A stretch of DNA of 64,000 nucleotides from contig OZ244960.1 in NCBI GenBank assembly GCA_965222605.1, forward strand, positions 928,001 through 992,000, read 5' to 3'. This document shows, piece by piece, positions 1 through 64,000 of this stretch. Origin of the DNA: Candidatus Latescibacterota bacterium. Lineage in GTDB: Bacteria; Latescibacterota; UBA2968. The position numbers and the translations under genes are program-made. How positions within the stretch are numbered: the stretch's first letter is position 1; the number at the start of each line of letters is the position of its first letter. Under the pieces are notes generated by a model. The model saw nothing but the letters and a program-made list of their open reading frames with translations, was not told where the DNA came from and made no database searches.

Positions 1-2
1 CA

Positions 3-3000
3 CCTCAGAAGGTTGTCACTCCGGTCTGTGACCGCAGCCCGCAAGTGCGCGACGCAATCGTAGCCGAGGTCTCAGGTGTCAACACATGCGGCGCTGTGAC
101 GGAGGCACATCTCGCTGTGATTAAAAGCCTTAATCTGACTTCGAAGATCACATTTCTAAAGGACGGTGATTTTTCTGGTCTCTCGTCGCTAGAATACCTT
201 AACCTGTCTGGCAACAGTTTAACCCGTTTGGAAGCAGGTATTTTTTCTGATCTCTCGTCGCTGACATCCCTCTACCTGAATCGCAACCAGTTGACGACCC
301 TTCCTGCGGACTTATTTTCTGATCTCTCGTCGCTAAAATACCTCGACCTGAGCATCAATCAATTTACAACCCTTCCTGCGGGCGTTTTTTCCGGCCTCTC
401 GTCGCTCACAGGGATTAATCTGTTTTTCAACCAGTTGACGACCCTTCCCGTGGGCGTATTTTCTGATCTCTCGTCGCTGACAGAACTCTCCCTACGTGAA
501 CAGCAGTTGAGGTCCCTTCCTGCAGGCGTTTTTTCCGGCCTCTCGTCGCTGACCTCTCTTGACCTGTCTGACAACGATTTAACCCTTTTGGAAGCAGGCG
601 TTTTTTCTGGGCTACCAACGCTGACATCCCTCAACCTGTCTGACAATGATTTAACCCTTTTGGAAGCAGGCGTTTTTTCTGGGCTACCAACGCTGACATC
701 CCTTGACCTATCTGGCAACTCAGTTGACCCCTTGCCTCTGACCCTTTCCCTGGAATTAGTGGAGGAAGGCCAATTCAAAGCCACGGCACTCCCGGGCGCA
801 CCCTTTAACATCGTGTTGCCTCTCACCGTCACGAATGGCACCATTGACGGTGGGGCAAGCAGCATCACGATTCCTGTCGGACGGGCGGAGAGCGAACCTC
901 TCACAGTCTCCCGCACGCAGGGCACAACGCGTGCCGTCACCGTTGATATCGGCACGTTGCCGTATCGTCCCAGTGGCCATACAGGCTATTCTCTCGCCGA
1001 ATCTGCCACCTTGCCGCTGACAGTAATCAGTCGCCTGCCGGGGAACGCCACGCCGTCAGTCTGTGACCGCACCGGACAAGTGCGTGATGCGATTATGAAC
1101 AAGCTTCCGCATATAGAAAATTGCAGCTTTGTGAGGGAAGAGAACCTGGCGACGATTAATTCTCTCTCGCTTCGTCTCGGACGCGAAGATCTGACATCAG
1201 GCGATTTTTCTGGCCTGACCGCGCTGGACACCCTCCGCCTGAATTACAACGATTTCACCAGTTTGCCGAAGGACATCTTTGATGGGCTGACTAAACTGAC
1301 ATTTATCGAGATAGGGCGTAACGACCAACTGAGTAGCCTGCCAGATGGCATCTTTGACGACTTAATCGAACTGACACATCTCCACCTATATGACAACAGA
1401 AGACTGAGTAGCCTGCCTGAGAGTATCTTGGACGGCTTGACCAAGCTGACACATCTCAATCTGGATGGCAACAGTCTCACCAGCCTGCCATCAGACCTTT
1501 TTTCTGGCCTGACCGCACTGGATACCCTCCGCCTGTATGACAATCAACTGAGCAGTCTGCCAGATGGTATCTTTTCCGGTCTGACCGCACTAAAATTTCT
1601 CAACTTAACGTACAACACCGTTGATCCACTGCCTATTACCATTTCATTGGAAAAAGTTGAGGCAAGAGAGTTCAAAGCCAGAGCGCACACCGGCGCGCCG
1701 TTTCCCATCACGTTGCCGGTCAGCACCACCAACGGCACGATTGCCGGTGGGACTACCACCATCACGATTCCCACTGGCCGCGTGGAAAGTGCCCCCCTTA
1801 CAGTATTTCGCACATCTGGCACGACAGGTCCTATCACTGCGGATATCGGCACCTTGCCAGATCTGCCACGAGGACCAGATCTGCCACCTGGACATTACCA
1901 CAGGGGCTACGAACTCGTCAAATCCACCGACTTACCGCTGGAAGTCAGTGCTCCCTCTGTCAGTCAACCCGGCTTTGCTCCGGCAGATCAGAATGTTTTT
2001 AACACGCTTGTTGTTGGCAAAGTCCTATCAGTAGAGACCTATTATATCGAGTTTGGGACTGCTGGCCGTTTTGAGGAAGAAGAGGATAGATATCCGGGAA
2101 GCTATACTTATTCAAATGAGGGTGCGAATACTGGCACACTGACGCAATACTATGATGAGGGGCAGTACGGCGGTAGCTGCACAACTGAACTAACCTTCAC
2201 TTCAACGACTGCAGGCACATTACGCTACAAATGTGGTGCCGAAAATTACAGTTCAACGGATCAGTGGCGGCTTTCCGACGTGCCCGACCCCAACGCCTTC
2301 AATATCGAGGTCGTTTGGGTTGGACCCGAGCCCTCTGCAACGAACAAGGCAGCCTTTGATGCCGCGGTTGCACATTGGGAGAGCGTCATTACAGGCGACA
2401 TCGCTAATATTTTTATTCCTCCTGATTATGGGGTAGCCAATATTTTTAAAAATTACGAAGGTCCGGAAAAGATATTCGGTCTCATAGACGACCTGCGGAT
2501 CTACGCATACCTCACTCCCATTGACGGCGAAGGTCGCACCCTGGCGTCGGCAGGACCCGTACTCTGGCGCTGGTCATCAAATCTTCCGGCCGTATCCCAA
2601 ATGAAATTCGACACCGACGACCTGGTCTATTATACCCCTGTAGCTCTGCAAGATGTCGTCCTGCATGAGATGGCGCACGCTTTGGGGTTCGGCACTTTGT
2701 GGACCAAACACAGTTTGCTGCAAAATCTGTCACTCGACTCGTTTGGCCAGCCTATCGCTGGCCCACCCGATACCCATTTCACGGGCGACGGGGCGGTCAC
2801 AGCATTCAATAGAGCAGGCGGGTTGAGCTACACGGGTGAGAAGGTGCCAGTGGAGAATGAGAAAGGGGGGTCGGGTACACAGGATAGTCATTGGCGACAG
2901 TCCGTGTTCGGCCCCAATGAACTCATGGAAGGATTTGCTGACACTGGGGCTACGATACACGTACCGATGAGCGAGATCACGATCCAGTCTCTGGCCGATT

Positions 3001-3191
3001 TGGGCTACATCGTCGATATCGGTCGGGCTGCCCCGTACGCACTACCCTCTCCTGCCGCTGCTAAATTGGCGATATTATCTAAGCACCTGATCCCGCTCAA
3101 CTGCATCATATCGCAACCCATCGGCGTGATTGATGAGAACAAGCCGACCAGCCAGAAGTCTGCGCGCTTCAAAAGGCATAAGGATCAATGA
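3..3191 (+). CDS. Secreted LRR protein with two LRR/Ig-like blocks and a C-terminal leishmanolysin-like (M8) zinc metallopeptidase; 5' end lies outside the window
   Basis: The frame is open from base 3 (PQKVVTPVCDRSPQVRDAIV), matching the second LRR cap VCDRTGQVRDAIM. Shows 24-aa LRRs (LxxLxLxxNxLxxLPxxxF), the HEMAHALG zinc motif and downstream SHW...ELM. Confidence 0.85.
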   Translation, partial: PQKVVTPVCDRSPQVRDAIVAEVSGVNTCGAVTEAHLAVIKSLNLTSKITFLKDGDFSGLSSLEYLNLSGNSLTRLEAGIFSDLSSLTSLYLNRNQLTTLPADLFSDLSSLKYLDLSINQFTTLPAGVFSGLSSLTGINLFFNQLTTLPVGVFSDLSSLTELSLREQQLRSLPAGVFSGLSSLTSLDLSDNDLTLLEAGVFSGLPTLTSLNLSDNDLTLLEAGVFSGLPTLTSLDLSGNSVDPLPLTLSLELVEEGQFKATALPGAPFNIVLPLTVTNGTIDGGASSITIPVGRAESEPLTVSRTQGTTRAVTVDIGTLPYRPSGHTGYSLAESATLPLTVISRLPGNATPSVCDRTGQVRDAIMNKLPHIENCSFVREENLATINSLSLRLGREDLTSGDFSGLTALDTLRLNYNDFTSLPKDIFDGLTKLTFIEIGRNDQLSSLPDGIFDDLIELTHLHLYDNRRLSSLPESILDGLTKLTHLNLDGNSLTSLPSDLFSGLTALDTLRLYDNQLSSLPDGIFSGLTALKFLNLTYNTVDPLPITISLEKVEAREFKARAHTGAPFPITLPVSTTNGTIAGGTTTITIPTGRVESAPLTVFRTSGTTGPITADIGTLPDLPRGPDLPPGHYHRGYELVKSTDLPLEVSAPSVSQPGFAPADQNVFNTLVVGKVLSVETYYIEFGTAGRFEEEEDRYPGSYTYSNEGANTGTLTQYYDEGQYGGSCTTELTFTSTTAGTLRYKCGAENYSSTDQWRLSDVPDPNAFNIEVVWVGPEPSATNKAAFDAAVAHWESVITGDIANIFIPPDYGVANIFKNYEGPEKIFGLIDDLRIYAYLTPIDGEGRTLASAGPVLWRWSSNLPAVSQMKFDTDDLVYYTPVALQDVVLHEMAHALGFGTLWTKHSLLQNLSLDSFGQPIAGPPDTHFTGDGAVTAFNRAGGLSYTGEKVPVENEKGGSGTQDSHWRQSVFGPNELMEGFADTGATIHVPMSEITIQSLADLGYIVDIGRAAPYALPSPAAAKLAILSKHLIPLNCIISQPIGVIDENKPTSQKSARFKRHKDQ

Positions 3192-3259
3192 AATCTCGAA
3201 AAATATATTAGCTAATTTTTTGACAGACCACTTATTGACAAACCTGTACACGGTTAATC

Positions 3260-6200
3260 ATGAAACCTCCTGTTAAATTTCTCTCCTTCATACTCAGCAT
3301 CACCAGTCTGCTGAGCCTGATCTTCTTGATTTACCCGCGGTCGCTATCCCCTCAGACCCGCAGCTTTTCCCTTTCTCTGGACCTGGATAATTCTGTGGGT
3401 GATCAAGCGGCGTCCTCTCTCGATGCATCTCCCAATCAAGTTATTTCTATTCAGATCTTTGGCAAAGATATTCAAAATGCCAATGGCTTTTCTACGCTAT
3501 TTGAATACGATGCAACCCAGGTTGTTTACGAAAAATTTGATGTGGGCGATATATTGCCCAATCCACTTGTAGAGCAAGATTCGATTACCGTCTTACAACA
3601 CAACGCGACAAGCGTTGTCCAGATCGACATGACGTCTTTGGATGAAGCTACAACAGCCAACAGCAGCCTGATTGGCACACTGCGTTTTCGCACCACAGAT
3701 GCGTTTTCAAACACAGAGATTCGATTGGTGCGTGCTGGCCTTGACAGGGAGGGACAGTTCGAGATTGTGACCACGACCACCAGCGTTGCTTTAGGGATCG
3801 CATCACCTTCTCTCGACTTTGACGGCAGTGGGATTGTGGATTTTCCCGACTTTTTGATGTTTGTAAGCGCGTTTGGGTCCGAGGAGGGTCAAGATAAGTA
3901 CGATTCAAAATACGACCTCAATAGCGATGGCAAAATTGCTTTTGAAGACCTTCTGATCTTAACCGACAACTTTGGCAAAAGCGTCGTAGCACAGAAGTCA
4001 CCAACCCCACCAACGCCACCTACTTCACCGGGCCAGGGCAATGCTCGTCCTGATCTGATAGTTGAATCGCCTAAAGTCAGCGATAGCAACCCGGAAGCAG
4101 GCGATTATTTCACGCTGAGTGTGACTGTTCGCAATCAGGGTACTGGTAATTCTCCGATCCTTATGAGGTTGAGCTATTATCTATCAACCGACGAAACGAT
4201 CTCGACAAGTGATACGGAAGTGGGCTGGGACCTCGTGAGCCGTCTTGATCCTTCTGAAACCAGCGATGAGTCGGATCGCGTGAGAGCACCGTCGAGTGGT
4301 GGTACATACTACTACGGAGCCTGTATCGAGGTTGTGTCTGGCGAATCCGACACAGGAAACAACTGCTCCAGTGCTGTCGCCGTCACTGTTCTTGGTTCTG
4401 ACTTAATCGTCGAATCGCCTTCCGTCGATAATAACACCCCGGGACCGGGGGAATCTTTCTACCTGAGTGCAACTGTTCGCAATCAGGGTGGAGGGCGGTC
4501 ATCCTCTACAACATTGCGCTATTATCTGTCAACCGACGAAACGATTACGACGAGTGACACAGAAGTAGGTACGGACTATGTGAGCCGCCTTGATGCTTCT
4601 GAAACCAGCGAAGAGTCTGTTCGTTTGAGCGCACCGTCGAGTGAAGGAACGTATTACTATGGAGCTTGTGTCGAGGCAGCGTCTGGCGAATCTGACACAG
4701 GAAATAACTGTTCCAGTGCTGTCGCCGTCACTGTTATTGGTCCTGACTTAATCGTTGAACCGCCTTCCGTCAGCGATAGTAGTCCGGATGCAGGTGCATA
4801 CTTCACGCTGAGTGCGACTGTTCGCAATCAGGGTGGCAGTCGATCTGACTTCACGACATTGCGCTATTATCTGTCAACTGATGAGACAATATCGACAAGT
4901 GATACAGAAGTGACTACGGACTTCGTGAGCCGCCTTGATCCTTCTGAGGCCGGTGATGAGTCTGCTCGTATAAGAGCACCGTCAAGTGCTGGCACATACT
5001 ACTACGGAGCCTGTGTCGAAAGCGTCACTGGGGAGAGCGATACAGGAAACAACTGCTCCACTGCTGTCACCGTGACCGTAGGCGGCACATCTCCCCCGCC
5101 TCCACCTCCGCCCACTCCCACACCGAGCGGATCGCCGGGCAGACCCGATGCACCCACAGTCACGGCTTCAACATTGAACAGCCTGAGTGTGCGTTGGTCT
5201 GCACCGACTAATACCGGATCTGCCATCAGCGACTACGACGTGCAGTACAGGGAAGCAGGAGGTAGTTTCACCGATTGGCCCCATACTGGCACAAGCACGA
5301 CGACAACAATCACGGGCTTGACCGCGAACACCCGTTACGAAGTACAGGTACGGGCGCGCAATGCTCAGGGAGAGAGCAACTGGTCGCCATCGGGTAGTGG
5401 CACAACCAGTAGTAGTGGTGGTAGTGGTAATAATCCAGATCTAATTGTTGAAACGCCTACAGTCAGCGATAGCAGTCCGATTGCAGGTTCTTATTTCAAG
5501 ATGCGTACGCTTGTTCGCAATCAGGGTGGCGGGCGGTCTGCCTCTACGACGTTGCGCTATTATCTATCAACCGATGAGACCATCACGACAGACGATACGG
5601 AAATAGGTACGGACTATTTGAGTCGCTTTTATACAACCAACCATGAGTCTGTTACTTTGCAAGCCCCGTCGAGTGAGGGCACGTATTACTATGGGGCCTG
5701 TGTCGATGCTGTCACTGGCGAATCCGACACAGGAAACAACTGCTCCAGTGCTGTCACCGTTACTGTTCTTAGCTCTGACTTAGTCGTTGAAACGCCTACA
5801 GTCAGCGAAAGTAGCCCAAAGGCAGGTGCATATTTCACGTTGAGTGCCACTGTTCGCAATCTGGGTGGTGGCGCGGCTCACTCTACGATATTGCGCTATT
5901 ATCTGTCAACCGACGAAACGATTACGACAAGTGACACAGAAGTAGGCACGGACTATTTGAGTGGTGTTTCGGCTTATGGAACCAACCATGAATCTGCTTA
6001 TTTGAGGGCACCTTCGAGTGATGGCACATATTACTATGGGGCCTGTGTCGAGGCAGTCACTGGCGAATCCGACACAGGAAACAACTGCTCCAGTGCTGTC
6101 ACTGTAACCGTGGGCGGCACATCTCCCCCGCCCCCACCTCCGCCCACTCCCACACCGAGCGGATCGCCGGGCAGACCCGATGCACCTGTAGTCACATCCT

Positions 6201-9200
6201 CAACATTGAACAGCCTGAGCTTGCGCTGGACAGCACCGACTAATACAGGCTCCGCAATCAGCGACTACGATATACAGTACAGGGCGACAGGAGGCAGCTT
6301 CACCGATTGGCCCCATACTGGCACGAGCACGACGACAACAATCACGGGCTTGACCGCGAACATCCGTTACGAAGTACAGGTACGGGCGCGCAATGCCCAG
6401 GGAGAGAGCAACTGGTCGCCATCGGGCAGTGGCACGACCAGTAGTAGTGGTGGCAGTGGTGGTAGTGGTAATAACCCCGATCTAATTGTCGAATCGCCTG
6501 CAGTCAGCGATAGTAGTCCGGATGCAGGCGCGTATTTCACGCTGAGTGCTACTGTTCGCAACCAGGGCGGCAGTCGGTCTGCCTCTACCACATTGCGCTA
6601 CTATCTGTCAACCGATGAGACCATCACGACAAGTGATACGGAAGTAGAATCCGACTACGTGACCCGCCTTGATCCTTCTGCAATTAGTGATGAGTCCGCT
6701 CGGATAGAGGCACCATCCAGTGAGGGCACATATTACTATGGCGCCTGTGTCGAGCCGGTGGATGGCGAATCTGACACAGGAAATAACTGTTCCAGTGCTA
6801 TCACCGTCACTGTTCTCGGCTCTGACTTGGTCGTCGAACCGCCTTCCGTTAGCAATAGTAGTCCGGGGCCAGGCGCATCCTTCACATTGAGCGCAACTGT
6901 TCGCAACCAGGGTGGCGGCGCGGCTCCCTCTACTACATTGCGCTATTATCTGTCAACCGATGAGACCATCACGACAGGTGATCAGGAAATAGAAACCAGC
7001 TACGTTAGCTCCCTTGATCCCTCTGAAACCAGTGATGAGAGGGCTTATTTGAACGCACCATCGAGCGAAGGCACGTATTACTATGGTGCCTGTGTCGAAA
7101 GCGTCACCGGGGAGAGCGATACGGGCAACAACTGCTCCAGTGCTGTCACTGTCACTGTTAGTGGTTCTGACTTAATCGTTGAATCGCCTACGGTCGATAA
7201 CAACACCCCGGGACCGGGGGAGTCTTTCTACCTGAGTGCGACAGTGCGCAATCAAGGTGGTAGTCGGTCTAACTATACCACATTGCGCTATTATCTATCA
7301 ACCGACGAAACGATTACGACAAGCGATACGGAGGTAGATACGGACTCTGTGACCCGCCTTGATCCTTCTGAAACCAGCGAGGAATCTGTTCGTTTAGCGG
7401 CACCGTCAAGCGAGGGCACGTATTACTACGGAGCCTGTGTCGAGGCGGTGGATGGAGAATCTGATACAGGAAACAACTGCTCCAGTGCTGTCGCCGTCAC
7501 TGTTAGTGGTTCTGACTTAATCGTCGAATCACCTACAGTCAGCGAAAGTAGCCCGAAGGCTGGTGCATCCTTCAGGCTGTATGCCACTGTTCGCAATCAG
7601 GGTGGCAGTCGGTCTGCCTCTACCACATTGCGCTATTACCTGTCAATCGATGTGACGATCAATACGAACGATCAGGAAGTAGATACGGACTACGTGAGCC
7701 GCCTTGCCCCTTCTGAAACCAGCGAGGAATATGCTTTTTTGAGGGCACCGTCGAGTGATGGCACATATTACTATGGAGCCTGTGTCGAGGCTGTCACTGG
7801 TGAATCCGACACAGGTAACAACTGCTCCAGTGCTGTCACCATGACCGTGGGTAGCACAACTCCCCCACCCCCACCCACTCCCAACCAGCCCCCAGTATTC
7901 AGTGAAGGCGCGAGCACGACCCGAAGCATGGCAGAGAACACAGGGGCAGGTCAAAACATCGGGAACCTGGTCAGTGCAACAGATAGCGACAGAGACCGCC
8001 TCACCTACAGCCTCGAAGGCAGGGATGCCAGAGCATTCACCATCATCTCAGGCAGTGGTCAGATCAGGACCCGATCGGGCGTGAGCTATGACTATGAGAC
8101 ACAGAACAGCTATTCAGTAACCGTGCGGGCACAGGACGGCAAAGGCGGCAGTGCGACCATCGCCGTGACCATCACCCTCACCGATGAGAACGAAACGCCG
8201 GGCAGGCCAGATGCGCCCACAGTCACAGCCTCAACATTGAACAGCCTGAGCCTGCGCTGGACAACACCGACTAACTCCGGATCTGCCATCAGCGACTACG
8301 ATGTGCAATACAGGGAAGCAGGCGACAGCTTCAACGACTGGCCCCATACTGGGACGAGCACGAGCACGACGATCACTGGATTGACCGCAAACACCCGTTA
8401 CGAAGTGCAGGTGCGCGCGCGCAATGCCCAGGGAGTGAGCAACTGGTCGCCATCAGTTACCGGGACGACCACAGCCAATCAGTCCCCAGTGTTCAGTGAG
8501 GGAGCCAGCACAACCCGCAGCATAGCAGAGAACACAGGCGCAGGTCAGAACATCGGAAACCCGGTCAGTGCGACAGATGGCGACAACGACCAGCTTACCT
8601 ACAGCCTCCAGGGCAGGGATGCCTCTGCATTCACTGTCCAGTCAAGTAGTGGTCAACTCAGAACCCGATCGGGTGTAACCTACGACTATGAGACAAAGGA
8701 TACCTATTCGGTAACCGTGCGGGCACAGGACGGCAAAGGCGGCAGTGCAACCATTGCCGTGGAGATCACCCTCACCGATGAGAACGAACCACCGGGCAGA
8801 CCTGCTGCACCTACAGTCACTGCTTCATCTAATAGCCTGAGTCTGCGCTGGACAGCACCGACGAACCTCGGCCCTGCCATCAGCGACTACGATATACAGT
8901 ACAGAACGACAGGAGGTAATTTCACCGACTGGCCCCATACGGGCACGAGCACGACAACGGCAATCACGGGCTTGGCGGAGAACACCCCTTACGAGGTACA
9001 GGTGCGAGCGATCAATGACGAAGGCATAGGCGACTGGTCGCCATCGGGTAGTGGCACGACCAGTAGTACTGGTGCTAATAATCCCGATCTGATAGTTGAA
9101 TCACCTTCGGTCGATAATAACACCCTGTCACCAGAGCAATACTTCAGGCTAAGTGCGACTGTTCGCAATCAGGGTGGCAGTCGGTCCTCCTCCACGACAT

Positions 9201-12199
9201 TGCGCTATTATCTGTCAACCGATGAGACAATCTCGACAAGTGATACAGAAGTGGGTACGGACTATGTGTTCCGCCTTGATGCTTCTGAGACCGGTAATGA
9301 ATCTGTTCGTTTGAAGGCTCCATCGAGTGAAGGCACATATTACTATGGAGCCTGTGTTGAAAGCATCAGCGGGGAGAGCGATACGGGCAACAACTGCTCC
9401 AGTGCTGTCACCGTCACTGTTAGTGGTCCTGACTTAATCGTCGAATCGCCTTCGATCAATAATAACACCCCGACACCCGGGCGATTAATCCGACTGAGCA
9501 CCACTGTTCGCAATCAGGGAGACGGGCGGGCTCCCTCTACGACATTGCGCTATTATCAGTCAACCGACGAGACGATTGATCAGAGTGATACAGAAATAGA
9601 TACAGACTATGTTAGCTCCCTTGACCCTTCTGAAACCAGTGATGAGTGGGATTCTTTCTCAGCCCCGTCGAGTGCTGGCACATATTACTATGGCGCCTGT
9701 GTCGATGCAGTCACTGGCGAATCCGACACGGGTAACAACTGCTCCAGTGCTGTCACAGTAACTGTAAGGAGCGCCCCCCCTCCACCCGCTCCCAATCAGC
9801 CCCCAGTATTCAGTGAAGGCGCGAGCACGACCCGCAGTCTGACAGAGAACACAGGGGCAGGTCAGAACGTCGGGAACCCGGTCAGCGCAACAGATAGCGA
9901 CAGCGACCGCCTCACCTACAGTCTCCAGGGCAGGGATGCCTCTGCATTCACCATCATCTCAGGTAGTGGTCAACTCAGGACCCGGTCAGGTGTAAGCTAT
10001 GACTATGAGACCAAGGATAGCTATTCGGTAACCGTGCGAGTGCAGGATGGCGAAGGCGGAAGTGCAACCATTAGCGTGACCATCACCCTCACCGATGAGA
10101 ACGAACCACCAGATAGACCAGATGCACCTGTAGTCACAGCCTCAACATTGAACAGTCTGAGCCTGCGCTGGACAGCGCCGACTAATCCCGGTCCTGCCAT
10201 CAATGACTACGACGTGCAATACAGGGAAGCAGGAGGCAGCTTCAACGACTGGCCCCATACTGGGACTGGCACGACGACAACAATCACGGGCTTGACCGCG
10301 AACACCCGTTACGAGGTACAGGTGCGAGCACGAAATGCACAGGGCGAAAGCTCCTGGTCGCCATCGGTTACCGGGACAACCATAGCCAATCAGTCCCCAG
10401 TGTTCAGCGAAGGTGTGAGCACGACGCGCAGCACAGCCGAGAACACAGGCGCAGGGCAGAACATCGGAAATCCGGTCAGCGCGACAGATGGCGACAACGA
10501 CCAGCTTACCTACAGCCTTGAAGGCAGGGATGCCTCTGCATTCACCGTCCAGCAAAATAGTGGTCAACTTACGACCAGGTCAGGCGAAACGTATGACTAT
10601 GAGACAAAGGACAGCTATTCGGTAACCGTGCGGGCACAGGACGACAAAGGCGGCAGTGCAACTATTAGCGTGGAGATCACCCTCACCGACGAAAACGAAC
10701 CGCCGGGCAGACCTGCTGCGCCCACAGTGATGGCCTCGTCGAATACCCTGAGCGTGCGTTGGTCAGAACCGGGAAATACCGGTCCTGCCATCAGCGACTA
10801 CGATGTGCAATACAGGGAGTCAGGAGGCAGTTTCACCAACTGGCCCCATATTGGGCCGAGCCTGAGCACGACGATTAGAGGCTTGATGCCTGAGACCCCT
10901 TACGAAGTACAGGTGCGAGCAACCAATGACGAAGGCACGAGCGACTGGTCGCCATCGGACAGTGGCACGACCAGTCGTCCCGCTCCCGGCTTTGCCCCGG
11001 TAGATCAGAATGCATTCAATACATTTGTCTTTGATAAAGTCCTATCAGTAGAGACCTATTATATCGAGTTTTTATCTACTGGTCGTTTCGAGGAAAACAA
11101 TCAATATCCGGGAAGCTATACATATTCAAATACCGGCTCGAATACGGGCATACTGACGCAAAACTATGATGGAGGGCAGTTGGGCGGTACCTGTACAATC
11201 GAAATGACCTTCTCTTCAACAACCACAGGCACTTTGCGCTACAAATGTGGTAGCGATGAAAACTACAATTCACCCCAGCAGTGGCGGCTTTCCGATGCGC
11301 CCGACCCCAACGCCTTTAATATCGAAGTCATTTGGGTCGGCAGCGAGCCTTCTGAACATCACAGGGCAGCCTTCAATGCCTCGGTTACGCGTTGGGAGAA
11401 CATTATCACGAGTGACATCACCGATGTTTTTGTTAGCGCAGATGAAGGGGGAGAGATCGACGGCGTTAAGGTCTTCGGTCTTGTAGATGACCTGCAGATC
11501 TACGCAAGCCTCACTAATATTGACGGCCCAGGTGAAACCCTGGGGAGTGCTGGTCCTCGAGAAATGCGCGGGCAATCAAAATTGCCGATTGTAGCGCGAA
11601 TGAGATTCGACACGTCTGACCTGGGCGATTTTACGCTTGAAGCTCTGCAAGATCTCTATCTGCATGAGATGGGGCATTGTTTGGGGATCGGCACTGTGTG
11701 GGAACGCCTCGGCCTGTTAAAAAATCCGTCGATTGATTACATCTTTTTTATTTTTCCCGTAGAAGTGGATGATGCCGATACGCATTTCGCAGGTGCAGAG
11801 GCGATTGAAGCGTTCAATGACGCAGGCGGAACGGACTACGCGGATGGGAAGGTACCGGTGGAGAATGAGAAAGGGGGACAGGGTACACGAGACGGTCATT
11901 GGCGGCAGTCTGTGTTCGGCCCCCATGAACTCATGGAAGGATTCGCTTCTCCCAGTGCTGCGATGCGCCAACCGTTGAGCGCGATCACGATCCAGTCTCT
12001 ATCCGATCTGGGCTACATCGTCAATGTCGGTCAGGCAGACGCGTACACACTGCCCTCTCCTACCGCTGCTAAATTGGCGATAGCATCTGAGCACCAGGTC
12101 CCGATTAACTGCCTCCTGATAGAACCCATCGGCGAGATTGATGAATACAAGCCTATCGAGTTAAAGCCCAAGCGCTTGAAGAAGCGTGAGGATCAATGA
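3260..12199 (+). CDS. 2979-aa surface protein: signal peptide, cohesin-like domain, dockerin-like EF-hand pair, 11 CARDB-like, 6 FN3 and 4 cadherin-like domains, C-terminal M8-like peptidase
   Basis: Counted motifs: 11x YYGAC..SDTGNNCSS, 6x YEVQVRA, 4x NQxPVFSEG..YDYET. Also DFDGSGIVDFPDF...DLNSDGKIAFED, HEMGHCLG and GHW...ELM. Confidence 0.88.
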   Translation: MKPPVKFLSFILSITSLLSLIFLIYPRSLSPQTRSFSLSLDLDNSVGDQAASSLDASPNQVISIQIFGKDIQNANGFSTLFEYDATQVVYEKFDVGDILPNPLVEQDSITVLQHNATSVVQIDMTSLDEATTANSSLIGTLRFRTTDAFSNTEIRLVRAGLDREGQFEIVTTTTSVALGIASPSLDFDGSGIVDFPDFLMFVSAFGSEEGQDKYDSKYDLNSDGKIAFEDLLILTDNFGKSVVAQKSPTPPTPPTSPGQGNARPDLIVESPKVSDSNPEAGDYFTLSVTVRNQGTGNSPILMRLSYYLSTDETISTSDTEVGWDLVSRLDPSETSDESDRVRAPSSGGTYYYGACIEVVSGESDTGNNCSSAVAVTVLGSDLIVESPSVDNNTPGPGESFYLSATVRNQGGGRSSSTTLRYYLSTDETITTSDTEVGTDYVSRLDASETSEESVRLSAPSSEGTYYYGACVEAASGESDTGNNCSSAVAVTVIGPDLIVEPPSVSDSSPDAGAYFTLSATVRNQGGSRSDFTTLRYYLSTDETISTSDTEVTTDFVSRLDPSEAGDESARIRAPSSAGTYYYGACVESVTGESDTGNNCSTAVTVTVGGTSPPPPPPPTPTPSGSPGRPDAPTVTASTLNSLSVRWSAPTNTGSAISDYDVQYREAGGSFTDWPHTGTSTTTTITGLTANTRYEVQVRARNAQGESNWSPSGSGTTSSSGGSGNNPDLIVETPTVSDSSPIAGSYFKMRTLVRNQGGGRSASTTLRYYLSTDETITTDDTEIGTDYLSRFYTTNHESVTLQAPSSEGTYYYGACVDAVTGESDTGNNCSSAVTVTVLSSDLVVETPTVSESSPKAGAYFTLSATVRNLGGGAAHSTILRYYLSTDETITTSDTEVGTDYLSGVSAYGTNHESAYLRAPSSDGTYYYGACVEAVTGESDTGNNCSSAVTVTVGGTSPPPPPPPTPTPSGSPGRPDAPVVTSSTLNSLSLRWTAPTNTGSAISDYDIQYRATGGSFTDWPHTGTSTTTTITGLTANIRYEVQVRARNAQGESNWSPSGSGTTSSSGGSGGSGNNPDLIVESPAVSDSSPDAGAYFTLSATVRNQGGSRSASTTLRYYLSTDETITTSDTEVESDYVTRLDPSAISDESARIEAPSSEGTYYYGACVEPVDGESDTGNNCSSAITVTVLGSDLVVEPPSVSNSSPGPGASFTLSATVRNQGGGAAPSTTLRYYLSTDETITTGDQEIETSYVSSLDPSETSDERAYLNAPSSEGTYYYGACVESVTGESDTGNNCSSAVTVTVSGSDLIVESPTVDNNTPGPGESFYLSATVRNQGGSRSNYTTLRYYLSTDETITTSDTEVDTDSVTRLDPSETSEESVRLAAPSSEGTYYYGACVEAVDGESDTGNNCSSAVAVTVSGSDLIVESPTVSESSPKAGASFRLYATVRNQGGSRSASTTLRYYLSIDVTINTNDQEVDTDYVSRLAPSETSEEYAFLRAPSSDGTYYYGACVEAVTGESDTGNNCSSAVTMTVGSTTPPPPPTPNQPPVFSEGASTTRSMAENTGAGQNIGNLVSATDSDRDRLTYSLEGRDARAFTIISGSGQIRTRSGVSYDYETQNSYSVTVRAQDGKGGSATIAVTITLTDENETPGRPDAPTVTASTLNSLSLRWTTPTNSGSAISDYDVQYREAGDSFNDWPHTGTSTSTTITGLTANTRYEVQVRARNAQGVSNWSPSVTGTTTANQSPVFSEGASTTRSIAENTGAGQNIGNPVSATDGDNDQLTYSLQGRDASAFTVQSSSGQLRTRSGVTYDYETKDTYSVTVRAQDGKGGSATIAVEITLTDENEPPGRPAAPTVTASSNSLSLRWTAPTNLGPAISDYDIQYRTTGGNFTDWPHTGTSTTTAITGLAENTPYEVQVRAINDEGIGDWSPSGSGTTSSTGANNPDLIVESPSVDNNTLSPEQYFRLSATVRNQGGSRSSSTTLRYYLSTDETISTSDTEVGTDYVFRLDASETGNESVRLKAPSSEGTYYYGACVESISGESDTGNNCSSAVTVTVSGPDLIVESPSINNNTPTPGRLIRLSTTVRNQGDGRAPSTTLRYYQSTDETIDQSDTEIDTDYVSSLDPSETSDEWDSFSAPSSAGTYYYGACVDAVTGESDTGNNCSSAVTVTVRSAPPPPAPNQPPVFSEGASTTRSLTENTGAGQNVGNPVSATDSDSDRLTYSLQGRDASAFTIISGSGQLRTRSGVSYDYETKDSYSVTVRVQDGEGGSATISVTITLTDENEPPDRPDAPVVTASTLNSLSLRWTAPTNPGPAINDYDVQYREAGGSFNDWPHTGTGTTTTITGLTANTRYEVQVRARNAQGESSWSPSVTGTTIANQSPVFSEGVSTTRSTAENTGAGQNIGNPVSATDGDNDQLTYSLEGRDASAFTVQQNSGQLTTRSGETYDYETKDSYSVTVRAQDDKGGSATISVEITLTDENEPPGRPAAPTVMASSNTLSVRWSEPGNTGPAISDYDVQYRESGGSFTNWPHIGPSLSTTIRGLMPETPYEVQVRATNDEGTSDWSPSDSGTTSRPAPGFAPVDQNAFNTFVFDKVLSVETYYIEFLSTGRFEENNQYPGSYTYSNTGSNTGILTQNYDGGQLGGTCTIEMTFSSTTTGTLRYKCGSDENYNSPQQWRLSDAPDPNAFNIEVIWVGSEPSEHHRAAFNASVTRWENIITSDITDVFVSADEGGEIDGVKVFGLVDDLQIYASLTNIDGPGETLGSAGPREMRGQSKLPIVARMRFDTSDLGDFTLEALQDLYLHEMGHCLGIGTVWERLGLLKNPSIDYIFFIFPVEVDDADTHFAGAEAIEAFNDAGGTDYADGKVPVENEKGGQGTRDGHWRQSVFGPHELMEGFASPSAAMRQPLSAITIQSLSDLGYIVNVGQADAYTLPSPTAAKLAIASEHQVPINCLLIEPIGEIDEYKPIELKPKRLKKREDQ

Positions 12200-12230
12200 C
12201 ACTCACCCTTCAGAGTAGGAGGTTTCTCAC

Positions 12231-15200
12231 ATGCAAAAGATCCTATTGTTCAACCTCATCCTCTCTTTTTTTTTCGTGCAGGACAGCCTTGCCCAGACCA
12301 CCCTTGTAGGGCATAGGCGTGATGTCACTTCTGTGGCATTTTCGTCCGATGGCACAATCCTTGCTTCCGGGTCAGAGGATGATACGATCAAGCTGTGGGA
12401 TGTGGCGACGGGACGAAATATTGCCACGCTTGAAGGGCATACGGACTATGTCACTTCAGTAGCGTTTTCCCACGATGGGAAGCTACTCGCTTCCGGGTCA
12501 GAGGATGAAACAGTCAAGTTATGGGATGTGGCAACGCATACAAATACCGCCACCCTTGAAGGGCATACGGGTGAAGTCCTTTCTGTGGCATTTTCCCACG
12601 ATGGGAAGACCCTCGCCTCATCGGGAGGCTATCAAGATGAAACGGTCAGACTTTGGGATGTGGCGACGCATACAAATACCGCCACCCTTGAAGGACACAC
12701 GAGGGGGGTCCTTTCTGTGGCGTTTTCCCACGACGGAAAACTGCTCGCTTCCGGGTCAGAGGACGAAACCGTCAAACTGTGGGATGTGGCGACGGGACGA
12801 AATACCGCCACCTTTGAAGAACATACGAGTGATGTCGCTTCGGTAGCGTTCTCCCACGATGGGACAATGCTTGCTTCCGGCGGGGCGAGATTTGATAATA
12901 CGATCAAGCTGTGGGATGTGGCGACGAGACGAAATATCGCCACCCTTAGAGGGCATACGAGTGATGTCGCTTCAGTGGCATTCTCTCCCAATGGGACCAC
13001 TCTTGCTTCCGGAGGAGGAAAATTTGATAATACGGTCAAGCTGTGGGATGTGGCTGGTCAATATTCTTTCGCCACCTTTGAGCATACGGATGCCGTCACT
13101 TCAGTAGCATTTTCACCGGATGGGACGATTCTTGCGTCAGGGTCAGAGGATGAGACGGTCAAGCTGTGGGATATCTCGGAATCGCTGGTTCCCCGTCCTT
13201 TCTCGTTAGTGATAATCTCTGGTGATGACCAGCAAGGTACGCCCGGTACCGCATTGCCCAACCCCTTGATCGTTGAGGTGAGAGACAGGGACAACAATCC
13301 CCTACCGGATGTACAGGTCACTTTTACGGTCACTGCTGGTGAAGGAAAGCTCAGCGGACAGTTTACAGTTGAGCACGTAACGACCAATGCCAATGGCCGC
13401 GCACAACGGACGCTTATCCTTGGTCCTGGTCCGGGAACACACACTTTTGTTGGAGTATCTGTCCTTGAGGGTGAGTTGCTGGTGACGTTTAATGCGGTGG
13501 GCACTGGAACACCTGATGTCCTTTTCTTGCGGAACGGCCTTACCGAAGATACCCTTGTAGGGCATACGAGTAATGTGACTTCAGTGGCGTTTTCGCCCCA
13601 TGGGACATTGCTTGCATCAGGGTCAGATGACGGCACGGTTGTGCTGTGGGACGTGGCGACGAGCACAAACACGGCCACACTTGAAGATAATATTTATGGC
13701 GTTGACGCTATGGCATTTTCCCACGATGGCACAACCATCGCTACAGCGTCTATTTATAGCATCAAACTGTGGGATGTGGCGACGGGCACAAATATCGCCA
13801 CACTTGAAGGAAAATTTTTCGAATCTGTGGCGTTTTCACCCGATGGGAAAACTCTCGCTTCCGCATCGTGGGATGGGATCAAGCTGTGGGATATAGCGAC
13901 GCGTAAGACTACCCTCATACTTGAAGAGACGCCTTATGGCGGTGTCGAATCTGTGGTGTTTTCACCCGATGGGAAAACTCTCGCTACTGCGTCAGATGAT
14001 GGCACAATTAAACTGTGGGACGTCGCGACGGGAAACGTCTTCATTCTTAAAGGGCATACGGATGATGTCTATTCTGTGGCGTTTTCCTCTGATGGGACGA
14101 TGCTCGTGTCTGGATCAAATGATGGCACGAGCAAGCTATGGGACGTGGTGAGGCGCACAAATACCGTTACCTTTGAAGGGCATAAGGATAACGTCACTTC
14201 TGTGGGATTTTCACCCGATGGCGCGACCATCGTTTCCGGATCAGAGGATGGTACAGTCAAGCTATGGGACGTGGCGACGGGCACAAATATCGCCACACTT
14301 GAAGGCCATACAGATGAGGTTCTTTGGGTGCTTTCGGTGGCATTTTCGCCCCATGGGACGATCGTCGCTTCCGGATCAAGTGATAATACAGTCAAGCTGT
14401 GGGATGTGGCTGAGGCGGTTCAGCCACAACCTGCGGGGTTGATGATAATATCCGGCAATGACCAGCAAGGCACACCCGGTGCCGCGTTGCCCAATCCCCT
14501 GATCGTTGAAGTACGAGATCAGTACGGGAATCCCTTACCAGGTACTCAAGTCACCTTTACAGTCACCGCTGGTGAGGGGCAGTTCAGTGGTCAGCTCACG
14601 GTTGAGCACGTAACAACCGATGCCAATGGCCGCGCACAAGGGACACTCACACTTGGTCCCGGTCCGGGAACATACACTACTGTCAGGGTATCTGCTGGAC
14701 AGGAGTTTGTGATATTTACTGTTGGAACGCCCGACACGCCGCGCAGCAGAGATGGTGATTACTGGACATGGCATTTACCCGACGGCGTAACCGCACGCCT
14801 GGGCAAAGGTTGGATATTGGATATCGCGTATTCGGATGATGGCGCGCGGCTGGCGGTGGGCAGTGGCATCGGGGTTTGGATCTATAATGCACTCACCGGT
14901 GCCGAAGTTGACCTTCTCACGGAACATACGTCTGTAATCCGCAGCGTCGCGTTCAATCCGGATGGTAGCACACTCGCCGGTGGCAGTTGGGACGGTACAA
15001 TCCATCTGTGGGATGCAACCACAGGACAGCACCTGAACACGCTCACAGGACATCGGTCAGCAGTCCGCAGCGTCGCGTTCAATCCGGATGGCAGCACACT
15101 TGCCAGCGGTAGTCAGGGCGGTACAATTCGTCTTTGGGATGCCACTACAGGACAACACTTGAGAGTACTCACTGCGCTGGATGTGTTTGGAAATGCGGAG

Positions 15201-16991
15201 ATTGTCAATAGTATCGCATTCAGCCCGGATGGCAACACGCTCGCCAGTGCTGGAAAATCTTTTCTTAGTGGTATCATCCATCTATGGGATGCGGACACGG
15301 GACAGCACATGAGAAAAATCGAAGCTTTCGGCGCAGCAGGCGGAATCTGGAGTGTCGCATTCAGCCCGGATGGGAACACCCTCGTCGGTTCCACTCAGAT
15401 TCTCTCACGAGGCCATAGCGGCGATCTTTATTTGTGGGATGCGGACACAGGCACAGAGCAACGTTTAGAAAAGTCCGAGAGCGGGGATATTTTCTCTTCA
15501 GCGCCTACCTATTATTATAGCGTCGCGTTTAGTCCAGATGGCAGCACGCTGGTCAGTGGCGGCGGAAAGTTTTTTGGGGGAGGCAATATCGATCTGTGGG
15601 ATGCGGACACAGGACAGCACAAGCAGAGGCTCACAGGGCATGCGTGGCCTGTGCGGAAGGTCGCATTTAGCCCGGATGGGAAGAGGTTCGCCAGTGGAGG
15701 TGGGGAAGAACTCCTTCTGTGGGATGCTACGGGACTGCTCTTGAACACGGTCACAGGACATTCGTGGATGGGCCGCAGCGTCGCATTCAGCGCGGATGGC
15801 ACAATCGCAAGTGGCAATTGGGGCGGCACAATCGATCTGTGGGATGCGAATACAGAACAGCACAAGAAGAGGCTTCCAGGGCATGCATCTGCAGTCCGGA
15901 ACGTCGCGTTCAGCCCGGATGGTAGCACGCTCGCAAGTGTGGCGGGAAAAATAATTCGTCTGTGGGATGCAGTCACGGGACAGCGCAAGATGAGCCTCCC
16001 CAATAGATCCTATGGACAAAGCCCTGGCTCTGGCATTGGCATCGGCATTGGTGGCTTCGGCTTCGGTGACACCAGCGGCGGTCTCACTGGCATTAGACTT
16101 GGAGGCATCACCATTGGCTTTGGCCTTGGCGGCGGTAGTGGCGTTAGTGATCCCTACGCAAATGACCCTTTTATTTATTCGGTCGCGTTCTCAAGAGATG
16201 GCAGTATGCTTGCGGCTGGGTGTGGTGGAAGAGAATTTCCTGGTTGTATTGATTTTCGAAACGCTACCACAGGAGAGTTACTGCACAGGATTACAGGGCT
16301 TGAGGCGGATGTCTGGAGCGTCGCATTCAGTCCAGATGGCACGCTGGCCAGTGGAAGTACAGACGGCATCATTCGTCTGTGGGATACGACCAGCGAACAG
16401 CCCTTAAACGCATTCGAAGGGCATACGTCGGCAGTCTGGAGCGTCGCGTTCAGCTCAGATGGGAAGACACTCGCCAGTGGGGATGCAGACGGCATCATTC
16501 GCCTGTGGAATGTCACTACTGGACAACTCAAGCAGACACTCGAAGGTCATACGGATGATGTCCGAAGCATTGCGTTTAGCCCGGATGACAACATACTCGT
16601 CAGTGGGAGTTTGGACCGCACCATTCGTCTGTGGGATACTACCACCGGACAACCGGGGCAAACGCTTGAGGGACATCTATCGGAAGTCTGGAGCGTTGCA
16701 TTTAGCCGAGATGGCAGCATACTCGCCAGTGTGAGTTTGGATGGCACGATTCTGCTGTGGGACATGTCGCCGTATATCACATCTCAACCTCCTGCTCCGC
16801 CTCGACCTCCGACTCCCGACTTCGATGGCGATGGGACTATTGGCTTTCCCGACTTTTTGTTATTTGCGGCACAGTTCGGATTAAGTCGAGGCGATGCGGG
16901 CTATGACGCGCGGTATGATCTGGATGGCGATGGCACCATCGGGTTTGGTGATTTTCTGATCTTTGCCAACGCCTTTGGTAAAGAAGGATGA
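12231..16991 (+). CDS. Secreted multi-propeller WD40 protein with two Big_1/invasin-like Ig domains and a C-terminal dockerin-like domain
   Basis: RBS AGGAGG and signal peptide. Many GH...VAFS.DG..LASGS.D.T.KLWD repeats. Two ISG(D/N)DQQGTPG..LPNPLIVEVRD domains. Ends in DFDGDGTIGFPDF...YDLDGDGTIGFGDF. Confidence 0.9.
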   Translation: MQKILLFNLILSFFFVQDSLAQTTLVGHRRDVTSVAFSSDGTILASGSEDDTIKLWDVATGRNIATLEGHTDYVTSVAFSHDGKLLASGSEDETVKLWDVATHTNTATLEGHTGEVLSVAFSHDGKTLASSGGYQDETVRLWDVATHTNTATLEGHTRGVLSVAFSHDGKLLASGSEDETVKLWDVATGRNTATFEEHTSDVASVAFSHDGTMLASGGARFDNTIKLWDVATRRNIATLRGHTSDVASVAFSPNGTTLASGGGKFDNTVKLWDVAGQYSFATFEHTDAVTSVAFSPDGTILASGSEDETVKLWDISESLVPRPFSLVIISGDDQQGTPGTALPNPLIVEVRDRDNNPLPDVQVTFTVTAGEGKLSGQFTVEHVTTNANGRAQRTLILGPGPGTHTFVGVSVLEGELLVTFNAVGTGTPDVLFLRNGLTEDTLVGHTSNVTSVAFSPHGTLLASGSDDGTVVLWDVATSTNTATLEDNIYGVDAMAFSHDGTTIATASIYSIKLWDVATGTNIATLEGKFFESVAFSPDGKTLASASWDGIKLWDIATRKTTLILEETPYGGVESVVFSPDGKTLATASDDGTIKLWDVATGNVFILKGHTDDVYSVAFSSDGTMLVSGSNDGTSKLWDVVRRTNTVTFEGHKDNVTSVGFSPDGATIVSGSEDGTVKLWDVATGTNIATLEGHTDEVLWVLSVAFSPHGTIVASGSSDNTVKLWDVAEAVQPQPAGLMIISGNDQQGTPGAALPNPLIVEVRDQYGNPLPGTQVTFTVTAGEGQFSGQLTVEHVTTDANGRAQGTLTLGPGPGTYTTVRVSAGQEFVIFTVGTPDTPRSRDGDYWTWHLPDGVTARLGKGWILDIAYSDDGARLAVGSGIGVWIYNALTGAEVDLLTEHTSVIRSVAFNPDGSTLAGGSWDGTIHLWDATTGQHLNTLTGHRSAVRSVAFNPDGSTLASGSQGGTIRLWDATTGQHLRVLTALDVFGNAEIVNSIAFSPDGNTLASAGKSFLSGIIHLWDADTGQHMRKIEAFGAAGGIWSVAFSPDGNTLVGSTQILSRGHSGDLYLWDADTGTEQRLEKSESGDIFSSAPTYYYSVAFSPDGSTLVSGGGKFFGGGNIDLWDADTGQHKQRLTGHAWPVRKVAFSPDGKRFASGGGEELLLWDATGLLLNTVTGHSWMGRSVAFSADGTIASGNWGGTIDLWDANTEQHKKRLPGHASAVRNVAFSPDGSTLASVAGKIIRLWDAVTGQRKMSLPNRSYGQSPGSGIGIGIGGFGFGDTSGGLTGIRLGGITIGFGLGGGSGVSDPYANDPFIYSVAFSRDGSMLAAGCGGREFPGCIDFRNATTGELLHRITGLEADVWSVAFSPDGTLASGSTDGIIRLWDTTSEQPLNAFEGHTSAVWSVAFSSDGKTLASGDADGIIRLWNVTTGQLKQTLEGHTDDVRSIAFSPDDNILVSGSLDRTIRLWDTTTGQPGQTLEGHLSEVWSVAFSRDGSILASVSLDGTILLWDMSPYITSQPPAPPRPPTPDFDGDGTIGFPDFLLFAAQFGLSRGDAGYDARYDLDGDGTIGFGDFLIFANAFGKEG

Positions 16992-17159
16992 TAGAGAATA
17001 TGCGCTATGATTTGCGTTCTCTATTTGGCAAAGTCGCAGAAGGAGTTACTTGATGTGTCCTCCTGTCCACAGTGCAGCAGAAGTATCCAACCCATCTAAC
17101 AGCGAGATGGTTATCTGTTGCTTAGTGCAGGAACCGGGCGAGGGCAGAGGAACAGACTC

Positions 17160-18503
17160 ATGAAAACGCCAGCTATGAATTATAAATTTCTCTTACTGAT
17201 TTTAGTCTTGGCGGCCTTCGCACAAGGTATCGGCTATGGGCAAGAACCTGTCTCCCCTGTGAATGAATCAGGGACGGATGCCACATTAAGCAGGCTGACG
17301 GCCAGCCCGGTGGACATTGTCGGCTTCGACAGCGATGTAACCGAATACCATGTCGGCGTTGCGAACACAGTAACACAGGTCTCCATAACGGCTACCGCCA
17401 CAGATGCAGGCGCAACCATCGAGATAGGTAAGAGTGAGACAGATAAGAACACCGCCGCCAGTGGTTCGGTGCAGGTGATTTTGCTGGATGAGGGTCGGAA
17501 CACCGTGTATGTATGGGTTACGTCCCAGAGCGGAACTATAAAGAAAATCTATACAATCACAGTGGGCAGGAGCGTCGATTCTGCGTACGGCTGGAAGGCC
17601 ATTGACGACTTCAACACGCTGCGTGCTGCTGGAAACCGAAGCATTGACGGTATCTGGTCGGACGGAACGACCATGTGGGTGGCGGACGAAAGCGGCGACG
17701 AGAAATTGTATGCCTATGACATGATATCCAAGGAGCATGTTCCGGAAAAAGACATCAATACACTGGATGCCGCCGATAACGACGCCCCGGACGGCATCTG
17801 GTCGGACGGAACGACCATGTATGTCGCGGACGACCCGTCCTTCTTCGAGAAGATTTATGCGTACGACATGGCGACCGGGGCCCGGGACCGCGACAAAGAC
17901 ATCAATGCGCTGGAAATTTCTGGAAACGACAACCCGGAAGGCATCTGGTCGGATGGAACGACCATGTGGGTGGCGGACATCTCTGACGAGAAATTGTATG
18001 CCTATGACATGACGTCTAAGGAGCGTGTGCCGGACAAGGACTTTAATACGCTGGATGCCGCCGGAAACGACGACCCGACGGGCATCTGGTCGGATGGAAC
18101 GACCATGTGGGTGGCGGACGACTGGGACGAGAAATTGTATGCCTATGACATGATGTCTAAAGAGCGTGTCCCGGACAAAGACTTCAATACACTGAAATCT
18201 GCTGGAAACGGTGGCCCGGAAGGCATCTGGTCGGATGGGACGACCATGTGGGTGGCGGACGACTGGGACGAAAAGATCTATGCCTACAACATGCCGTCCA
18301 ACGGAGGCACCACAGCGGGTGTGACCGACTTCAATGGCGACGGTCAAACCGATTTGGCTGACTTCTTACTGTTTGTCGAACAGTTCGGATTAAGTCGTGG
18401 CGATGCGGGGTATGATGCGCGGTATGATCTGGATGGCGATGGCAGCATCGGATTTGGTGATTTTCTGATCTTTGCCAACGCCTTTGGTCAGGAAGGGACA
18501 TAG
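17160..18503 (+). CDS. Secreted protein: cadherin-like beta sandwich, five GIWSDGTTMWVAD repeats, C-terminal dockerin-like domain
   Basis: ATG at 17160 after GAGGA (17175 is an alternative start). Hydrophobic signal, DATLSRL...YTITV sandwich, five ~47-aa repeats and a terminal EF-hand pair. Confidence 0.82.
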   Translation: MKTPAMNYKFLLLILVLAAFAQGIGYGQEPVSPVNESGTDATLSRLTASPVDIVGFDSDVTEYHVGVANTVTQVSITATATDAGATIEIGKSETDKNTAASGSVQVILLDEGRNTVYVWVTSQSGTIKKIYTITVGRSVDSAYGWKAIDDFNTLRAAGNRSIDGIWSDGTTMWVADESGDEKLYAYDMISKEHVPEKDINTLDAADNDAPDGIWSDGTTMYVADDPSFFEKIYAYDMATGARDRDKDINALEISGNDNPEGIWSDGTTMWVADISDEKLYAYDMTSKERVPDKDFNTLDAAGNDDPTGIWSDGTTMWVADDWDEKLYAYDMMSKERVPDKDFNTLKSAGNGGPEGIWSDGTTMWVADDWDEKIYAYNMPSNGGTTAGVTDFNGDGQTDLADFLLFVEQFGLSRGDAGYDARYDLDGDGSIGFGDFLIFANAFGQEGT

Positions 18504-18542
18504 AATTGACCTATCTCTGTATCCGCCTATTTATATTAATCA

Positions 18543-18691
18543 GATATAGAAATCTTGCATTAGGTTCTCGAAACTGGGTAATCGCGGCAGGGATGCCGCT
18601 CCCACAGTAAGCGAGTTGTAGGAGGGAAATCCTTTTCCCGACTCTGCGACAGCTTGAGCAGGCAACAGACCATGCAAAGTTAATTCTTATC
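18543..18691. repeat. MITE/REPIN-like element containing two oppositely oriented GT(A/G)G-type REP palindromes
   Basis: Imperfect terminal IR: GATATAGAAATCTTGCAT / ATGCAAAGTTAATTCTTATC. REPs: GTGGGAGCGGCATCCCTGCCGCGA (minus, 18582-18605) and GTAGGAGGGAAATCCTTTTCCCGA (plus, 18618-18641). Confidence 0.55.
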
Positions 18692-18692
18692 G

Positions 18693-19016
18693 ATCAGCTA
18701 TGCGTCGCCCCCGCTGGTCGATAGCGTGCATTTCTGCCTGCCGTTCGATTACGCGCAGTGGCAACGCGATCACCCCCGTGCTGCGTCGCGTGATCCGTTG
18801 AGCTCGATCCAGTCTCTGTCCGATCTGGGCTACATCGTCAATGTCGGCCAGGCAGACGCGTACACGCTACCCTCTCCTGCCGCTGCTAAATTGGCGATAG
18901 CATCTGAGCATCAGGTCCCGATTAACTGCATCATAATAGAACCCATCGGCGAGATTGATGAGTACAAGCCAATCGAGTTGAAACCCAGGCGCTTGAGGAT
19001 ACGTGAGGATCAATGA
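18693..19016 (+). pseudogene. Orphan remnant: C-terminal tail of an M8-like peptidase gene fused to a short unrelated 5' segment
   Basis: 18805-19016 is a close DNA copy of 11988-12199 (IQSLSDLGYIVNVGQADAYTLPSP...EDQ*). No HEXXH motif, signal peptide or RBS. Confidence 0.8.
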
Positions 19017-19097
19017 AATTCCAGTGCTGAGATACAATGCTAAATCTTATAGATCACCCTTAATAACTGCACCATTTACAATTTCAAGGAGACAGCA

Positions 19098-21119
19098 ATG
19101 AAAAACACAATTTTCAATCGAAAAGTCATTGTGTCGATTCTCGTCGTGATGCTGGCGATATGCGGCTTTCCAGGTATGAGCTATGGGTTCTTTGATGATC
19201 TTCTCGATATTTTCGTAGATATTGTCGAAGGCATTGGCAATGTCACCGTCGGGGTGGTCAACCTCGCCGTCGGGGTGACCGATCTCGCCGTTGGAGTTGC
19301 CGATCTCGCCGTCAGTCTCGCGCTCACACATGTCGGGCATACAGATTGTGTCTTGAGCACGGTCTTCAGCCCGGATGGAGCGACACTGGCCAGTGGCAGT
19401 TGCGACTTCACAGTTCTCTTGTGGGATCCCACTGGGCTAATCAGAGTCACCCTGCTGCATCAGTCTCCCGTCTGGAGCACAGCCTTCTGTCCCATCAATA
19501 ACTGTACGCTGGCCAGTGGGACCGAGAACGGCAACCTGCACTTGTGGTTCTCCGACACAGGACAACTCAAAACCACGCTCACAGGGCATACCGCCGCTGT
19601 CCTGAGCACGGTCTTTAGTCCTGTTGATCACAATGTGTTGGCCAGTGGGAGCGCAGATGGAACCATTCGTCTTTGGAATGCCGAAACCGGCGCGCACCAG
19701 CGAACACTTACCGGCCATGCGGACAGTGTCTCGAGTATTGCCTTCCGCCTCGACGGCAGCATGCTCGCCAGTGGGAGCGCAGATGGAACCATTCGTCTTT
19801 GGAATGCCGAAACCGGCGCGCACCAGCGAACACTCACCGGACATACAGGGACCGTCAGGAGCGTAACCTTCAGTATCGATGGCAGCATGCTCGCCAGCGG
19901 AAGTGCGGACGGCACGGTGCGCCTATGGAATCCCCTCGACGGAGAACACCTGACCACGCTCGATCACAAGTCTCCTGTCCTGAGCGTTGCCTTCAGTCCC
20001 GGTGACAGCCTGTTCGCCAGTGGCAGTGCAGATGGCACGGCGCGTTTGTGGGACCCCCTCACCTGGAAAGTCAAGGCCACGCTGGGGCATGAGTCTCCCG
20101 TCTGGAGCATCGCCTTCAGTCCCGATGGCAGCATGCTCGCCAGCGGGGCAGAGGACGGCAAGGTACGCCAGTGGGAACTCACGTCCATAGCCGTGTGTTG
20201 TGACCGGGACTCCGATAAAGATTTCAATATGCTGGATGCGGCGAGAAACGACCACCCTACAAACATCTGGTCGGATGGAACGACCATGTGGGTCGCGGAC
20301 AGATTTGACGATAAGTTATACGCATACAACCTGACCTCCAGAACCCGGGATGCAGCCAAAGACTTCAACGCCTTGCGTGCCGCCGGAAACCGTGGGCCTG
20401 AGGGTATCTGGTCGAACGGGACAACCATGTGGGTCGCGGACTCTTTCGACAAGAAAATTTATGCCTACGACATGAACTCCAGAGCACGGGATTCTGGCAA
20501 GGATTCCAATTCCCTGCGTGCCGCTGGAAACCGTCATCCAGGGGGTATCTGGTCGGATGGAACGACCATGTGGGTATCAGACATCTTTGACCATAAGATA
20601 TATGCCTACAACATGAACTCCAGAGCACGGGATTCTGACAAGGATTTCAATTCCCTGCGTGCTGCTGGAAACCGTCATCCACGGGGGATCTGGTCGGATG
20701 GAACGACCATGTGGGTCGCGGACAGATTTGACGATAAGTTATACGCATACAACCTGACCTCCAGAACCCGGGATGCAGCCAAAGACTTCTACTCCCTGCG
20801 CGGCAACGGAAATACCTGGCCAGAGGGCATCTGGTCGGACGGGACAACCATGTGGGTAGGGGACAAATTTGATAGGAAGCTATACGCCTACGACATGCCG
20901 TCCACCGGGTCCACGACCGAAACACCGGTAGCGCAAGCACCGACCGATTTCAATGGCGATGGCATTGTTGATATTCCCGATTTTTTGCTATTTGTAGATC
21001 ATTTCGGGTTACGTCAAGGCGATGCGGGGTATGATGCGCAGTATGATCTGGATGGCGATGGCAGCATTGGTATTAGCGATTTTCTGATCTTTGTGGATGC
21101 CTTTGGTAAAGAAGGATGA
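19098..21119 (+). CDS. Secreted WD40 propeller, five GIWSDG repeats and C-terminal dockerin-like domain
   Basis: RBS AAGGAG and signal peptide. About 7 WD40 repeats, 5 (G/N)IWS(D/N)GTTMWV repeats, and DFNGDGIVDIPDF...YDLDGDGSIGISDF. Confidence 0.88.
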   Translation: MKNTIFNRKVIVSILVVMLAICGFPGMSYGFFDDLLDIFVDIVEGIGNVTVGVVNLAVGVTDLAVGVADLAVSLALTHVGHTDCVLSTVFSPDGATLASGSCDFTVLLWDPTGLIRVTLLHQSPVWSTAFCPINNCTLASGTENGNLHLWFSDTGQLKTTLTGHTAAVLSTVFSPVDHNVLASGSADGTIRLWNAETGAHQRTLTGHADSVSSIAFRLDGSMLASGSADGTIRLWNAETGAHQRTLTGHTGTVRSVTFSIDGSMLASGSADGTVRLWNPLDGEHLTTLDHKSPVLSVAFSPGDSLFASGSADGTARLWDPLTWKVKATLGHESPVWSIAFSPDGSMLASGAEDGKVRQWELTSIAVCCDRDSDKDFNMLDAARNDHPTNIWSDGTTMWVADRFDDKLYAYNLTSRTRDAAKDFNALRAAGNRGPEGIWSNGTTMWVADSFDKKIYAYDMNSRARDSGKDSNSLRAAGNRHPGGIWSDGTTMWVSDIFDHKIYAYNMNSRARDSDKDFNSLRAAGNRHPRGIWSDGTTMWVADRFDDKLYAYNLTSRTRDAAKDFYSLRGNGNTWPEGIWSDGTTMWVGDKFDRKLYAYDMPSTGSTTETPVAQAPTDFNGDGIVDIPDFLLFVDHFGLRQGDAGYDAQYDLDGDGSIGISDFLIFVDAFGKEG

Positions 21120-21323
21120 TAGAGAATATGCGCTATGATTTGCGCTCTCTATTTGGCAAAGTCGCAGTCTGAAATTGCTAGCAGTTTGATACAAAGGAGG
21201 ATGCCTGAGCGGGTACAGGTGGTCACCAACAAGGGGGTTGATCTCTGTATTTTTGTATAGTATTTCTACTTTATGTCACATAACTTGAGTTATATAAATT
21301 GATAATTTTTTGAGAATCGGTTG

Positions 21324-22766
21324 ATGCGCTCATTTTTATTTTTTTTTCCTTTGTGTGTCTTTGTCTTTTTGTTTTGCACCCCCAAAGACGCGCATACCTC
21401 AACTTCGGTGACGCACACTGACAGTCTTTACAAACACGATCCCTACGATATATCGCAAGCCAGAGTTACCGACAGTACGGATGTCTATGTTACAAAAGCT
21501 TCAAAAGTGAAATATCTCTTGCGATCCCCCCGGTATATCTTGCTAACGATGATCTCTCCTTTGGAGAAATTCGCTATTCAAGTAGAGTATGCCAAACTAT
21601 GGGTTCGCTACTATAAATTTTTCACCAATAAAACGGGTACATTTGGTCTTTTCCCGCACGGGCAATTGGGAGGGGAAACGGGTACAGGGGTCGGGGTGCG
21701 TCTTTTTTACACCAATATCCTGGGGCGTAAGAACGCATTGACTGCACACTATATCTATTCGGGCGAGCAGGGGCAATTTTGCGAAGGTCTGTATATTGAT
21801 CCCAATCTATTGGACACGGGGCTTATTTGGGAAATTCAGGGTGGATATTTGCAAACCAAAAATAGAAATGCCAATATAAACGGCGCAATAGATGACGAAT
21901 CGAGGCTTTTTGAACTCAAAAAAGTTGATGTTGAGACCTCTGTTGAATGGCGTTTGAAAACGAATGAGATCGCATCTTTTGCGCCGCAGTTTAAAATAGT
22001 GGGCAGGCTCGGGTTTTCGCAGCGCGATTTTATGCCTGTATTGGGTGGATTGCAGCCGCTTTCCGACCCGGGATCATCACCACAGGCTCGTCTGCTTAAG
22101 AGGTTGGGCACAAAATTCAAATTTTATCGCTTTGGACTTCAGGTGATGTATGATGACCGCGATTATAAAAAACCAGTTCGCCAGCTTTCTCATCCACCCA
22201 ATTATCGATTTCCAGGCAGGATAGTTACACAATTTGGAGATCAGTTTTATTTTGCAAGAGATATTGGATATCCCGAACGCGGTGGATTTACTACCTTAGA
22301 AAGTGACTGGGTGACAGGTCCTGATCGCATTGCGTTCTACAAGATACGCGCAGAAGCTGCCCGTTATATCACGCTGTTCTGGAAGAACCGAATTCTGGTT
22401 CTGCACGCACGGATGGATAAAATGCGGTCAATTGGGGATGGATTTGTCCCTTATACCGAGTTGATTCAATTGGGTGGCAATGAATCGGCGCGCGGATACA
22501 CACGCGGTTATTTTCGCGGACAGGGAGCATTGCAATTTAATGTGGAGTACCGATATCCAATATGGGATTATTCGAATGTGTTTTTATTTTGGGATGAAGG
22601 GCAAATTTTCGACCATTTTGGCGATTTGAGGTGGGGAGGGTTCCATTCTTCGTGGGGCGGTGGCATTGCATTTCGAACGGAGGTCAATTTGCTCGGCAAA
22701 ATCAAAATTGGGCATAGTACTGCCGAGTGCTTCCTCATCGGATTTACGATGAGTCAGGCATTTTAG
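21324..22766 (+). CDS. Omp85/BamA-TamA family outer-membrane beta-barrel protein (no clear POTRA)
   Basis: Signal peptide, LGG..SARGYTRGYFRG loop-6 motif, NVEYRYPIW, and C-terminal Phe. Confidence 0.8.
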   Translation: MRSFLFFFPLCVFVFLFCTPKDAHTSTSVTHTDSLYKHDPYDISQARVTDSTDVYVTKASKVKYLLRSPRYILLTMISPLEKFAIQVEYAKLWVRYYKFFTNKTGTFGLFPHGQLGGETGTGVGVRLFYTNILGRKNALTAHYIYSGEQGQFCEGLYIDPNLLDTGLIWEIQGGYLQTKNRNANINGAIDDESRLFELKKVDVETSVEWRLKTNEIASFAPQFKIVGRLGFSQRDFMPVLGGLQPLSDPGSSPQARLLKRLGTKFKFYRFGLQVMYDDRDYKKPVRQLSHPPNYRFPGRIVTQFGDQFYFARDIGYPERGGFTTLESDWVTGPDRIAFYKIRAEAARYITLFWKNRILVLHARMDKMRSIGDGFVPYTELIQLGGNESARGYTRGYFRGQGALQFNVEYRYPIWDYSNVFLFWDEGQIFDHFGDLRWGGFHSSWGGGIAFRTEVNLLGKIKIGHSTAECFLIGFTMSQAF

Positions 22767-24085
22767 AAGACGCGGGGAAGACATTCTTTATGAAAAAGGA
22801 TTTAAATAAATTGTGGGTATGGGTGCTTATGGCCTGTGTTGCTGCCGAGGTTGAAGCGATCGACCGCCATTTATCAACTGCGCCAATCAAGTGGTTTGAT
22901 CCCGATAATCGCAGTGTTGCTCAACCCAAAGTAATTAAAAGGAATCTGATATGGGACATGGTCGATCACTCTTTTGTTTATCCAATGACTAAGAAACTGG
23001 ATTTGGGATGGAGTGCGCGGCGGGTCGGAAATATTCTGAATATTGCGCCAACTCGTCAGGCAGATAATATCAATGTGCTGGATGAAGTACCCAATTCATC
23101 GTGGTACACGAATCGGCATTTTCTTGTGCGGATGGATGCAGTGGTATTGGCCAAAGGGCCGGGGCACGCGCATCCAGATACGAGCGGTTCATGGGAGATT
23201 ATATCGGGAAATTTTGAGAGCCAGGCGCCTGAGTTTACAATTCAGGACGCAAAAGAGGATGTTTATTTTTTGAAGTTTGATACCAAAGGTTATGAGGAAC
23301 TGGCGACAACTGCCGAGGTTGTATCGACAAAAATTCTGTATGCCGCGGGCTATCACGTACCGCAAAATTCCGTTGTTTTTTTTCGGCCAGAGTGGCTTAC
23401 CATCGGTTCTGAGGCGGAGGTGGTTGATGGTGAGGGAAGGCGCAGGTCCATGACAGATGCAGACTTGCAAAATATACTGTCTTCTATTGAAAAGCAAGCT
23501 AAGGGGCATATCCGGTGCCTGGCAAGCAAGAGATTAACGGGTATTCCTCTCGGTGTTTTTGATTTTCACGGTCGGCGGAAAGACGATCCCAATGATCGCG
23601 TGAAACACCAGCATCGGAGGGAGTTACGAGGGTTGCGAGCGATCTCTTCGTGGATCAATGATGTAGATAGACGTGCAGCCAACACCCTGAATATGTTTGT
23701 GACTGATGAACAGGGACGTCAATATATCAAACATTATTTGATCAATATGGACGCGACTTTGGGTAGTAGTTCGGTGCGGCCTCACACGCCCAGGTCAGGA
23801 AATGAGTATTTTGTCGATTTTCGCTATATTGTTCCATCAGTTTTGGGTCTGGGGCTGTATCGAAAGGCGTGGGAAGATGCAAAGCCCATACATTTTCCAT
23901 CAATTGGTTATTTGGAGAGCGATGTATTTTCGCCCAGACGGTGGGTTACCAATTATCCCAATCCGGCTTTTCAGCGGTGATTGCTATAATAAAGGGTAAA
24001 GAAAAAAGTTGAGTAAACAGGCCATAGTTGCCAAATTCGAAGATTGCAAAAAAACCATTTAATTATCTTCTTCGAGGAGGCAACC

Positions 24086-25354
24086 ATGGCCAAGCATCAC
24101 AAGCAAATCGAGTATGTAGAACCCAACACCTTGATCGTTGGCATTGATATCGGTAAATCGGTTCACTTCGTCAAGATGATGTTAGAAGGCAGGCAGATCG
24201 CCGCATTCAAACTCTACAATGAAGGTATGTCCTTTATGTCATTGCTCGACAAAATCCGACAGGTTGAAAAGCACCATCAGTGTGCGGCAACCCTGATTGG
24301 TATGGAACCTACTGGACATTATTGGTTGCCGTTGGCCTACTTTCTGCGGGCTCATAAACAGCCCTTCGTCCTGATTCAGCCTTCCCATGTGCGCTGGTCG
24401 AAAGAGATGGGGGACAACAGTCCCTTAAAAACAGACGACAAGGATGCTGGTGTCATCGCTGAACTGGTACGCCAGGGCAAGTCTCACAGGGCCTATCTGC
24501 CTGAAGGGGTCTATGCCGATTTGCGTGCCTTGACAGCGATGCGCTATGAAAAGAAAGATCAAATCACAGCGGCTAAAAACGTGCTTCATCGTATCCTGGA
24601 TGTCCTCTTTCCTGAGTTTGTGTCCCTCTTCAGCGATATAACAGGCAAAACCGCACAACAGATCCTCAACGTAGCACCTACGCCTTTGCAGATACAAGCC
24701 CTTGGCATTGATGAACTTACTCTCCTGATCCAAAAGGCATCAAATCGTCGCCTCTCCAAAGCCAAAGCACAGGCCGTCCTTGAAGCGGCTTCCACCTCCA
24801 TTGGCGTGAACCAGGCCATAGACAGTATCTGCCTCGAACTGATGCAAACCCTCTGCTTAATGGATCTGCTTAAAACCCAACTGCAAGAAATCGAAACCCA
24901 AATGAACGAACACCTACAACATATACCCCAAGCAGGATATATGTGCTCAATCCCTGGACTGGGACCAATCAGTGTGGCATCTATACTCGGCGAAACAGGC
25001 CCCTTTGAGGCTTATCAAGCACCTGAACAACTCATCAAACTGGCTGGCTTAAACCTCTTTGAAATCTCTTCAGGATATAAAAAGGGCACACGAAGAATCG
25101 CCAAAAGGGGACGCGCAAGACTTAGACGCATCCTCTATACAGCGGTCTTTCCTCTCATCTTCCATAATCCCATCTTCAAGGAGGCCTATCACCGATTTAA
25201 AGGGGCAGGAAAACCCACACAAAAAGCCATTATTGCCCTTTGCTCTAAACTCTTACGCATCCTCTTCGCGCTGGTCAATAAACAAGAAACTTTCAACATA
25301 AACTGCAACACCAAAAAGGAAAAGGTAGTATCTCAAGTAAAAAAAGCAGCTTAA
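24086..25354 (+). CDS. IS110-family DEDD transposase/recombinase
   Basis: RBS GAGGAGG. GIDIGK, GMEPTGHYW and KTDDKDA form the DEDD set. C-terminal SIPGLG and AGL...SSG...KRGRARLR. Confidence 0.95.
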   Translation: MAKHHKQIEYVEPNTLIVGIDIGKSVHFVKMMLEGRQIAAFKLYNEGMSFMSLLDKIRQVEKHHQCAATLIGMEPTGHYWLPLAYFLRAHKQPFVLIQPSHVRWSKEMGDNSPLKTDDKDAGVIAELVRQGKSHRAYLPEGVYADLRALTAMRYEKKDQITAAKNVLHRILDVLFPEFVSLFSDITGKTAQQILNVAPTPLQIQALGIDELTLLIQKASNRRLSKAKAQAVLEAASTSIGVNQAIDSICLELMQTLCLMDLLKTQLQEIETQMNEHLQHIPQAGYMCSIPGLGPISVASILGETGPFEAYQAPEQLIKLAGLNLFEISSGYKKGTRRIAKRGRARLRRILYTAVFPLIFHNPIFKEAYHRFKGAGKPTQKAIIALCSKLLRILFALVNKQETFNINCNTKKEKVVSQVKKAA

Positions 25355-25535
25355 GCTCCTGGGATGAGCAGGATAGAACGAAGTTGTACATACGGGCTTT
25401 GACCCTGAAGCGGTGACCTATTCGCCTGCCTTCTCAGGAGCTTGAATGAAGCAATTTAAGGGCACTGACCCTGAATGACATACCTGTGTAAAGCCCTGAG
25501 ATATATCTGGCAGGAATACCTGCTCGCGCTCGAAT
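25353..25535 (+). ncRNA. Predicted bridge/seek RNA of the IS110 element
   Basis: Stem AAGCTCCTG/CAGGAGCTT encloses TTGTACA and AGCGGTG, which match the target flanks. A second loop holds AGCAAT and ATACCTG, which match the donor junction. Both loops contain GGGCnnTGACCCTGA. RNA ends are approximate. Confidence 0.8.
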
Positions 25536-26083
25536 TTGGCACTTTTTCTACTTGACTTTCTTATACCTGTACAAATCGCGATGGGTACTGGGGGGCAAAA
25601 ATTGCAATGGCGTTTAGCGATGCGGATTTGGCAGCTATTGTGAAAATAGGGCATTTGAGTGACAAGAAGGCTGAAGAGAGACTCATTCAACTTTTGATTG
25701 CACGCCGCGATAAGGTGGGCGATTACTGGTTTCGACGCATAAATCCGCTGGATCGCTTTTGGATTGACAGACGAGGATTGCATTTTGAGGATCTGGCGAT
25801 TGTGGGAAATCTGGCTGCTGAAGCAGAGACCCGGTATTTTTATCAATTTTTGAGTCGCGATGGAAAGGCGCAGGGTGCTGTGCGTCAACTCGATACGTCA
25901 GGGCACATACCCATACCACGCGATTTGCCGGATGGACAATATTACGGGATAGAGATTCGGACCATGAGGTCCGGATGGGCAGATAAGTACGTTCGGGTTT
26001 ATTTTTTTGTTTGGAATGTCGGGCTATATCAGATTGTACGGGTTGATCGGCAGGAGTAGTTTCAATCAAAGGCCGGGAATCAA

Positions 26084-28315
26084 ATGACAGGCATAAAATT
26101 ATACGCAACCAAATGCGGCATAGTTCAAAGCCTATTTGTTTTTGTGTTGTGTTTCGGTTTTGTCTTGTTTAGCACGCTTCCTTCTTTTGCAACACAGAGA
26201 CCCCGGGTCGCACTTGTGCTCAGTGGGGGAGGCGCGCGTGGAGGGGCACATATCGGCGTGTTGCGCGTGCTCGAGCGCGAAGGTGTACCCATTGATTTGA
26301 TTGTGGGCGTGAGTTATGGCGCTCTGGTGGGAGGACTGTACGCTGCCGGATACTCTGTTGATAATGTCGAACGCATTATTGTAGAAACAGACTGGTGGGA
26401 AATAACCAACAATAGCCCCGACCGCCATCTGTCGAATTTGAATCGCAAACCAATGGCTGATCGTCAGATGCTTGCATTGCGCCTCGATAAATTTGATCTA
26501 AAATTTCCTTATGGGATTTTTGCCGGGCAAAAGATCCAGCATTTTCTCAATCAATTGACCCTTGGCGCAACTTATCGGGCGCGAAACGATTTTGATCGGC
26601 TTCCAACGCCTTTTCGCGCAATTGCAACAGATATTTTATCTGGAGAACAGGTCGTGCTTAAAAATGGCTCGCTCGGCACGGCAATCAGAGCGAGTATTTC
26701 TGTTCCCGGGGTATTTGCGCCGATAAGTACAGAACAAACCCATCTCGTAGATGGCGGCATTGTCAATAATCTGCCTGTAGATGTTGCATTAGACGCTGGC
26801 GCTGATTTTGTTATTGCCGTGGATTGTGCTACGCCTTTGCGCACTCAAAAGCACGAAATTGAAGATATTATCGACGTCATCGATCAAGCCGTTAGTTTTC
26901 GAATTGAAGAAAAAAAAATCGCAAATCGAAAACGCGCCCATGTGTTGATAATGCCCGATTTAAAAAAATTTGATGGAGGCGATTTTAATCTGTCATATAC
27001 CTTGATTCCAATTGGCGAAAAAGAAACCGAAAAACATCTGGATGCGATCTGGAAGGCTCTGCAAACACTCGGAATTTCAAAGCCCATTGGAAAGTCAAGA
27101 TCGTCGATATTGCCAGATGAGTTTGATCTTAGAACCTGGGCGAATATACCATCGGATATTGTGATTGACCGGGTTCGGATTGAGGGTTTAGAGCGCTACT
27201 CACAAAAGGCATTTACATCGCAGTTGGAAAAGTTCATCAATAAGCCTATATCGTTTCGGGAACTGGAACGCGAATCTGGCCGGTTCCATGCGACCGGATT
27301 GTTTCAAACGGTGGATTACCAAATTGTCTATCATGAAGACTATACCGAATTGGTTTTTCAGGTGCTTGAAAACCCCCCCAGTGAATTGAAAATAGGACTT
27401 CATTACGACAATGATTTTCGGGTTTCGGCACTGTGCGAGTTTACACATCAAAATGCTTATGGCCGCGTATCAGAGTTTTATTTTCGCGGCCTGTTGGGCA
27501 ATTTGAATTTTGCTGAAATGAATTTAATTTTTCGCTCATCTAAGGCCCTGGGTTTCCTCGGAGAGATTCAAGGTTGGAATCAAGAACGGTTGTATTTTCA
27601 AAATGGGCAACGCCAGGACACGTATAATGAGAAACGTTTTCGCACGCGATTGGGCATACAGGTTTTGTTCCACAGTTGGGGAGGTTTCAAAGTGGGATAT
27701 CAAGTTGAGCATGTCCGCATTCGCGATGCGGATCGTTCAATAGGCAATGCGTCTAAATATCTACCCGGCTTCTGGTTATCTGCAGGTATTGACACCCGAG
27801 ACGATGCGTTTTTGACAAGACACGGCGTCTATTTTCAAACGCAAGCAAAATGGGTTCATCGGACATTTTCACATAAGCAGGTGCAAACAAAACTCGCGTA
27901 CTTCGCCAGTCCCCATCCGCAATTGAGTGTGGGCCTCTGGTCTCAGGGAGGCTATATGACACAGTCTGCACCGATTTATGAACACTTCGCATTAGGTGGT
28001 GCAGGACACTTTAGTAACGCAGCATTGCGCGTTGTCGGTCTCAAACGCGACGAACTGAGAGTTCCCAGGTTCGTATCGGCGGGCATTTCTATTTGGAGCC
28101 ACAAGAAATTTTGGGGATCCATACCGCTCAGTGCTGTCGGAATTTTCTATCAGGGCGGTCTGTACAACAATCCGAATCGGTCAAATACCCGTATCCACGG
28201 TTTTGGTATTGGTGGTTATATCAGCACAACGTTTTTAGGCCCCATTCGCATTGATATTGTGAGCACAGAAAAAAAAGATATCCAGATTTATACCTCAGTC
28301 GGATATGCGTTTTGA
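26084..28315 (+). CDS. Patatin-POTRA-Omp85 barrel fusion (PlpD-like, type Vd)
   Basis: LSGGGARG, GVSYG (GxSxG) and DGG patatin motifs, one POTRA-like segment, barrel ending VGYAF. Confidence 0.9.
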   Translation: MTGIKLYATKCGIVQSLFVFVLCFGFVLFSTLPSFATQRPRVALVLSGGGARGGAHIGVLRVLEREGVPIDLIVGVSYGALVGGLYAAGYSVDNVERIIVETDWWEITNNSPDRHLSNLNRKPMADRQMLALRLDKFDLKFPYGIFAGQKIQHFLNQLTLGATYRARNDFDRLPTPFRAIATDILSGEQVVLKNGSLGTAIRASISVPGVFAPISTEQTHLVDGGIVNNLPVDVALDAGADFVIAVDCATPLRTQKHEIEDIIDVIDQAVSFRIEEKKIANRKRAHVLIMPDLKKFDGGDFNLSYTLIPIGEKETEKHLDAIWKALQTLGISKPIGKSRSSILPDEFDLRTWANIPSDIVIDRVRIEGLERYSQKAFTSQLEKFINKPISFRELERESGRFHATGLFQTVDYQIVYHEDYTELVFQVLENPPSELKIGLHYDNDFRVSALCEFTHQNAYGRVSEFYFRGLLGNLNFAEMNLIFRSSKALGFLGEIQGWNQERLYFQNGQRQDTYNEKRFRTRLGIQVLFHSWGGFKVGYQVEHVRIRDADRSIGNASKYLPGFWLSAGIDTRDDAFLTRHGVYFQTQAKWVHRTFSHKQVQTKLAYFASPHPQLSVGLWSQGGYMTQSAPIYEHFALGGAGHFSNAALRVVGLKRDELRVPRFVSAGISIWSHKKFWGSIPLSAVGIFYQGGLYNNPNRSNTRIHGFGIGGYISTTFLGPIRIDIVSTEKKDIQIYTSVGYAF

Positions 28316-28387
28316 TGCGTTAGAAAATTTTTGATCCATCCGTCCAGCGTCAGGTTATCCAAATCACCCTGAAACGAAGGGACAAAC

Positions 28388-31099
28388 ATGATATTTTCCA
28401 AAGGGAACGCTATTGTACTCTTATTGGTGTTCGCTTTTTCTGTTCCGATAGAATCCACACCTGATGAGGATTCCCCTGCTCCAGGATACAGGATTCACCG
28501 ATCTATTCCTCCGCAGGGTGCCAGGACCCACATGGTGATTCCAGGGGAAAGATTCCGGGCTGGCGGGTTCAAACGCTGGTTCTACGGCAGCAATTACCGG
28601 GACCTCTGGACCACCCCTATCGAGGTTGCGGTCCTCGACCTCGACAGCGTAGGAGGTGGCTTGACGCCGCTTCGCACCGGCGGATTCGGACAGTCCATCT
28701 CGCTTCACTTTACAGGAGAAGACGGTCGCCGATATACGGTCCGCTCCCTGGATAAAGATCCCACCAAAAGAATATGGGACGAACTCAAGGATACCATTGT
28801 CGATGACGTCCTTCAGGACTTGATCAGCGCGCTTCTGCCAACAGGGGCACTCGTGGCTGATCCGCTGATGGAAGCCACGGGTATCCTCCATTCCAAGCAC
28901 ACGCTCGTAGTCATTCCAGATGATCCGAAGCTGGGAGAATACCGCGAAGAGTTTGCCGGCCTTATCGGAACGCTGCAAGAACACCCTTCTGAAGGGCCGG
29001 ACGATACGCCTGGCTTTGCGGGTTCCCGAAAGGTCAGCGGAACCGAGAGGCTGTGGGAACACCTTGAAGAAAGTCCTTGCAACCGCGTCAATGCCCGAGC
29101 CTATCTAAAAGCGAAACTGATGGATTTTCTCATCGGTGACAAGGACCGCCATTACGGTCAGTGGAGATGGGCGCGATTTCCCGATGGCGATTGTCATACC
29201 TATCTTACAATACCCGAGGACCGCGACCAGGCTTTTATCGGCTTCAAGGGATTTGCTATGGCAGTGGCGCGCAAAAGGCTCCCCAGGCAAATCGAGTTCG
29301 GAGACAAGTATCCGAGTTTGGTTGGCCTATCCACTACTGGTTGGGAGATGGACCGCGAATTTCTGGTCGAACTCGATAAGACCGCGTGGGATTCGGTAGT
29401 AACAGTGTTTCGCAGGGACCTGCCAGATTCGGTCATTGAGGATGCCGTGCGGAAGCTCCCACCACCGTATTACAAGATGATTGGGGAAGCTCTTACAGAA
29501 GCCCTCAAATCGAGGCGGGACGCATTGCCAGAATTTGTCAGCAGATACTATGAATTGATTACTCGCCAGATCGAAATCCAGGCGACCGATAAGGACGAGT
29601 ACGTCCAGTGTGAACACATGCCGAGCGGTGATCTCGCAGTCCGTATCGGTCTGATAGAAGGCACTGGTGAAGAAAGAAAGACGCCCTATTTCCAGAGGAC
29701 GTTCCACCCCCAGGAAACCCGGGCAGTCCGAATATATCTTCGGGGCGGGGATGACCGTGCGGAAATATCGGGAACAAAGGGACAGATTGTCGTTCGCATT
29801 GATGGCGGCGGTGGAGATGACACGCTCACAAACTCATCCGATGCATCAAAGACCCGGTTTTATGATTCTCGTGGAAAAAATCGGTTCGCCAAAGGCAAGG
29901 GAGCAAAAATCGACGAGAGACCCTACAAGCGTCCTCCCGCACGGATTCTCCGTGCAAGGTATGCACTGGACTGGGGCATGCAGGCTATTACTGCTCCGAT
30001 TCTCAGGGTAAATCCAGATATGGATATATTCGTGGGGGCGACCTACCATCGGCAGCATTTCGGCTATCGAAAAGACCCTTTCTCTTCGCAACATTTTTTT
30101 AAGGTCGGGCTGGCGAAAGACAATGATCTCAAGGGAATCAAGCCTTTTGCTTCCTATACCGGAAACTTTCGCCAACTAATGCGCGACCTCGACGCAAAAA
30201 TCTACTTAGAGTACTCCGGAATCCAGACAATCCGGTTCAACGGATTCGGTAACAGAACGGAGATTCCGCGTCCGTCTTCCTTTTATAAGGTGGAACAAAA
30301 TCATTTCGTTTTCGCACCGGCCCTCGAGTTTCGAGCGGGAGAACAGGAAGGAGATATGCCTCATGTTGGTATGGGGTCGCTCCGCTCGAAATTAACCATT
30401 GACTTTGGGCCGATTATCAAGTATTCAAACACACCACTCAGTTCCAATAGGGAAAAATTTATCGGTTCGCTCGATTCTCCACTTTACGGTACGGGTTCCT
30501 TCGGTCAGGTAGGCGCACTGGGTGAAATCAGTTACGACACGCGTAACAGTTTAGGGTATCCCACTCGTGGGATTTGGGTCAGGTTTGCCGGAGCCATCTA
30601 TCCGGAAGTCTGGAATGTGCAATCGACCTTTGGCAGTATAGATGGGGCAGCCAGTACTTACTTGACTGCCCCTATTCCGACTACCCCGACCCTTGCCTTA
30701 AGAGCGGGTGGCAAGAAGGTGTGGGGGACCTTTCCCTTCCACGAAAGTGCCTTTCTGGGCGGGTCCGGTTTTGTCGGTAGTGGCATATTCAGTGGCAATT
30801 TGCGTGGTTTCCGGAAAAACCGGTTCGCTGGAGATACCTCGATATATGGAAATTCCGAACTGCGGCTGGTTCTGACCAAAATCAAGCTTTTGGTGTCGGG
30901 AGAGTTGGGCGTGTTCGGTGCGGCTGATGCCGGACGGGTGATTTATGACAAAGATCCTGACAATGCTGATAAATGGCACACCAGTATCGGTGGTGGATTC
31001 TGGCTGTCTTTCCTCCAGCGCCAACAGACCTTGAGCGTGGCAGTCGTAAAAGGCGATGACTTGACGGGCGTATATCTGCGCGCTGGTTTTATGTTTTAG
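28388..31099 (+). CDS. Omp85/BamA-family barrel with N-terminal PI3/4-kinase-like (atypical kinase) domain
   Basis: GGFGQS..YTVRSLDKD, DFLIGDKDRHYGQWRW, IPEDRDQAF. NLRGFRKNRFAG loop-6 motif and C-terminal GFMF. Confidence 0.75.
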   Translation: MIFSKGNAIVLLLVFAFSVPIESTPDEDSPAPGYRIHRSIPPQGARTHMVIPGERFRAGGFKRWFYGSNYRDLWTTPIEVAVLDLDSVGGGLTPLRTGGFGQSISLHFTGEDGRRYTVRSLDKDPTKRIWDELKDTIVDDVLQDLISALLPTGALVADPLMEATGILHSKHTLVVIPDDPKLGEYREEFAGLIGTLQEHPSEGPDDTPGFAGSRKVSGTERLWEHLEESPCNRVNARAYLKAKLMDFLIGDKDRHYGQWRWARFPDGDCHTYLTIPEDRDQAFIGFKGFAMAVARKRLPRQIEFGDKYPSLVGLSTTGWEMDREFLVELDKTAWDSVVTVFRRDLPDSVIEDAVRKLPPPYYKMIGEALTEALKSRRDALPEFVSRYYELITRQIEIQATDKDEYVQCEHMPSGDLAVRIGLIEGTGEERKTPYFQRTFHPQETRAVRIYLRGGDDRAEISGTKGQIVVRIDGGGGDDTLTNSSDASKTRFYDSRGKNRFAKGKGAKIDERPYKRPPARILRARYALDWGMQAITAPILRVNPDMDIFVGATYHRQHFGYRKDPFSSQHFFKVGLAKDNDLKGIKPFASYTGNFRQLMRDLDAKIYLEYSGIQTIRFNGFGNRTEIPRPSSFYKVEQNHFVFAPALEFRAGEQEGDMPHVGMGSLRSKLTIDFGPIIKYSNTPLSSNREKFIGSLDSPLYGTGSFGQVGALGEISYDTRNSLGYPTRGIWVRFAGAIYPEVWNVQSTFGSIDGAASTYLTAPIPTTPTLALRAGGKKVWGTFPFHESAFLGGSGFVGSGIFSGNLRGFRKNRFAGDTSIYGNSELRLVLTKIKLLVSGELGVFGAADAGRVIYDKDPDNADKWHTSIGGGFWLSFLQRQQTLSVAVVKGDDLTGVYLRAGFMF

Positions 31100-31117
31100 A
31101 TAATAAAGGAGGATGCT

Positions 31118-32038
31118 ATGCTCAACAACATTATCATACGTCTCGCCATTTACTATATCACATGGCTTTTGATTCTCAATGCGATTTTTCACATCTTCCC
31201 CGAAATCCTCCATTACGTTGCCGAAGAGCGTGAACGCATATTCGTAGGAAAATCCCTTGGCTCCGGGACCGATGCGGCCATTCCACTTGGAAACATCAAA
31301 GAAGGGATAAACCGACTTGCCGATCCGGCACACACGATTCCAGTTGTGGTCGCTTTGGTACTGGCCTTCGGGGTTACCCTCCCACTTACCTGGGTATATG
31401 CCTGGACGCATCCGCCTAAGAACTACAGTCAAACCTTTGTACACACTCTGCTCGTGATACCTGTCGCCATCTCGCTGGTTGTTTTTTTGGTTAAGGGTAG
31501 TCTTGCCCTTGCGTTCAGCCTGGCGGGTATCGTGGCCGCCGTCAGCTTTCGGACCTCACTCAAAGAGACCATGGATGCCGTGTATCTGTTTATGGTCATC
31601 GGGATAGGGCTGGCGGCCGGTACCCAGCTTACGACTGTGGCCTACCTCGCATCGCTGGCTTTCGTCACCATAACACTGGGCGTGTGGAAAACCAATTATG
31701 GAGCGCAACCACCAGTACTATCCGGCTGGAGAATTGTTTCACCTGATCACTCGGACCAGGCCTCTGGAGCAAAGGCCATTACCACCGGGAATCCTTATAA
31801 TGCCCGGATAGAAGTACATACAACGAAGGTCAAAACAGCGCAAAAAGCAACAGCTCAAATCCTGAAATCCGGAACCAAACAGTGGCAGGTAGCAGATGTG
31901 ATCGAGAAAGAGGATGGAACGGCCATCGTTGTGTATGATGTTTCGTTAAAACAATCCGTCAATCTGTCTTCCCTTATCCGGGATATAGAAAAAAGCACAA
32001 AAAAACATATCCAAAACGCAACGCTGACAAGAGTTTAA
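31118..32038 (+). CDS. DUF4956-family membrane protein
   Basis: RBS AAGGAGG, several TM helices, and SLALAFSLAGIVAAVSFRTSLKETMDAVYLF..IGIGLAAG. Confidence 0.8.
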   Translation: MLNNIIIRLAIYYITWLLILNAIFHIFPEILHYVAEERERIFVGKSLGSGTDAAIPLGNIKEGINRLADPAHTIPVVVALVLAFGVTLPLTWVYAWTHPPKNYSQTFVHTLLVIPVAISLVVFLVKGSLALAFSLAGIVAAVSFRTSLKETMDAVYLFMVIGIGLAAGTQLTTVAYLASLAFVTITLGVWKTNYGAQPPVLSGWRIVSPDHSDQASGAKAITTGNPYNARIEVHTTKVKTAQKATAQILKSGTKQWQVADVIEKEDGTAIVVYDVSLKQSVNLSSLIRDIEKSTKKHIQNATLTRV

Positions 32039-32115
32039 AATTGAAGGTTGTAATCGGTATTCTCAAAGCCTTCCAATCACGTCAGGCAGGCACACTCATA
32101 ACGGTATAATTGCAA

Positions 32116-33210
32116 ATGAAGAATCACACAGATAAATTTATGCTGGGCTTCCTTGGTTTTGGCATTTTTCTCTACCTGTTGTCAATGGGCTATGGAGGGG
32201 ATCCATCTTCAGATTTTAGGGAAATTTCGTCAAACATAGTTTCAATTCCAGATACTTCAATCGTCCGCCCTTTGGCGGATACGATGGCTGTATTAGACTA
32301 TGAAGAGGATCTATCCTCAGATCTTAGTGGAAATCCATCAGACACAGATCCAGATACTTCGTTTTCAGATACTTCGATAGTCCTCCCTTTGGCGGACACG
32401 ATGGCGGTATTACAAAGAAAAATATCTCTCGAAAGCTATACACTAAACGAAGCGACCGCGACGCACTGGAAGCTACCCATGCATCTTGAGGAGATCTCCG
32501 GTTTGGCAATGACCAGAGACAACCGACTCCTGGCGCACAATGATGAAAAAGGGGTCATTTTCGAGATCGATTATCAGAAGGGGTCAATCGTAAAATCATT
32601 CCAACTATCGGACCTGAGGAATCCAGTTGCCAGTGATTTTGAGGGCATTGCACCAATTGACGACCAGATCTATTTGGTCACAAGTTCAGGGCGACTATAC
32701 GAGTGTCGTGAGGGAACTGCTGGCGAGTCCGTTCTCTTTAATGTCTATACGACTGGGGTCGGCAGAGATTGCGAAATAGAGGGCCTGGCGTATGACGAGA
32801 GCCAGCGGGCACTCTTACTGATGTGCAAGGACGCTCGCAGTGCAGACATGGAGGGAAAGTTGGCAGTATATCATTGGTCAATTGACGAGAAACAGCTAAT
32901 TAAAGATGCACATGCTATAATACCTGTCGTTGAATTCTCTCGGCACATCAAGGGAAAGAAATTTCAGCCTTCCGGAATTGAGCGACACCCTGTGTCGGGA
33001 AATTACTTTGTCGTAGCTGCTCGTCAGGGGGCTATTGCGGAAATTACGCCAGGTGGTCAGGTCGTTGCAGTCAGAGAGTTTCCTGCCCAATGGCATCGTC
33101 AGGTTGAAGGTATTACCTTCGCTGCGGACGGCACACTAATCGTTGCCGATGAAGGCGCGGGGAGGAAAGCGAGACTAACCCTTTACCCGATTTCGAGTAG
33201 TCGGCAATAA
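32116..33210 (+). CDS. SdiA-regulated/YjiK-like beta-propeller protein
   Basis: LEEISGLA, HNDEKG, DFEGIA, EIEGLAYD, FQPSGI, QVEGITF..DG.LIVADEG. N-terminal anchor followed by an acidic linker. Confidence 0.8.
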   Translation: MKNHTDKFMLGFLGFGIFLYLLSMGYGGDPSSDFREISSNIVSIPDTSIVRPLADTMAVLDYEEDLSSDLSGNPSDTDPDTSFSDTSIVLPLADTMAVLQRKISLESYTLNEATATHWKLPMHLEEISGLAMTRDNRLLAHNDEKGVIFEIDYQKGSIVKSFQLSDLRNPVASDFEGIAPIDDQIYLVTSSGRLYECREGTAGESVLFNVYTTGVGRDCEIEGLAYDESQRALLLMCKDARSADMEGKLAVYHWSIDEKQLIKDAHAIIPVVEFSRHIKGKKFQPSGIERHPVSGNYFVVAARQGAIAEITPGGQVVAVREFPAQWHRQVEGITFAADGTLIVADEGAGRKARLTLYPISSSRQ

Positions 33211-33229
33211 GAAAAAAATAGAACACACA

Positions 33230-34717
33230 ATGGCACATTCAAAACCCAATCTGCTCTACATCCACTCTGACCAGCACGACCCTTATGTGACGGGCTGTTA
33301 TGGCGACAAAGTCGTTCAAACCCCCCATCTCGACAGCCTCGCGGCAAATGGCGTTGTATTTGAAAACTGCTACTGCCCCTCACCGATATGCGTACCCTCG
33401 CGCATGTCCATGTTATCGGGGCGCTATCCCTTTGAAAACGAAGTGTGGACAAACGGGCACATACTCAACTCGAGCATTCCCACATTTGCCCATGCAATGG
33501 GCGCGGGAGGCTATGACCCCGTACTTGTCGGACGCATGCATTCCAATGGGCCAGATCAGCTACACGGATATGCCCAGCGCCTCGTAGGCGATCACGGACC
33601 CAATCATTCCGGTGGCGGCGGCGTCAACCACGGGATGCTCTCAGGCACAGCAGGTCCTGCCCGCGTCAGCCTGACGAAATCGGGTATTGGGCAAAGTGCG
33701 TATCAGGTACACGACGAAGACGTAACCGCAGCAACCGTTGCATACCTCGACCGCCTGGGCGTCAAAAAACGCGCCGGACAACCCGCAGAACCCTTCTCTC
33801 TAACCGTGGGCTTTATGCTGCCCCACCAGCCATTTGTCGCGCGCCGCGCCGACTACAACCGCTACGACGGCCGCGTACCACCCCCCGCCATCTCTGTCCC
33901 CTTCTCAGACGACCTGCATCCCCACATCAAATACTGGCGCGAACGCTGCGGCATTGCAACCGTCACAGAAGCCGAAATCCACCGCGCGCGCACGGCATAC
34001 TGGGCACTTGTGGATCGCATGGATCACATGATCGGACAAATCCTCACAGCCCTCCGCCAAAACGAATTGCTCGAAAACACCCTCATCATTTACATGTCAG
34101 ACCACGGCGAACAAGCCGGCGAACACGGCCTGTGGTGGAAACAAACCTTCTACGAACACTCCGCCAAAGTACCCGCCATTCTCTCCTGGCCCGGTCACTT
34201 GCCCGAAGGCAAACACTTTGACAACGTCATCTCTTCTCTCGATCTCAACGCCACCATGATCGACGCCCTGCAATGCCCCGAACTCCCCCATTCTCGCGGA
34301 CGGTCGCTCCTGCCCTTGATGCGCAGCGAAAACACATCCTGGGACAACCTCGCCTTCTCCGAATTTTGTCAGGACAGCGCAGGCGGCGGCGGACCCTTTT
34401 CGGCCGAAGGCGTGTACCAGCGCATGATCCGGCAGGACGAATGGAAATTCAATTACTACCACAATCAGCCCTGTCAGCTCTTCAACCTGAAAGAAGACCC
34501 CAACGAATTGCGCGACCGTGCAAACGACCCGTCCTGTCAAAGCCTGATCAAAAATTTCACCGCCCGCATCCTCGACGGCTGGAACCCCGACGCCATCGCA
34601 TCTGAAATCTCCGCCCGAAACAAAGACACCCGCATCCTCGCGACCTGGGCACGCCACACAAAACCCGCAGATACGATCCGCTGGGAATTGCGCCCCGAAA
34701 TGGATTATCTTGAGTAA
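33230..34717 (+). CDS. Formylglycine-dependent sulfatase (choline-sulfatase-like)
   Basis: PNLLYIHSDQH, CVPSR (CxPxR), GRMH, SDHGE, DPNELRD. Confidence 0.92.
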   Translation: MAHSKPNLLYIHSDQHDPYVTGCYGDKVVQTPHLDSLAANGVVFENCYCPSPICVPSRMSMLSGRYPFENEVWTNGHILNSSIPTFAHAMGAGGYDPVLVGRMHSNGPDQLHGYAQRLVGDHGPNHSGGGGVNHGMLSGTAGPARVSLTKSGIGQSAYQVHDEDVTAATVAYLDRLGVKKRAGQPAEPFSLTVGFMLPHQPFVARRADYNRYDGRVPPPAISVPFSDDLHPHIKYWRERCGIATVTEAEIHRARTAYWALVDRMDHMIGQILTALRQNELLENTLIIYMSDHGEQAGEHGLWWKQTFYEHSAKVPAILSWPGHLPEGKHFDNVISSLDLNATMIDALQCPELPHSRGRSLLPLMRSENTSWDNLAFSEFCQDSAGGGGPFSAEGVYQRMIRQDEWKFNYYHNQPCQLFNLKEDPNELRDRANDPSCQSLIKNFTARILDGWNPDAIASEISARNKDTRILATWARHTKPADTIRWELRPEMDYLE

Positions 34718-35858
34718 ACAAACCGAACTCACCAGACTCGATTTGGCCTGCTGGGGCGGGTTTATGATGTTTGCCACCAGCGGTGTTGTCACCCCAATAT
34801 GCCTGCCCGAAATATCCAGAACCCTGTCCATCTCCCTCTCTGAAAGCGGCGGTCTGGAAACCGCGCGAACATGTCTTTTGCTCGTCGTCTTAATCCTGTC
34901 CGGCATCCTCGCACGCAAATGGGGCAAAAAACATTTTGTCACCTGGGGGCAATATCTCCTCGCCATCGGCCTTCTCATGATCAGCTATGCCGACAGCTAC
35001 CCCATGCTCATCCTATCCCTCATGGTCACTGGCATTGGCGGTGGATTCACCGAAGCCCTCATCAATCCCCTGATCATGGACATTCATCCCAAAGACTCGG
35101 GCAAATACCTCAACATCACCAACGCCTTTTATCCCATCGGCGTCATGATCTCCGCACTCCTCTTTGGTGAACTTCTGACCCTCGGATATTCCTGGCGGCT
35201 CGTATTCCGCATTGCCGCAGCGGGCGCGCTTTTCATGGGCATCTTATTCCACCTATCGCGTTTTCCCAGACCCATAGCAGATCAGCAATCATCCAAACAC
35301 CTGATTGTACAAATTCTCAAAACGCCCAAATTCTGGCTCTTTGCCATCGCCATATTCTTGGGCGCAGGTGTCGAAGCGGCATTCATATTCTGGAGCCGCA
35401 GTTATGTGGAAATCTACCTGCAAGACATGCCCCGCGCCGGCGCAATCGCAGTCGTCGTCTTTGCGACCACAATGGCACTGGGCCGCTTGCTTTCCGCAAA
35501 ATTGTCTCAGATGATCCGCCTGAAAACCCTGATGCTCGGTTCCGCCATCCTCGGTGTCATCGTCAGTAGCGGCATTCCCTTCTCCGAAAACCTGATCGGA
35601 TTTTATATCCTGCTCCTTTTCGCCGGATTTGCAACCGCCTGCTTTTGGCCCACCATACTCGCCGAAGCCACAGAACACCTGTCCTTTGACACCACCATGC
35701 TCTTTGTCGTACTCGCCTGTTTTGGCATTGCCGGATTTGGCCTCATCCCCTGGATCATGGGCGTCATCGGAGACAGCGCTGGCCTAAAAGCGGGCTTCGC
35801 AGTCATCCCCGGTCTCTTTATCGGTCTGATCGTTGTTCTCGCCATCACAAGGCGTTAA
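34710..35858 (+). CDS. MFS transporter
   Basis: About 12 hydrophobic helices, GILARKWGKK motif-A-like loop. Start overlaps the sulfatase stop. Confidence 0.88.
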   Translation: MSKQTELTRLDLACWGGFMMFATSGVVTPICLPEISRTLSISLSESGGLETARTCLLLVVLILSGILARKWGKKHFVTWGQYLLAIGLLMISYADSYPMLILSLMVTGIGGGFTEALINPLIMDIHPKDSGKYLNITNAFYPIGVMISALLFGELLTLGYSWRLVFRIAAAGALFMGILFHLSRFPRPIADQQSSKHLIVQILKTPKFWLFAIAIFLGAGVEAAFIFWSRSYVEIYLQDMPRAGAIAVVVFATTMALGRLLSAKLSQMIRLKTLMLGSAILGVIVSSGIPFSENLIGFYILLLFAGFATACFWPTILAEATEHLSFDTTMLFVVLACFGIAGFGLIPWIMGVIGDSAGLKAGFAVIPGLFIGLIVVLAITRR

Positions 35859-37382
35859 TCATTCTGGCGGCCAAACTGTTTGTTTGGTATATGCCTCTTT
35901 CAAATCGCGCCAATACCGCCTGCCCTTGTGAACCAGATTTGTCGGCGCAAACCGCTTGTTTAAACCTCTTTCGTGACTCGACCGCCCCGTATCAGTTCGA
36001 TATTGCAACGTGAACCGCATCAATTGTGCGAGCAAATCAAAACGCACATCTGCATACGCTGGATCGGCCCAAACATTTGCGATCTCACCCGGATCATTGC
36101 GGTGATCGTACAACTCTCCCTCATCCAGGCTCCCGTAAAACACCAGCCGAAAATCTCGCGTGCGAATCGCCGACACTTTACCCCCGGGGTTGCCCCAATC
36201 CCACTCGCAAAACGCCGCGTCTTTGCCATCTGCCTTGCCATTCACAACGGGAACCAAATCGCGCCCATCGCGCCCATCGGGAATGGGAATATCGCAGAGC
36301 CGACACAGTGTGGGATACCAATCGACCGATTCGACAATCGCATCACATGTCGCGCCTGAGGGTCCACCCGGATAACGCAATACAAAAGGAATGCGGTGAA
36401 TCGAATCGTAAATCCCAAAATTCTTGTGAAACAACCCGTGATCACCTGCAAAATCCCCGTGATCCGCGCAATACAACACCACGGTATTCTCCAACTCCCC
36501 CACCTCATCCAAATAATCCAGCACCCGACCAATCTCGGAATCAATCGCCGTAATCAGCGCGTAATAACTCGCCAAACAACGCTTCAAGCGATCGGGATTT
36601 GGATCGGCCAGTGGATACCCACACCCATCGGCCAAACGCTTTTGCATAAACTCGGGCTTGCCGGCAAAACGACGCTCAAAATAATCAACCGCACTATTGG
36701 GCAACACCATCTCATCGGGATCGTACATATCAAAATGCTCTGCCGCAGGTGCGATCGGTGCGTGTGGTCTTTGAAAACTCATGTGGAGAAAAAACGGTCG
36801 ATCATCGTCCCGCTCCTTCAAAAACGCCAGCGATTCATTGCCCGTATAATGCTCAATTGAATGTCGATATGGCAATTTGGCCGGCGCACTGCCATCCATC
36901 GTATATTCCTGCCCAGGTCTGGCCGAGCCTTCTTCGTAAAAATCCGATAACCCCAGATCTTCCAGATACTTGAAATAGTGCGTCTCGGTTGGATCCAAAT
37001 GCGTCGCATCGCACAAATCCGTATATCGGATGCGCTCAAAACCATCTTCATCCCAGCGCCGAACCATGTGCGCCTTGCCAATCACAGCCGTCTGATACCC
37101 GTGTCTCCGAAACTGACACGCCAGCGTGTTGGAATTCGCTTCGGGAATCTCCGAATGATCATTGCCGAACATCCGATGCGTGTGGCAATACTGCCCGGTC
37201 ATAAAACAAATCCGCGACGGCGAACAAATCGGATTATTGCAAAAAGCTCGTGTAAACACCACCCCCTCATCCGCAATGCGGTCCATATTTGGGGTCTCGA
37301 CATTTGGATGCGCGGCAAATCCCGCGCAATTGGCATTGTGCTGATCCGACATCAGCCACAACACATTGGGTCTTCGCGCCAT
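35859..37382 (-). CDS. Formylglycine-dependent sulfatase
   Basis: RPNVLWLMSDQH, CSPSR, GKAH, ADHGD, ELYD...DPGE. Confidence 0.92.
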   Translation of the reverse strand: MARRPNVLWLMSDQHNANCAGFAAHPNVETPNMDRIADEGVVFTRAFCNNPICSPSRICFMTGQYCHTHRMFGNDHSEIPEANSNTLACQFRRHGYQTAVIGKAHMVRRWDEDGFERIRYTDLCDATHLDPTETHYFKYLEDLGLSDFYEEGSARPGQEYTMDGSAPAKLPYRHSIEHYTGNESLAFLKERDDDRPFFLHMSFQRPHAPIAPAAEHFDMYDPDEMVLPNSAVDYFERRFAGKPEFMQKRLADGCGYPLADPNPDRLKRCLASYYALITAIDSEIGRVLDYLDEVGELENTVVLYCADHGDFAGDHGLFHKNFGIYDSIHRIPFVLRYPGGPSGATCDAIVESVDWYPTLCRLCDIPIPDGRDGRDLVPVVNGKADGKDAAFCEWDWGNPGGKVSAIRTRDFRLVFYGSLDEGELYDHRNDPGEIANVWADPAYADVRFDLLAQLMRFTLQYRTDTGRSSHERGLNKRFAPTNLVHKGRRYWRDLKEAYTKQTVWPPE

Positions 37383-37485
37383 AAATTTCTCCTTTCAAAG
37401 TGTATGTGTTTGCAGACTGTGAGATAAAGCATTAAATTGTCTCTGTTTGATGAAAATGAATCGATCTTTTGCAGAGGAAAACACC

Positions 37486-38835
37486 ATGTTTTTTGACAAC
37501 ATCGCGCTCGGCGTACCCAAAATTTTGCTCCCAAACCCCGAAATCGACTGTAGCAAATGGGCAGTCATAGCCTGTGACCAGTATGTACACGACATATCGT
37601 ATTGGGAAGAAGTCAAAAGCCTCGTGGGAGACACGCCCTCAACCCTGGACCTCATCTATCCCGAAGTCTATCTCTACGACGATGAACACGAAGAACGCAT
37701 TGCCCGCGTTCACAACAACATGAAACGCTTTGTCACCGATGGCATCTTCCGAGACGAAATCGAAGGCTTTTTGCTCGTCAATCGCATCCTCCCCTCGGGA
37801 AAATCGCGCAAAGGACTCGTCGTCACCCTCGATCTCGAGCATTACGACAGCCGCAGCCAGTCCAAAACCCTCATCCGCACAACCGAAGGGACCTATCCCA
37901 AAAATCTCGAAGCGCGTTTCGAAGTTCGGGGCAATGCCTCCCTCGAATCGCCGCATATTTTAGTACTCATCGACGATCCCAAAAAAGAAATTATCGAACC
38001 TCTCTTTGAAGAAGACTATCCAAACATCGTCGATTTTGACCTCATGATGAATGGAGGACAACTTAAATATTATTTAATCGAGAATAAAAAAGACATTGCG
38101 TGCATTGCCCAAAAACTCGCCAAACGCATTGAACCCGATTACATCCATCAAAAGTACGGTGTCAAAAACGAAATACTCCTCTACGCCATGGGCGATGGCA
38201 ACCACTCATTTGCCGCCGCACAAAAAGCATGGAAAAAAATTAAATCAACACTCAATGACAGACAACGCACAACGCGACACCCAGCCAGACATGCCATGGT
38301 CGAATTGATCAACCTGCACGACGACGCGATAGATATAGAGCCAATCCACAGGCTGATCACCCGCGTTGATCCACACACCGCATGCAACACCCTCGTCGCA
38401 TTGCTCAATACATCAGGCACCCACGCGCATCTGGAAAAAGTCTCATCACCCGACGTACAACATCAGCGCACCAAAGCCCTATCATCGGCATCCACCCATT
38501 GCCTTCCCTATCGCGCCGCGGGAAACCTCGGCATACTCGTAATTGAAAACCCATCTCAAAGAACCATACCCGAAACAATGGAAGCCGCGCTCGACCTGTT
38601 CACGCGAGAAGACACCGAAGCCGAAGTCGGATTCATCCACGGCGAAGACGTGATTGACGACCTGGGTAACAAACCCGACGCACTCGGTTTTTACATGCCT
38701 CCCATTTCAAAAAACAGCGTATTCGAGTCCATTGTTCGCTACGGCGCGTATCCTCGCAAATCCATATCTATTGGACACGCCGACGAAAAGCGTTACTATA
38801 TGGAATGCCGAAGCCTTATCCGCACTAAACGATAA
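37486..38835 (+). CDS. DUF1015-family protein
   Basis: KWAVIACDQY, PSTLDLIYPEVYL, LYAMGDGNHS, PRKSISIGHADEKRYYMECR. ATG follows GAGGA. Confidence 0.85.
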   Translation: MFFDNIALGVPKILLPNPEIDCSKWAVIACDQYVHDISYWEEVKSLVGDTPSTLDLIYPEVYLYDDEHEERIARVHNNMKRFVTDGIFRDEIEGFLLVNRILPSGKSRKGLVVTLDLEHYDSRSQSKTLIRTTEGTYPKNLEARFEVRGNASLESPHILVLIDDPKKEIIEPLFEEDYPNIVDFDLMMNGGQLKYYLIENKKDIACIAQKLAKRIEPDYIHQKYGVKNEILLYAMGDGNHSFAAAQKAWKKIKSTLNDRQRTTRHPARHAMVELINLHDDAIDIEPIHRLITRVDPHTACNTLVALLNTSGTHAHLEKVSSPDVQHQRTKALSSASTHCLPYRAAGNLGILVIENPSQRTIPETMEAALDLFTREDTEAEVGFIHGEDVIDDLGNKPDALGFYMPPISKNSVFESIVRYGAYPRKSISIGHADEKRYYMECRSLIRTKR

Positions 38836-38875
38836 TATATGAGACTTTCAATTGCAATTCGGATGTGGAGAGTGT

Positions 38876-40117
38876 ATGACTGAGATATACGACATGGTCA
38901 TTGTTGGCGCGGGTCCAGCGGGCGCGACAGCAGCGTTATATGCCCATCGCGCGGGACTCAATGTCTGTTTGATAGATAAGGCGCGATTTCCGCGGGATAA
39001 AATCTGCGGCGACGCGCTATCGGGCAAAGTCGTATCGATTTTGCACGAACTCGATTTGTTCGATCAGGTCGCGCGATTGCCGGGTGCGACCATTCGAGAA
39101 GTCGTATTTGGCAGTCCGAATCACGTGGATGCGCGTGTGGATTTGCGACGGTATGACCACCGGGATGGAGCCACGGGCAAAATACTGCCAATGGAAGGAT
39201 TTGTGATCCGGCGCGAAGTACTGGATAATTTTCTCTTCCAAGAAGCGAAAAAAGTTGCGAACACCTGTTATGAGGGATTTGCCGTTAAAGACCTGATGCG
39301 AGAAAACGAGCAAATTGTAGGTGTGCGCGGCGTGGTAGATGGCCGAGAACGAGAAATACAGGCCCGCGTCGTGCTCGGTTGCGATGGTTTCAATTCAATG
39401 GTCGCGCGCAAAGCGGGATTGTACACCCATGAATCTGTGCATTGGGTCGTAGCGATTCGGTGTTATTACGAAAATGTGGCGGAATTGGGGAATCAAATCG
39501 AGTTGCATTTTGTAGATGAAGTCTTGCCGGGTTATTTCTGGATTTTTCCACTGGAAAATGGGACGGCAAATGTGGGCATTGGCATGCGTCACGACGTATT
39601 GAAAAAGCGGCGTGTGGATTTGAAAGTAGCGTTAAATGAAGTAATCAACCGCTCGCCTTACGCCTATCGGTTCAAAGATGCGCGTCCAACAGAAGAACCG
39701 GTGGGATGGAATCTGCCCGTGGGAAGCACCCGCCGGAAAAGTTATGGGAATGGCGTATTGCTTTTGGGCGATGCCGCGGGATTGATCGACCCCTTCACGG
39801 GCGAGGGAATTGGCAATGCGTTATATTCCGCGCGTTTTGCCGTGGATATGGTGCAGGAAGCCATTGCGGCAGATGATTATTCAGCGGCTTTTTTTAAGCG
39901 ATACGAAGACCGATTATGGGATGCAATAGGCGATGAATTGGCGACGAGCACGCGAATGCAAAAATTGGGGCATTGGCGTCCCCTCCTCAATTTTACAATT
40001 CAAAAAGCCGCACACAACGACAAAGTCCGCGATCTAATCTGCGGCATGATGGCCAATGCCGTCCCCAAAAAACAACTTACCAATCCCCTGTTTTATTTAA
40101 AGCTATTGTTCAGTTGA
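38876..40117 (+). CDS. Geranylgeranyl-reductase-family FAD oxidoreductase
   Basis: GAGPAG, FPRDKICGDA, GYFWIFP, GDAAGLIDPFTGEGIGNA. Confidence 0.9.
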   Translation: MTEIYDMVIVGAGPAGATAALYAHRAGLNVCLIDKARFPRDKICGDALSGKVVSILHELDLFDQVARLPGATIREVVFGSPNHVDARVDLRRYDHRDGATGKILPMEGFVIRREVLDNFLFQEAKKVANTCYEGFAVKDLMRENEQIVGVRGVVDGREREIQARVVLGCDGFNSMVARKAGLYTHESVHWVVAIRCYYENVAELGNQIELHFVDEVLPGYFWIFPLENGTANVGIGMRHDVLKKRRVDLKVALNEVINRSPYAYRFKDARPTEEPVGWNLPVGSTRRKSYGNGVLLLGDAAGLIDPFTGEGIGNALYSARFAVDMVQEAIAADDYSAAFFKRYEDRLWDAIGDELATSTRMQKLGHWRPLLNFTIQKAAHNDKVRDLICGMMANAVPKKQLTNPLFYLKLLFS

Positions 40118-40134
40118 ACCATTTGTATTCTCAT

Positions 40135-40278
40135 TGGTCTTTCAAATAAGTCTATTTATTAACTTAAACCAAAAGGTTTGGTTGTCATTGCGGCATGGTT
40201 TTAGCCGCAATCCAGTCTCCAGCAAGCCCGGCTGGGAAATAAGAACAACAAATGTTAGCTAATTTTTTTGAAATCCCA
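40135..40278. repeat. MITE-like element with internal palindrome GTCATTGCGGC...GCCGCAATCCAG
   Basis: Imperfect terminal IR TGGTCTTTCAAATAA / TTTTTTGAAATCCCA. Palindrome at 40184-40215. The right end recurs at 3208-3232. Confidence 0.45.
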
Positions 40279-40296
40279 CTCATACCCTAAAAGATC

Positions 40297-41808
40297 ATGA
40301 AACGAATTTTAATATGCTGGATAGGCAACACAGACTTGCAAGCCTCTGAAGGACAAGATGTAGGTGTGGGGCCTATCGCCCAGGCACTGGACACACGCGA
40401 ATTTGATGAAGTCTTTTTTATCACAGATTATAAAGAAGCTCGCGTAAAGCCTTACACCAACTGGATACGAGAAAGAACCCCAACGCCACACCAACTATTT
40501 TATCGACAACTTTCAAGCCCCACCCACTTTGGAGAAATTTACGAGATTGCCGCAAGCATCTGCCAAGAAGCTCTGGACCAATATGGCAATCAAACAGAAC
40601 TGACTTTTCACCTCAGCCCCGGCACGCCAGCAATGGCCGCGGTATGGATCATTCTGGCGAAAACGCGCTTTCCCGCTGAATTGATCGAGTCCTCAAGGGC
40701 GCATGGCGTTCAAACCGCCTCTGTTCCCTTCGATATTTCTGCAGAATTTTTACCTACCCTCCTGCAAAAACCCGATGCAGAACTCCGCTCATTGAGCGAA
40801 GAAAAACCCACTGAATCAGCAAATTTTGAAAACATAATATACAGGAGCCAGGCCATAGCGCGCGTGGTCGAAAAAGCGCGGCGTGCTGCCGTGCGAGATA
40901 TTCCCGTCTTATTTGAAGGTGAGTCCGGCACGGGAAAAGAACTCTTTGCACGCGCCATTCACCAACGCAGCCTGCGAAAGGGGGAATTTATTCCCGTAAA
41001 TTGCGGCGCGATTCATCCCAACCTTGTAGAATCTGAACTGTTTGGGCACAAAAAAGGTGCATTCTCAAATGCCCATGCTGATCGCAAAGGCCACTTTGAA
41101 GAGGCAAATGGCGGTACCATCTTTTTGGATGAAATTGGCGAATTGTCCAAAGATATACAGGTGAAATTATTGCGCGTCTTACAGGAAGGAGAGGTCGTGC
41201 GACTCGGTGAATCCAAACCCAGAAAAGTAGATGTACGCATTGTTGCGGCAACAAATCGAAATCTCATCGAGGAAGTTAGTGAAGGACGGTTCCGCGAAGA
41301 CCTGTTCTATCGGCTTGCAGTGGCCTATCTCAAATTGCCCCCATTGCGCGAACGAGAGGGAGATATGGGTTTGTTGATTAACCATTCGCTCGAACTGATC
41401 AACCGGGAAAATGAAATGCAACCCGGCTACAAACATAAAAAAATTTCCATCGGCGCAAGAAATCTTATTCTGAATCACCATTGGCCTGGCAATATACGCG
41501 AGTTGCAAAACACGCTCAGACGCGCGATGGTGTGGACAGACGAAGAAACCCTTACGCGACAAGACATTGAAGAAGCCCTCTTACCCGCGTTTGGGAAACG
41601 AGACGAAGATATCCTGAATCGCCCCTTTGACGCAGATTTTAGCCTGCCCGATCTGATTGATGAAGTTGCAAAACACTATATTTCTCGCGCACTGAAAGAA
41701 TCCAAAACAAAAACAGAAGCCGCAGAACTCGTGGGCTTACCCAGTTACCAGACCCTCACCAACTGGGCAAAAAAGCACGGTGTAGAAATTGATCTAAACA
41801 GAAAATAG
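40297..41808 (+). CDS. Sigma54-dependent enhancer-binding protein with RtcR-like/CARF-like N-terminal sensor
   Basis: N-terminal ILICWIGNTD...PTHFGEIY...FHLSPGTPAM with no receiver domain. GESGTGKE, GAFSNA, FLDEIGE, RFREDLFYRL, WPGNIREL. C-terminal HTH. Confidence 0.88.
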   Translation: MKRILICWIGNTDLQASEGQDVGVGPIAQALDTREFDEVFFITDYKEARVKPYTNWIRERTPTPHQLFYRQLSSPTHFGEIYEIAASICQEALDQYGNQTELTFHLSPGTPAMAAVWIILAKTRFPAELIESSRAHGVQTASVPFDISAEFLPTLLQKPDAELRSLSEEKPTESANFENIIYRSQAIARVVEKARRAAVRDIPVLFEGESGTGKELFARAIHQRSLRKGEFIPVNCGAIHPNLVESELFGHKKGAFSNAHADRKGHFEEANGGTIFLDEIGELSKDIQVKLLRVLQEGEVVRLGESKPRKVDVRIVAATNRNLIEEVSEGRFREDLFYRLAVAYLKLPPLREREGDMGLLINHSLELINRENEMQPGYKHKKISIGARNLILNHHWPGNIRELQNTLRRAMVWTDEETLTRQDIEEALLPAFGKRDEDILNRPFDADFSLPDLIDEVAKHYISRALKESKTKTEAAELVGLPSYQTLTNWAKKHGVEIDLNRK

Positions 41809-41824
41809 AAAAAATTTAAAAAAA

Positions 41825-41864
41825 ATATCAAATTTTAGAGTACATTGGCACGAAATATGCTTAA
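41825..41864 (+). promoter_or_regulatory. Sigma54 (-24/-12) promoter 1 with upstream IHF-like site
   Basis: TGGCACGAAATATGCT at 41846-41861 (GG-N10-GC). TATCAAATTTTAG and an A-tract lie upstream. Confidence 0.8.
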
Positions 41865-42049
41865 ACAATGAGCGTGACAACAACGTGGACTCCCGCCACC
41901 TGAAGAAATTTCTTGACAAAGCTGCTGTATTAGTAAAAAAATTAGTATCCTGACCCATTCCAAATCGGAGCGCGTTGGATATTCCAAAAGTTTGTCAACC
42001 TCAAGTGTTTCAGACAAACCTGAACGTTTTTTTCAAATTGTGAGAAATT

Positions 42050-44155
42050 ATGGCCAATTTAGATATTAAAAACCTGGTGAAGGAACTGTTTCCTAGCAGC
42101 GTGAAGGACCCGGGGTATCAAAGGTATTTGGAAGGCTTCATTGAAGAAGGATTAAAAACTGAAAATTCTTATAAATTTCAACATCTTACATCTATTGTCA
42201 TTGAAAATTTCAAGTGCATCGGCGATGCCGTAACTATTCCCATTCGTCCCATCACATTGTTATTTGGAAAAAATAGTTCGGGTAAATCAACAGTGTTACA
42301 GGCACTACGTTATGGCTACGAAATGTGGCAAGGTAAATTAGCCAGCCATATATCAATGAGCGGTGGCTTTAATATTGACTTTAGTGATTTTCCTTCCCTG
42401 GTACATGGCCATGATCTGGACAAAAAAATTCGAATTCGTTTCGAATATACCTTTGATTTCGATACCCAATATCCTACTTATGAATTTAGCGAAGTGGTAA
42501 CAGGTTGGAAAGATGGACAAGGCAATATCGTGTCATGGTTATGGGGAATGAGCAAGAATAATGAGGAACTGATTCGTTGTTCCTTTGATAGCTTAGAAGC
42601 CCACACACCTGATACGATATTTGGCTCAAATGGTGAGGAATTGATCTGTTTGAAAGAAAAAAAAGGGTTCCCAAAGCTTTCTCCAGAAATATATGTGAAT
42701 ACTAATAATATTCATAAGGATTCTATAGATTTCCAGTTAAATATAATTAGGTATAAATTGCTGCATCAGCAAGAACTTACAGAATCCTCTAGCGATATTC
42801 AACATTTGGGCCCATTCCGTGAAGTGCCCCAAACGCTTGATAACTCATGGGAAAAAGGAATTGGAGCCTGGAATACTCTCGCGCGTGATCCGGAATTGCT
42901 AAAAGAAACAAATCGCTATATGAGAGATATTTTGAAACTTGGATACACCATCAGTGATATCACACTTGATAGTCAAGAAAAGTCAAATATCACGCTTGAT
43001 ATGAATAGTGAAATCATGGAAAAGTTAAAAAAAATTTGCAATTCTGAAGACATAAAAGTTGATGAATTAAAAAAACAGGTTTATGATCCTCTTGTGCTAT
43101 TATCTCGCCAACCTGTGATTAAACTTCATGACGAAAACGAGAATATAGAAGTTGGTCTCTCAGATATTGGTGTTGGTATCGCCCAAATTATTCCCGTTGT
43201 GGTGGGGACATTAGACGATAGCCACGGAATTTTTTTAGTTGAACAGCCAGAGCTTCACATTCATCCTGCTGTTCAAGTGGCTTTGGGCGATGTATTCATT
43301 GACAGTATAAAAACTAAGCAACTGTTTTTAGATGATTCTCAATTCATACAAGAATGGGCTCATTCTTTTCTAGCCGGAGACGAGACCTATAAGAAATTTC
43401 GCTCCAAGTTTATCTCCAAGCTAGAAAACAGTCCGGACTTCCTTGAAAAGAAAAAAAATATCAATAACCCTGCTTCTTTTTATAACATTTCCTCTAAGAT
43501 TGGCGGCCTCATAATAGACAGCATAAAAATTGGGCAAGAGTGTTTTGATTTTTCTCTATCTTTGCAAGAGGCTTCAGATAAATTTCTCTCCAAAATGGAA
43601 AATAGCTTTGATTTTTCTCTATCTTTGCAAGAGGATTCAGATAAACTTCTCTCCAAGATAGAAAACAGCAAGGAAGACCTACTTGATATTAAAGGACGGA
43701 CATTTAGAAAGGAAGATCTACTTGAAAGCGTCAAAAATATCAATGATCCTGCCAATGATCCTGCTTTTTATTCTAAGATTATTGACCTCATAAAAGACAG
43801 TCATCAGGATATTCTAATAATTGCCGAAGGGTTAAACAAAAAAGTGAGAGAATTAGGCAAAAAGCATAGAAAAGATCTCTTAAGCATGGGTAAAAATAGT
43901 AATCGCACTCTACTCATTGAAACGCATTCAGAGCACCTGTTACTGAGGATTATGAGGCGGATGCGTGAGACGTTTGAAGACAGGATTGTAGAAAATCACT
44001 TCCCCGTAACCCCCGATGATATCGCAGTGCTATTCGTCGAAAGGCATGATTCGCAAACAATCATACGGGAAATGCCTGTTAATGAACGTGGAGAATTGGT
44101 AAAAGCCTGGCCGGGCGGTTTCTTTGAGGAAGATATAGAAGAGGTATTTGCTTAA
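42050..44155 (+). CDS. ABC-type (AAA_15/AAA_21, DUF3696-like) ATPase with a ~190-aa insertion
   Basis: IENFKCI, GKNSSGKS, DIGVGIAQ, LVEQPELHIHP, IETHSEH, and C-terminal WPGGFF. Confidence 0.88.
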   Translation: MANLDIKNLVKELFPSSVKDPGYQRYLEGFIEEGLKTENSYKFQHLTSIVIENFKCIGDAVTIPIRPITLLFGKNSSGKSTVLQALRYGYEMWQGKLASHISMSGGFNIDFSDFPSLVHGHDLDKKIRIRFEYTFDFDTQYPTYEFSEVVTGWKDGQGNIVSWLWGMSKNNEELIRCSFDSLEAHTPDTIFGSNGEELICLKEKKGFPKLSPEIYVNTNNIHKDSIDFQLNIIRYKLLHQQELTESSSDIQHLGPFREVPQTLDNSWEKGIGAWNTLARDPELLKETNRYMRDILKLGYTISDITLDSQEKSNITLDMNSEIMEKLKKICNSEDIKVDELKKQVYDPLVLLSRQPVIKLHDENENIEVGLSDIGVGIAQIIPVVVGTLDDSHGIFLVEQPELHIHPAVQVALGDVFIDSIKTKQLFLDDSQFIQEWAHSFLAGDETYKKFRSKFISKLENSPDFLEKKKNINNPASFYNISSKIGGLIIDSIKIGQECFDFSLSLQEASDKFLSKMENSFDFSLSLQEDSDKLLSKIENSKEDLLDIKGRTFRKEDLLESVKNINDPANDPAFYSKIIDLIKDSHQDILIIAEGLNKKVRELGKKHRKDLLSMGKNSNRTLLIETHSEHLLLRIMRRMRETFEDRIVENHFPVTPDDIAVLFVERHDSQTIIREMPVNERGELVKAWPGGFFEEDIEEVFA

Positions 44156-44270
44156 TGGCTTTATTTTCTGAGTATGCTGTAACACCTGATGTATTTAATG
44201 AGAGTTGTTATGATTCGCCAGCATTATGTGACGTATATTTTAGACAATTGCTGGAAGTTTTTTTTACTGA

Positions 44271-45196
44271 GAAGCTGTTTTAAAACTATTGTGAGTGAAG
44301 AAAAGGGTTGAAAAAGCGTATTCATCTGTCCAAATTTAGGTTAGCAAATCACCCTAAAAAGAAAGGACAAAGATGAATACGCAAAGGCAATATCCGACAA
44401 ATGTCACCCAAGCGCAATGGCAACTGCTGATCCCCTTGCTGCCCAAACGCAAATGGCGAAAAGGAGGTCCCGGACGCCCTCCTGCCAATTTGCGCCAAGT
44501 GTTCAATGGCATCCTGTATCTGACGAAGACCGGCAGCCAATGGCGCATGCTACCCCATACCTTCGGCTGCTGGCAGACCGTGTATGGCTATTTCAATAAA
44601 TGGCGCAAGCAAGGCATCTTTGAGCAGGTGCAACAGGCACTCACGCGGCGAGAAAGAAAACGGCAGGGACGTAAGCCTACCGCATCAGCAGGCTGCATTG
44701 ACAGCCAAAGTGTCAAGACAGCAACACAAGGAAAATCAAAAGGTTATGATGCTGGCAAAAAGGTCAATGGACGCAAACGCCATCTTCTCGTTGATACCCT
44801 CGGACTCGTCATCAGCACCTATGTCTCGCCTGCTGATCTCCAAGACCGTGATGGCTTAAAGAAGGTGCTCAATCAGTATTTTGACACGGGAGAGACACGC
44901 TTACGCAAGCTATGGGTTGATGGCGGCTATCGAGGTGAAGACCTCAAGAAATGGGTCGCTGCTAAGAAGCAGACGCATAAGATTGATCTTGAGGTTGTCA
45001 CCCCAAAAGGCAAAGGCTTTCAACTCGTCAAACGCCGGTGGGTCGTCGAGCGCACCTTTGCTTGGTTATTTAATTTTCGCCGACTATCAAAGGATTATGA
45101 AGACTTGACCGACAGTAGTGAAGCCTTTATTTACATCGTTATGATTTACCTCTTAATCAACAGACTCGCTTAAGCGAGGGGTTTTAAAACAGCTTC
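44271..45196 (+). mobile_element. IS5-family element (IS1031-like), 926 bp
   Basis: Perfect 16-bp TIR GAAGCTGTTTTAAAAC and 3-bp TSD TGA (44268-70 and 45197-99). Confidence 0.95.
44373..45173 (+). CDS. IS5-family DDE transposase
   Basis: IDSQSVKT, GYDAGKKVNGRKRHLLVDTLG, VDGGY, RWVVERTFAW. Confidence 0.96.
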   Translation: MNTQRQYPTNVTQAQWQLLIPLLPKRKWRKGGPGRPPANLRQVFNGILYLTKTGSQWRMLPHTFGCWQTVYGYFNKWRKQGIFEQVQQALTRRERKRQGRKPTASAGCIDSQSVKTATQGKSKGYDAGKKVNGRKRHLLVDTLGLVISTYVSPADLQDRDGLKKVLNQYFDTGETRLRKLWVDGGYRGEDLKKWVAAKKQTHKIDLEVVTPKGKGFQLVKRRWVVERTFAWLFNFRRLSKDYEDLTDSSEAFIYIVMIYLLINRLA

Positions 45197-46329
45197 TGAG
45201 GGTCTCGTTCGAAATCTTCGCAATGGCGAATGGCAAGCGTTCTTTTCAACCCATGCAAGACCCTGGCACTCCCGTATAAAGCATATTTTGAAAAATTTGG
45301 CTGACGCAGGTCGTTTAGTACCAAGTGATCCAGCATTAAGTCATACACCTCAGACTGATCATGAATGGTGCAACGAGGCACTGGCTTCGCATGACACCTC
45401 ACCTTTGAATGGCATTATAGTAAGTGATGCCATTCGAAGTACCTATCGCAGAAATCAGTTGGTTGAAAGTGTAAATAGACTATCTCAATCTACCTGCGCG
45501 TGGTGGGAACCCACAAATAGCTCGCTTCGGTTAAAGCGCACTATCTGTCAGTATAAAAAAGCTCTTAAGCTGATTCTTAGGCATGCAAAATCCATTATGT
45601 TTATAGACCCCTATATTTATCCAGCACAAAGCAACTATGCTGATTTTGTACAATTGATTAAAGCAGCGAGTAATAGACCGCCACAATCACCACGACCAAT
45701 TGTTGAGATACATAGCAAAATTCGTAACATCTCTGGAAAAAATAGGGAAGATACTCGTCAGATTATGGAAAATACTTTTCGAAACGGGTTTGGCCCAGTT
45801 CTTTCGCAGTCAAACTTAAAAGCAGAAGTTTTTATATGGGACGATTTTCACGATCGTTATCTGATTAGCAATTTAGGCGGAATACTGGTGCCCCATGGAT
45901 TCGACACATCAACCAGTTCTAACCTGACAACATGGTCACGGCTTGGACGGTTAGATCGAGATGATGTACAGCGCGAATTTGCTCGCGAGAGTAATAAACA
46001 CAAACTGCAGTTTAATTTTACGATACCGTGAAATTGGGATTTATCGTGAAACCGGTTTACTACACGGTGAGTGTCGAGAGATACTCACCGTTTTTGTTTG
46101 TGTATGAGAGCCAAAATATGGAGGCTTCAGAAATAACGGTCCCACGGCTGTCAGATCAATCCGGAGAGAACGGCCATTCAAAAGAATAAAAAAATTTACT
46201 CTAATACAAGAAATTTTACTCACAATGCCATCCTATCCTGATTAGCAAAGTTGCCAGACACGACTTTTATCGCATTCACGGCACGGAAATTGGCACGAAA
46301 TAAACAAAAAATGAAAAATTTTTATCAAA

Positions 46330-46369
46330 AGATCAAATTTTAGATCGAATTGGCACGAAATATGCTTAA
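46330..46369 (+). promoter_or_regulatory. Sigma54 (-24/-12) promoter 2 with upstream IHF-like site
   Basis: TGGCACGAAATATGCTTAA at 46351-46369 is identical to promoter 1. GATCAAATTTTAG sits at the same spacing. Confidence 0.8.
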
Positions 46370-46493
46370 GTAATTGGCACGACTACAGTGGAGATGTTCG
46401 GAAGTGGATCAAGACCGATGCCCACAGGTAGAAACGTCAAATTATCAGCAGAAATTTGTGTGTTCTGATGGACACAACGCAGGGAGTATTGTA

Positions 46494-46805
46494 ATGAGTA
46501 TTTTTCCGAGAGGGCGACCCAGCCGACAGGCACCGCCCAATAGACCTGGGATATACCGGTTTATATGCAAGCTGACTGGAAGAGTTGATTATATCGGCGA
46601 AGCTGTAAATATAGCACGCAGGATAATTGAGCATCTTCAATCAACCAAACCCGTATCGCGTGATACCCACTATGTCGAATGGCAGGCGGCAGATGGCAGA
46701 AGCACATCAAGAACCCGCCGAGAATATGAGCGAACTAAAATTAACAAACACAAACCACGACTGAACAAGAGAGGCGGGGGTGGAGGCCGAAGGGCCAGAC
46801 GATGA
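46494..46805 (+). CDS. Small stand-alone GIY-YIG nuclease (103 aa)
   Basis: PGIYRF...DYIGEAVNIARRIIEH...E...KPRLN. RBS AGGGAG. Confidence 0.85.
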   Translation: MSIFPRGRPSRQAPPNRPGIYRFICKLTGRVDYIGEAVNIARRIIEHLQSTKPVSRDTHYVEWQAADGRSTSRTRREYERTKINKHKPRLNKRGGGGGRRARR

Positions 46806-46978
46806 TTTGCAGCACTACTGGTGCCCCGGCGCTTTAAAATATAAAAGGAGCACCGAGAGGAGGTGATGTTCTATGGGTACGCTGATAAAATTGTGTTTGC
46901 CATACCTCATTCCGTTAGCTATAGATGTGATCGGAAACTGGTCGCGCATCAAGCGGTAGAAGGGGCGATGGCAGTGTC

Positions 46979-47004
46979 AGAGACGGGGAATCTTCCCCGT
47001 CTCT
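46979..47004 (+). terminator. Perfect 12-bp hairpin (terminator or processing stem)
   Basis: AGAGACGGGGAA-TC-TTCCCCGTCTCT; no clear U-tract on the plus strand. Confidence 0.45.
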
Positions 47005-47136
47005 TGAAAAAATTCCTTGACAACTCGGCGTGTTGTTTGAAGAATTGAGTGGTATGTTGACCTGTTCTACAGAAACCAATTCATTATCAAACTCAAGGGT
47101 CCGTATTTGAACTCTTTTATCAAATGGTAAGAAATC

Positions 47137-48516
47137 ATGGATATTCCCAATACTGAAATCATTAAGATATTATCTCAACAAGGTCGTGGCCGTATTACAT
47201 CTATCACCATTGAAAACTTCAAGTGCATTGGCGATGCCGTGACCATTCCCATTCGCCCTATCACCTTGTTATTTGGCAAAAACAGCGCGGGCAAATCAAC
47301 AGTGTTGCATGCACTGCGCTATTGGTTCGAAATTTGGAATGAGACTTGGTATAAATTGACCGAGCAAAACACTCCCGAGCGGAGTGCTATAGAAATGAGT
47401 GGAGGCTATACTATTGACCTTACAAATTTCCCTTCCCTGGTACATCGCCATAATTTGGATCGGAAAATTCGCATTCGCATCACCTATGCTCCCAATGTCA
47501 CAGATAAGCAAAATCAAAGTTATCATCTTCTATGGAATGAAGTAGTAACGAGTTGGAAAGAAGAAGACACCCATGTCGAGTCAGTTTTATTGGGATGTGT
47601 CATAAATGGCGAAGAAATGTGTTTCATCATTTCAGGGGAACCGTCCAACGATGCGGTGGTTAATCCGAATGGCAGGGTATTGATTCCTAAAAAGCTGGAT
47701 GCATCCGGTCAGTCTTCTGGCATGGCTTTAGCCATCGGTACAGCTTTCGGCGCAGCTTTTCCGATACTCGGCATAATAGCAGGTTTTGAAGGGTTGAGTA
47801 GTCGGCAAAAACCTCAAACGCCGGATGCTATTCAACATTTGGGGCCATTCCGAGAATTGCCTCCTCCCCATTATGACAAACTCCAAACGTCCGATGAATT
47901 GCAAAATAAATTGCGGCGATGGGAAAAGGGATTAGGAGCTTGGGATACCCTCGCACGAGACCCCAAAGTGATCAAAAAAACAAACCACTATATGCAAGAT
48001 GTTTTGAAACTTGGATACAGCATTAATCATTGGAAACGCAATTCCACTAATCTTGAGCAGTGGCCTTGCCTTCATGATGAAAACAATGATATAGATGTTC
48101 ATCCTTCAGATGTTGGTGTTGGTATTGCCCAGATCATTCCAGTTGTAGTGGGTGCGTTAGACGACGACCAGAACTCTATAATTTTTGCGGTTGAACAACC
48201 AGAACTCCATGTTCACCCTGCCGTTCAAGTGGCTTTGGGCGATGTGTTTATTGACGGCATAAAAAATGGCAATCGCACTATGCTCATCGAAACACATTCT
48301 GAGCACTTGCTGTTGCGATTGCTGCGACGTGTGCGTGAGACAACAGAAGGAGAACAAACAGATTACAAATTGACACCCGACGATCTATCTGTGGTCTATG
48401 TCCGACCAACGCCAGCAAGAGTTAAGTTCACCGCAATCAGTGTAACGGATGACGGCGACTTCAATGTACCTTGGCCGGAAGGCTTCTTCGACGAGCGAGT
48501 GAAGGAGCTTTTCTAA
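47137..48516 (+). CDS. ABC-type (AAA_15/AAA_21, DUF3696-like) ATPase, paralog of 42050
   Basis: GKNSAGKS, DVGVGIAQ, AVEQPELHVHP, IETHSEH, WPEGFFDER. Confidence 0.9.
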   Translation: MDIPNTEIIKILSQQGRGRITSITIENFKCIGDAVTIPIRPITLLFGKNSAGKSTVLHALRYWFEIWNETWYKLTEQNTPERSAIEMSGGYTIDLTNFPSLVHRHNLDRKIRIRITYAPNVTDKQNQSYHLLWNEVVTSWKEEDTHVESVLLGCVINGEEMCFIISGEPSNDAVVNPNGRVLIPKKLDASGQSSGMALAIGTAFGAAFPILGIIAGFEGLSSRQKPQTPDAIQHLGPFRELPPPHYDKLQTSDELQNKLRRWEKGLGAWDTLARDPKVIKKTNHYMQDVLKLGYSINHWKRNSTNLEQWPCLHDENNDIDVHPSDVGVGIAQIIPVVVGALDDDQNSIIFAVEQPELHVHPAVQVALGDVFIDGIKNGNRTMLIETHSEHLLLRLLRRVRETTEGEQTDYKLTPDDLSVVYVRPTPARVKFTAISVTDDGDFNVPWPEGFFDERVKELF

Positions 48517-48518
48517 GG

Positions 48519-49514
48519 ATGATCTGTGAATATGCATTGGAACCAGAACTTGTCGCAACTTGGCACGACCGTGAACGCTTCCGTTATTTTAGCGAACGAT
48601 TCGGCTTTGACTATGATGGCCGCGCAACAGGCCGTGTGATGGCTCAATATCCCAGTAATTGGAAAAAACGGGTTTGGGACGCATTTGCTACAGACTCTGG
48701 ACAACCACCTGCTGAATCCTTTGCTAAGCGAAGACGGGTCGAAATTTTGCTGGAACAGTTGGGGAGAATTCATGTCCGCCGCTCCGGCAGCGTGTGGAAC
48801 GATCAATACACTTGGCTGGAAAATGCTGAAGAAGAGAATAAGCGTCGTCCATTTCATGCGATCTTGGCATACGACAACCCCCACAACAACTCTCGGGTCA
48901 TGCTTGAGGACGATGTGCTGAAGATACCTCCACCTCCAAATTGGCTCGCGCCTCTTGAAACTCCGGTACTTAGAACTGCGACTTCGATGGCAACCCGCCT
49001 CGAGCCAATGCTGCGCTGTGCAACGCGCATCCTTTTCATTGACCCACATTTTAGTGCGTCGGAACTGAGATTCCGAAATCCTTTGGAAGAGTTCCTAAAA
49101 ATCATTTGTGACGGTAGCCGTAAGGTCACACTCGAATACCACACCATGCACAACGATCAAAAACCGGCTTGGAACCTTTTTTTAAGAAATTGCCAAACAA
49201 AGCTCCCGCGTCTCATTCCCCGTGGTTTCACACTCACAGTCCGCCGTTGGGAAGAACGAGATGTTGGAGAGGAACTTCATGACCGCTATATCCTCACCAA
49301 CATCGGTGGCGTAGCGATTCCTAGAGGTCTCGACGAAAAAGAAGGTCTCGACGAAAGAGACCGAGGTACTATTGATATCTTACGTTTAAGCTTCGAAACT
49401 TGGCAGCAACGGTTAGAAGAGTACGGTTACTACAATTCTGAACCTATTTTTGATCCAGAGAGATCCGCTTTCGATATGGAAGGAGAGGTATGTATTGCGG
49501 GCACGAAGGTATAG
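48519..49514 (+). CDS. ATPase-coupled IDPH/HDR (PLD-like) protein, distant paralog of the 44155 gene
   Basis: Starts 2 nt after the ATPase stop. MICEYALEPE, ILFIDPHF, LHDRYILTNIGG. Confidence 0.8.
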   Translation: MICEYALEPELVATWHDRERFRYFSERFGFDYDGRATGRVMAQYPSNWKKRVWDAFATDSGQPPAESFAKRRRVEILLEQLGRIHVRRSGSVWNDQYTWLENAEEENKRRPFHAILAYDNPHNNSRVMLEDDVLKIPPPPNWLAPLETPVLRTATSMATRLEPMLRCATRILFIDPHFSASELRFRNPLEEFLKIICDGSRKVTLEYHTMHNDQKPAWNLFLRNCQTKLPRLIPRGFTLTVRRWEERDVGEELHDRYILTNIGGVAIPRGLDEKEGLDERDRGTIDILRLSFETWQQRLEEYGYYNSEPIFDPERSAFDMEGEVCIAGTKV

Positions 49515-49628
49515 AGATATAAGATACAAGAAGCCAATTGAGACTTGCGTGAACAAAGGGCTGGAAGTGTTCGGGGCAAGTCTCTTTTTTAAAAAATTGA
49601 GGATGGAGAATGGGCGGGCTGACAACTG

Positions 49629-49656
49629 CGGGCGGGCACAGGGGCACCGCCCCTAC
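49629..49656 (-). repeat. GTAG-type REP palindrome
   Basis: Minus strand reads GTAGGGGCGGTGCCCCTGTGCCCGCCCG; lies between convergent genes. Confidence 0.55.
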
Positions 49657-49716
49657 TCCTTCCACGCCTTTTATCTGCGTTCATCTGCGTTCATACTCGC
49701 TACGCTACGTTGTAGG

Positions 49717-51237
49717 CTACGCCTGTGCTGTGGTTCCAAACGCCTTTTGCAAATACCCCAGATCGAGTTCGGGATAAACCGGGAACCGCGCGAGGAGATT
49801 GGCGATTCTCTGTTGGGCGTATTCGAGCACACCGTCCTGGACTCTGTATTGGATCTTGCTAAATTGGCCCGCGCTTCTGCCCTTCGTGAACTTCAGTGGC
49901 CGTGCCTGGGTGAGCACATTGCCCATGACCGCGCCGATCTCCTGCATCTCTTCTGCCCCCATACCAAGAGTCGTAAGCGCCGGTGTCCCCACCCTGAGAC
50001 CACTGGTGTACCATGGCCCATTGGGATCAAAGGGAATGGTATTTTTATTCAGCGTAATCCCGGCATCGCGAAGCAGGGTCTCGGCCTGACGACCCGTGAG
50101 ATTAAAAGGCGTAACATCAATCTGAAGCAAGTGATTGTCAGTCCCCCCTGTAAGAACCGTAAGCCCCGCGTCTATACACGCCTGTGCGAGCACCTGGGCA
50201 TTATCGACAATTCTGGCGGCATACGCTTGAAACTCGGACGTACTCGCCTCCTGAAAAGCGATAGCTTTGGCTGCCATCACATGGGGCAAAGGACCGCCGA
50301 GCACCATCGGACAACCCTTATCGACCTGTTCGGCAAATTCTTCCGCACACAAAACCATGCCGCCTCTGGGACCGCGCATGGTTTTGTGTGTGGTCGTCGT
50401 AACGACATGGGCATGGGCAACCGGATCAAAGTCACCCGTAAAAACCTTGCCGGCAACCAATCCAGCAAAATGCGCCATATCGACCATAAAAACAGCCCCC
50501 ACTTCATCGGCGATATCCCGGAAAATGCGGAAATTAATTTTCCGAGGATAAGCACTATAACCCGCTAAAAGAATCAAAGGTTTGACAGCTCTGGCCTGGT
50601 CGCGGATTTCATCGTAGTCAATCAGGCCAGATTTTTTATTCACCGTGTACGCATGCGCCTCAAACATGCGCCCAGACACATTGATGCGATAGCCATGCGT
50701 GAGATGTCCCCCGGATGAGAGATCCAGCCCCAGGAGCTTTTGATTGCCCAATTGTGTGCGAAGCGCGTCCCATGCTTTGGCCGAAAGATCAAAGGGCGAT
50801 TTTTGTCCCATTTTTTTGAGCGCGACATCTTGAACGCGCCCCGAGAGAATCGCCCAAAAAGCGACCATATTGGCATCTGCACCCGAGTGGGGTTGCACAT
50901 AAGCGTGATCTGCACCAAAGAGATCGCACGCCAGTTTTGAGGCCAGGCTTTCAATCGCATCTACATTATCACAACCCGCGTAAAAGCGGTGACCGGGAAT
51001 ACCCTCGGCGTATTTGTCGGTAAGCAGATTGCCCATAGCCAGTTGCGTGGGCAAAGAACAATAATTCTCGCTCGCAATCATCTTGAGATTCGAACGCTGG
51101 TCAGCCAATTCGCGCACAATATTTTTCGCCACATCGGGCGATACGGAAGCCACCTGTTCCAGCGAGGCCAAATAGGCGACAAATCCGGGATTTGGGGTGG
51201 GATTTTGAGACAGATAGTTGGCAAGAGGACTGGACAT
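49717..51237 (-). CDS. glyA: Serine hydroxymethyltransferase
   Basis: [62 protein letters not shown]. Confidence 0.97.
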
Positions 51238-51300
51238 GGCTATTCTCCTCGTGTTTCGCCCGAATACAAAAATAGCCCGGGCTGTGTGTGGATTTTCATA

Positions 51301-51383
51301 AGCCCAGGCGATCGGCTATCGGATAAAGAGCACTGCGCTTCCCCGTGGTCGATTCCACGTTCATTCGCCAGTCACGCAGACCC
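51301..51383 (-). ncRNA. ZMP/ZTP (pfl) riboswitch upstream of glyA
   Basis: Minus strand reads GGGTCTGCGTGACTGGCGAA..GTGG..CCACGGGGAAGCGCA...GCCGATCGCCTGGGC. It is followed by a competing GCCTGGGCT/AGCCCGGGC hairpin and a T-rich tract. Confidence 0.9.
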
Positions 51384-51395
51384 TTGTCGAAAATC

Positions 51396-51423
51396 AATAT
51401 ACAGAATTGCAGACCAAAGTCAA
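51396..51423 (-). promoter_or_regulatory. Putative sigma70 promoter of the riboswitch-glyA transcript
   Basis: TTGACT-16 nt-TATATT, about 12 nt upstream of the aptamer. Confidence 0.55.
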
Positions 51424-51445
51424 CGGTTTGTTGCAACAACGCCTA

Positions 51446-52903
51446 CTAAAATAACTCACGCAACCGCCGCCATTCACGGGGCGTAAAAAAACGCCAGCCC
51501 CACAAAATGAGGGGATAGCCCGCAATAAAGATGATACGTGCAATAACACCCTCTATTGACGTATCGTGAAGATAAGGAGATAACACCACAAAAACGATGC
51601 CCCCTGCAACGCATATTTTCCCCAAACGCCCGTATTCGTAGGGAACCGGATAAAACCGACGCACGATGAGATAAAGCAAAATAGCCATCAAAACATGTGC
51701 GATGAGCGTGCTATAAGCAGCGGCAATAAATCCAATTTTGGGCAAAAGGAGAATATTGATAACGATATTCACACATGCACCAGTGCCCACAATAAACGGC
51801 AAAGATCCCGCGCGACCTTTGGCATATACGCCCGCAGTGAGAATGATATAAAGACCGTAAAAGAAAAATGCCAGCCCCACCAGGGGGGCAACCTGTATGC
51901 CCTCGAGATAGATCTGTGCATTATCGCCGGCAATCAAAACGATAATTTCGCGTGCAAAAGTGGCTAAAATCAGACAGCCAAAAATGCCGAACAATGTGAA
52001 ATACGTGGTGACGCGCGCACACATCTGCCGCGTTTCGTCCTCTGTATTTTCATCCTCTGTTTCATCGAGCACGGCAGGTGCCCAGGCCGTGCGAAACGCT
52101 TTGACCACAAAAAAGAGGGGCATGCCGAGTTTGTAGGTAATGCCGTAAATACCCAGATCGTCGAGATCTAAAAAAAAGCGGATCAGGAAGCGATCAGACA
52201 AATTGATGATGAGAACCAAAAGGGTCGATGGCAAAAAAGGGAAACCAAAACGCAGAAGTTCGCGAAACGCGTGCATATCAAAAGTTGGACGAATCAAGCG
52301 CAGACCAACGGGAAACATGACAATAAGAGCAAAGAGAGAACTGATGAGATTGGCTTCAAAAACCGCGATAGGACCGCGTCCGAGACTTGCGATAAAATAA
52401 GCGGTGAGGCCGAGTTGTAGCGTGTGTTGAATCACCCGCACAATCGCATAGTGGAAAGATCGCTGTCGGGCGCGACAAAGCGTGAAAAGGGGTTCTGATA
52501 GCGCGTCCAAAAGGACAACAGCGGCAATAAGTTCGAAGACCGCGCTGTAATCCGCGCCGTTCAAAAGATGATGCGCGAGACTCTCGGCATTGATCCAGAC
52601 CAAACTCGACAGAATAACACCTGTGGCGAACAGTGCCCAAAATGCAGAGCTAAATGCGGCGCGATGTTTGCCGAGATCGGTCTTGCCAGATAAGAGTCTG
52701 ATCAGCGCGGGATTGAGACCAAGAGAATAAAAAACCGCGCTAAATCCGATAAATGCAAATGCCAGAGACAAAATGCCATTGTCAGCAGGCGTGAGATGTC
52801 TGGCATAGACGGGCACGAGCAAAATGGACACAGCGCGACCGAGCAAATCGCCCATGCCATAGACTGCCGTGTGTTGTGCGAGGGATTTAATTCGAGAGAA
52901 CAT
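51446..52903 (-). CDS. Polysaccharide biosynthesis flippase (Wzx/MOP family)
   Basis: MFSRIKSLAQHTAVYG..., 12-14 TM helices, SDRFLI...LGIYG, and a YPVPYE tail. Confidence 0.85.
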   Translation of the reverse strand: MFSRIKSLAQHTAVYGMGDLLGRAVSILLVPVYARHLTPADNGILSLAFAFIGFSAVFYSLGLNPALIRLLSGKTDLGKHRAAFSSAFWALFATGVILSSLVWINAESLAHHLLNGADYSAVFELIAAVVLLDALSEPLFTLCRARQRSFHYAIVRVIQHTLQLGLTAYFIASLGRGPIAVFEANLISSLFALIVMFPVGLRLIRPTFDMHAFRELLRFGFPFLPSTLLVLIINLSDRFLIRFFLDLDDLGIYGITYKLGMPLFFVVKAFRTAWAPAVLDETEDENTEDETRQMCARVTTYFTLFGIFGCLILATFAREIIVLIAGDNAQIYLEGIQVAPLVGLAFFFYGLYIILTAGVYAKGRAGSLPFIVGTGACVNIVINILLLPKIGFIAAAYSTLIAHVLMAILLYLIVRRFYPVPYEYGRLGKICVAGGIVFVVLSPYLHDTSIEGVIARIIFIAGYPLILWGWRFFTPREWRRLRELF

Positions 52904-52913
52904 AGTTGACCGC

Positions 52914-55361
52914 TCAAAGCATCGACATCGGATCGACATTGATCGCCAGGGTGACACCGCGAGATCGGCGTTTGTTGGGGGCAAATTGCGAGGCGGCTTC
53001 ACGGGCGGCGGCATTGAGATGGCTGTGCGAATCGGACTTGAGCAAAACCTGCCAGCGATATGTTCCCTGGATGCGTGCAAGAGGGGCCTGTACGGGACCC
53101 AGAATTTCGACATCGGGAGGTGTTTGTTCGCGCAAAGTCTGCGCGCTTATACCAGCCGCGCGTGCGACTTCGTGTTCATCTTTGCCCTTAAAAACCAAGA
53201 GCACCACGCGCCCAAAAGGCGGATATCCCAGGCTTTGACGCGCATTGAGTTCGCGCTGTGCAAAAGTTTCAAAATCGTGACCCTGCGCGCATTGCACGGC
53301 TTCGCCATCGGGCATGTAAGTTTGAATAACGACTTCCCCCGGAATCGCGCCTCGCCCGGCGCGTCCACTAACCTGAGTCAGCAATTGGAATGTGCGTTCG
53401 CTGGCGCGAAAATCCGGCAGGTGAATGCTCGTATCCGCAGAAATGACACCTACGAGTGTCACGCCGGGAAAATCGAGTCCTTTGGCGATCATCTGCGTGC
53501 CGAGCAAAATATCGGCCTCGCCTCGAGAAAAACGATCGAGTATGCGGTCATGCGCGCCCTTGCGGCTCGTGGTATCTACGTCCATTCGCAAAACGCGCAC
53601 ACCGGGAAATTGCGCTACAAGAGTCTCTTCAACGCGCTGCGTTCCCACGCCGAGGAAATGAAAATTGCTGCTGTGACACGACGGGCACGCCGAGGGCGAT
53701 GGCTCAATATAACCGCAGTAATGACAGAGCATCAGGCGCCGGGTCGCGTGATAGGTCAGAGTAACATGGCAGTGATCGCACTGAATACTTTCCCCGCAAT
53801 CGGCGCATTGGACCGCAGGCGCGTACCCGCGCCGGTTTTGAAGCAAAATGGTGCATTGCCCCTTTTCAATGCGTTCGCGCATCTTCTCCCGAAGTGGGCG
53901 AGAAAACAAACTACCGCCTTCGTGCCGCATATCCACAAGTGTGACAGTGGGCAGTGGGCGGTTGTCGATGCGCTCTGGCAATATGAGAGAACTGAATTTT
54001 TGTATCTGTGCATTGTGATGCGATTCGAGAGAAGGGGTTGCCGATCCCAACATAATGGGCAAATTTTGCAGATGGGCGCGCATCACAGCGACATCGCGGG
54101 CATTGTATCGAGGGGCGGGGTCGTCTTGTTTATACGAACCATCGTGTTCTTCGTCGATAATGATAAGACCCAGATTTTCGACAGGTGCAAAAATAGCTGA
54201 GCGCGCACCAATAACAACTGGGCGTTTTCCCCTGCGAACTTCGCGCCAGGCATCATAGCGTTCTCCAGCGGACAAGGCACTGTGCAAAACCGCGACGCGA
54301 TCGCCAAAATGGACGCGAAAGCGGCGGACGGTTTGTGGCGTCAGGGTGATCTCCGGCACGAGAACGATCGCGCCTTTTCCCGATGCGAGCGCGTGTGCAA
54401 CCGCCCGAATATAAACCAGCGTTTTACCGCTACCCGTCACCCCGCGCAAAAGATGAACCCGAAAAGCGTTTTCATCAACGCTTTGTCTAATCGCCTGAAT
54501 AGCCCGCCCTTGATGGGGCGTAAGCGTTACATCTTCAGGCGGGGGCAGATCGGTATCGGCGTATGGGTCGCGCACCACTTCGCGGTCAATAAAACAGATC
54601 AAATTGCGCTTGACCATTTCTCTCAGTACGCCCGATGAAATCCCTTCTGCAAACAGTTGTGCGGCCAACAAGGGATGATTTGCCGAACGCAGACGGCGAA
54701 TACACTGCGCCTGGCGTGGGGCGCGTTTTTCCAGTGTAGGCAATTCCAGATCAAACCAGCGCGGGTCATTGGGCACAAGAGCCACCGCACGCTGGGTTTT
54801 GGGTTTTACTTTTGGTGCTGACATCTTTTGAAACGCGACCAGAACACCCCGCCTCAAAAGGCCGTATATCGCAGGCTGTACGCCCTGTTTCCCCAGTCGT
54901 TTTTGAAGTTGGCGCATCGATGCCGAACCGAGTTCGCCCAAAGCGGTGACGACCTCGCGCTGGCGCGGAGAAAGCATGCGACTGATCGCGGCGGCATCAA
55001 AGTTTTTTTCAAGGGCAAAATGCTGCCCACTATCCAGGTGAATGCCCGATGGAAGAGCCGCAGAAAGCACTTCCGAGAGACTGCACAGATAATACCATGC
55101 CATCCAGTTGCACAATTCGAGCATCGGCGGTATCACAAGCGGATAAGAATCGAGGATTTGGGCAATGGCCTTGACGCGATTGGAGGGCAGATCGCACGTT
55201 TCGCAAAAGCCGACGACAATACCCGTAACCCAGCGTTCTCCAAAAGGAACGAGAACGCGGTAGCCCGTTTGCAGATCGTCCTGGAGATCGTCGGGAATGC
55301 GGTAGGTAAATGTATCGAGGGACGTGCCCAGAGGAACGATGTGTGCAAAGGGATGCGCCAT
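52914..55361 (-). CDS. priA: Primosomal protein N'
   Basis: GVTGSGKT, DEEH, GSATPS, Cys-rich zinc region, GTQMIAKGLDFP, QVSGRAGR. Confidence 0.97.
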   Translation of the reverse strand: MAHPFAHIVPLGTSLDTFTYRIPDDLQDDLQTGYRVLVPFGERWVTGIVVGFCETCDLPSNRVKAIAQILDSYPLVIPPMLELCNWMAWYYLCSLSEVLSAALPSGIHLDSGQHFALEKNFDAAAISRMLSPRQREVVTALGELGSASMRQLQKRLGKQGVQPAIYGLLRRGVLVAFQKMSAPKVKPKTQRAVALVPNDPRWFDLELPTLEKRAPRQAQCIRRLRSANHPLLAAQLFAEGISSGVLREMVKRNLICFIDREVVRDPYADTDLPPPEDVTLTPHQGRAIQAIRQSVDENAFRVHLLRGVTGSGKTLVYIRAVAHALASGKGAIVLVPEITLTPQTVRRFRVHFGDRVAVLHSALSAGERYDAWREVRRGKRPVVIGARSAIFAPVENLGLIIIDEEHDGSYKQDDPAPRYNARDVAVMRAHLQNLPIMLGSATPSLESHHNAQIQKFSSLILPERIDNRPLPTVTLVDMRHEGGSLFSRPLREKMRERIEKGQCTILLQNRRGYAPAVQCADCGESIQCDHCHVTLTYHATRRLMLCHYCGYIEPSPSACPSCHSSNFHFLGVGTQRVEETLVAQFPGVRVLRMDVDTTSRKGAHDRILDRFSRGEADILLGTQMIAKGLDFPGVTLVGVISADTSIHLPDFRASERTFQLLTQVSGRAGRGAIPGEVVIQTYMPDGEAVQCAQGHDFETFAQRELNARQSLGYPPFGRVVLLVFKGKDEHEVARAAGISAQTLREQTPPDVEILGPVQAPLARIQGTYRWQVLLKSDSHSHLNAAAREAASQFAPNKRRSRGVTLAINVDPMSML

Positions 55362-55370
55362 AGAAACAAA

Positions 55371-64000: not shown

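Follow-up and report, generated by a model that had tools for sequence, protein, structure and literature searches.

An IS110-family insertion sequence with IS1111-like organisation and a predicted 3'-encoded two-loop guide RNA in a Latescibacterota genome

RNA-guided recombination by IS110-family elements has been described for IS621 and ISCro4 (Durrant et al. 2024, PMC11208160; Hiraizumi et al. 2024, PMC11208158; PDB 8wt6, 9t56). As these sources describe them, a guide RNA with a target loop and a donor loop is read by a recombinase with DEDD and Ser motifs, each loop reads both DNA strands around a 2-nt core, and the donor is a circle whose junction rebuilds a promoter. The RNA of IS621 and ISCro4 is encoded in the left end, 5' of the gene, folds into a row of stem-loops and is used at a CT core. 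By comparison, the IS1111 seekRNA elements ISEc11, ISPa11, ISKpn4 and ISPst6 (Siddiquee et al. 2024, PMC11187229) carry a long non-coding region with the guide RNA downstream of the transposase gene (PMC11187229, PMC11208160), place the word complementary to the top strand 5' of that complementary to the bottom strand, have subterminal inverted repeats and a circle-junction promoter, and insert site-specifically, often into repeated hairpin motifs. The Pseudomonas REP-targeting elements ISPpu9, ISPpu10 and ISPa11 are likewise described as inserting into short repeated palindromic motifs, and some of them have a small RNA gene downstream of the transposase gene (PMC12288879, PMC11187229).

The window, by which we mean the whole 64,000-nucleotide stretch of Latescibacterota DNA that was analysed, very probably holds an intact IS110-family element of IS1111-like organisation, in which a gene for a 422-aa recombinase is followed on its 3' side by a two-loop guide RNA for the target and the abutted element ends. 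The element shares with IS621 and ISCro4 a target loop and a donor loop, the reading of both strands around a 2-nt core and the DEDD and Ser motifs; a circular donor with a rebuilt promoter is a likeness predicted from its sequence. It differs from them in that its RNA lies 3' of the gene, the order of the strand-specific words is reversed, the core is TG and an outer stem encloses both arms. The similarity of the proteins to these solved structures is weak, yet specific to bridge recombinases (ISCro4, E 1.6e-10; IS621, E 3.9e-07).

The organisation agrees with that of the IS1111 elements: the 3' non-coding part of 215 nt, on the RNA side, is longer than the 5' part of 106 nt, the subterminal inverted repeats (23985–94 versus 25556–65) fall within the 7–17 bp of that group, and the top-strand-complementary GTTGTACA lies 5' of the bottom-strand-complementary AGCGGTG. 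Site-specific insertion into hairpin motifs and a (here predicted) junction promoter are further likenesses. The label IS1111-like describes this organisation and not a placement on a tree; at 422 aa the recombinase is longer than the 330–350 aa given for IS1111 in PMC11187229, and its closest named families in plasmid records are ISBth13 (only ~30% identity), ISBth166, ISSep2 and ISEc32. A name for the element itself was sought in the plasmid records, where the label is only 'IS110 family transposase'. The Pseudomonas elements resemble it in inserting into short repeated palindromic motifs and, for some, in the downstream RNA. According to PMC12288879, however, ISPpu9 does not require its downstream RNA for transposition and has no hybrid promoter, whereas the downstream RNA of the present element carries the guides and its predicted junction promoter is a perfect consensus hexamer pair. 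Literature searches on Latescibacter with IS110 and on ISBth13 returned nothing relevant. Predicted bridge RNAs of ISfinder elements are catalogued in the supplements of the 2024 papers, and a member of this branch may already be among them. The element is a clear new example of the mechanism described in 2024, not a new mechanism.

The element, its ends and its gene are as follows.

23980–25569, plus strand: insertion sequence; four full genomic copies have identical boundaries, and an RNA-library contig skips 1,590 bases
23978–23979, no strand assigned: left TG core copy, from the sequence and from relatives' empty sites with a single TG
25568–25569, no strand assigned: right TG core copy, with the right target from 25570; from the sequence, the empty sites and the RNA-library contig
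23985–23994, plus strand: left subterminal inverted repeat TATAATAAAG, 9 of 10 positions complementary to 25556–25565
25556–25565, plus strand: right subterminal inverted repeat CTTTCTTATA, pairing with 23985–23994
23985–23990, plus strand: TATAAT, –10 half of the predicted junction promoter, which is complete only when the right end abuts the left end
25552–25557, plus strand: TTGACT, –35 half of the predicted junction promoter; distant relatives keep TTGAC near their right ends
24086–25354, plus strand: gene for the 422-aa recombinase, preceded by a GGAGG ribosome-binding site; domain matches and invariant residues

The element measures 1,590 bp counted with one core copy, and TG is found at both junctions, the left reading cAGCGGTG/ATTGCT (core at 23978–79) and the right tATACCTG/TACAAa (core at 25568–69). 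At the orthologous locus, four related genomes (loci L126, L127, L128 and L130) contain the uninterrupted site ttttcAGCGGTGTACAAATCG. These empty sites have one TG versus a TG at each junction of the occupied site, indicating insertion at a core dinucleotide without target duplication, as in the IS110 family. In addition, one RNA-library contig joins 23977 to 25568, omitting 1,590 bases. The target, donor junction and TG core that a prior reading of the letters (the sequence-only reading) had reconstructed are thus borne out by both junctions and by the empty sites of four relatives. That reading had also proposed, as a check, to see whether other genomic copies sit in target-like sites, and in all four full copies in the genome (identity 100, 100, 100 and 99%; frames open in each) the left flank is AGCGGTG and the right flank TACAA, the same 12-bp word. 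Within the genus, the element is present in 5 of 21 genomes, the source genome included. The genome holds 21 perfect 13-bp targets without the element, which points to low activity or recent arrival; the insertion sequence is intact and was probably active recently. Elsewhere in the genome lies a 115-nt remnant of another variant. On the host side, the open reading frame at 22727–23980 is truncated, the left core TG and the element's first base making a TGA stop, and a Pfam search of both halves of the split gene gave no match.

The two arms of the inverted repeat change together in distant relatives (TAACCCAG, TAACCAAG and TAACAAAG). The repeat finder did not list the register 23985–94/25556–65; its repeat I17 is shifted, and a perfect 12-nt pair lies further inside (24029–40/25530–41). 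Joining the ends by script produces TTGACT, a 17-nt spacer and TATAAT, a predicted junction promoter with a consensus hexamer pair. The ends of distant relatives show the same TTGAC...TATAA geometry, and a promoter rebuilt at the circle junction is described for other family members (PMC11208160, PMC11187229). A promoter scan inside the element found no promoter-like site on the plus strand, a terminator scan after the RNA found none convincing, and no circle junction was seen in contigs of four runs. The GGCAGG/CCTGCT hairpin (25509–25524) was considered as a terminator and dropped, 25521 changing with 25370 and not with 25512. Two RNA-library contigs (two runs of one study), 25107–25564 and 25154–25574, run without a difference from the gene interior through the whole non-coding region; such contigs give no start, end or strand and may stem from library DNA.

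The recombinase matches the Pfam domains PF01548 (1.4e-29; 103.3 bits, cut-off 29) and PF02371 (7.2e-20; 71.6 bits, cut-off 21.3), with the N-terminal DEDD_Tnp_IS110 and C-terminal Transposase_20 domains of the IS110 family, and the NCBIfam model NF033542, 'IS110 family RNA-guided transposase' (7.9e-67; 225.8 bits, cut-off 140). The RNA follows directly 3' of the stop codon, in agreement with the proposal, made in the sequence-only reading, of an IS110 recombinase with a 3'-encoded RNA. The DEDD candidates D21, E74, D117 and D120 and the Ser-Gly candidate S329-G330 are invariant in alignments of 17 and 19 sequences (A1 and A2) and align with the GID, E, KTD..D and ESG motifs of ISCro4 and IS621. 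The catalytic residues of IS621 are D11, E60, D102, D105 and S241 (PMC11208158), the correspondence being one of motif and not of chain numbering. The protein reads as a RuvC-like DEDD domain joined to a C-terminal domain with a Ser-Gly loop. Relatives at 43–62% identity are known as proteins; the metagenome DNA scan did not return them.

The guide words are found in two loops of the RNA.

25383–25390, plus strand: target loop 5' guide GTTGTACA, complementary to the top-strand core and right target (TG+TACAAC)
25409–25415, plus strand: target loop 3' guide AGCGGTG, identical to the left target and core, so complementary to the bottom strand
25450–25455, plus strand: donor loop 5' guide AGCAAT, complementary to the left end's first six bases, ATTGCT
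25480–25486, plus strand: donor loop 3' guide ATACCTG, identical to the right end's last five bases and the core

In each loop, one word is the complement of the top strand and the other matches that strand letter for letter; the words of loop 1 match the target and those of loop 2 the abutted element ends, the arrangement expected of an IS110 guide RNA. All four motifs had been picked out before, and they are present as TTGTACA (25384–90), AGCGGTG (25409–15), AGCAAT (25450–55) and ATACCTG (25480–86). The match of the first extends to GTTGTACA (25383–90), and the guides specify a 13-bp target, AGCGG-TG-TACAAC, in place of the 12 bp proposed from the letters. The right-target guide, 8 nt long, specifies TACAAC, from which the window's own copy, TACAAA, departs by one mismatch. 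The donor junction formed by the abutted right and left ends is ATACC-TG-ATTGCT; its 5' guide, of only 6 nt, makes no pairs with the core. When the 176-nt non-coding region was simulated 200,000 times with a first-order Markov model, the counts for the four guide words taken one by one were 638, 1047, 7466 and 5994, two or more appeared jointly in 316 simulations, and all four in none; the product of the single frequencies is 1.9e-8. The joint occurrence of the four words is not chance. Furthermore, the 5' donor guide tracks the left end in distant relatives (AGCATT with AATGCT; AGCAAG with CTTGCT), which also carry their own right-end words at the position of the 3' donor guide. By eye, the base after each 3' guide fits the recombinant product (A after AGCGGTG, T after ATACCTG), as in handshake-type pairing; pairing of this type, as in IS621, was not seen when the distant relative L157 was checked by eye.

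Natural variation links the target-loop words to the insertion site. Eight further copies with the same guides (seven in genome G073, one in G076) have AGCGGTG on the left in 7 of 8 cases and AACGGTG in the other, and TACAA on the right in all eight. In relatives at 77–84% recombinase identity only the target-loop words have changed, from GTTGTACA/AGCGGTG to GATGAACA/ATCTGTG or GATAAACA/ATCTGTG, and the flanks have changed correspondingly (ATCTG-TG-TTCATC-like). Locus L088, with guides GATGAACA/ATCTGTG, is a perfect match to its flanks ATCTGTG/TTCATC; L093 has the same guides and one mismatch in its right flank, TTTATC, and L135, with guides GATAAACA/ATCTGTG, likewise has one mismatch in TCTATC. 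The donor words and element ends are unchanged at these three loci. In a specificity matrix of 18 loci, with about nine distinct specificities visible, each locus's own loop matches its own flank over a mean of 15.0 nt (minimum 10), compared with a mean of 6.5 nt for other loops. This matrix keeps 16 of 22 loop-restricted solutions, selected for a TTGA close to the right end and a TATAA close to the left, to which L135 and L093 were added by locating the conserved ends. The loop-restricted scan solved 22 of 70 rows, the other 48, part of them at contig ends, having no solution at exact-match thresholds. It replaced a genome-blind four-guide scan, in which exact words were found at 28 of 161 loci versus 8 in a reversed control and 5 in a swapped-flank control; the separation was modest, and several distant 'solutions' had the wrong geometry. 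A failure of guides to covary with targets had been named beforehand as what would refute the sequence-only reading, and the target words do change with the flanks. Natural redirection is also described in PMC11187229, there between ISEc21 and ISMch6, a pair of the IS110 type whose non-coding region lies upstream. Together with published work on other family members, the natural retargeting suggests that the present element may be programmable.

The predicted fold of the RNA comprises the following parts.

25361–25529, plus strand: structured core of the bridge RNA, ~170 nt; consensus fold and pair counts (8 close and 70 model-aligned sequences)
25361–25363/25527–25529 and 25365–25372/25519–25526, plus strand: outer stem P1; consensus fold
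25376–25380/25419–25423, plus strand: target arm P2; consensus fold
25425–25430/25509–25514, plus strand: donor arm P3; consensus fold
25432–25438/25495–25501 and 25440–25443/25491–25494, plus strand: donor arm P4; consensus fold
25394–25405, plus strand: target-loop distal hairpin GGGC...GACCC; three pairs, 100% paired in 70 rows, recovered by sequence-only alignment
25460–25471, plus strand: donor-loop distal hairpin GGGC...GACCC; pair counts on 70 rows, recovered by sequence-only alignment
25353–25364, plus strand: alternative 5' strand AAGCTCCTGGGA, overlapping the stop codon; can pair with 25432–25443

An unconstrained fold of 25361–25529 yields P1, P3 and P4. The inner hairpin GGGC...GACCC-TGA, already noticed within each guide pair, is found as GGGCTTTGACCC+TGA at 25394–25408 and as GGGCACTGACCC+TGA at 25460–74. 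A covariance model, R1, built from 8 close sequences, matched 62 of 100 loci and 21 of 73 loci at E<0.001, always on the recombinase strand, and R1-type RNA also lies 3' of the gene in relatives at 35–41% identity; the folding across homologues that had been put forward as a check is seen in these distant relatives. Among 70 model-aligned rows, 91.3% of cells are paired, compared with 60.2% in shuffles and at most 50% with the partners slid, and changes on both sides occur in 40 of 40 pairs; the alignment behind these figures, which are the strongest support, was fitted to the model itself. The 8 close sequences show compensatory changes in 3 pairs. From a sequence-only alignment of 30 RNAs, RNAalifold gave no more than the two distal hairpins (6 pairs), and when the 62 distant rows were folded without constraint, the median share of model pairs present was 50%. 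G-U pairs are formed on the plus strand only, for example T25365 with G25526, in agreement with an RNA of the same sense as the gene. The covariation supports a three-way fold, with an outer stem and two arms, each internal loop capped by GGGC...GACCC. In three of the four copies an A at 25420 breaks one pair of the target-arm stem. Folded by itself, 25340–25570 reaches a z-score of just –0.72, so the RNA cannot be told by its stability alone, and an Rfam search of 23800–25800 on both strands, with E up to 1, gave 0 matches.

A different helix had been proposed to close loop 1, that of AAGCTCCTG with CAGGAGCTT. Its complementarity stands: AAGCTCCTG(GGA) at 25353–64 is complementary to (TCT)CAGGAGCTT at 25432–43 (inverted repeat I23, 12 nt, 92%), with a duplex energy of ~–19.7 kcal/mol and z-scores of –5.6 to –7.3 in 8 close relatives. 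The family-wide closing role does not, z falling below –2 in just one row of the 62 distant ones. It is the donor loop that CAGGAGCTT closes in the conserved fold, 25432–43 pairing with 25491–25501, and the helix with AAGCTCCTG is a subgroup-specific alternative. One could nevertheless take as the working RNA a seekRNA-like, target-loop-only hairpin of 91 nt (~25353–25443) closed by AAGCTCCTGGGA/TCTCAGGAGCTT, the second loop being dispensable or present only in a longer precursor. The strength of this helix and its invariance in the 8 close relatives favour such a hairpin, as does the minimum-free-energy fold, which takes the helix once the RNA begins upstream of 25361 and has switched to it at a start of 25349; moreover, the main transposase-bound RNAs of ISEc11, ISPa11 and ISKpn4 are given as 82–96 nt, beside a ~150 nt species (PMC11187229). 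We regard it as unlikely all the same, since the helix has 0 compensatory pairs among close relatives and is absent from nearly all distant ones, its 3' strand is engaged with 25491–25501 in the conserved fold, and the words of the donor loop follow the element ends from one distant relative to another, which is hard to explain unless that loop has a role. A two-state transcript in the Latescibacterota-type subgroup is a distinctly improbable further reading, in which 25353–64 would mimic the 3' strand of the donor-arm stem and capture 25432–43. With the upstream segment present and free, the target-loop-only hairpin could form; the full two-loop bridge RNA could form once processing has cut 25353–64 away or a terminating ribosome sits on it. 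If true, folding of the donor loop, and with it competence for integration, would be coupled to the translation of the recombinase mRNA or to processing at its 5' side. To our knowledge, no such folding switch has been reported for bridge RNAs.

That the internal words act as DNA, either as protein-binding sites or as single-strand DNA guides as in IS200/IS605, is hardly credible. Covariation of words and flanks would be expected of a DNA guide too, but the helices around the words covary and have G-U pairs on the gene's strand only, which fits a transcript and not duplex DNA, and RNA guidance in this recombinase family has been demonstrated biochemically and structurally in the work cited (PMC11208160, PMC11208158, PMC11187229). 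It is also very unlikely that the element is a decayed or domesticated immobile copy whose guide matches are relics. The genome has only 4 copies despite 21 free perfect targets, the target-arm stem is mismatched in three of them and a remnant of another variant is present; against this, three copies are 100% identical over ~1.6 kb, none of the four frames is interrupted, no catalytic motif is damaged, and presence in the genus is patchy, with the orthologous site empty in 4 relatives.

We therefore return to the reading of an intact element with a two-loop guide RNA, whose working we model on other family members. The element would excise as a circle, and its abutted ends would build the TTGACT-17 nt-TATAAT promoter, from which the recombinase gene and, by read-through, the RNA would be transcribed, the latter then being processed and bound by the recombinase. 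GTTGTACA and AGCGGTG of loop 1 would pair with both strands of the 13-bp target AGCGG-TG-TACAAC, and AGCAAT and ATACCTG of loop 2 with both strands of the abutted junction ATACC-TG-ATTGCT. Recombinase dimers on the two loops would then join circle junction and target, with strand exchange at the TG core and no duplication. Most targets are at the foot of a short repeated hairpin motif scattered over the genome.

The locus is a fully readable case, in that target, donor, core, junction promoter and empty site can all be recovered from the sequence alone. It represents an under-described branch of the family, with recombinases of ~420 aa and a 3' three-way-junction RNA, that extends from Latescibacterota-titled genomes to Bacillota and metagenomes, and the covariance model R1 can find more members. 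Close relatives that differ in their target-loop words only form a natural reprogramming series, and thereby supply ready guide-target pairs with which this branch could be tried as an orthogonal bridge recombinase. In its host, the element is a marker of a family of repeated hairpin motifs, and its insertion splits a gene of unknown function.

The RNA encoded 3' of the recombinase gene in the IS110-family element carries a target loop and a donor loop, and every statement about their sequence in the sequence-only reading holds at its position in the window.

Guide words, junctions and recombinase gene of the element (window coordinates)
25383-90, 5' guide of the target loop, GTTGTACA
25409-15, 3' guide of the target loop, AGCGGTG
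25450-55, 5' guide of the donor loop, AGCAAT
25480-86, 3' guide of the donor loop, ATACCTG
23978-79, core TG of the left junction, AGCGGTG/ATTGCT
25568-69, core TG of the right junction, ATACCTG/TACAAA
24086-25354, recombinase gene (422 aa), the sole long gene between the junctions

The two words of the target loop are separated by GGGCTTTGACCC-TGA, and those of the donor loop by GGGCACTGACCC-TGA. All four words together occurred in none of 200,000 simulated non-coding regions in which the dinucleotide make-up was kept. A target of 12 bp had been proposed; the 8-nt right guide predicts one further base, C, after TACAA. The genome contains four full copies of the element, three 100% identical and one 99%, and the copies lie in matching sites, with AGCGGTG on the left and TACAA on the right in 4/4. 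The next base is the predicted C in three of them and A in the copy in the window. The orthologous site is uninterrupted, with a single TG, in the related genomes G079, G080, G081 and G087, and occupied in G073. Together with an RNA-library contig of a related strain in which 23977 is joined to 25568, these empty sites indicate that the element is 1,590 bp long and inserts without duplication. It was detected in 6 of 168 genomes from the phylum, five of the six belonging to the same genus. The window's copy interrupts a host gene of ~580 codons (22727-23980 and 25571-26059), and the stop codon of the truncated gene is formed by the core TG and the first base of the element; a Pfam search of the split gene gave no family match for either half.

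The unoccupied 12-mer target occurs 24 times in the genome (L101-L124), as compared with 0 for the reversed control, and is followed by C in 21 of these sites. Most of the 24 lie at the base of a short, variable hairpin (...ACTG-loop-CAGTTCA), a REP-like context known for the IS110 family. The target word is part of a dispersed family of short motifs, consisting of AGCGGTGTACAACTG, a variable loop and CAGTTCA, and some of these motifs lie inside a longer repeat starting gtcattctgagcg. Another word, ATCTGTGTTCATC, is also repeated: the source genome has 16 copies of it, at times in tandem, 10 nt apart.

The sequence-only reading had named a lack of covariation between guides and targets in homologues as one way to refute it, and in this comparison guides follow targets. 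The seven G073 copies (recombinase identity 95-96%) and one G076 copy (92%) have the same guides as the window's element and occupy sites of the same type, with a single mismatch in the left flank of locus L092. Three relatives (77-84% identity) carry new loop-1 words and lie in new sites, with the donor loop and both ends unchanged.

Target guides and flanks at related loci
L088, guides GATGAACA/ATCTGTG, flanks ATCTGTG/TTCATC, perfect match
L093, guides as in L088, right flank TTTATC, one mismatch
L135, guides GATAAACA/ATCTGTG, right flank TCTATC, one mismatch
L089, guide AACGGTG against flank AGCGGTG, one mismatch

The L135 guide fits the right flank of L093 better than L093's own guide does, and neither guide fits the right flank of L135 perfectly. 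It seems that one mismatch is tolerated in the right target, or that the guides of L093 and L135 drifted after insertion. The target word of the retargeted relatives is also repeated: five genomes of the genus contain 1-16 copies each, as compared with 0 for controls. Furthermore, the same layout is readable in distant relatives (35-41% identity) from Bacillota, Acidobacteriota and metagenome contigs, and in an 18-locus matrix, fed by imperfect guide scans, target loops matched their own flanks over 10-19 nt and unrelated flanks over ~6 nt.

Only a 3' end is left of a further element, a ~115-nt remnant on the minus strand (L005:1500-1640, that is, G000:C1:6101667-6101773 and surroundings) that extends from the 3' guide of the donor loop as far as the right end. 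Its REP-like site has the left flank AACGGTG, and its deletion endpoint and left junction have TGA in common. In sequence the remnant is closer to the variant of G083 (target guide AACGGTG) than to the resident copies, a resemblance suggesting that a second variant seems once to have been in the source genome.

Loop 1 had been read as closed by a helix between 25353-64 and 25432-43. In the consensus fold derived from eight close sequences, by comparison, the donor loop is closed by CAGGAGCTT (25432-43) paired to AAGCCCTGAGA (25491-25501), and an outer stem (CCTGCC/GGCAGG and GAGCAGG/CCTGCTC) surrounds both arms; the close relatives contain three compensated pairs for this fold and none for the helix set first proposed. 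A covariance model built from the same eight sequences matched 62/100 and 21/73 loci (E<0.001), full-length and on the gene's strand. Across 70 aligned matches, in an alignment fitted to the model, 91.3% of cells are paired versus 60.2% when shuffled, and double changes occur in 40/40 pairs; alignment by sequence alone recovers only the two distal hairpins, and the median share of model pairs in unconstrained folds of distant RNAs is one half. The first-proposed helix is itself stable (~-19.7 kcal/mol, z -5.6 to -7.3) in 8/8 close rows, whereas z falls below -2 in 1/62 rows of distant relatives. This helix is thus real yet confined to the close subgroup, and the conserved partner of 25432-43 closes the donor loop. 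Twelve extra 5' bases switch the predicted fold to the subgroup helix, which would give a 91-nt hairpin holding the target loop only, a size recalling the short seekRNAs of IS1111 elements (PMC11187229). Position 25420 is A in three of the four resident copies, where it disrupts one pair of a target-arm stem, and G in all other variants.

The recombinase contains both IS110-family domains, matches the NCBIfam model 'IS110 family RNA-guided transposase' and, among solved structures, matches only the bridge recombinases ISCro4 and IS621. Its GID, E, KTD..D and SG motifs align with both, and the motif residues are invariant across two alignments of relatives. By motif, these correspond to the catalytic residues D11, E60, D102, D105 and S241 reported for IS621 (PMC11208158).

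When the ends of the element are abutted, TTGACT and TATAAT are separated by 17 nt, and distant relatives likewise carry TTGAC close to their right end and TATAA close to their left. A subterminal inverted repeat also recurs in distant relatives, both arms changing together. A scan for promoters found none on the + strand within the element. Read-through of the recombinase transcript is consequently the most likely source of the RNA, a route that has also been proposed for ISEc11 (PMC11187229). Two RNA-library contigs from one study, which start within the gene and cover the entire non-coding region with no difference, are compatible with such read-through but are no proof of it. The 5' untranslated region contains a 13-nt inverted repeat (24020-24032 with 24079-24091; 92% complementary), kept in close relatives, whose second arm spans the recombinase start codon (GGCAACCATGGCC) and which could mask translation initiation. 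A perfect 12-nt inverted repeat joins 24029-24040 in this region to 25530-25541, just past the RNA outer stem; only 7 nt remain complementary in the 77-84% relatives, and the two arms could pair over a long distance in the mRNA or form a further subterminal repeat.

The mechanism that the element would use is the one described for bridge RNAs (PMC11208160) and seekRNAs (PMC11187229). In having its RNA 3' of the gene, in its word order and in its subterminal repeats, the element agrees with what is given for the IS1111 group. Natural redirection between relatives was known earlier from ISEc21 and ISMch6 (PMC11187229). Our literature search turned up no article dealing with elements of this kind from the phylum. 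The branch stands somewhat apart in that its recombinase is 422 aa long, that it has little identity with named elements and that an outer stem surrounds the two arms, features that do not make it a new kind. The original observation is confirmed and its interpretation supported, after two corrections, one to the helix that closes the loop and one to the length of the target (13 bp): the element is an unusually legible further example of a known mechanism.

Follow-up and report, generated by a model that had tools for sequence, protein, structure and literature searches.

A probable Menshen-like ATPase/effector module next to an RtcR-like CARF/sigma54 activator in a Latescibacterota island

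The island, its activator and its promoters

The window analysed here comprises 64,000 nucleotides of a Latescibacterota chromosome. Between positions 40297 and 49514 it carries, all on the forward strand, an activator gene, a gene pair (ATPase1 and partner1, the latter split by an insertion sequence, IS), a small GIY-YIG gene and a second pair (ATPase2 and partner2). An earlier note, made from the sequence, had given the order of activator, ATPase1, GIY-YIG, ATPase2 and partner2 correctly while leaving the IS out of its list of parts. It had also described an AT-richer island between housekeeping genes, and indeed the GC content is 0.36-0.48 across 41500-48500 vs 0.51-0.56 in the flanks, which code for a sulfatase, a DUF1015 protein, an FAD reductase, SHMT, a polysaccharide flippase and PriA. 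The list of open reading frames and a Pfam profile search revealed neither restriction-modification (R-M) genes nor a repair ligase, a cyclase or a small antitoxin-like gene within the island.

The first gene (40297-41808) encodes a 503-residue, RtcR-like protein with CARF, AAA+ sigma54-interaction and HTH domains. Pfam identified Sigma54_activat (1.4e-67, residues 180-345) as well as AAA_lid_14, and the PADLOC model RtcR_PspF2 (PDLC01995) matched over its full length (1.1e-196, residues 2-497, profile positions 1-481 of 481). The AF2 model of residues 1-178 (pLDDT 83) gave Csm6 (6tug, 1.3e-5), Can2, Card1 and Cam1 as best Foldseek matches, corroborating the CARF/sigma54 activator proposed in the earlier note. 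The protein contains a Walker A motif (GESGTGKE) and a Walker B motif (FLDEI), and the source genome has rpoN; the sigma54-contact loop, however, reads GAFSNA and not GAFTGA, which counts against a sigma54 switch. A search of the source genome found neither Cas10 nor RtcB, and hence neither of the known sources of CARF ligands or partners. Within the genus the activator is patchy; 10 of 20 other genomes have it.

Two sigma54-type promoters were identified by motif match. P1 (41846-41860, TGGCAC-N5-ATGC) lies 38 nt past the activator stop codon, and P2 (46351-46365) is an identical 15-mer, TGGCACGAAATATGC, both being part of a duplicated block of ~95 nt. Relatives have a sigma54-type site at the position equivalent to P1, with close relatives sharing the ATGC variant there. 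Over a comparison set of 79 related loci (1,363,785 bases) the strict motif TGGCA[CT]N5T[TA]GC occurs 38 times on the + strand vs 0 times on the - strand, and 24 of these loci have a sigma54 site that precedes an ATPase start by at most 300 nt or follows an activator stop by at most 200 nt, in agreement with the sigma54 promoters postulated before. A conserved non-coding block upstream of P2 (46222-46300), which reads …TGATTAGC.AAG.TGCCAGACAC…TTCACGG…GGAAATTGGCA…, is kept upstream of the equivalent promoters in two related loci (L011, L002) and, judging from this conservation, is a candidate activator-binding site.

The conserved leaders of the ATPase genes, which align with each other, each carry a good sigma70-like site by consensus match only (41913-41942, TTGACA-N18-AAAAAT, 10 of 12 consensus positions, for ATPase1; 47017-47045, TTGACA-N17-AAGAAT, for ATPase2), and expression may thus not depend on the activator. 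An intrinsic-terminator-like hairpin with a 12-bp stem and a T run lies past partner1 (46064-46091).

Tandem ATPase and effector genes

ATPase1 (42050-44155, 701 residues) and ATPase2 (47137-48516, 459 residues) are NsnB-like ABC ATPases with a DUF3696 and a DUF3696-like tail, respectively; Pfam and PADLOC profiles thereby bear out their earlier description as AAA_15/DUF3696 ATPases. AAA_15 was matched with 4.6e-19 by ATPase1 and 1.5e-23 by ATPase2, and DUF3696 with 25.7 and 21.4 bits, the latter slightly below the cut-off of 22. The PADLOC values were 8.3e-43 (PDC-M55A) and 2.7e-36 (NsnB) for ATPase1, and 7e-44 (PDC-M55A) and 9.3e-42 (NsnB, profile positions 2-339 of 345) for ATPase2. ATPase1 contains a low-complexity insert of ~190 residues, and its gene a 63-bp tandem repeat (43544-43669). 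Invariant positions of the ATPases comprise the GKS of Walker A, R239, GxG (G327, G329), EQPE and ETHSEH, fitting the peculiarities of NsnB given in the available part of PMC12065111. The last ~50 residues of ATPase1 share 98-100% identity with those of ATPases paired with partner1-type effectors, the bodies being 22-50% identical, and comparison with an ATPase paired with a partner2-type effector gave 50-88% identity for the body and 30% for the tail; the C-terminal tail of the ATPase thus tracks the type of partner. In a phylogenetic tree all 51 ATPases linked to PLD partners fell on one side of a branch with an SH-aLRT of 97, the other side holding six other NsnB-like paralogues of the source genome, including its canonical NsnB.

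Partner2 (48519-49514) is a 331-residue effector in which alignment, AF2 and Foldseek delineate a PIN-like N-terminal domain (residues 1-140) and a MIT_C-type PLD domain (residues 145-326). In the AF2 model (pLDDT 86.5) the PLD motif consists of D175, located after β2, and H254-D-R256, located before β5. MITD1 (2ymb/4a5z) was the top Foldseek match, and VIA-align yielded Z-scores of 10.1 for SauUSI, 9.9 for MITD1, 9.2 for NucT and 5-6.5 for PIN domains, so that the PLD fold and the HDR-type motif assigned earlier are substantiated. D175, H254, R256, T260, G263 and G264 are invariant in the family alignment A1 and match the PB-PLD1 signature in the accessible text of PMC12065111. The partner family comprises 2,832 representative clusters and has no Pfam model. 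With a threshold as lax as E 10, partner2 matched neither MIT_C nor PLDc of Pfam nor any model of PADLOC, and partner1 matched one of the NsnC models only at E 0.008-0.01; it is thus through fold, motif and gene order, and not through sequence, that the partners are linked to NsnC.

Partner1 is homologous to partner2 over both domains (for its C-terminal piece, hhalign against the partner2 family gave a probability of 97.2%, E 4.5e-11), and EYAxxP, IDP(Y/H) and HDRY(L/I)xxNxGG recur in both proteins, as had been noticed earlier. Translational coupling of both partners, likewise proposed, is reflected in the junctions, with a TAATG overlap at 44153-44157 between ATPase1 and partner1, and a TAA ending at 48516, an upstream AAGGAG and an ATG at 48519 between ATPase2 and partner2, but partner1 itself is not intact. 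By homology, its N-terminal piece (44155-44270, codons 1-39) is 90-97% identical to residues 1-39 of intact homologues, its frame entering the IS and stopping at 44281-44283. The C-terminal piece (45201-46031, 276 codons) comprises the rest of the PIN-like domain and the PLD domain, in which FIDPY and HDRYLISNLGG are found; it is 79-84% identical to homologues in four loci (L011, L013, L020, L002), where an intact 316-residue gene contains both pieces contiguously, and this match begins exactly where that of the N-terminal piece ends.

The intervening 926 bp (44271-45196) are an IS5-family element with a transposase gene at 44373-45173 (NCBIfam transpos_IS5_3, 3.9e-72), 16-bp inverted repeats, GAAGCTGTTTTAAAAC, and a 3-bp target duplication (TGA, 44268-44270 and 45197-45199), its ends being set by comparison of seven copies. 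The genome contains ten full copies, four of them identical, and contigs of two other public runs (X3 and X9) show the empty site, with its two flanks joined directly. The island thus harbours two diverged module copies in tandem, the first inactivated by a recent IS5-family insertion that splits partner1 after codon 39 and the second intact, so that the two effector modules of the earlier note do not stand as described.

Module 2 is preceded by the gene for a small GIY-YIG nuclease-domain protein of 103 residues with a basic tail (46494-46805; Pfam 2.5e-5, 24.9 bits vs a cut-off of 22.6). The start at 46494 is likely; the protein is 70-85% identical from residue 1 in three related loci (L005, L006, L011). 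The gene is found together with the pair in 4 of the 79 loci (L002, L005, L006, L011) and occurs in 4 of 20 regions of an overlapping activator set (L097, L098, L103, L104). Its confinement to close relatives makes the place that the earlier note gave it in the system appear overstated.

Related loci and known systems

The ATPase gene lies directly upstream of the partner gene in 73 of the 79 related loci, a linkage that extends across phyla, and in 39 of 49 resolved pairs the ATPase stop and the partner start overlap or are at most 2 nt apart. A homologue of the CARF activator is encoded at most 10 kb away in 34 of the 79 loci, or in 33 of the 63 whose upstream sequence spans 8 kb or more. 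Mrr and McrC-like genes follow downstream in some loci, and type I R-M genes share operons with the pair in others, consistent with the defence-like context assumed before.

As anticipated, PADLOC gave no full match of the ATPase/partner pair to a named system. The view that it is not recognisable as a named system has to be revised nonetheless, as the pair has the published Menshen architecture of NsnB plus an NsnC variant. According to the available part of PMC12065111 (Li et al. 2025), some NsnC effectors have an inPIN + PB-PLD1 architecture with an HDR motif, and the likeness extends to the ABC ATPase with its DUF3696 tail, GxG replacing SGG and Arg replacing the Q-loop Gln, an effector gene immediately downstream, a PIN-like N-terminal domain joined to a MIT_C-like PLD domain in which an acidic residue follows β2 and HDR precedes β5, and polymorphic effectors with several versions per genome and frequent R-M linkage. 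In contrast to Menshen, NsnA (ParB-DUF262) is absent beside the modules and beside their homologues in the related loci examined, as the earlier note had stated for the locus. The island ATPases reach 124-142 bits on the NsnB model vs 343 bits for the canonical NsnB of the genome and sit on a separate tree branch, the partners lack a significant PADLOC match to NsnC, and one to three modules form tandem arrays under a CARF-sigma54 activator.

RtcR-like CARF activators are described in the available part of PMC11090510 (Bell et al. 2024) at the head of defence superoperons that contain CoCoNuT, type I R-M and Druantia III. Shared features are the activator at the 5' end of co-directional defence arrays and, in many loci, type I R-M genes between activator and terminal effector system; here, however, the terminal position is held by an NsnB/NsnC-like pair instead of a McrBC-type CoCoNuT with HEPN, and that part of the superoperon description makes no mention of such a pair. 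RtcR, the activator's closest characterised relative, controls RNA repair as far as the accessible text of PMC7790460 goes. RtcR, which activates the rtcBA operon, has the same CARF/AAA+ sigma54/HTH organisation and is encoded beside the sigma54 promoter it presumably serves, but the island activator scores 331 bits against a cut-off of 650 for the NCBIfam RtcR equivalog, the genome lacks rtcB and the cargo consists of nuclease modules.

PARIS (AriA/AriB), Septu (PtuA/PtuB), Gabija, AbiL and PDC-M55 also combine an AAA_15-type ABC ATPase with a nuclease effector, PDC-M55A being the best ATPase match (7e-44); their effectors are Toprim, HNH or DUF4276 proteins and not PLD/MIT_C, and PDC-M55B did not match the partners. 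Residues 145-326 of partner2 share their fold with MITD1 MIT_C, Nuc, NucT, BfiI, Zucchini and the SauUSI N-terminal domain (Z 8-10). As in single-domain PLD nucleases there is one H-x-basic-x4-D/N motif per chain, implying dimerisation to build one active site, but partner2 differs by HxR in place of HxK, the PIN-like fusion and the coupling to an ATPase.

Alternative readings and proposed working

We favour, with a probability of roughly 0.65, the reading that the island is of defence type and that its working unit is a Menshen-like two-gene ATPase/effector module that is controlled by an RtcR-like sigma54 switch and corresponds to the Menshen transducer-effector core minus its ParB-DUF262 sensor, NsnA. 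PrrC and Rlo genes sit in R-M loci, and in a similar way the pair might mainly serve type I R-M operons as an accessory or back-up arm, the CARF activator regulating whole R-M/defence superoperons and the window being a remnant that lost or never had R-M. We regard this as unlikely but as the foremost competitor. In 19 of 64 loci the next gene upstream is HsdS, three loci (L021, L055, L071) have the order activator, HsdR, HsdM, HsdS, ATPase, partner, and in L112 type I R-M genes follow the activator with no pair within ~15 kb (in L111 an HsdM-like match only). The superoperons led by RtcR homologues in the available part of PMC11090510 point the same way, as does the association of ~28% of Menshen operons with BREX, R-M systems or methylases described in that of PMC12065111. 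However, 15 of the 64 loci have the activator itself as upstream neighbour, and one to three modules directly follow it without R-M genes in 14 of 20 sampled Latescibacterota activator loci, as they do in this R-M-free island. This alternative overlaps with the favoured reading; the two part over the trigger of the module and over what it guards.

Less probable still is that the modules are autonomous and constitutive from their own sigma70 promoters, like PARIS or Septu, with an activator that merely boosts them or regulates something else; inducibility would then not be what defines the system. Within the 10-kb region, the two best sigma70-like sites are those in the conserved ATPase leaders, 45 of the 79 loci have no CARF match within 10 kb, the contact loop is a variant, and members of the same activator family stand, in another order of the phylum, ahead of metabolic-looking genes (HAD, enolase-superfamily, GH3) that do not resemble defence genes. 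On the other hand, the sigma70 scan found 15 sites vs 16.7 in shuffled sequence and hence no excess, the activator is truncated by the 10-kb boundary in eight further loci, the sigma54 sites at the module heads are conserved and strand-specific, and P2 lies in a duplicated promoter block and has a conserved element upstream. A role outside immunity, as a stress or nucleic-acid-repair regulon (cf. RtcR-RtcBA) or a selfish toxin-antitoxin-like addiction cassette, appears very improbable. It would accord with the RNA-repair function of RtcR, with an AT-rich island carrying an IS and, if the effector is toxic, with the insertion in one effector gene, which would be tolerated or even selected. Yet the genome lacks RtcB, the RtcR equivalog score is below its cut-off, the ATPases belong to the AAA_15/NsnB kind typical of defence, R-M operons repeatedly enclose the pair and the island lacks repair ligase, cyclase and antitoxin-like genes.

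Under the favoured reading of an inducible Menshen-like module, a small nucleic-acid-derived ligand arising at infection or RNA damage would bind the CARF domain, upon which the AAA+ ring would assemble and open the sigma54 promoters so that ATPase-effector complexes build up. The ATPase oligomer may hold the effector via its C-terminal tail until a trigger lets ATP binding or hydrolysis license or release the effector, which would cut nucleic acid and might thereby protect against phages. PLD-type nucleases are not expected to yield cyclic-phosphate RNA ends, the ends that RtcR binds, and a simple self-amplifying loop is thus not evident. The architectures of the parts having already been published, the island is a new combination or variant and not an unprecedented kind of system.

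Island organization and interruption of module 1

The island has a GC content of 0.36-0.48, compared with 0.51-0.56 outside, and is flanked by ordinary housekeeping genes (sulfatase, DUF1015, FAD-dependent reductase, SHMT, polysaccharide flippase and PriA), in keeping with the AT-rich island among housekeeping genes that the earlier note had described. On the forward strand it comprises the activator gene (40297-41808), ATPase1 (42050-44155, 701 aa) and partner1, which form module 1, a small GIY-YIG ORF located between partner1 and ATPase2, and module 2, formed by ATPase2 (47137-48516, 459 aa) and partner2 (331 aa, ATG at 48519, end at 49514). An insertion sequence (IS) was missing from the parts list of that note, and the partner1 gene is in fact split by this element. 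Partner1 starts at 44155 with an ATG overlapping the ATPase1 stop codon (TAATG) and reads MALFSEYAVTPDVF... for 39 codons before it runs into foreign sequence and a stop codon; the remainder restarts at 45201 and contains a forward-strand ORF of 247 aa (45288-46031). The 926-bp element between the two pieces encodes a 266-aa transposase (44373-45173, forward strand; NCBIfam transpos_IS5_3, 3.9e-72), and all features expected of the IS5 family were found, namely a DDE_Tnp_1 transposase, terminal inverted repeats (16 bp) and a short target duplication (3 bp, TNA), both derived from seven genomic copies, and multiple copies, the genome carrying ten full ones, four of which are 100% identical.

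In four relatives (loci L011, L013, L020 and L002 from other genomes) both partner1 pieces are contiguous and form one gene of 316 aa. Contigs from two public sequencing runs of different studies (X3 and X9) connect 44266/7 directly with 45196/7, skipping exactly 929 bases, which corresponds to the IS and a single target-site copy. X1, the run that matches best, is interrupted at the boundaries of the IS. The contiguous gene in the relatives and the empty-site contigs indicate that the insertion is recent and polymorphic. Module 1 is without an intact effector gene in this genome. Two related loci show gaps of their own: in the close relative L002 (= L104) the GIY-YIG gene is found in pieces (2304-2456 and 3798-3974) ~1.3 kb apart, which would point to a further insertion event in the island, affecting a gene other than the one hit in the window, and in L107 (3899-5002) ~1.1 kb separate the ATPase match from the partner match, which may reflect another insertion between the coupled genes.

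The sequence TGGCACGAAATATGC is found at 41846 (P1), 38 nt past the activator stop codon, and again at 46351 (P2), ahead of the GIY-YIG gene, both copies lying in a duplicated A/T-rich block of ~95 nt. In the 1.36 Mb covered by 79 related loci, TGGCA[CT]N5T[TA]GC, the strict form of the pattern, occurs 38 times on the gene strand and 0 times on the opposite strand; 24 of the 79 loci have a sigma54-type site at most 300 nt upstream of an ATPase start or at most 200 nt past the activator stop codon, and close relatives carry the ATGC variant of the window at matching places, with none on the opposite strand. The two TGGCACGAAATATGC copies and the strand-specific sites in relatives confirm the sigma54-type promoters that had been proposed at the module heads. 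The window, L011 and L002 share a conserved block of ~70 nt ahead of their non-coding P2-type promoters, from which we infer a candidate activator-binding site. As a further candidate for such a site we considered the dyad CCCAGTT-N14-AACTGGG (41744-41771) at the 3' coding end of the activator gene, which is inseparable from coding constraint and was rejected. TTGGCACGA occurs three times in the 95 nt around P2 (46289-46383), at 46290, 46350 and 46374, with only the middle copy (46350) having the full -24/-12 spacing.

A strong terminator-like hairpin is located 3' of partner1 (46064-46091), so that the likely transcription units would be ATPase1-partner1 behind P1 and GIY-YIG-ATPase2-partner2 behind P2. 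The conserved leaders of both ATPase genes hold sigma70-like sites, the two best in the region, and may allow basal expression without the activator. A metatranscriptome (run X17) covered over the window only the multi-copy IS and a 34-nt piece (42039-42072) and was uninformative on expression. Large genes upstream of the island contain near-identical matches to a loose sigma54 pattern at regular spacing (window ~4700-9400, reverse strand, and ~12300-20200, forward strand); in the same loose scan TGCCACCCTGATTGC repeats mostly at multiples of 345 nt and TGGGAC....CTTGC at ~129 nt, the regular spacing pointing to long arrays of repeated coding units.

The ATPase-partner pairs and their relation to Menshen

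Both ATPases are AAA_15 ABC ATPases with a DUF3696-type end according to Pfam, the DUF3696 score being 25.7 bits for ATPase1 (above the cut-off) and 21.4 bits for ATPase2 (just below it). PDC-M55A and NsnB, the ATPase of the Menshen system, were the best PADLOC models for both, with the NsnB profile being covered almost end to end (2.7e-36 for ATPase1, 9.3e-42 for ATPase2), yet the scores are far below that of the genome's canonical NsnB (343 bits). Walker A GKS, R239, G327/G329 (GxG), Q354-P355-E356 and E385-T-H-S-E are invariant in a 29-member ATPase alignment. According to Li et al. (PMC12065111), NsnB has GxG instead of SGG, and its Q-loop glutamine is replaced by an arginine, peculiarities which the invariant GxG and R239 of this family fit. 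The cores of ATPase1 and ATPase2 are 46% identical. ATPase1 has an additional low-complexity insert of ~190 aa, absent from ATPase2 and most relatives, with a 63-bp tandem repeat (43544-43669, 2 copies, 92% match) that encodes a duplicated FDFSLSLQE.SDK.LSK.ENS stretch.

Even with an E-value limit of 10, partner2 matched no model of Pfam (MIT_C, PF16565, and PLDc included), NCBIfam or PADLOC, and the PADLOC candidate PDC-M55 had to be rejected, as its component A matches (7e-44) and component B (315 positions) is without a match in the island; the expectation that PADLOC would return no full hit for the pair thus held. A TetR_C_7 match to the partners (E 0.15) is noise, and the C-terminal piece of partner1 matches the PADLOC NsnC model PDLC03880 weakly (E 0.008-0.01). 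A word-indexed search with partner2 returned 417 matches, and among the 120 listed no Pfam domain was present and the sole informative name was "hypothetical protein". By exhaustive profile search the family comprises 2,832 representative clusters (counted at 50% identity) at E 1e-3 and 1,054 at 1e-30, with E8, P9 (YALEPE), H113, D175-P176 (IDP), E206, H208, H254, R256, Y257, T260 and G263-G264 being invariant.

The AF2 model of partner2 (pLDDT 86.5, pTM 0.85) consists of two domains. Residues 145-326 adopt the fold of the PLD superfamily, the top Foldseek match being MITD1 MIT_C (8.6e-5), and VIA-align gave Z values of 10.1 for SauUSI, 9.9 for MITD1, 9.2 for NucT, 8.5 for Nuc, 8.1 for BfiI and 7.8-7.9 for Zucchini. 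D175 is located just past strand 170-174, the second strand of the PLD domain, and H254-(D/N)-R256 just ahead of strand 256-260, the fifth, D175 and the H254-x-R256 pair being invariant in 33 sequences. The predicted fold and the invariant H254 and R256 substantiate the PLD-like fold with an HDR motif that had been assigned to the partners. According to PMC12065111, the PB-PLD1 domain of some Menshen NsnC proteins has an acidic residue after β2 and HDR before β5 and is closest to MIT_C, a signature that partner2 matches, and the N-terminal half of these proteins is an inactive-PIN-like domain (Li et al.). Residues 1-140 of partner2 align with PIN domains at Z 5-6.5, a level at which VIA-align warns of common arrangements, so that a PIN-like identity of the modeled N-domain, taken on its own Z level, is only suggestive. 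A PIN-like N-domain and a C-terminal effector domain, encoded directly after the ATPase gene, nevertheless resemble the architecture of NsnC. MIT_C was also found in 13% of the members of one Atlas look-alike cluster, which we regard as a lead only. The PLD domains of the partner-1 type and partner2 are 23% identical, and profile-to-profile comparison relates the two families with 97.2% probability (E 4.5e-11) over 248 columns covering both domains.

ATPase and partner are tightly coupled, the end of the ATPase gene meeting the partner start in 73 of the 79 loci, with a stop/start overlap or a gap of at most 2 nt in 39 of the 49 pairs for which the whole ATPase ORF was defined. The last ~50 residues of ATPase1 are 98-100% identical to those of the ATPases that precede partner-1-type genes in module 1 of L011, L013 and L002, the bodies being 22-50% identical. 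Conversely, the L002 ATPase ahead of a partner-2-type gene shares 50-88% identity with ATPase1 in the body and 30% in the tail. The ATPases are mosaics whose tail travels with the partner, which suggests a specificity code in the DUF3696 tail. Co-travel of this kind fits an AlphaFold 3 prediction, published in PMC12065111, in which two DUF3696 tails clamp the NsnC N-domain, and it is evolutionary rather than physical evidence of the interface. A complex prediction for ATPase2 and partner2 (from their family alignments A4 and A1) scored 0.00 without controls and speaks neither for nor against binding.

A gene for NsnA, the ParB-DUF262 sensor of Menshen, is absent directly upstream of the ATPase, and the genome's five DUF262 genes are all more than 230 kb from the island, as anticipated by the statement that the DUF262 partner is lacking here. 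A canonical Menshen locus is encoded elsewhere in the genome (G000:C1:6161076-6164555, loci L083 and L125; PADLOC NsnA 3.3e-144, NsnB 5.9e-103, NsnC 2.1e-60), so that NsnA-less modules and a complete Menshen occur in one genome. Another five ATPase genes of the NsnB/PDC-M55A-like kind are found on the same contig (1226828-1231695, 805237-807113, 125616-127492, 3604213-3606070 and 1010495-1012351), one of them ~2 kb downstream of a second NsnA-like gene and most followed by small ORFs (144-175 aa); such ATPase-effector pairs are unusually numerous in this genome. We placed 57 ATPases in a quick maximum-likelihood tree (midpoint-rooted, with two long outgroup branches and outgroups from this genome alone); all 51 that precede a PLD-type partner, including both window ATPases, fall on one side of a branch (SH-aLRT 97) and the six other paralogues of this genome on the other.

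The published Menshen census (PMC12065111) was seeded on NsnA and is thus by design blind to NsnA-less pairs; a term search within this paper found no mention of NsnA-less forms. In the literature we found no description of an NsnA-less NsnB/NsnC pair, nor of such a pair under a CARF activator. We file the pair as one that works like the NsnB-NsnC core and is not a member of Menshen as defined, because a defining component is absent. That no named system was recognized in the earlier note is nonetheless an overstatement, since the make-up of the pair, NsnB with an inPIN + PB-PLD1 variant of NsnC, is already in print.

The CARF activator and its genomic linkage

Pfam identified Sigma54_activat (1.4e-67) and an AAA lid in the activator, which matches the PADLOC model PDLC01995 (RtcR_PspF2, CARF_AAA_HTH) from end to end (profile 1-481 of 481, 1.1e-196) and other CARF models (CARF4, Csx1/Csm6) more weakly. 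The RtcR equivalog NCBIfam NF038308 scores 331 bits, below its cut-off of 650, indicating that the activator is RtcR-like, not RtcR. We modeled residues 1-178 with AF2 on the basis of 25 homologues (alignment A5; pLDDT 83) and obtained a CARF fold, the best Foldseek matches being the cOA-binding CARF domains of Csm6, Can2, Card1, Cam1 and Cad1. WxGxTD and HLSPGTPAM are invariant in this CARF family. Pfam, the full-length PADLOC match and the fold model agree with the CARF-like sigma54 activator originally described.

The activator keeps Walker A, Walker B, the arginine finger region and FREDLFYRL. Its sigma54-contact loop reads GAFSNA, and GAFTGA stands at this position in 16 of 34 activator-type ORFs of related loci. 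The sequence features of a sigma54 enhancer-binding protein were found, i.e. Sigma54_activat, a genomic rpoN and promoters with -24 GG and -12 GC, the loop being a variant. The genome, one contig of 6.34 Mb and 98.7% complete, carries rpoN and no CARF activator other than this one, and neither RtcB nor Cas10 (Cmr2 or Csm1 type) was detected in it. In L004 (6039-7464), L006 (11801-13328, = L109) and L007 (5500-7013, = L107) the activator homologue appears as two overlapping tblastn pieces, suggesting frameshifts in these long-read MAGs (pseudogenes or assembly errors).

A CARF-domain homologue is found within 10 kb in 34 of the 79 loci (33 of the 63 whose upstream sequence spans 8 kb or more), and in another eight the activator is clipped by the locus edge; the hosts belong to Latescibacterota, Binatia, Thermodesulfobacteriota, Myxococcota, Acidobacteriota and Accumulibacter. 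Activators at a distance of 8-10 kb upstream are separated from the pair by HsdR, HsdM and HsdS (L021, L055, L071). Upstream neighbors of 64 pairs include HsdS (19), the sigma54 activator (15), AAA_15 ATPases (5) and OLD Toprim (3), with no GmrSD_N/DUF262 among the families listed (25 of 33); downstream, PhyH (6), UvrD helicase (5) and a few nuclease families are found besides housekeeping genes, the partner usually being the last gene of its unit. These neighbor counts are lower bounds because they derive from a crude longest-ORF pick, some rows of which are probably spurious ORFs.

The activator is present in 34 of 168 genomes of the phylum and in 10 of 20 other genomes of the genus. Of 20 activator places, which partly coincide with the 79 loci and so are no independent sample, 14 are directly followed by one to three ATPase-partner modules and one has modules upstream; two have R-M-like genes (one type I R-M, one an HsdM-like match only), and three (another order) have genes such as those for a HAD hydrolase and for enzymes of the enolase superfamily and the GH3 family. 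The latter arrangement, in which the activator is followed by the HAD hydrolase, the enolase-superfamily (MR_MLE) and the GH3-family adenylating enzyme and no nuclease modules, is seen in L113 (2205-5760), L116 (2726-5728) and probably L115, and may place a small-molecule pathway under this kind of switch.

A possible inducible defense regulon

Each part is already in print (PMC11090510, PMC12065111): a CARF-sigma54 regulator, a Menshen-like ATPase, an effector of the PB-PLD1 type, and the defense superoperons led by RtcR homologues that PMC11090510 presents. What we did not find in the literature is their combination, in which NsnA-less two-gene modules, widespread and often arrayed in tandem with tails exchanged, stand behind sigma54 promoters controlled by a CARF activator, in genomes that have neither type III CRISPR nor Rtc. 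Read most economically, the missing protein sensor would be replaced or complemented by transcriptional sensing. In a more far-reaching version, to which we assign a probability of about 0.3, a CARF sensor acting at the level of transcription would in this lineage have replaced the protein-level DNA sensor NsnA: the CARF enhancer-binding protein would read a nucleotide or RNA-end signal that arises from infection, in a genome without Cas10 or RtcAB, and would turn on, via sigma54, arrays of ATPase-nuclease modules that are interchangeable and, in other loci, entire type I R-M operons, with the C-terminal tail of the ATPase serving as a swappable adaptor that would choose which effector each ATPase controls. 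An anti-phage role of the modules is putative and drawn from genomic context.

The effector family has no Pfam, NCBIfam or PADLOC model, and current defense finders therefore miss it. Should an NsnB/NsnC-like pair prove active in the absence of NsnA, the Menshen core of transducer and effector would be separable from its sensor, and mechanistic studies would gain a simpler system of two genes. The linkage to a CARF-sigma54 activator, tight and spread widely over the phylogeny, in genomes that lack type III CRISPR and Rtc, offers a tractable case for asking what non-CRISPR CARF domains sense and whether some bacterial defenses are transcriptionally induced rather than constitutively armed. If the far-reaching reading is true, the island would belong to a dedicated, inducible "alarm regulon" of bacterial immunity that responds to a CARF ligand.
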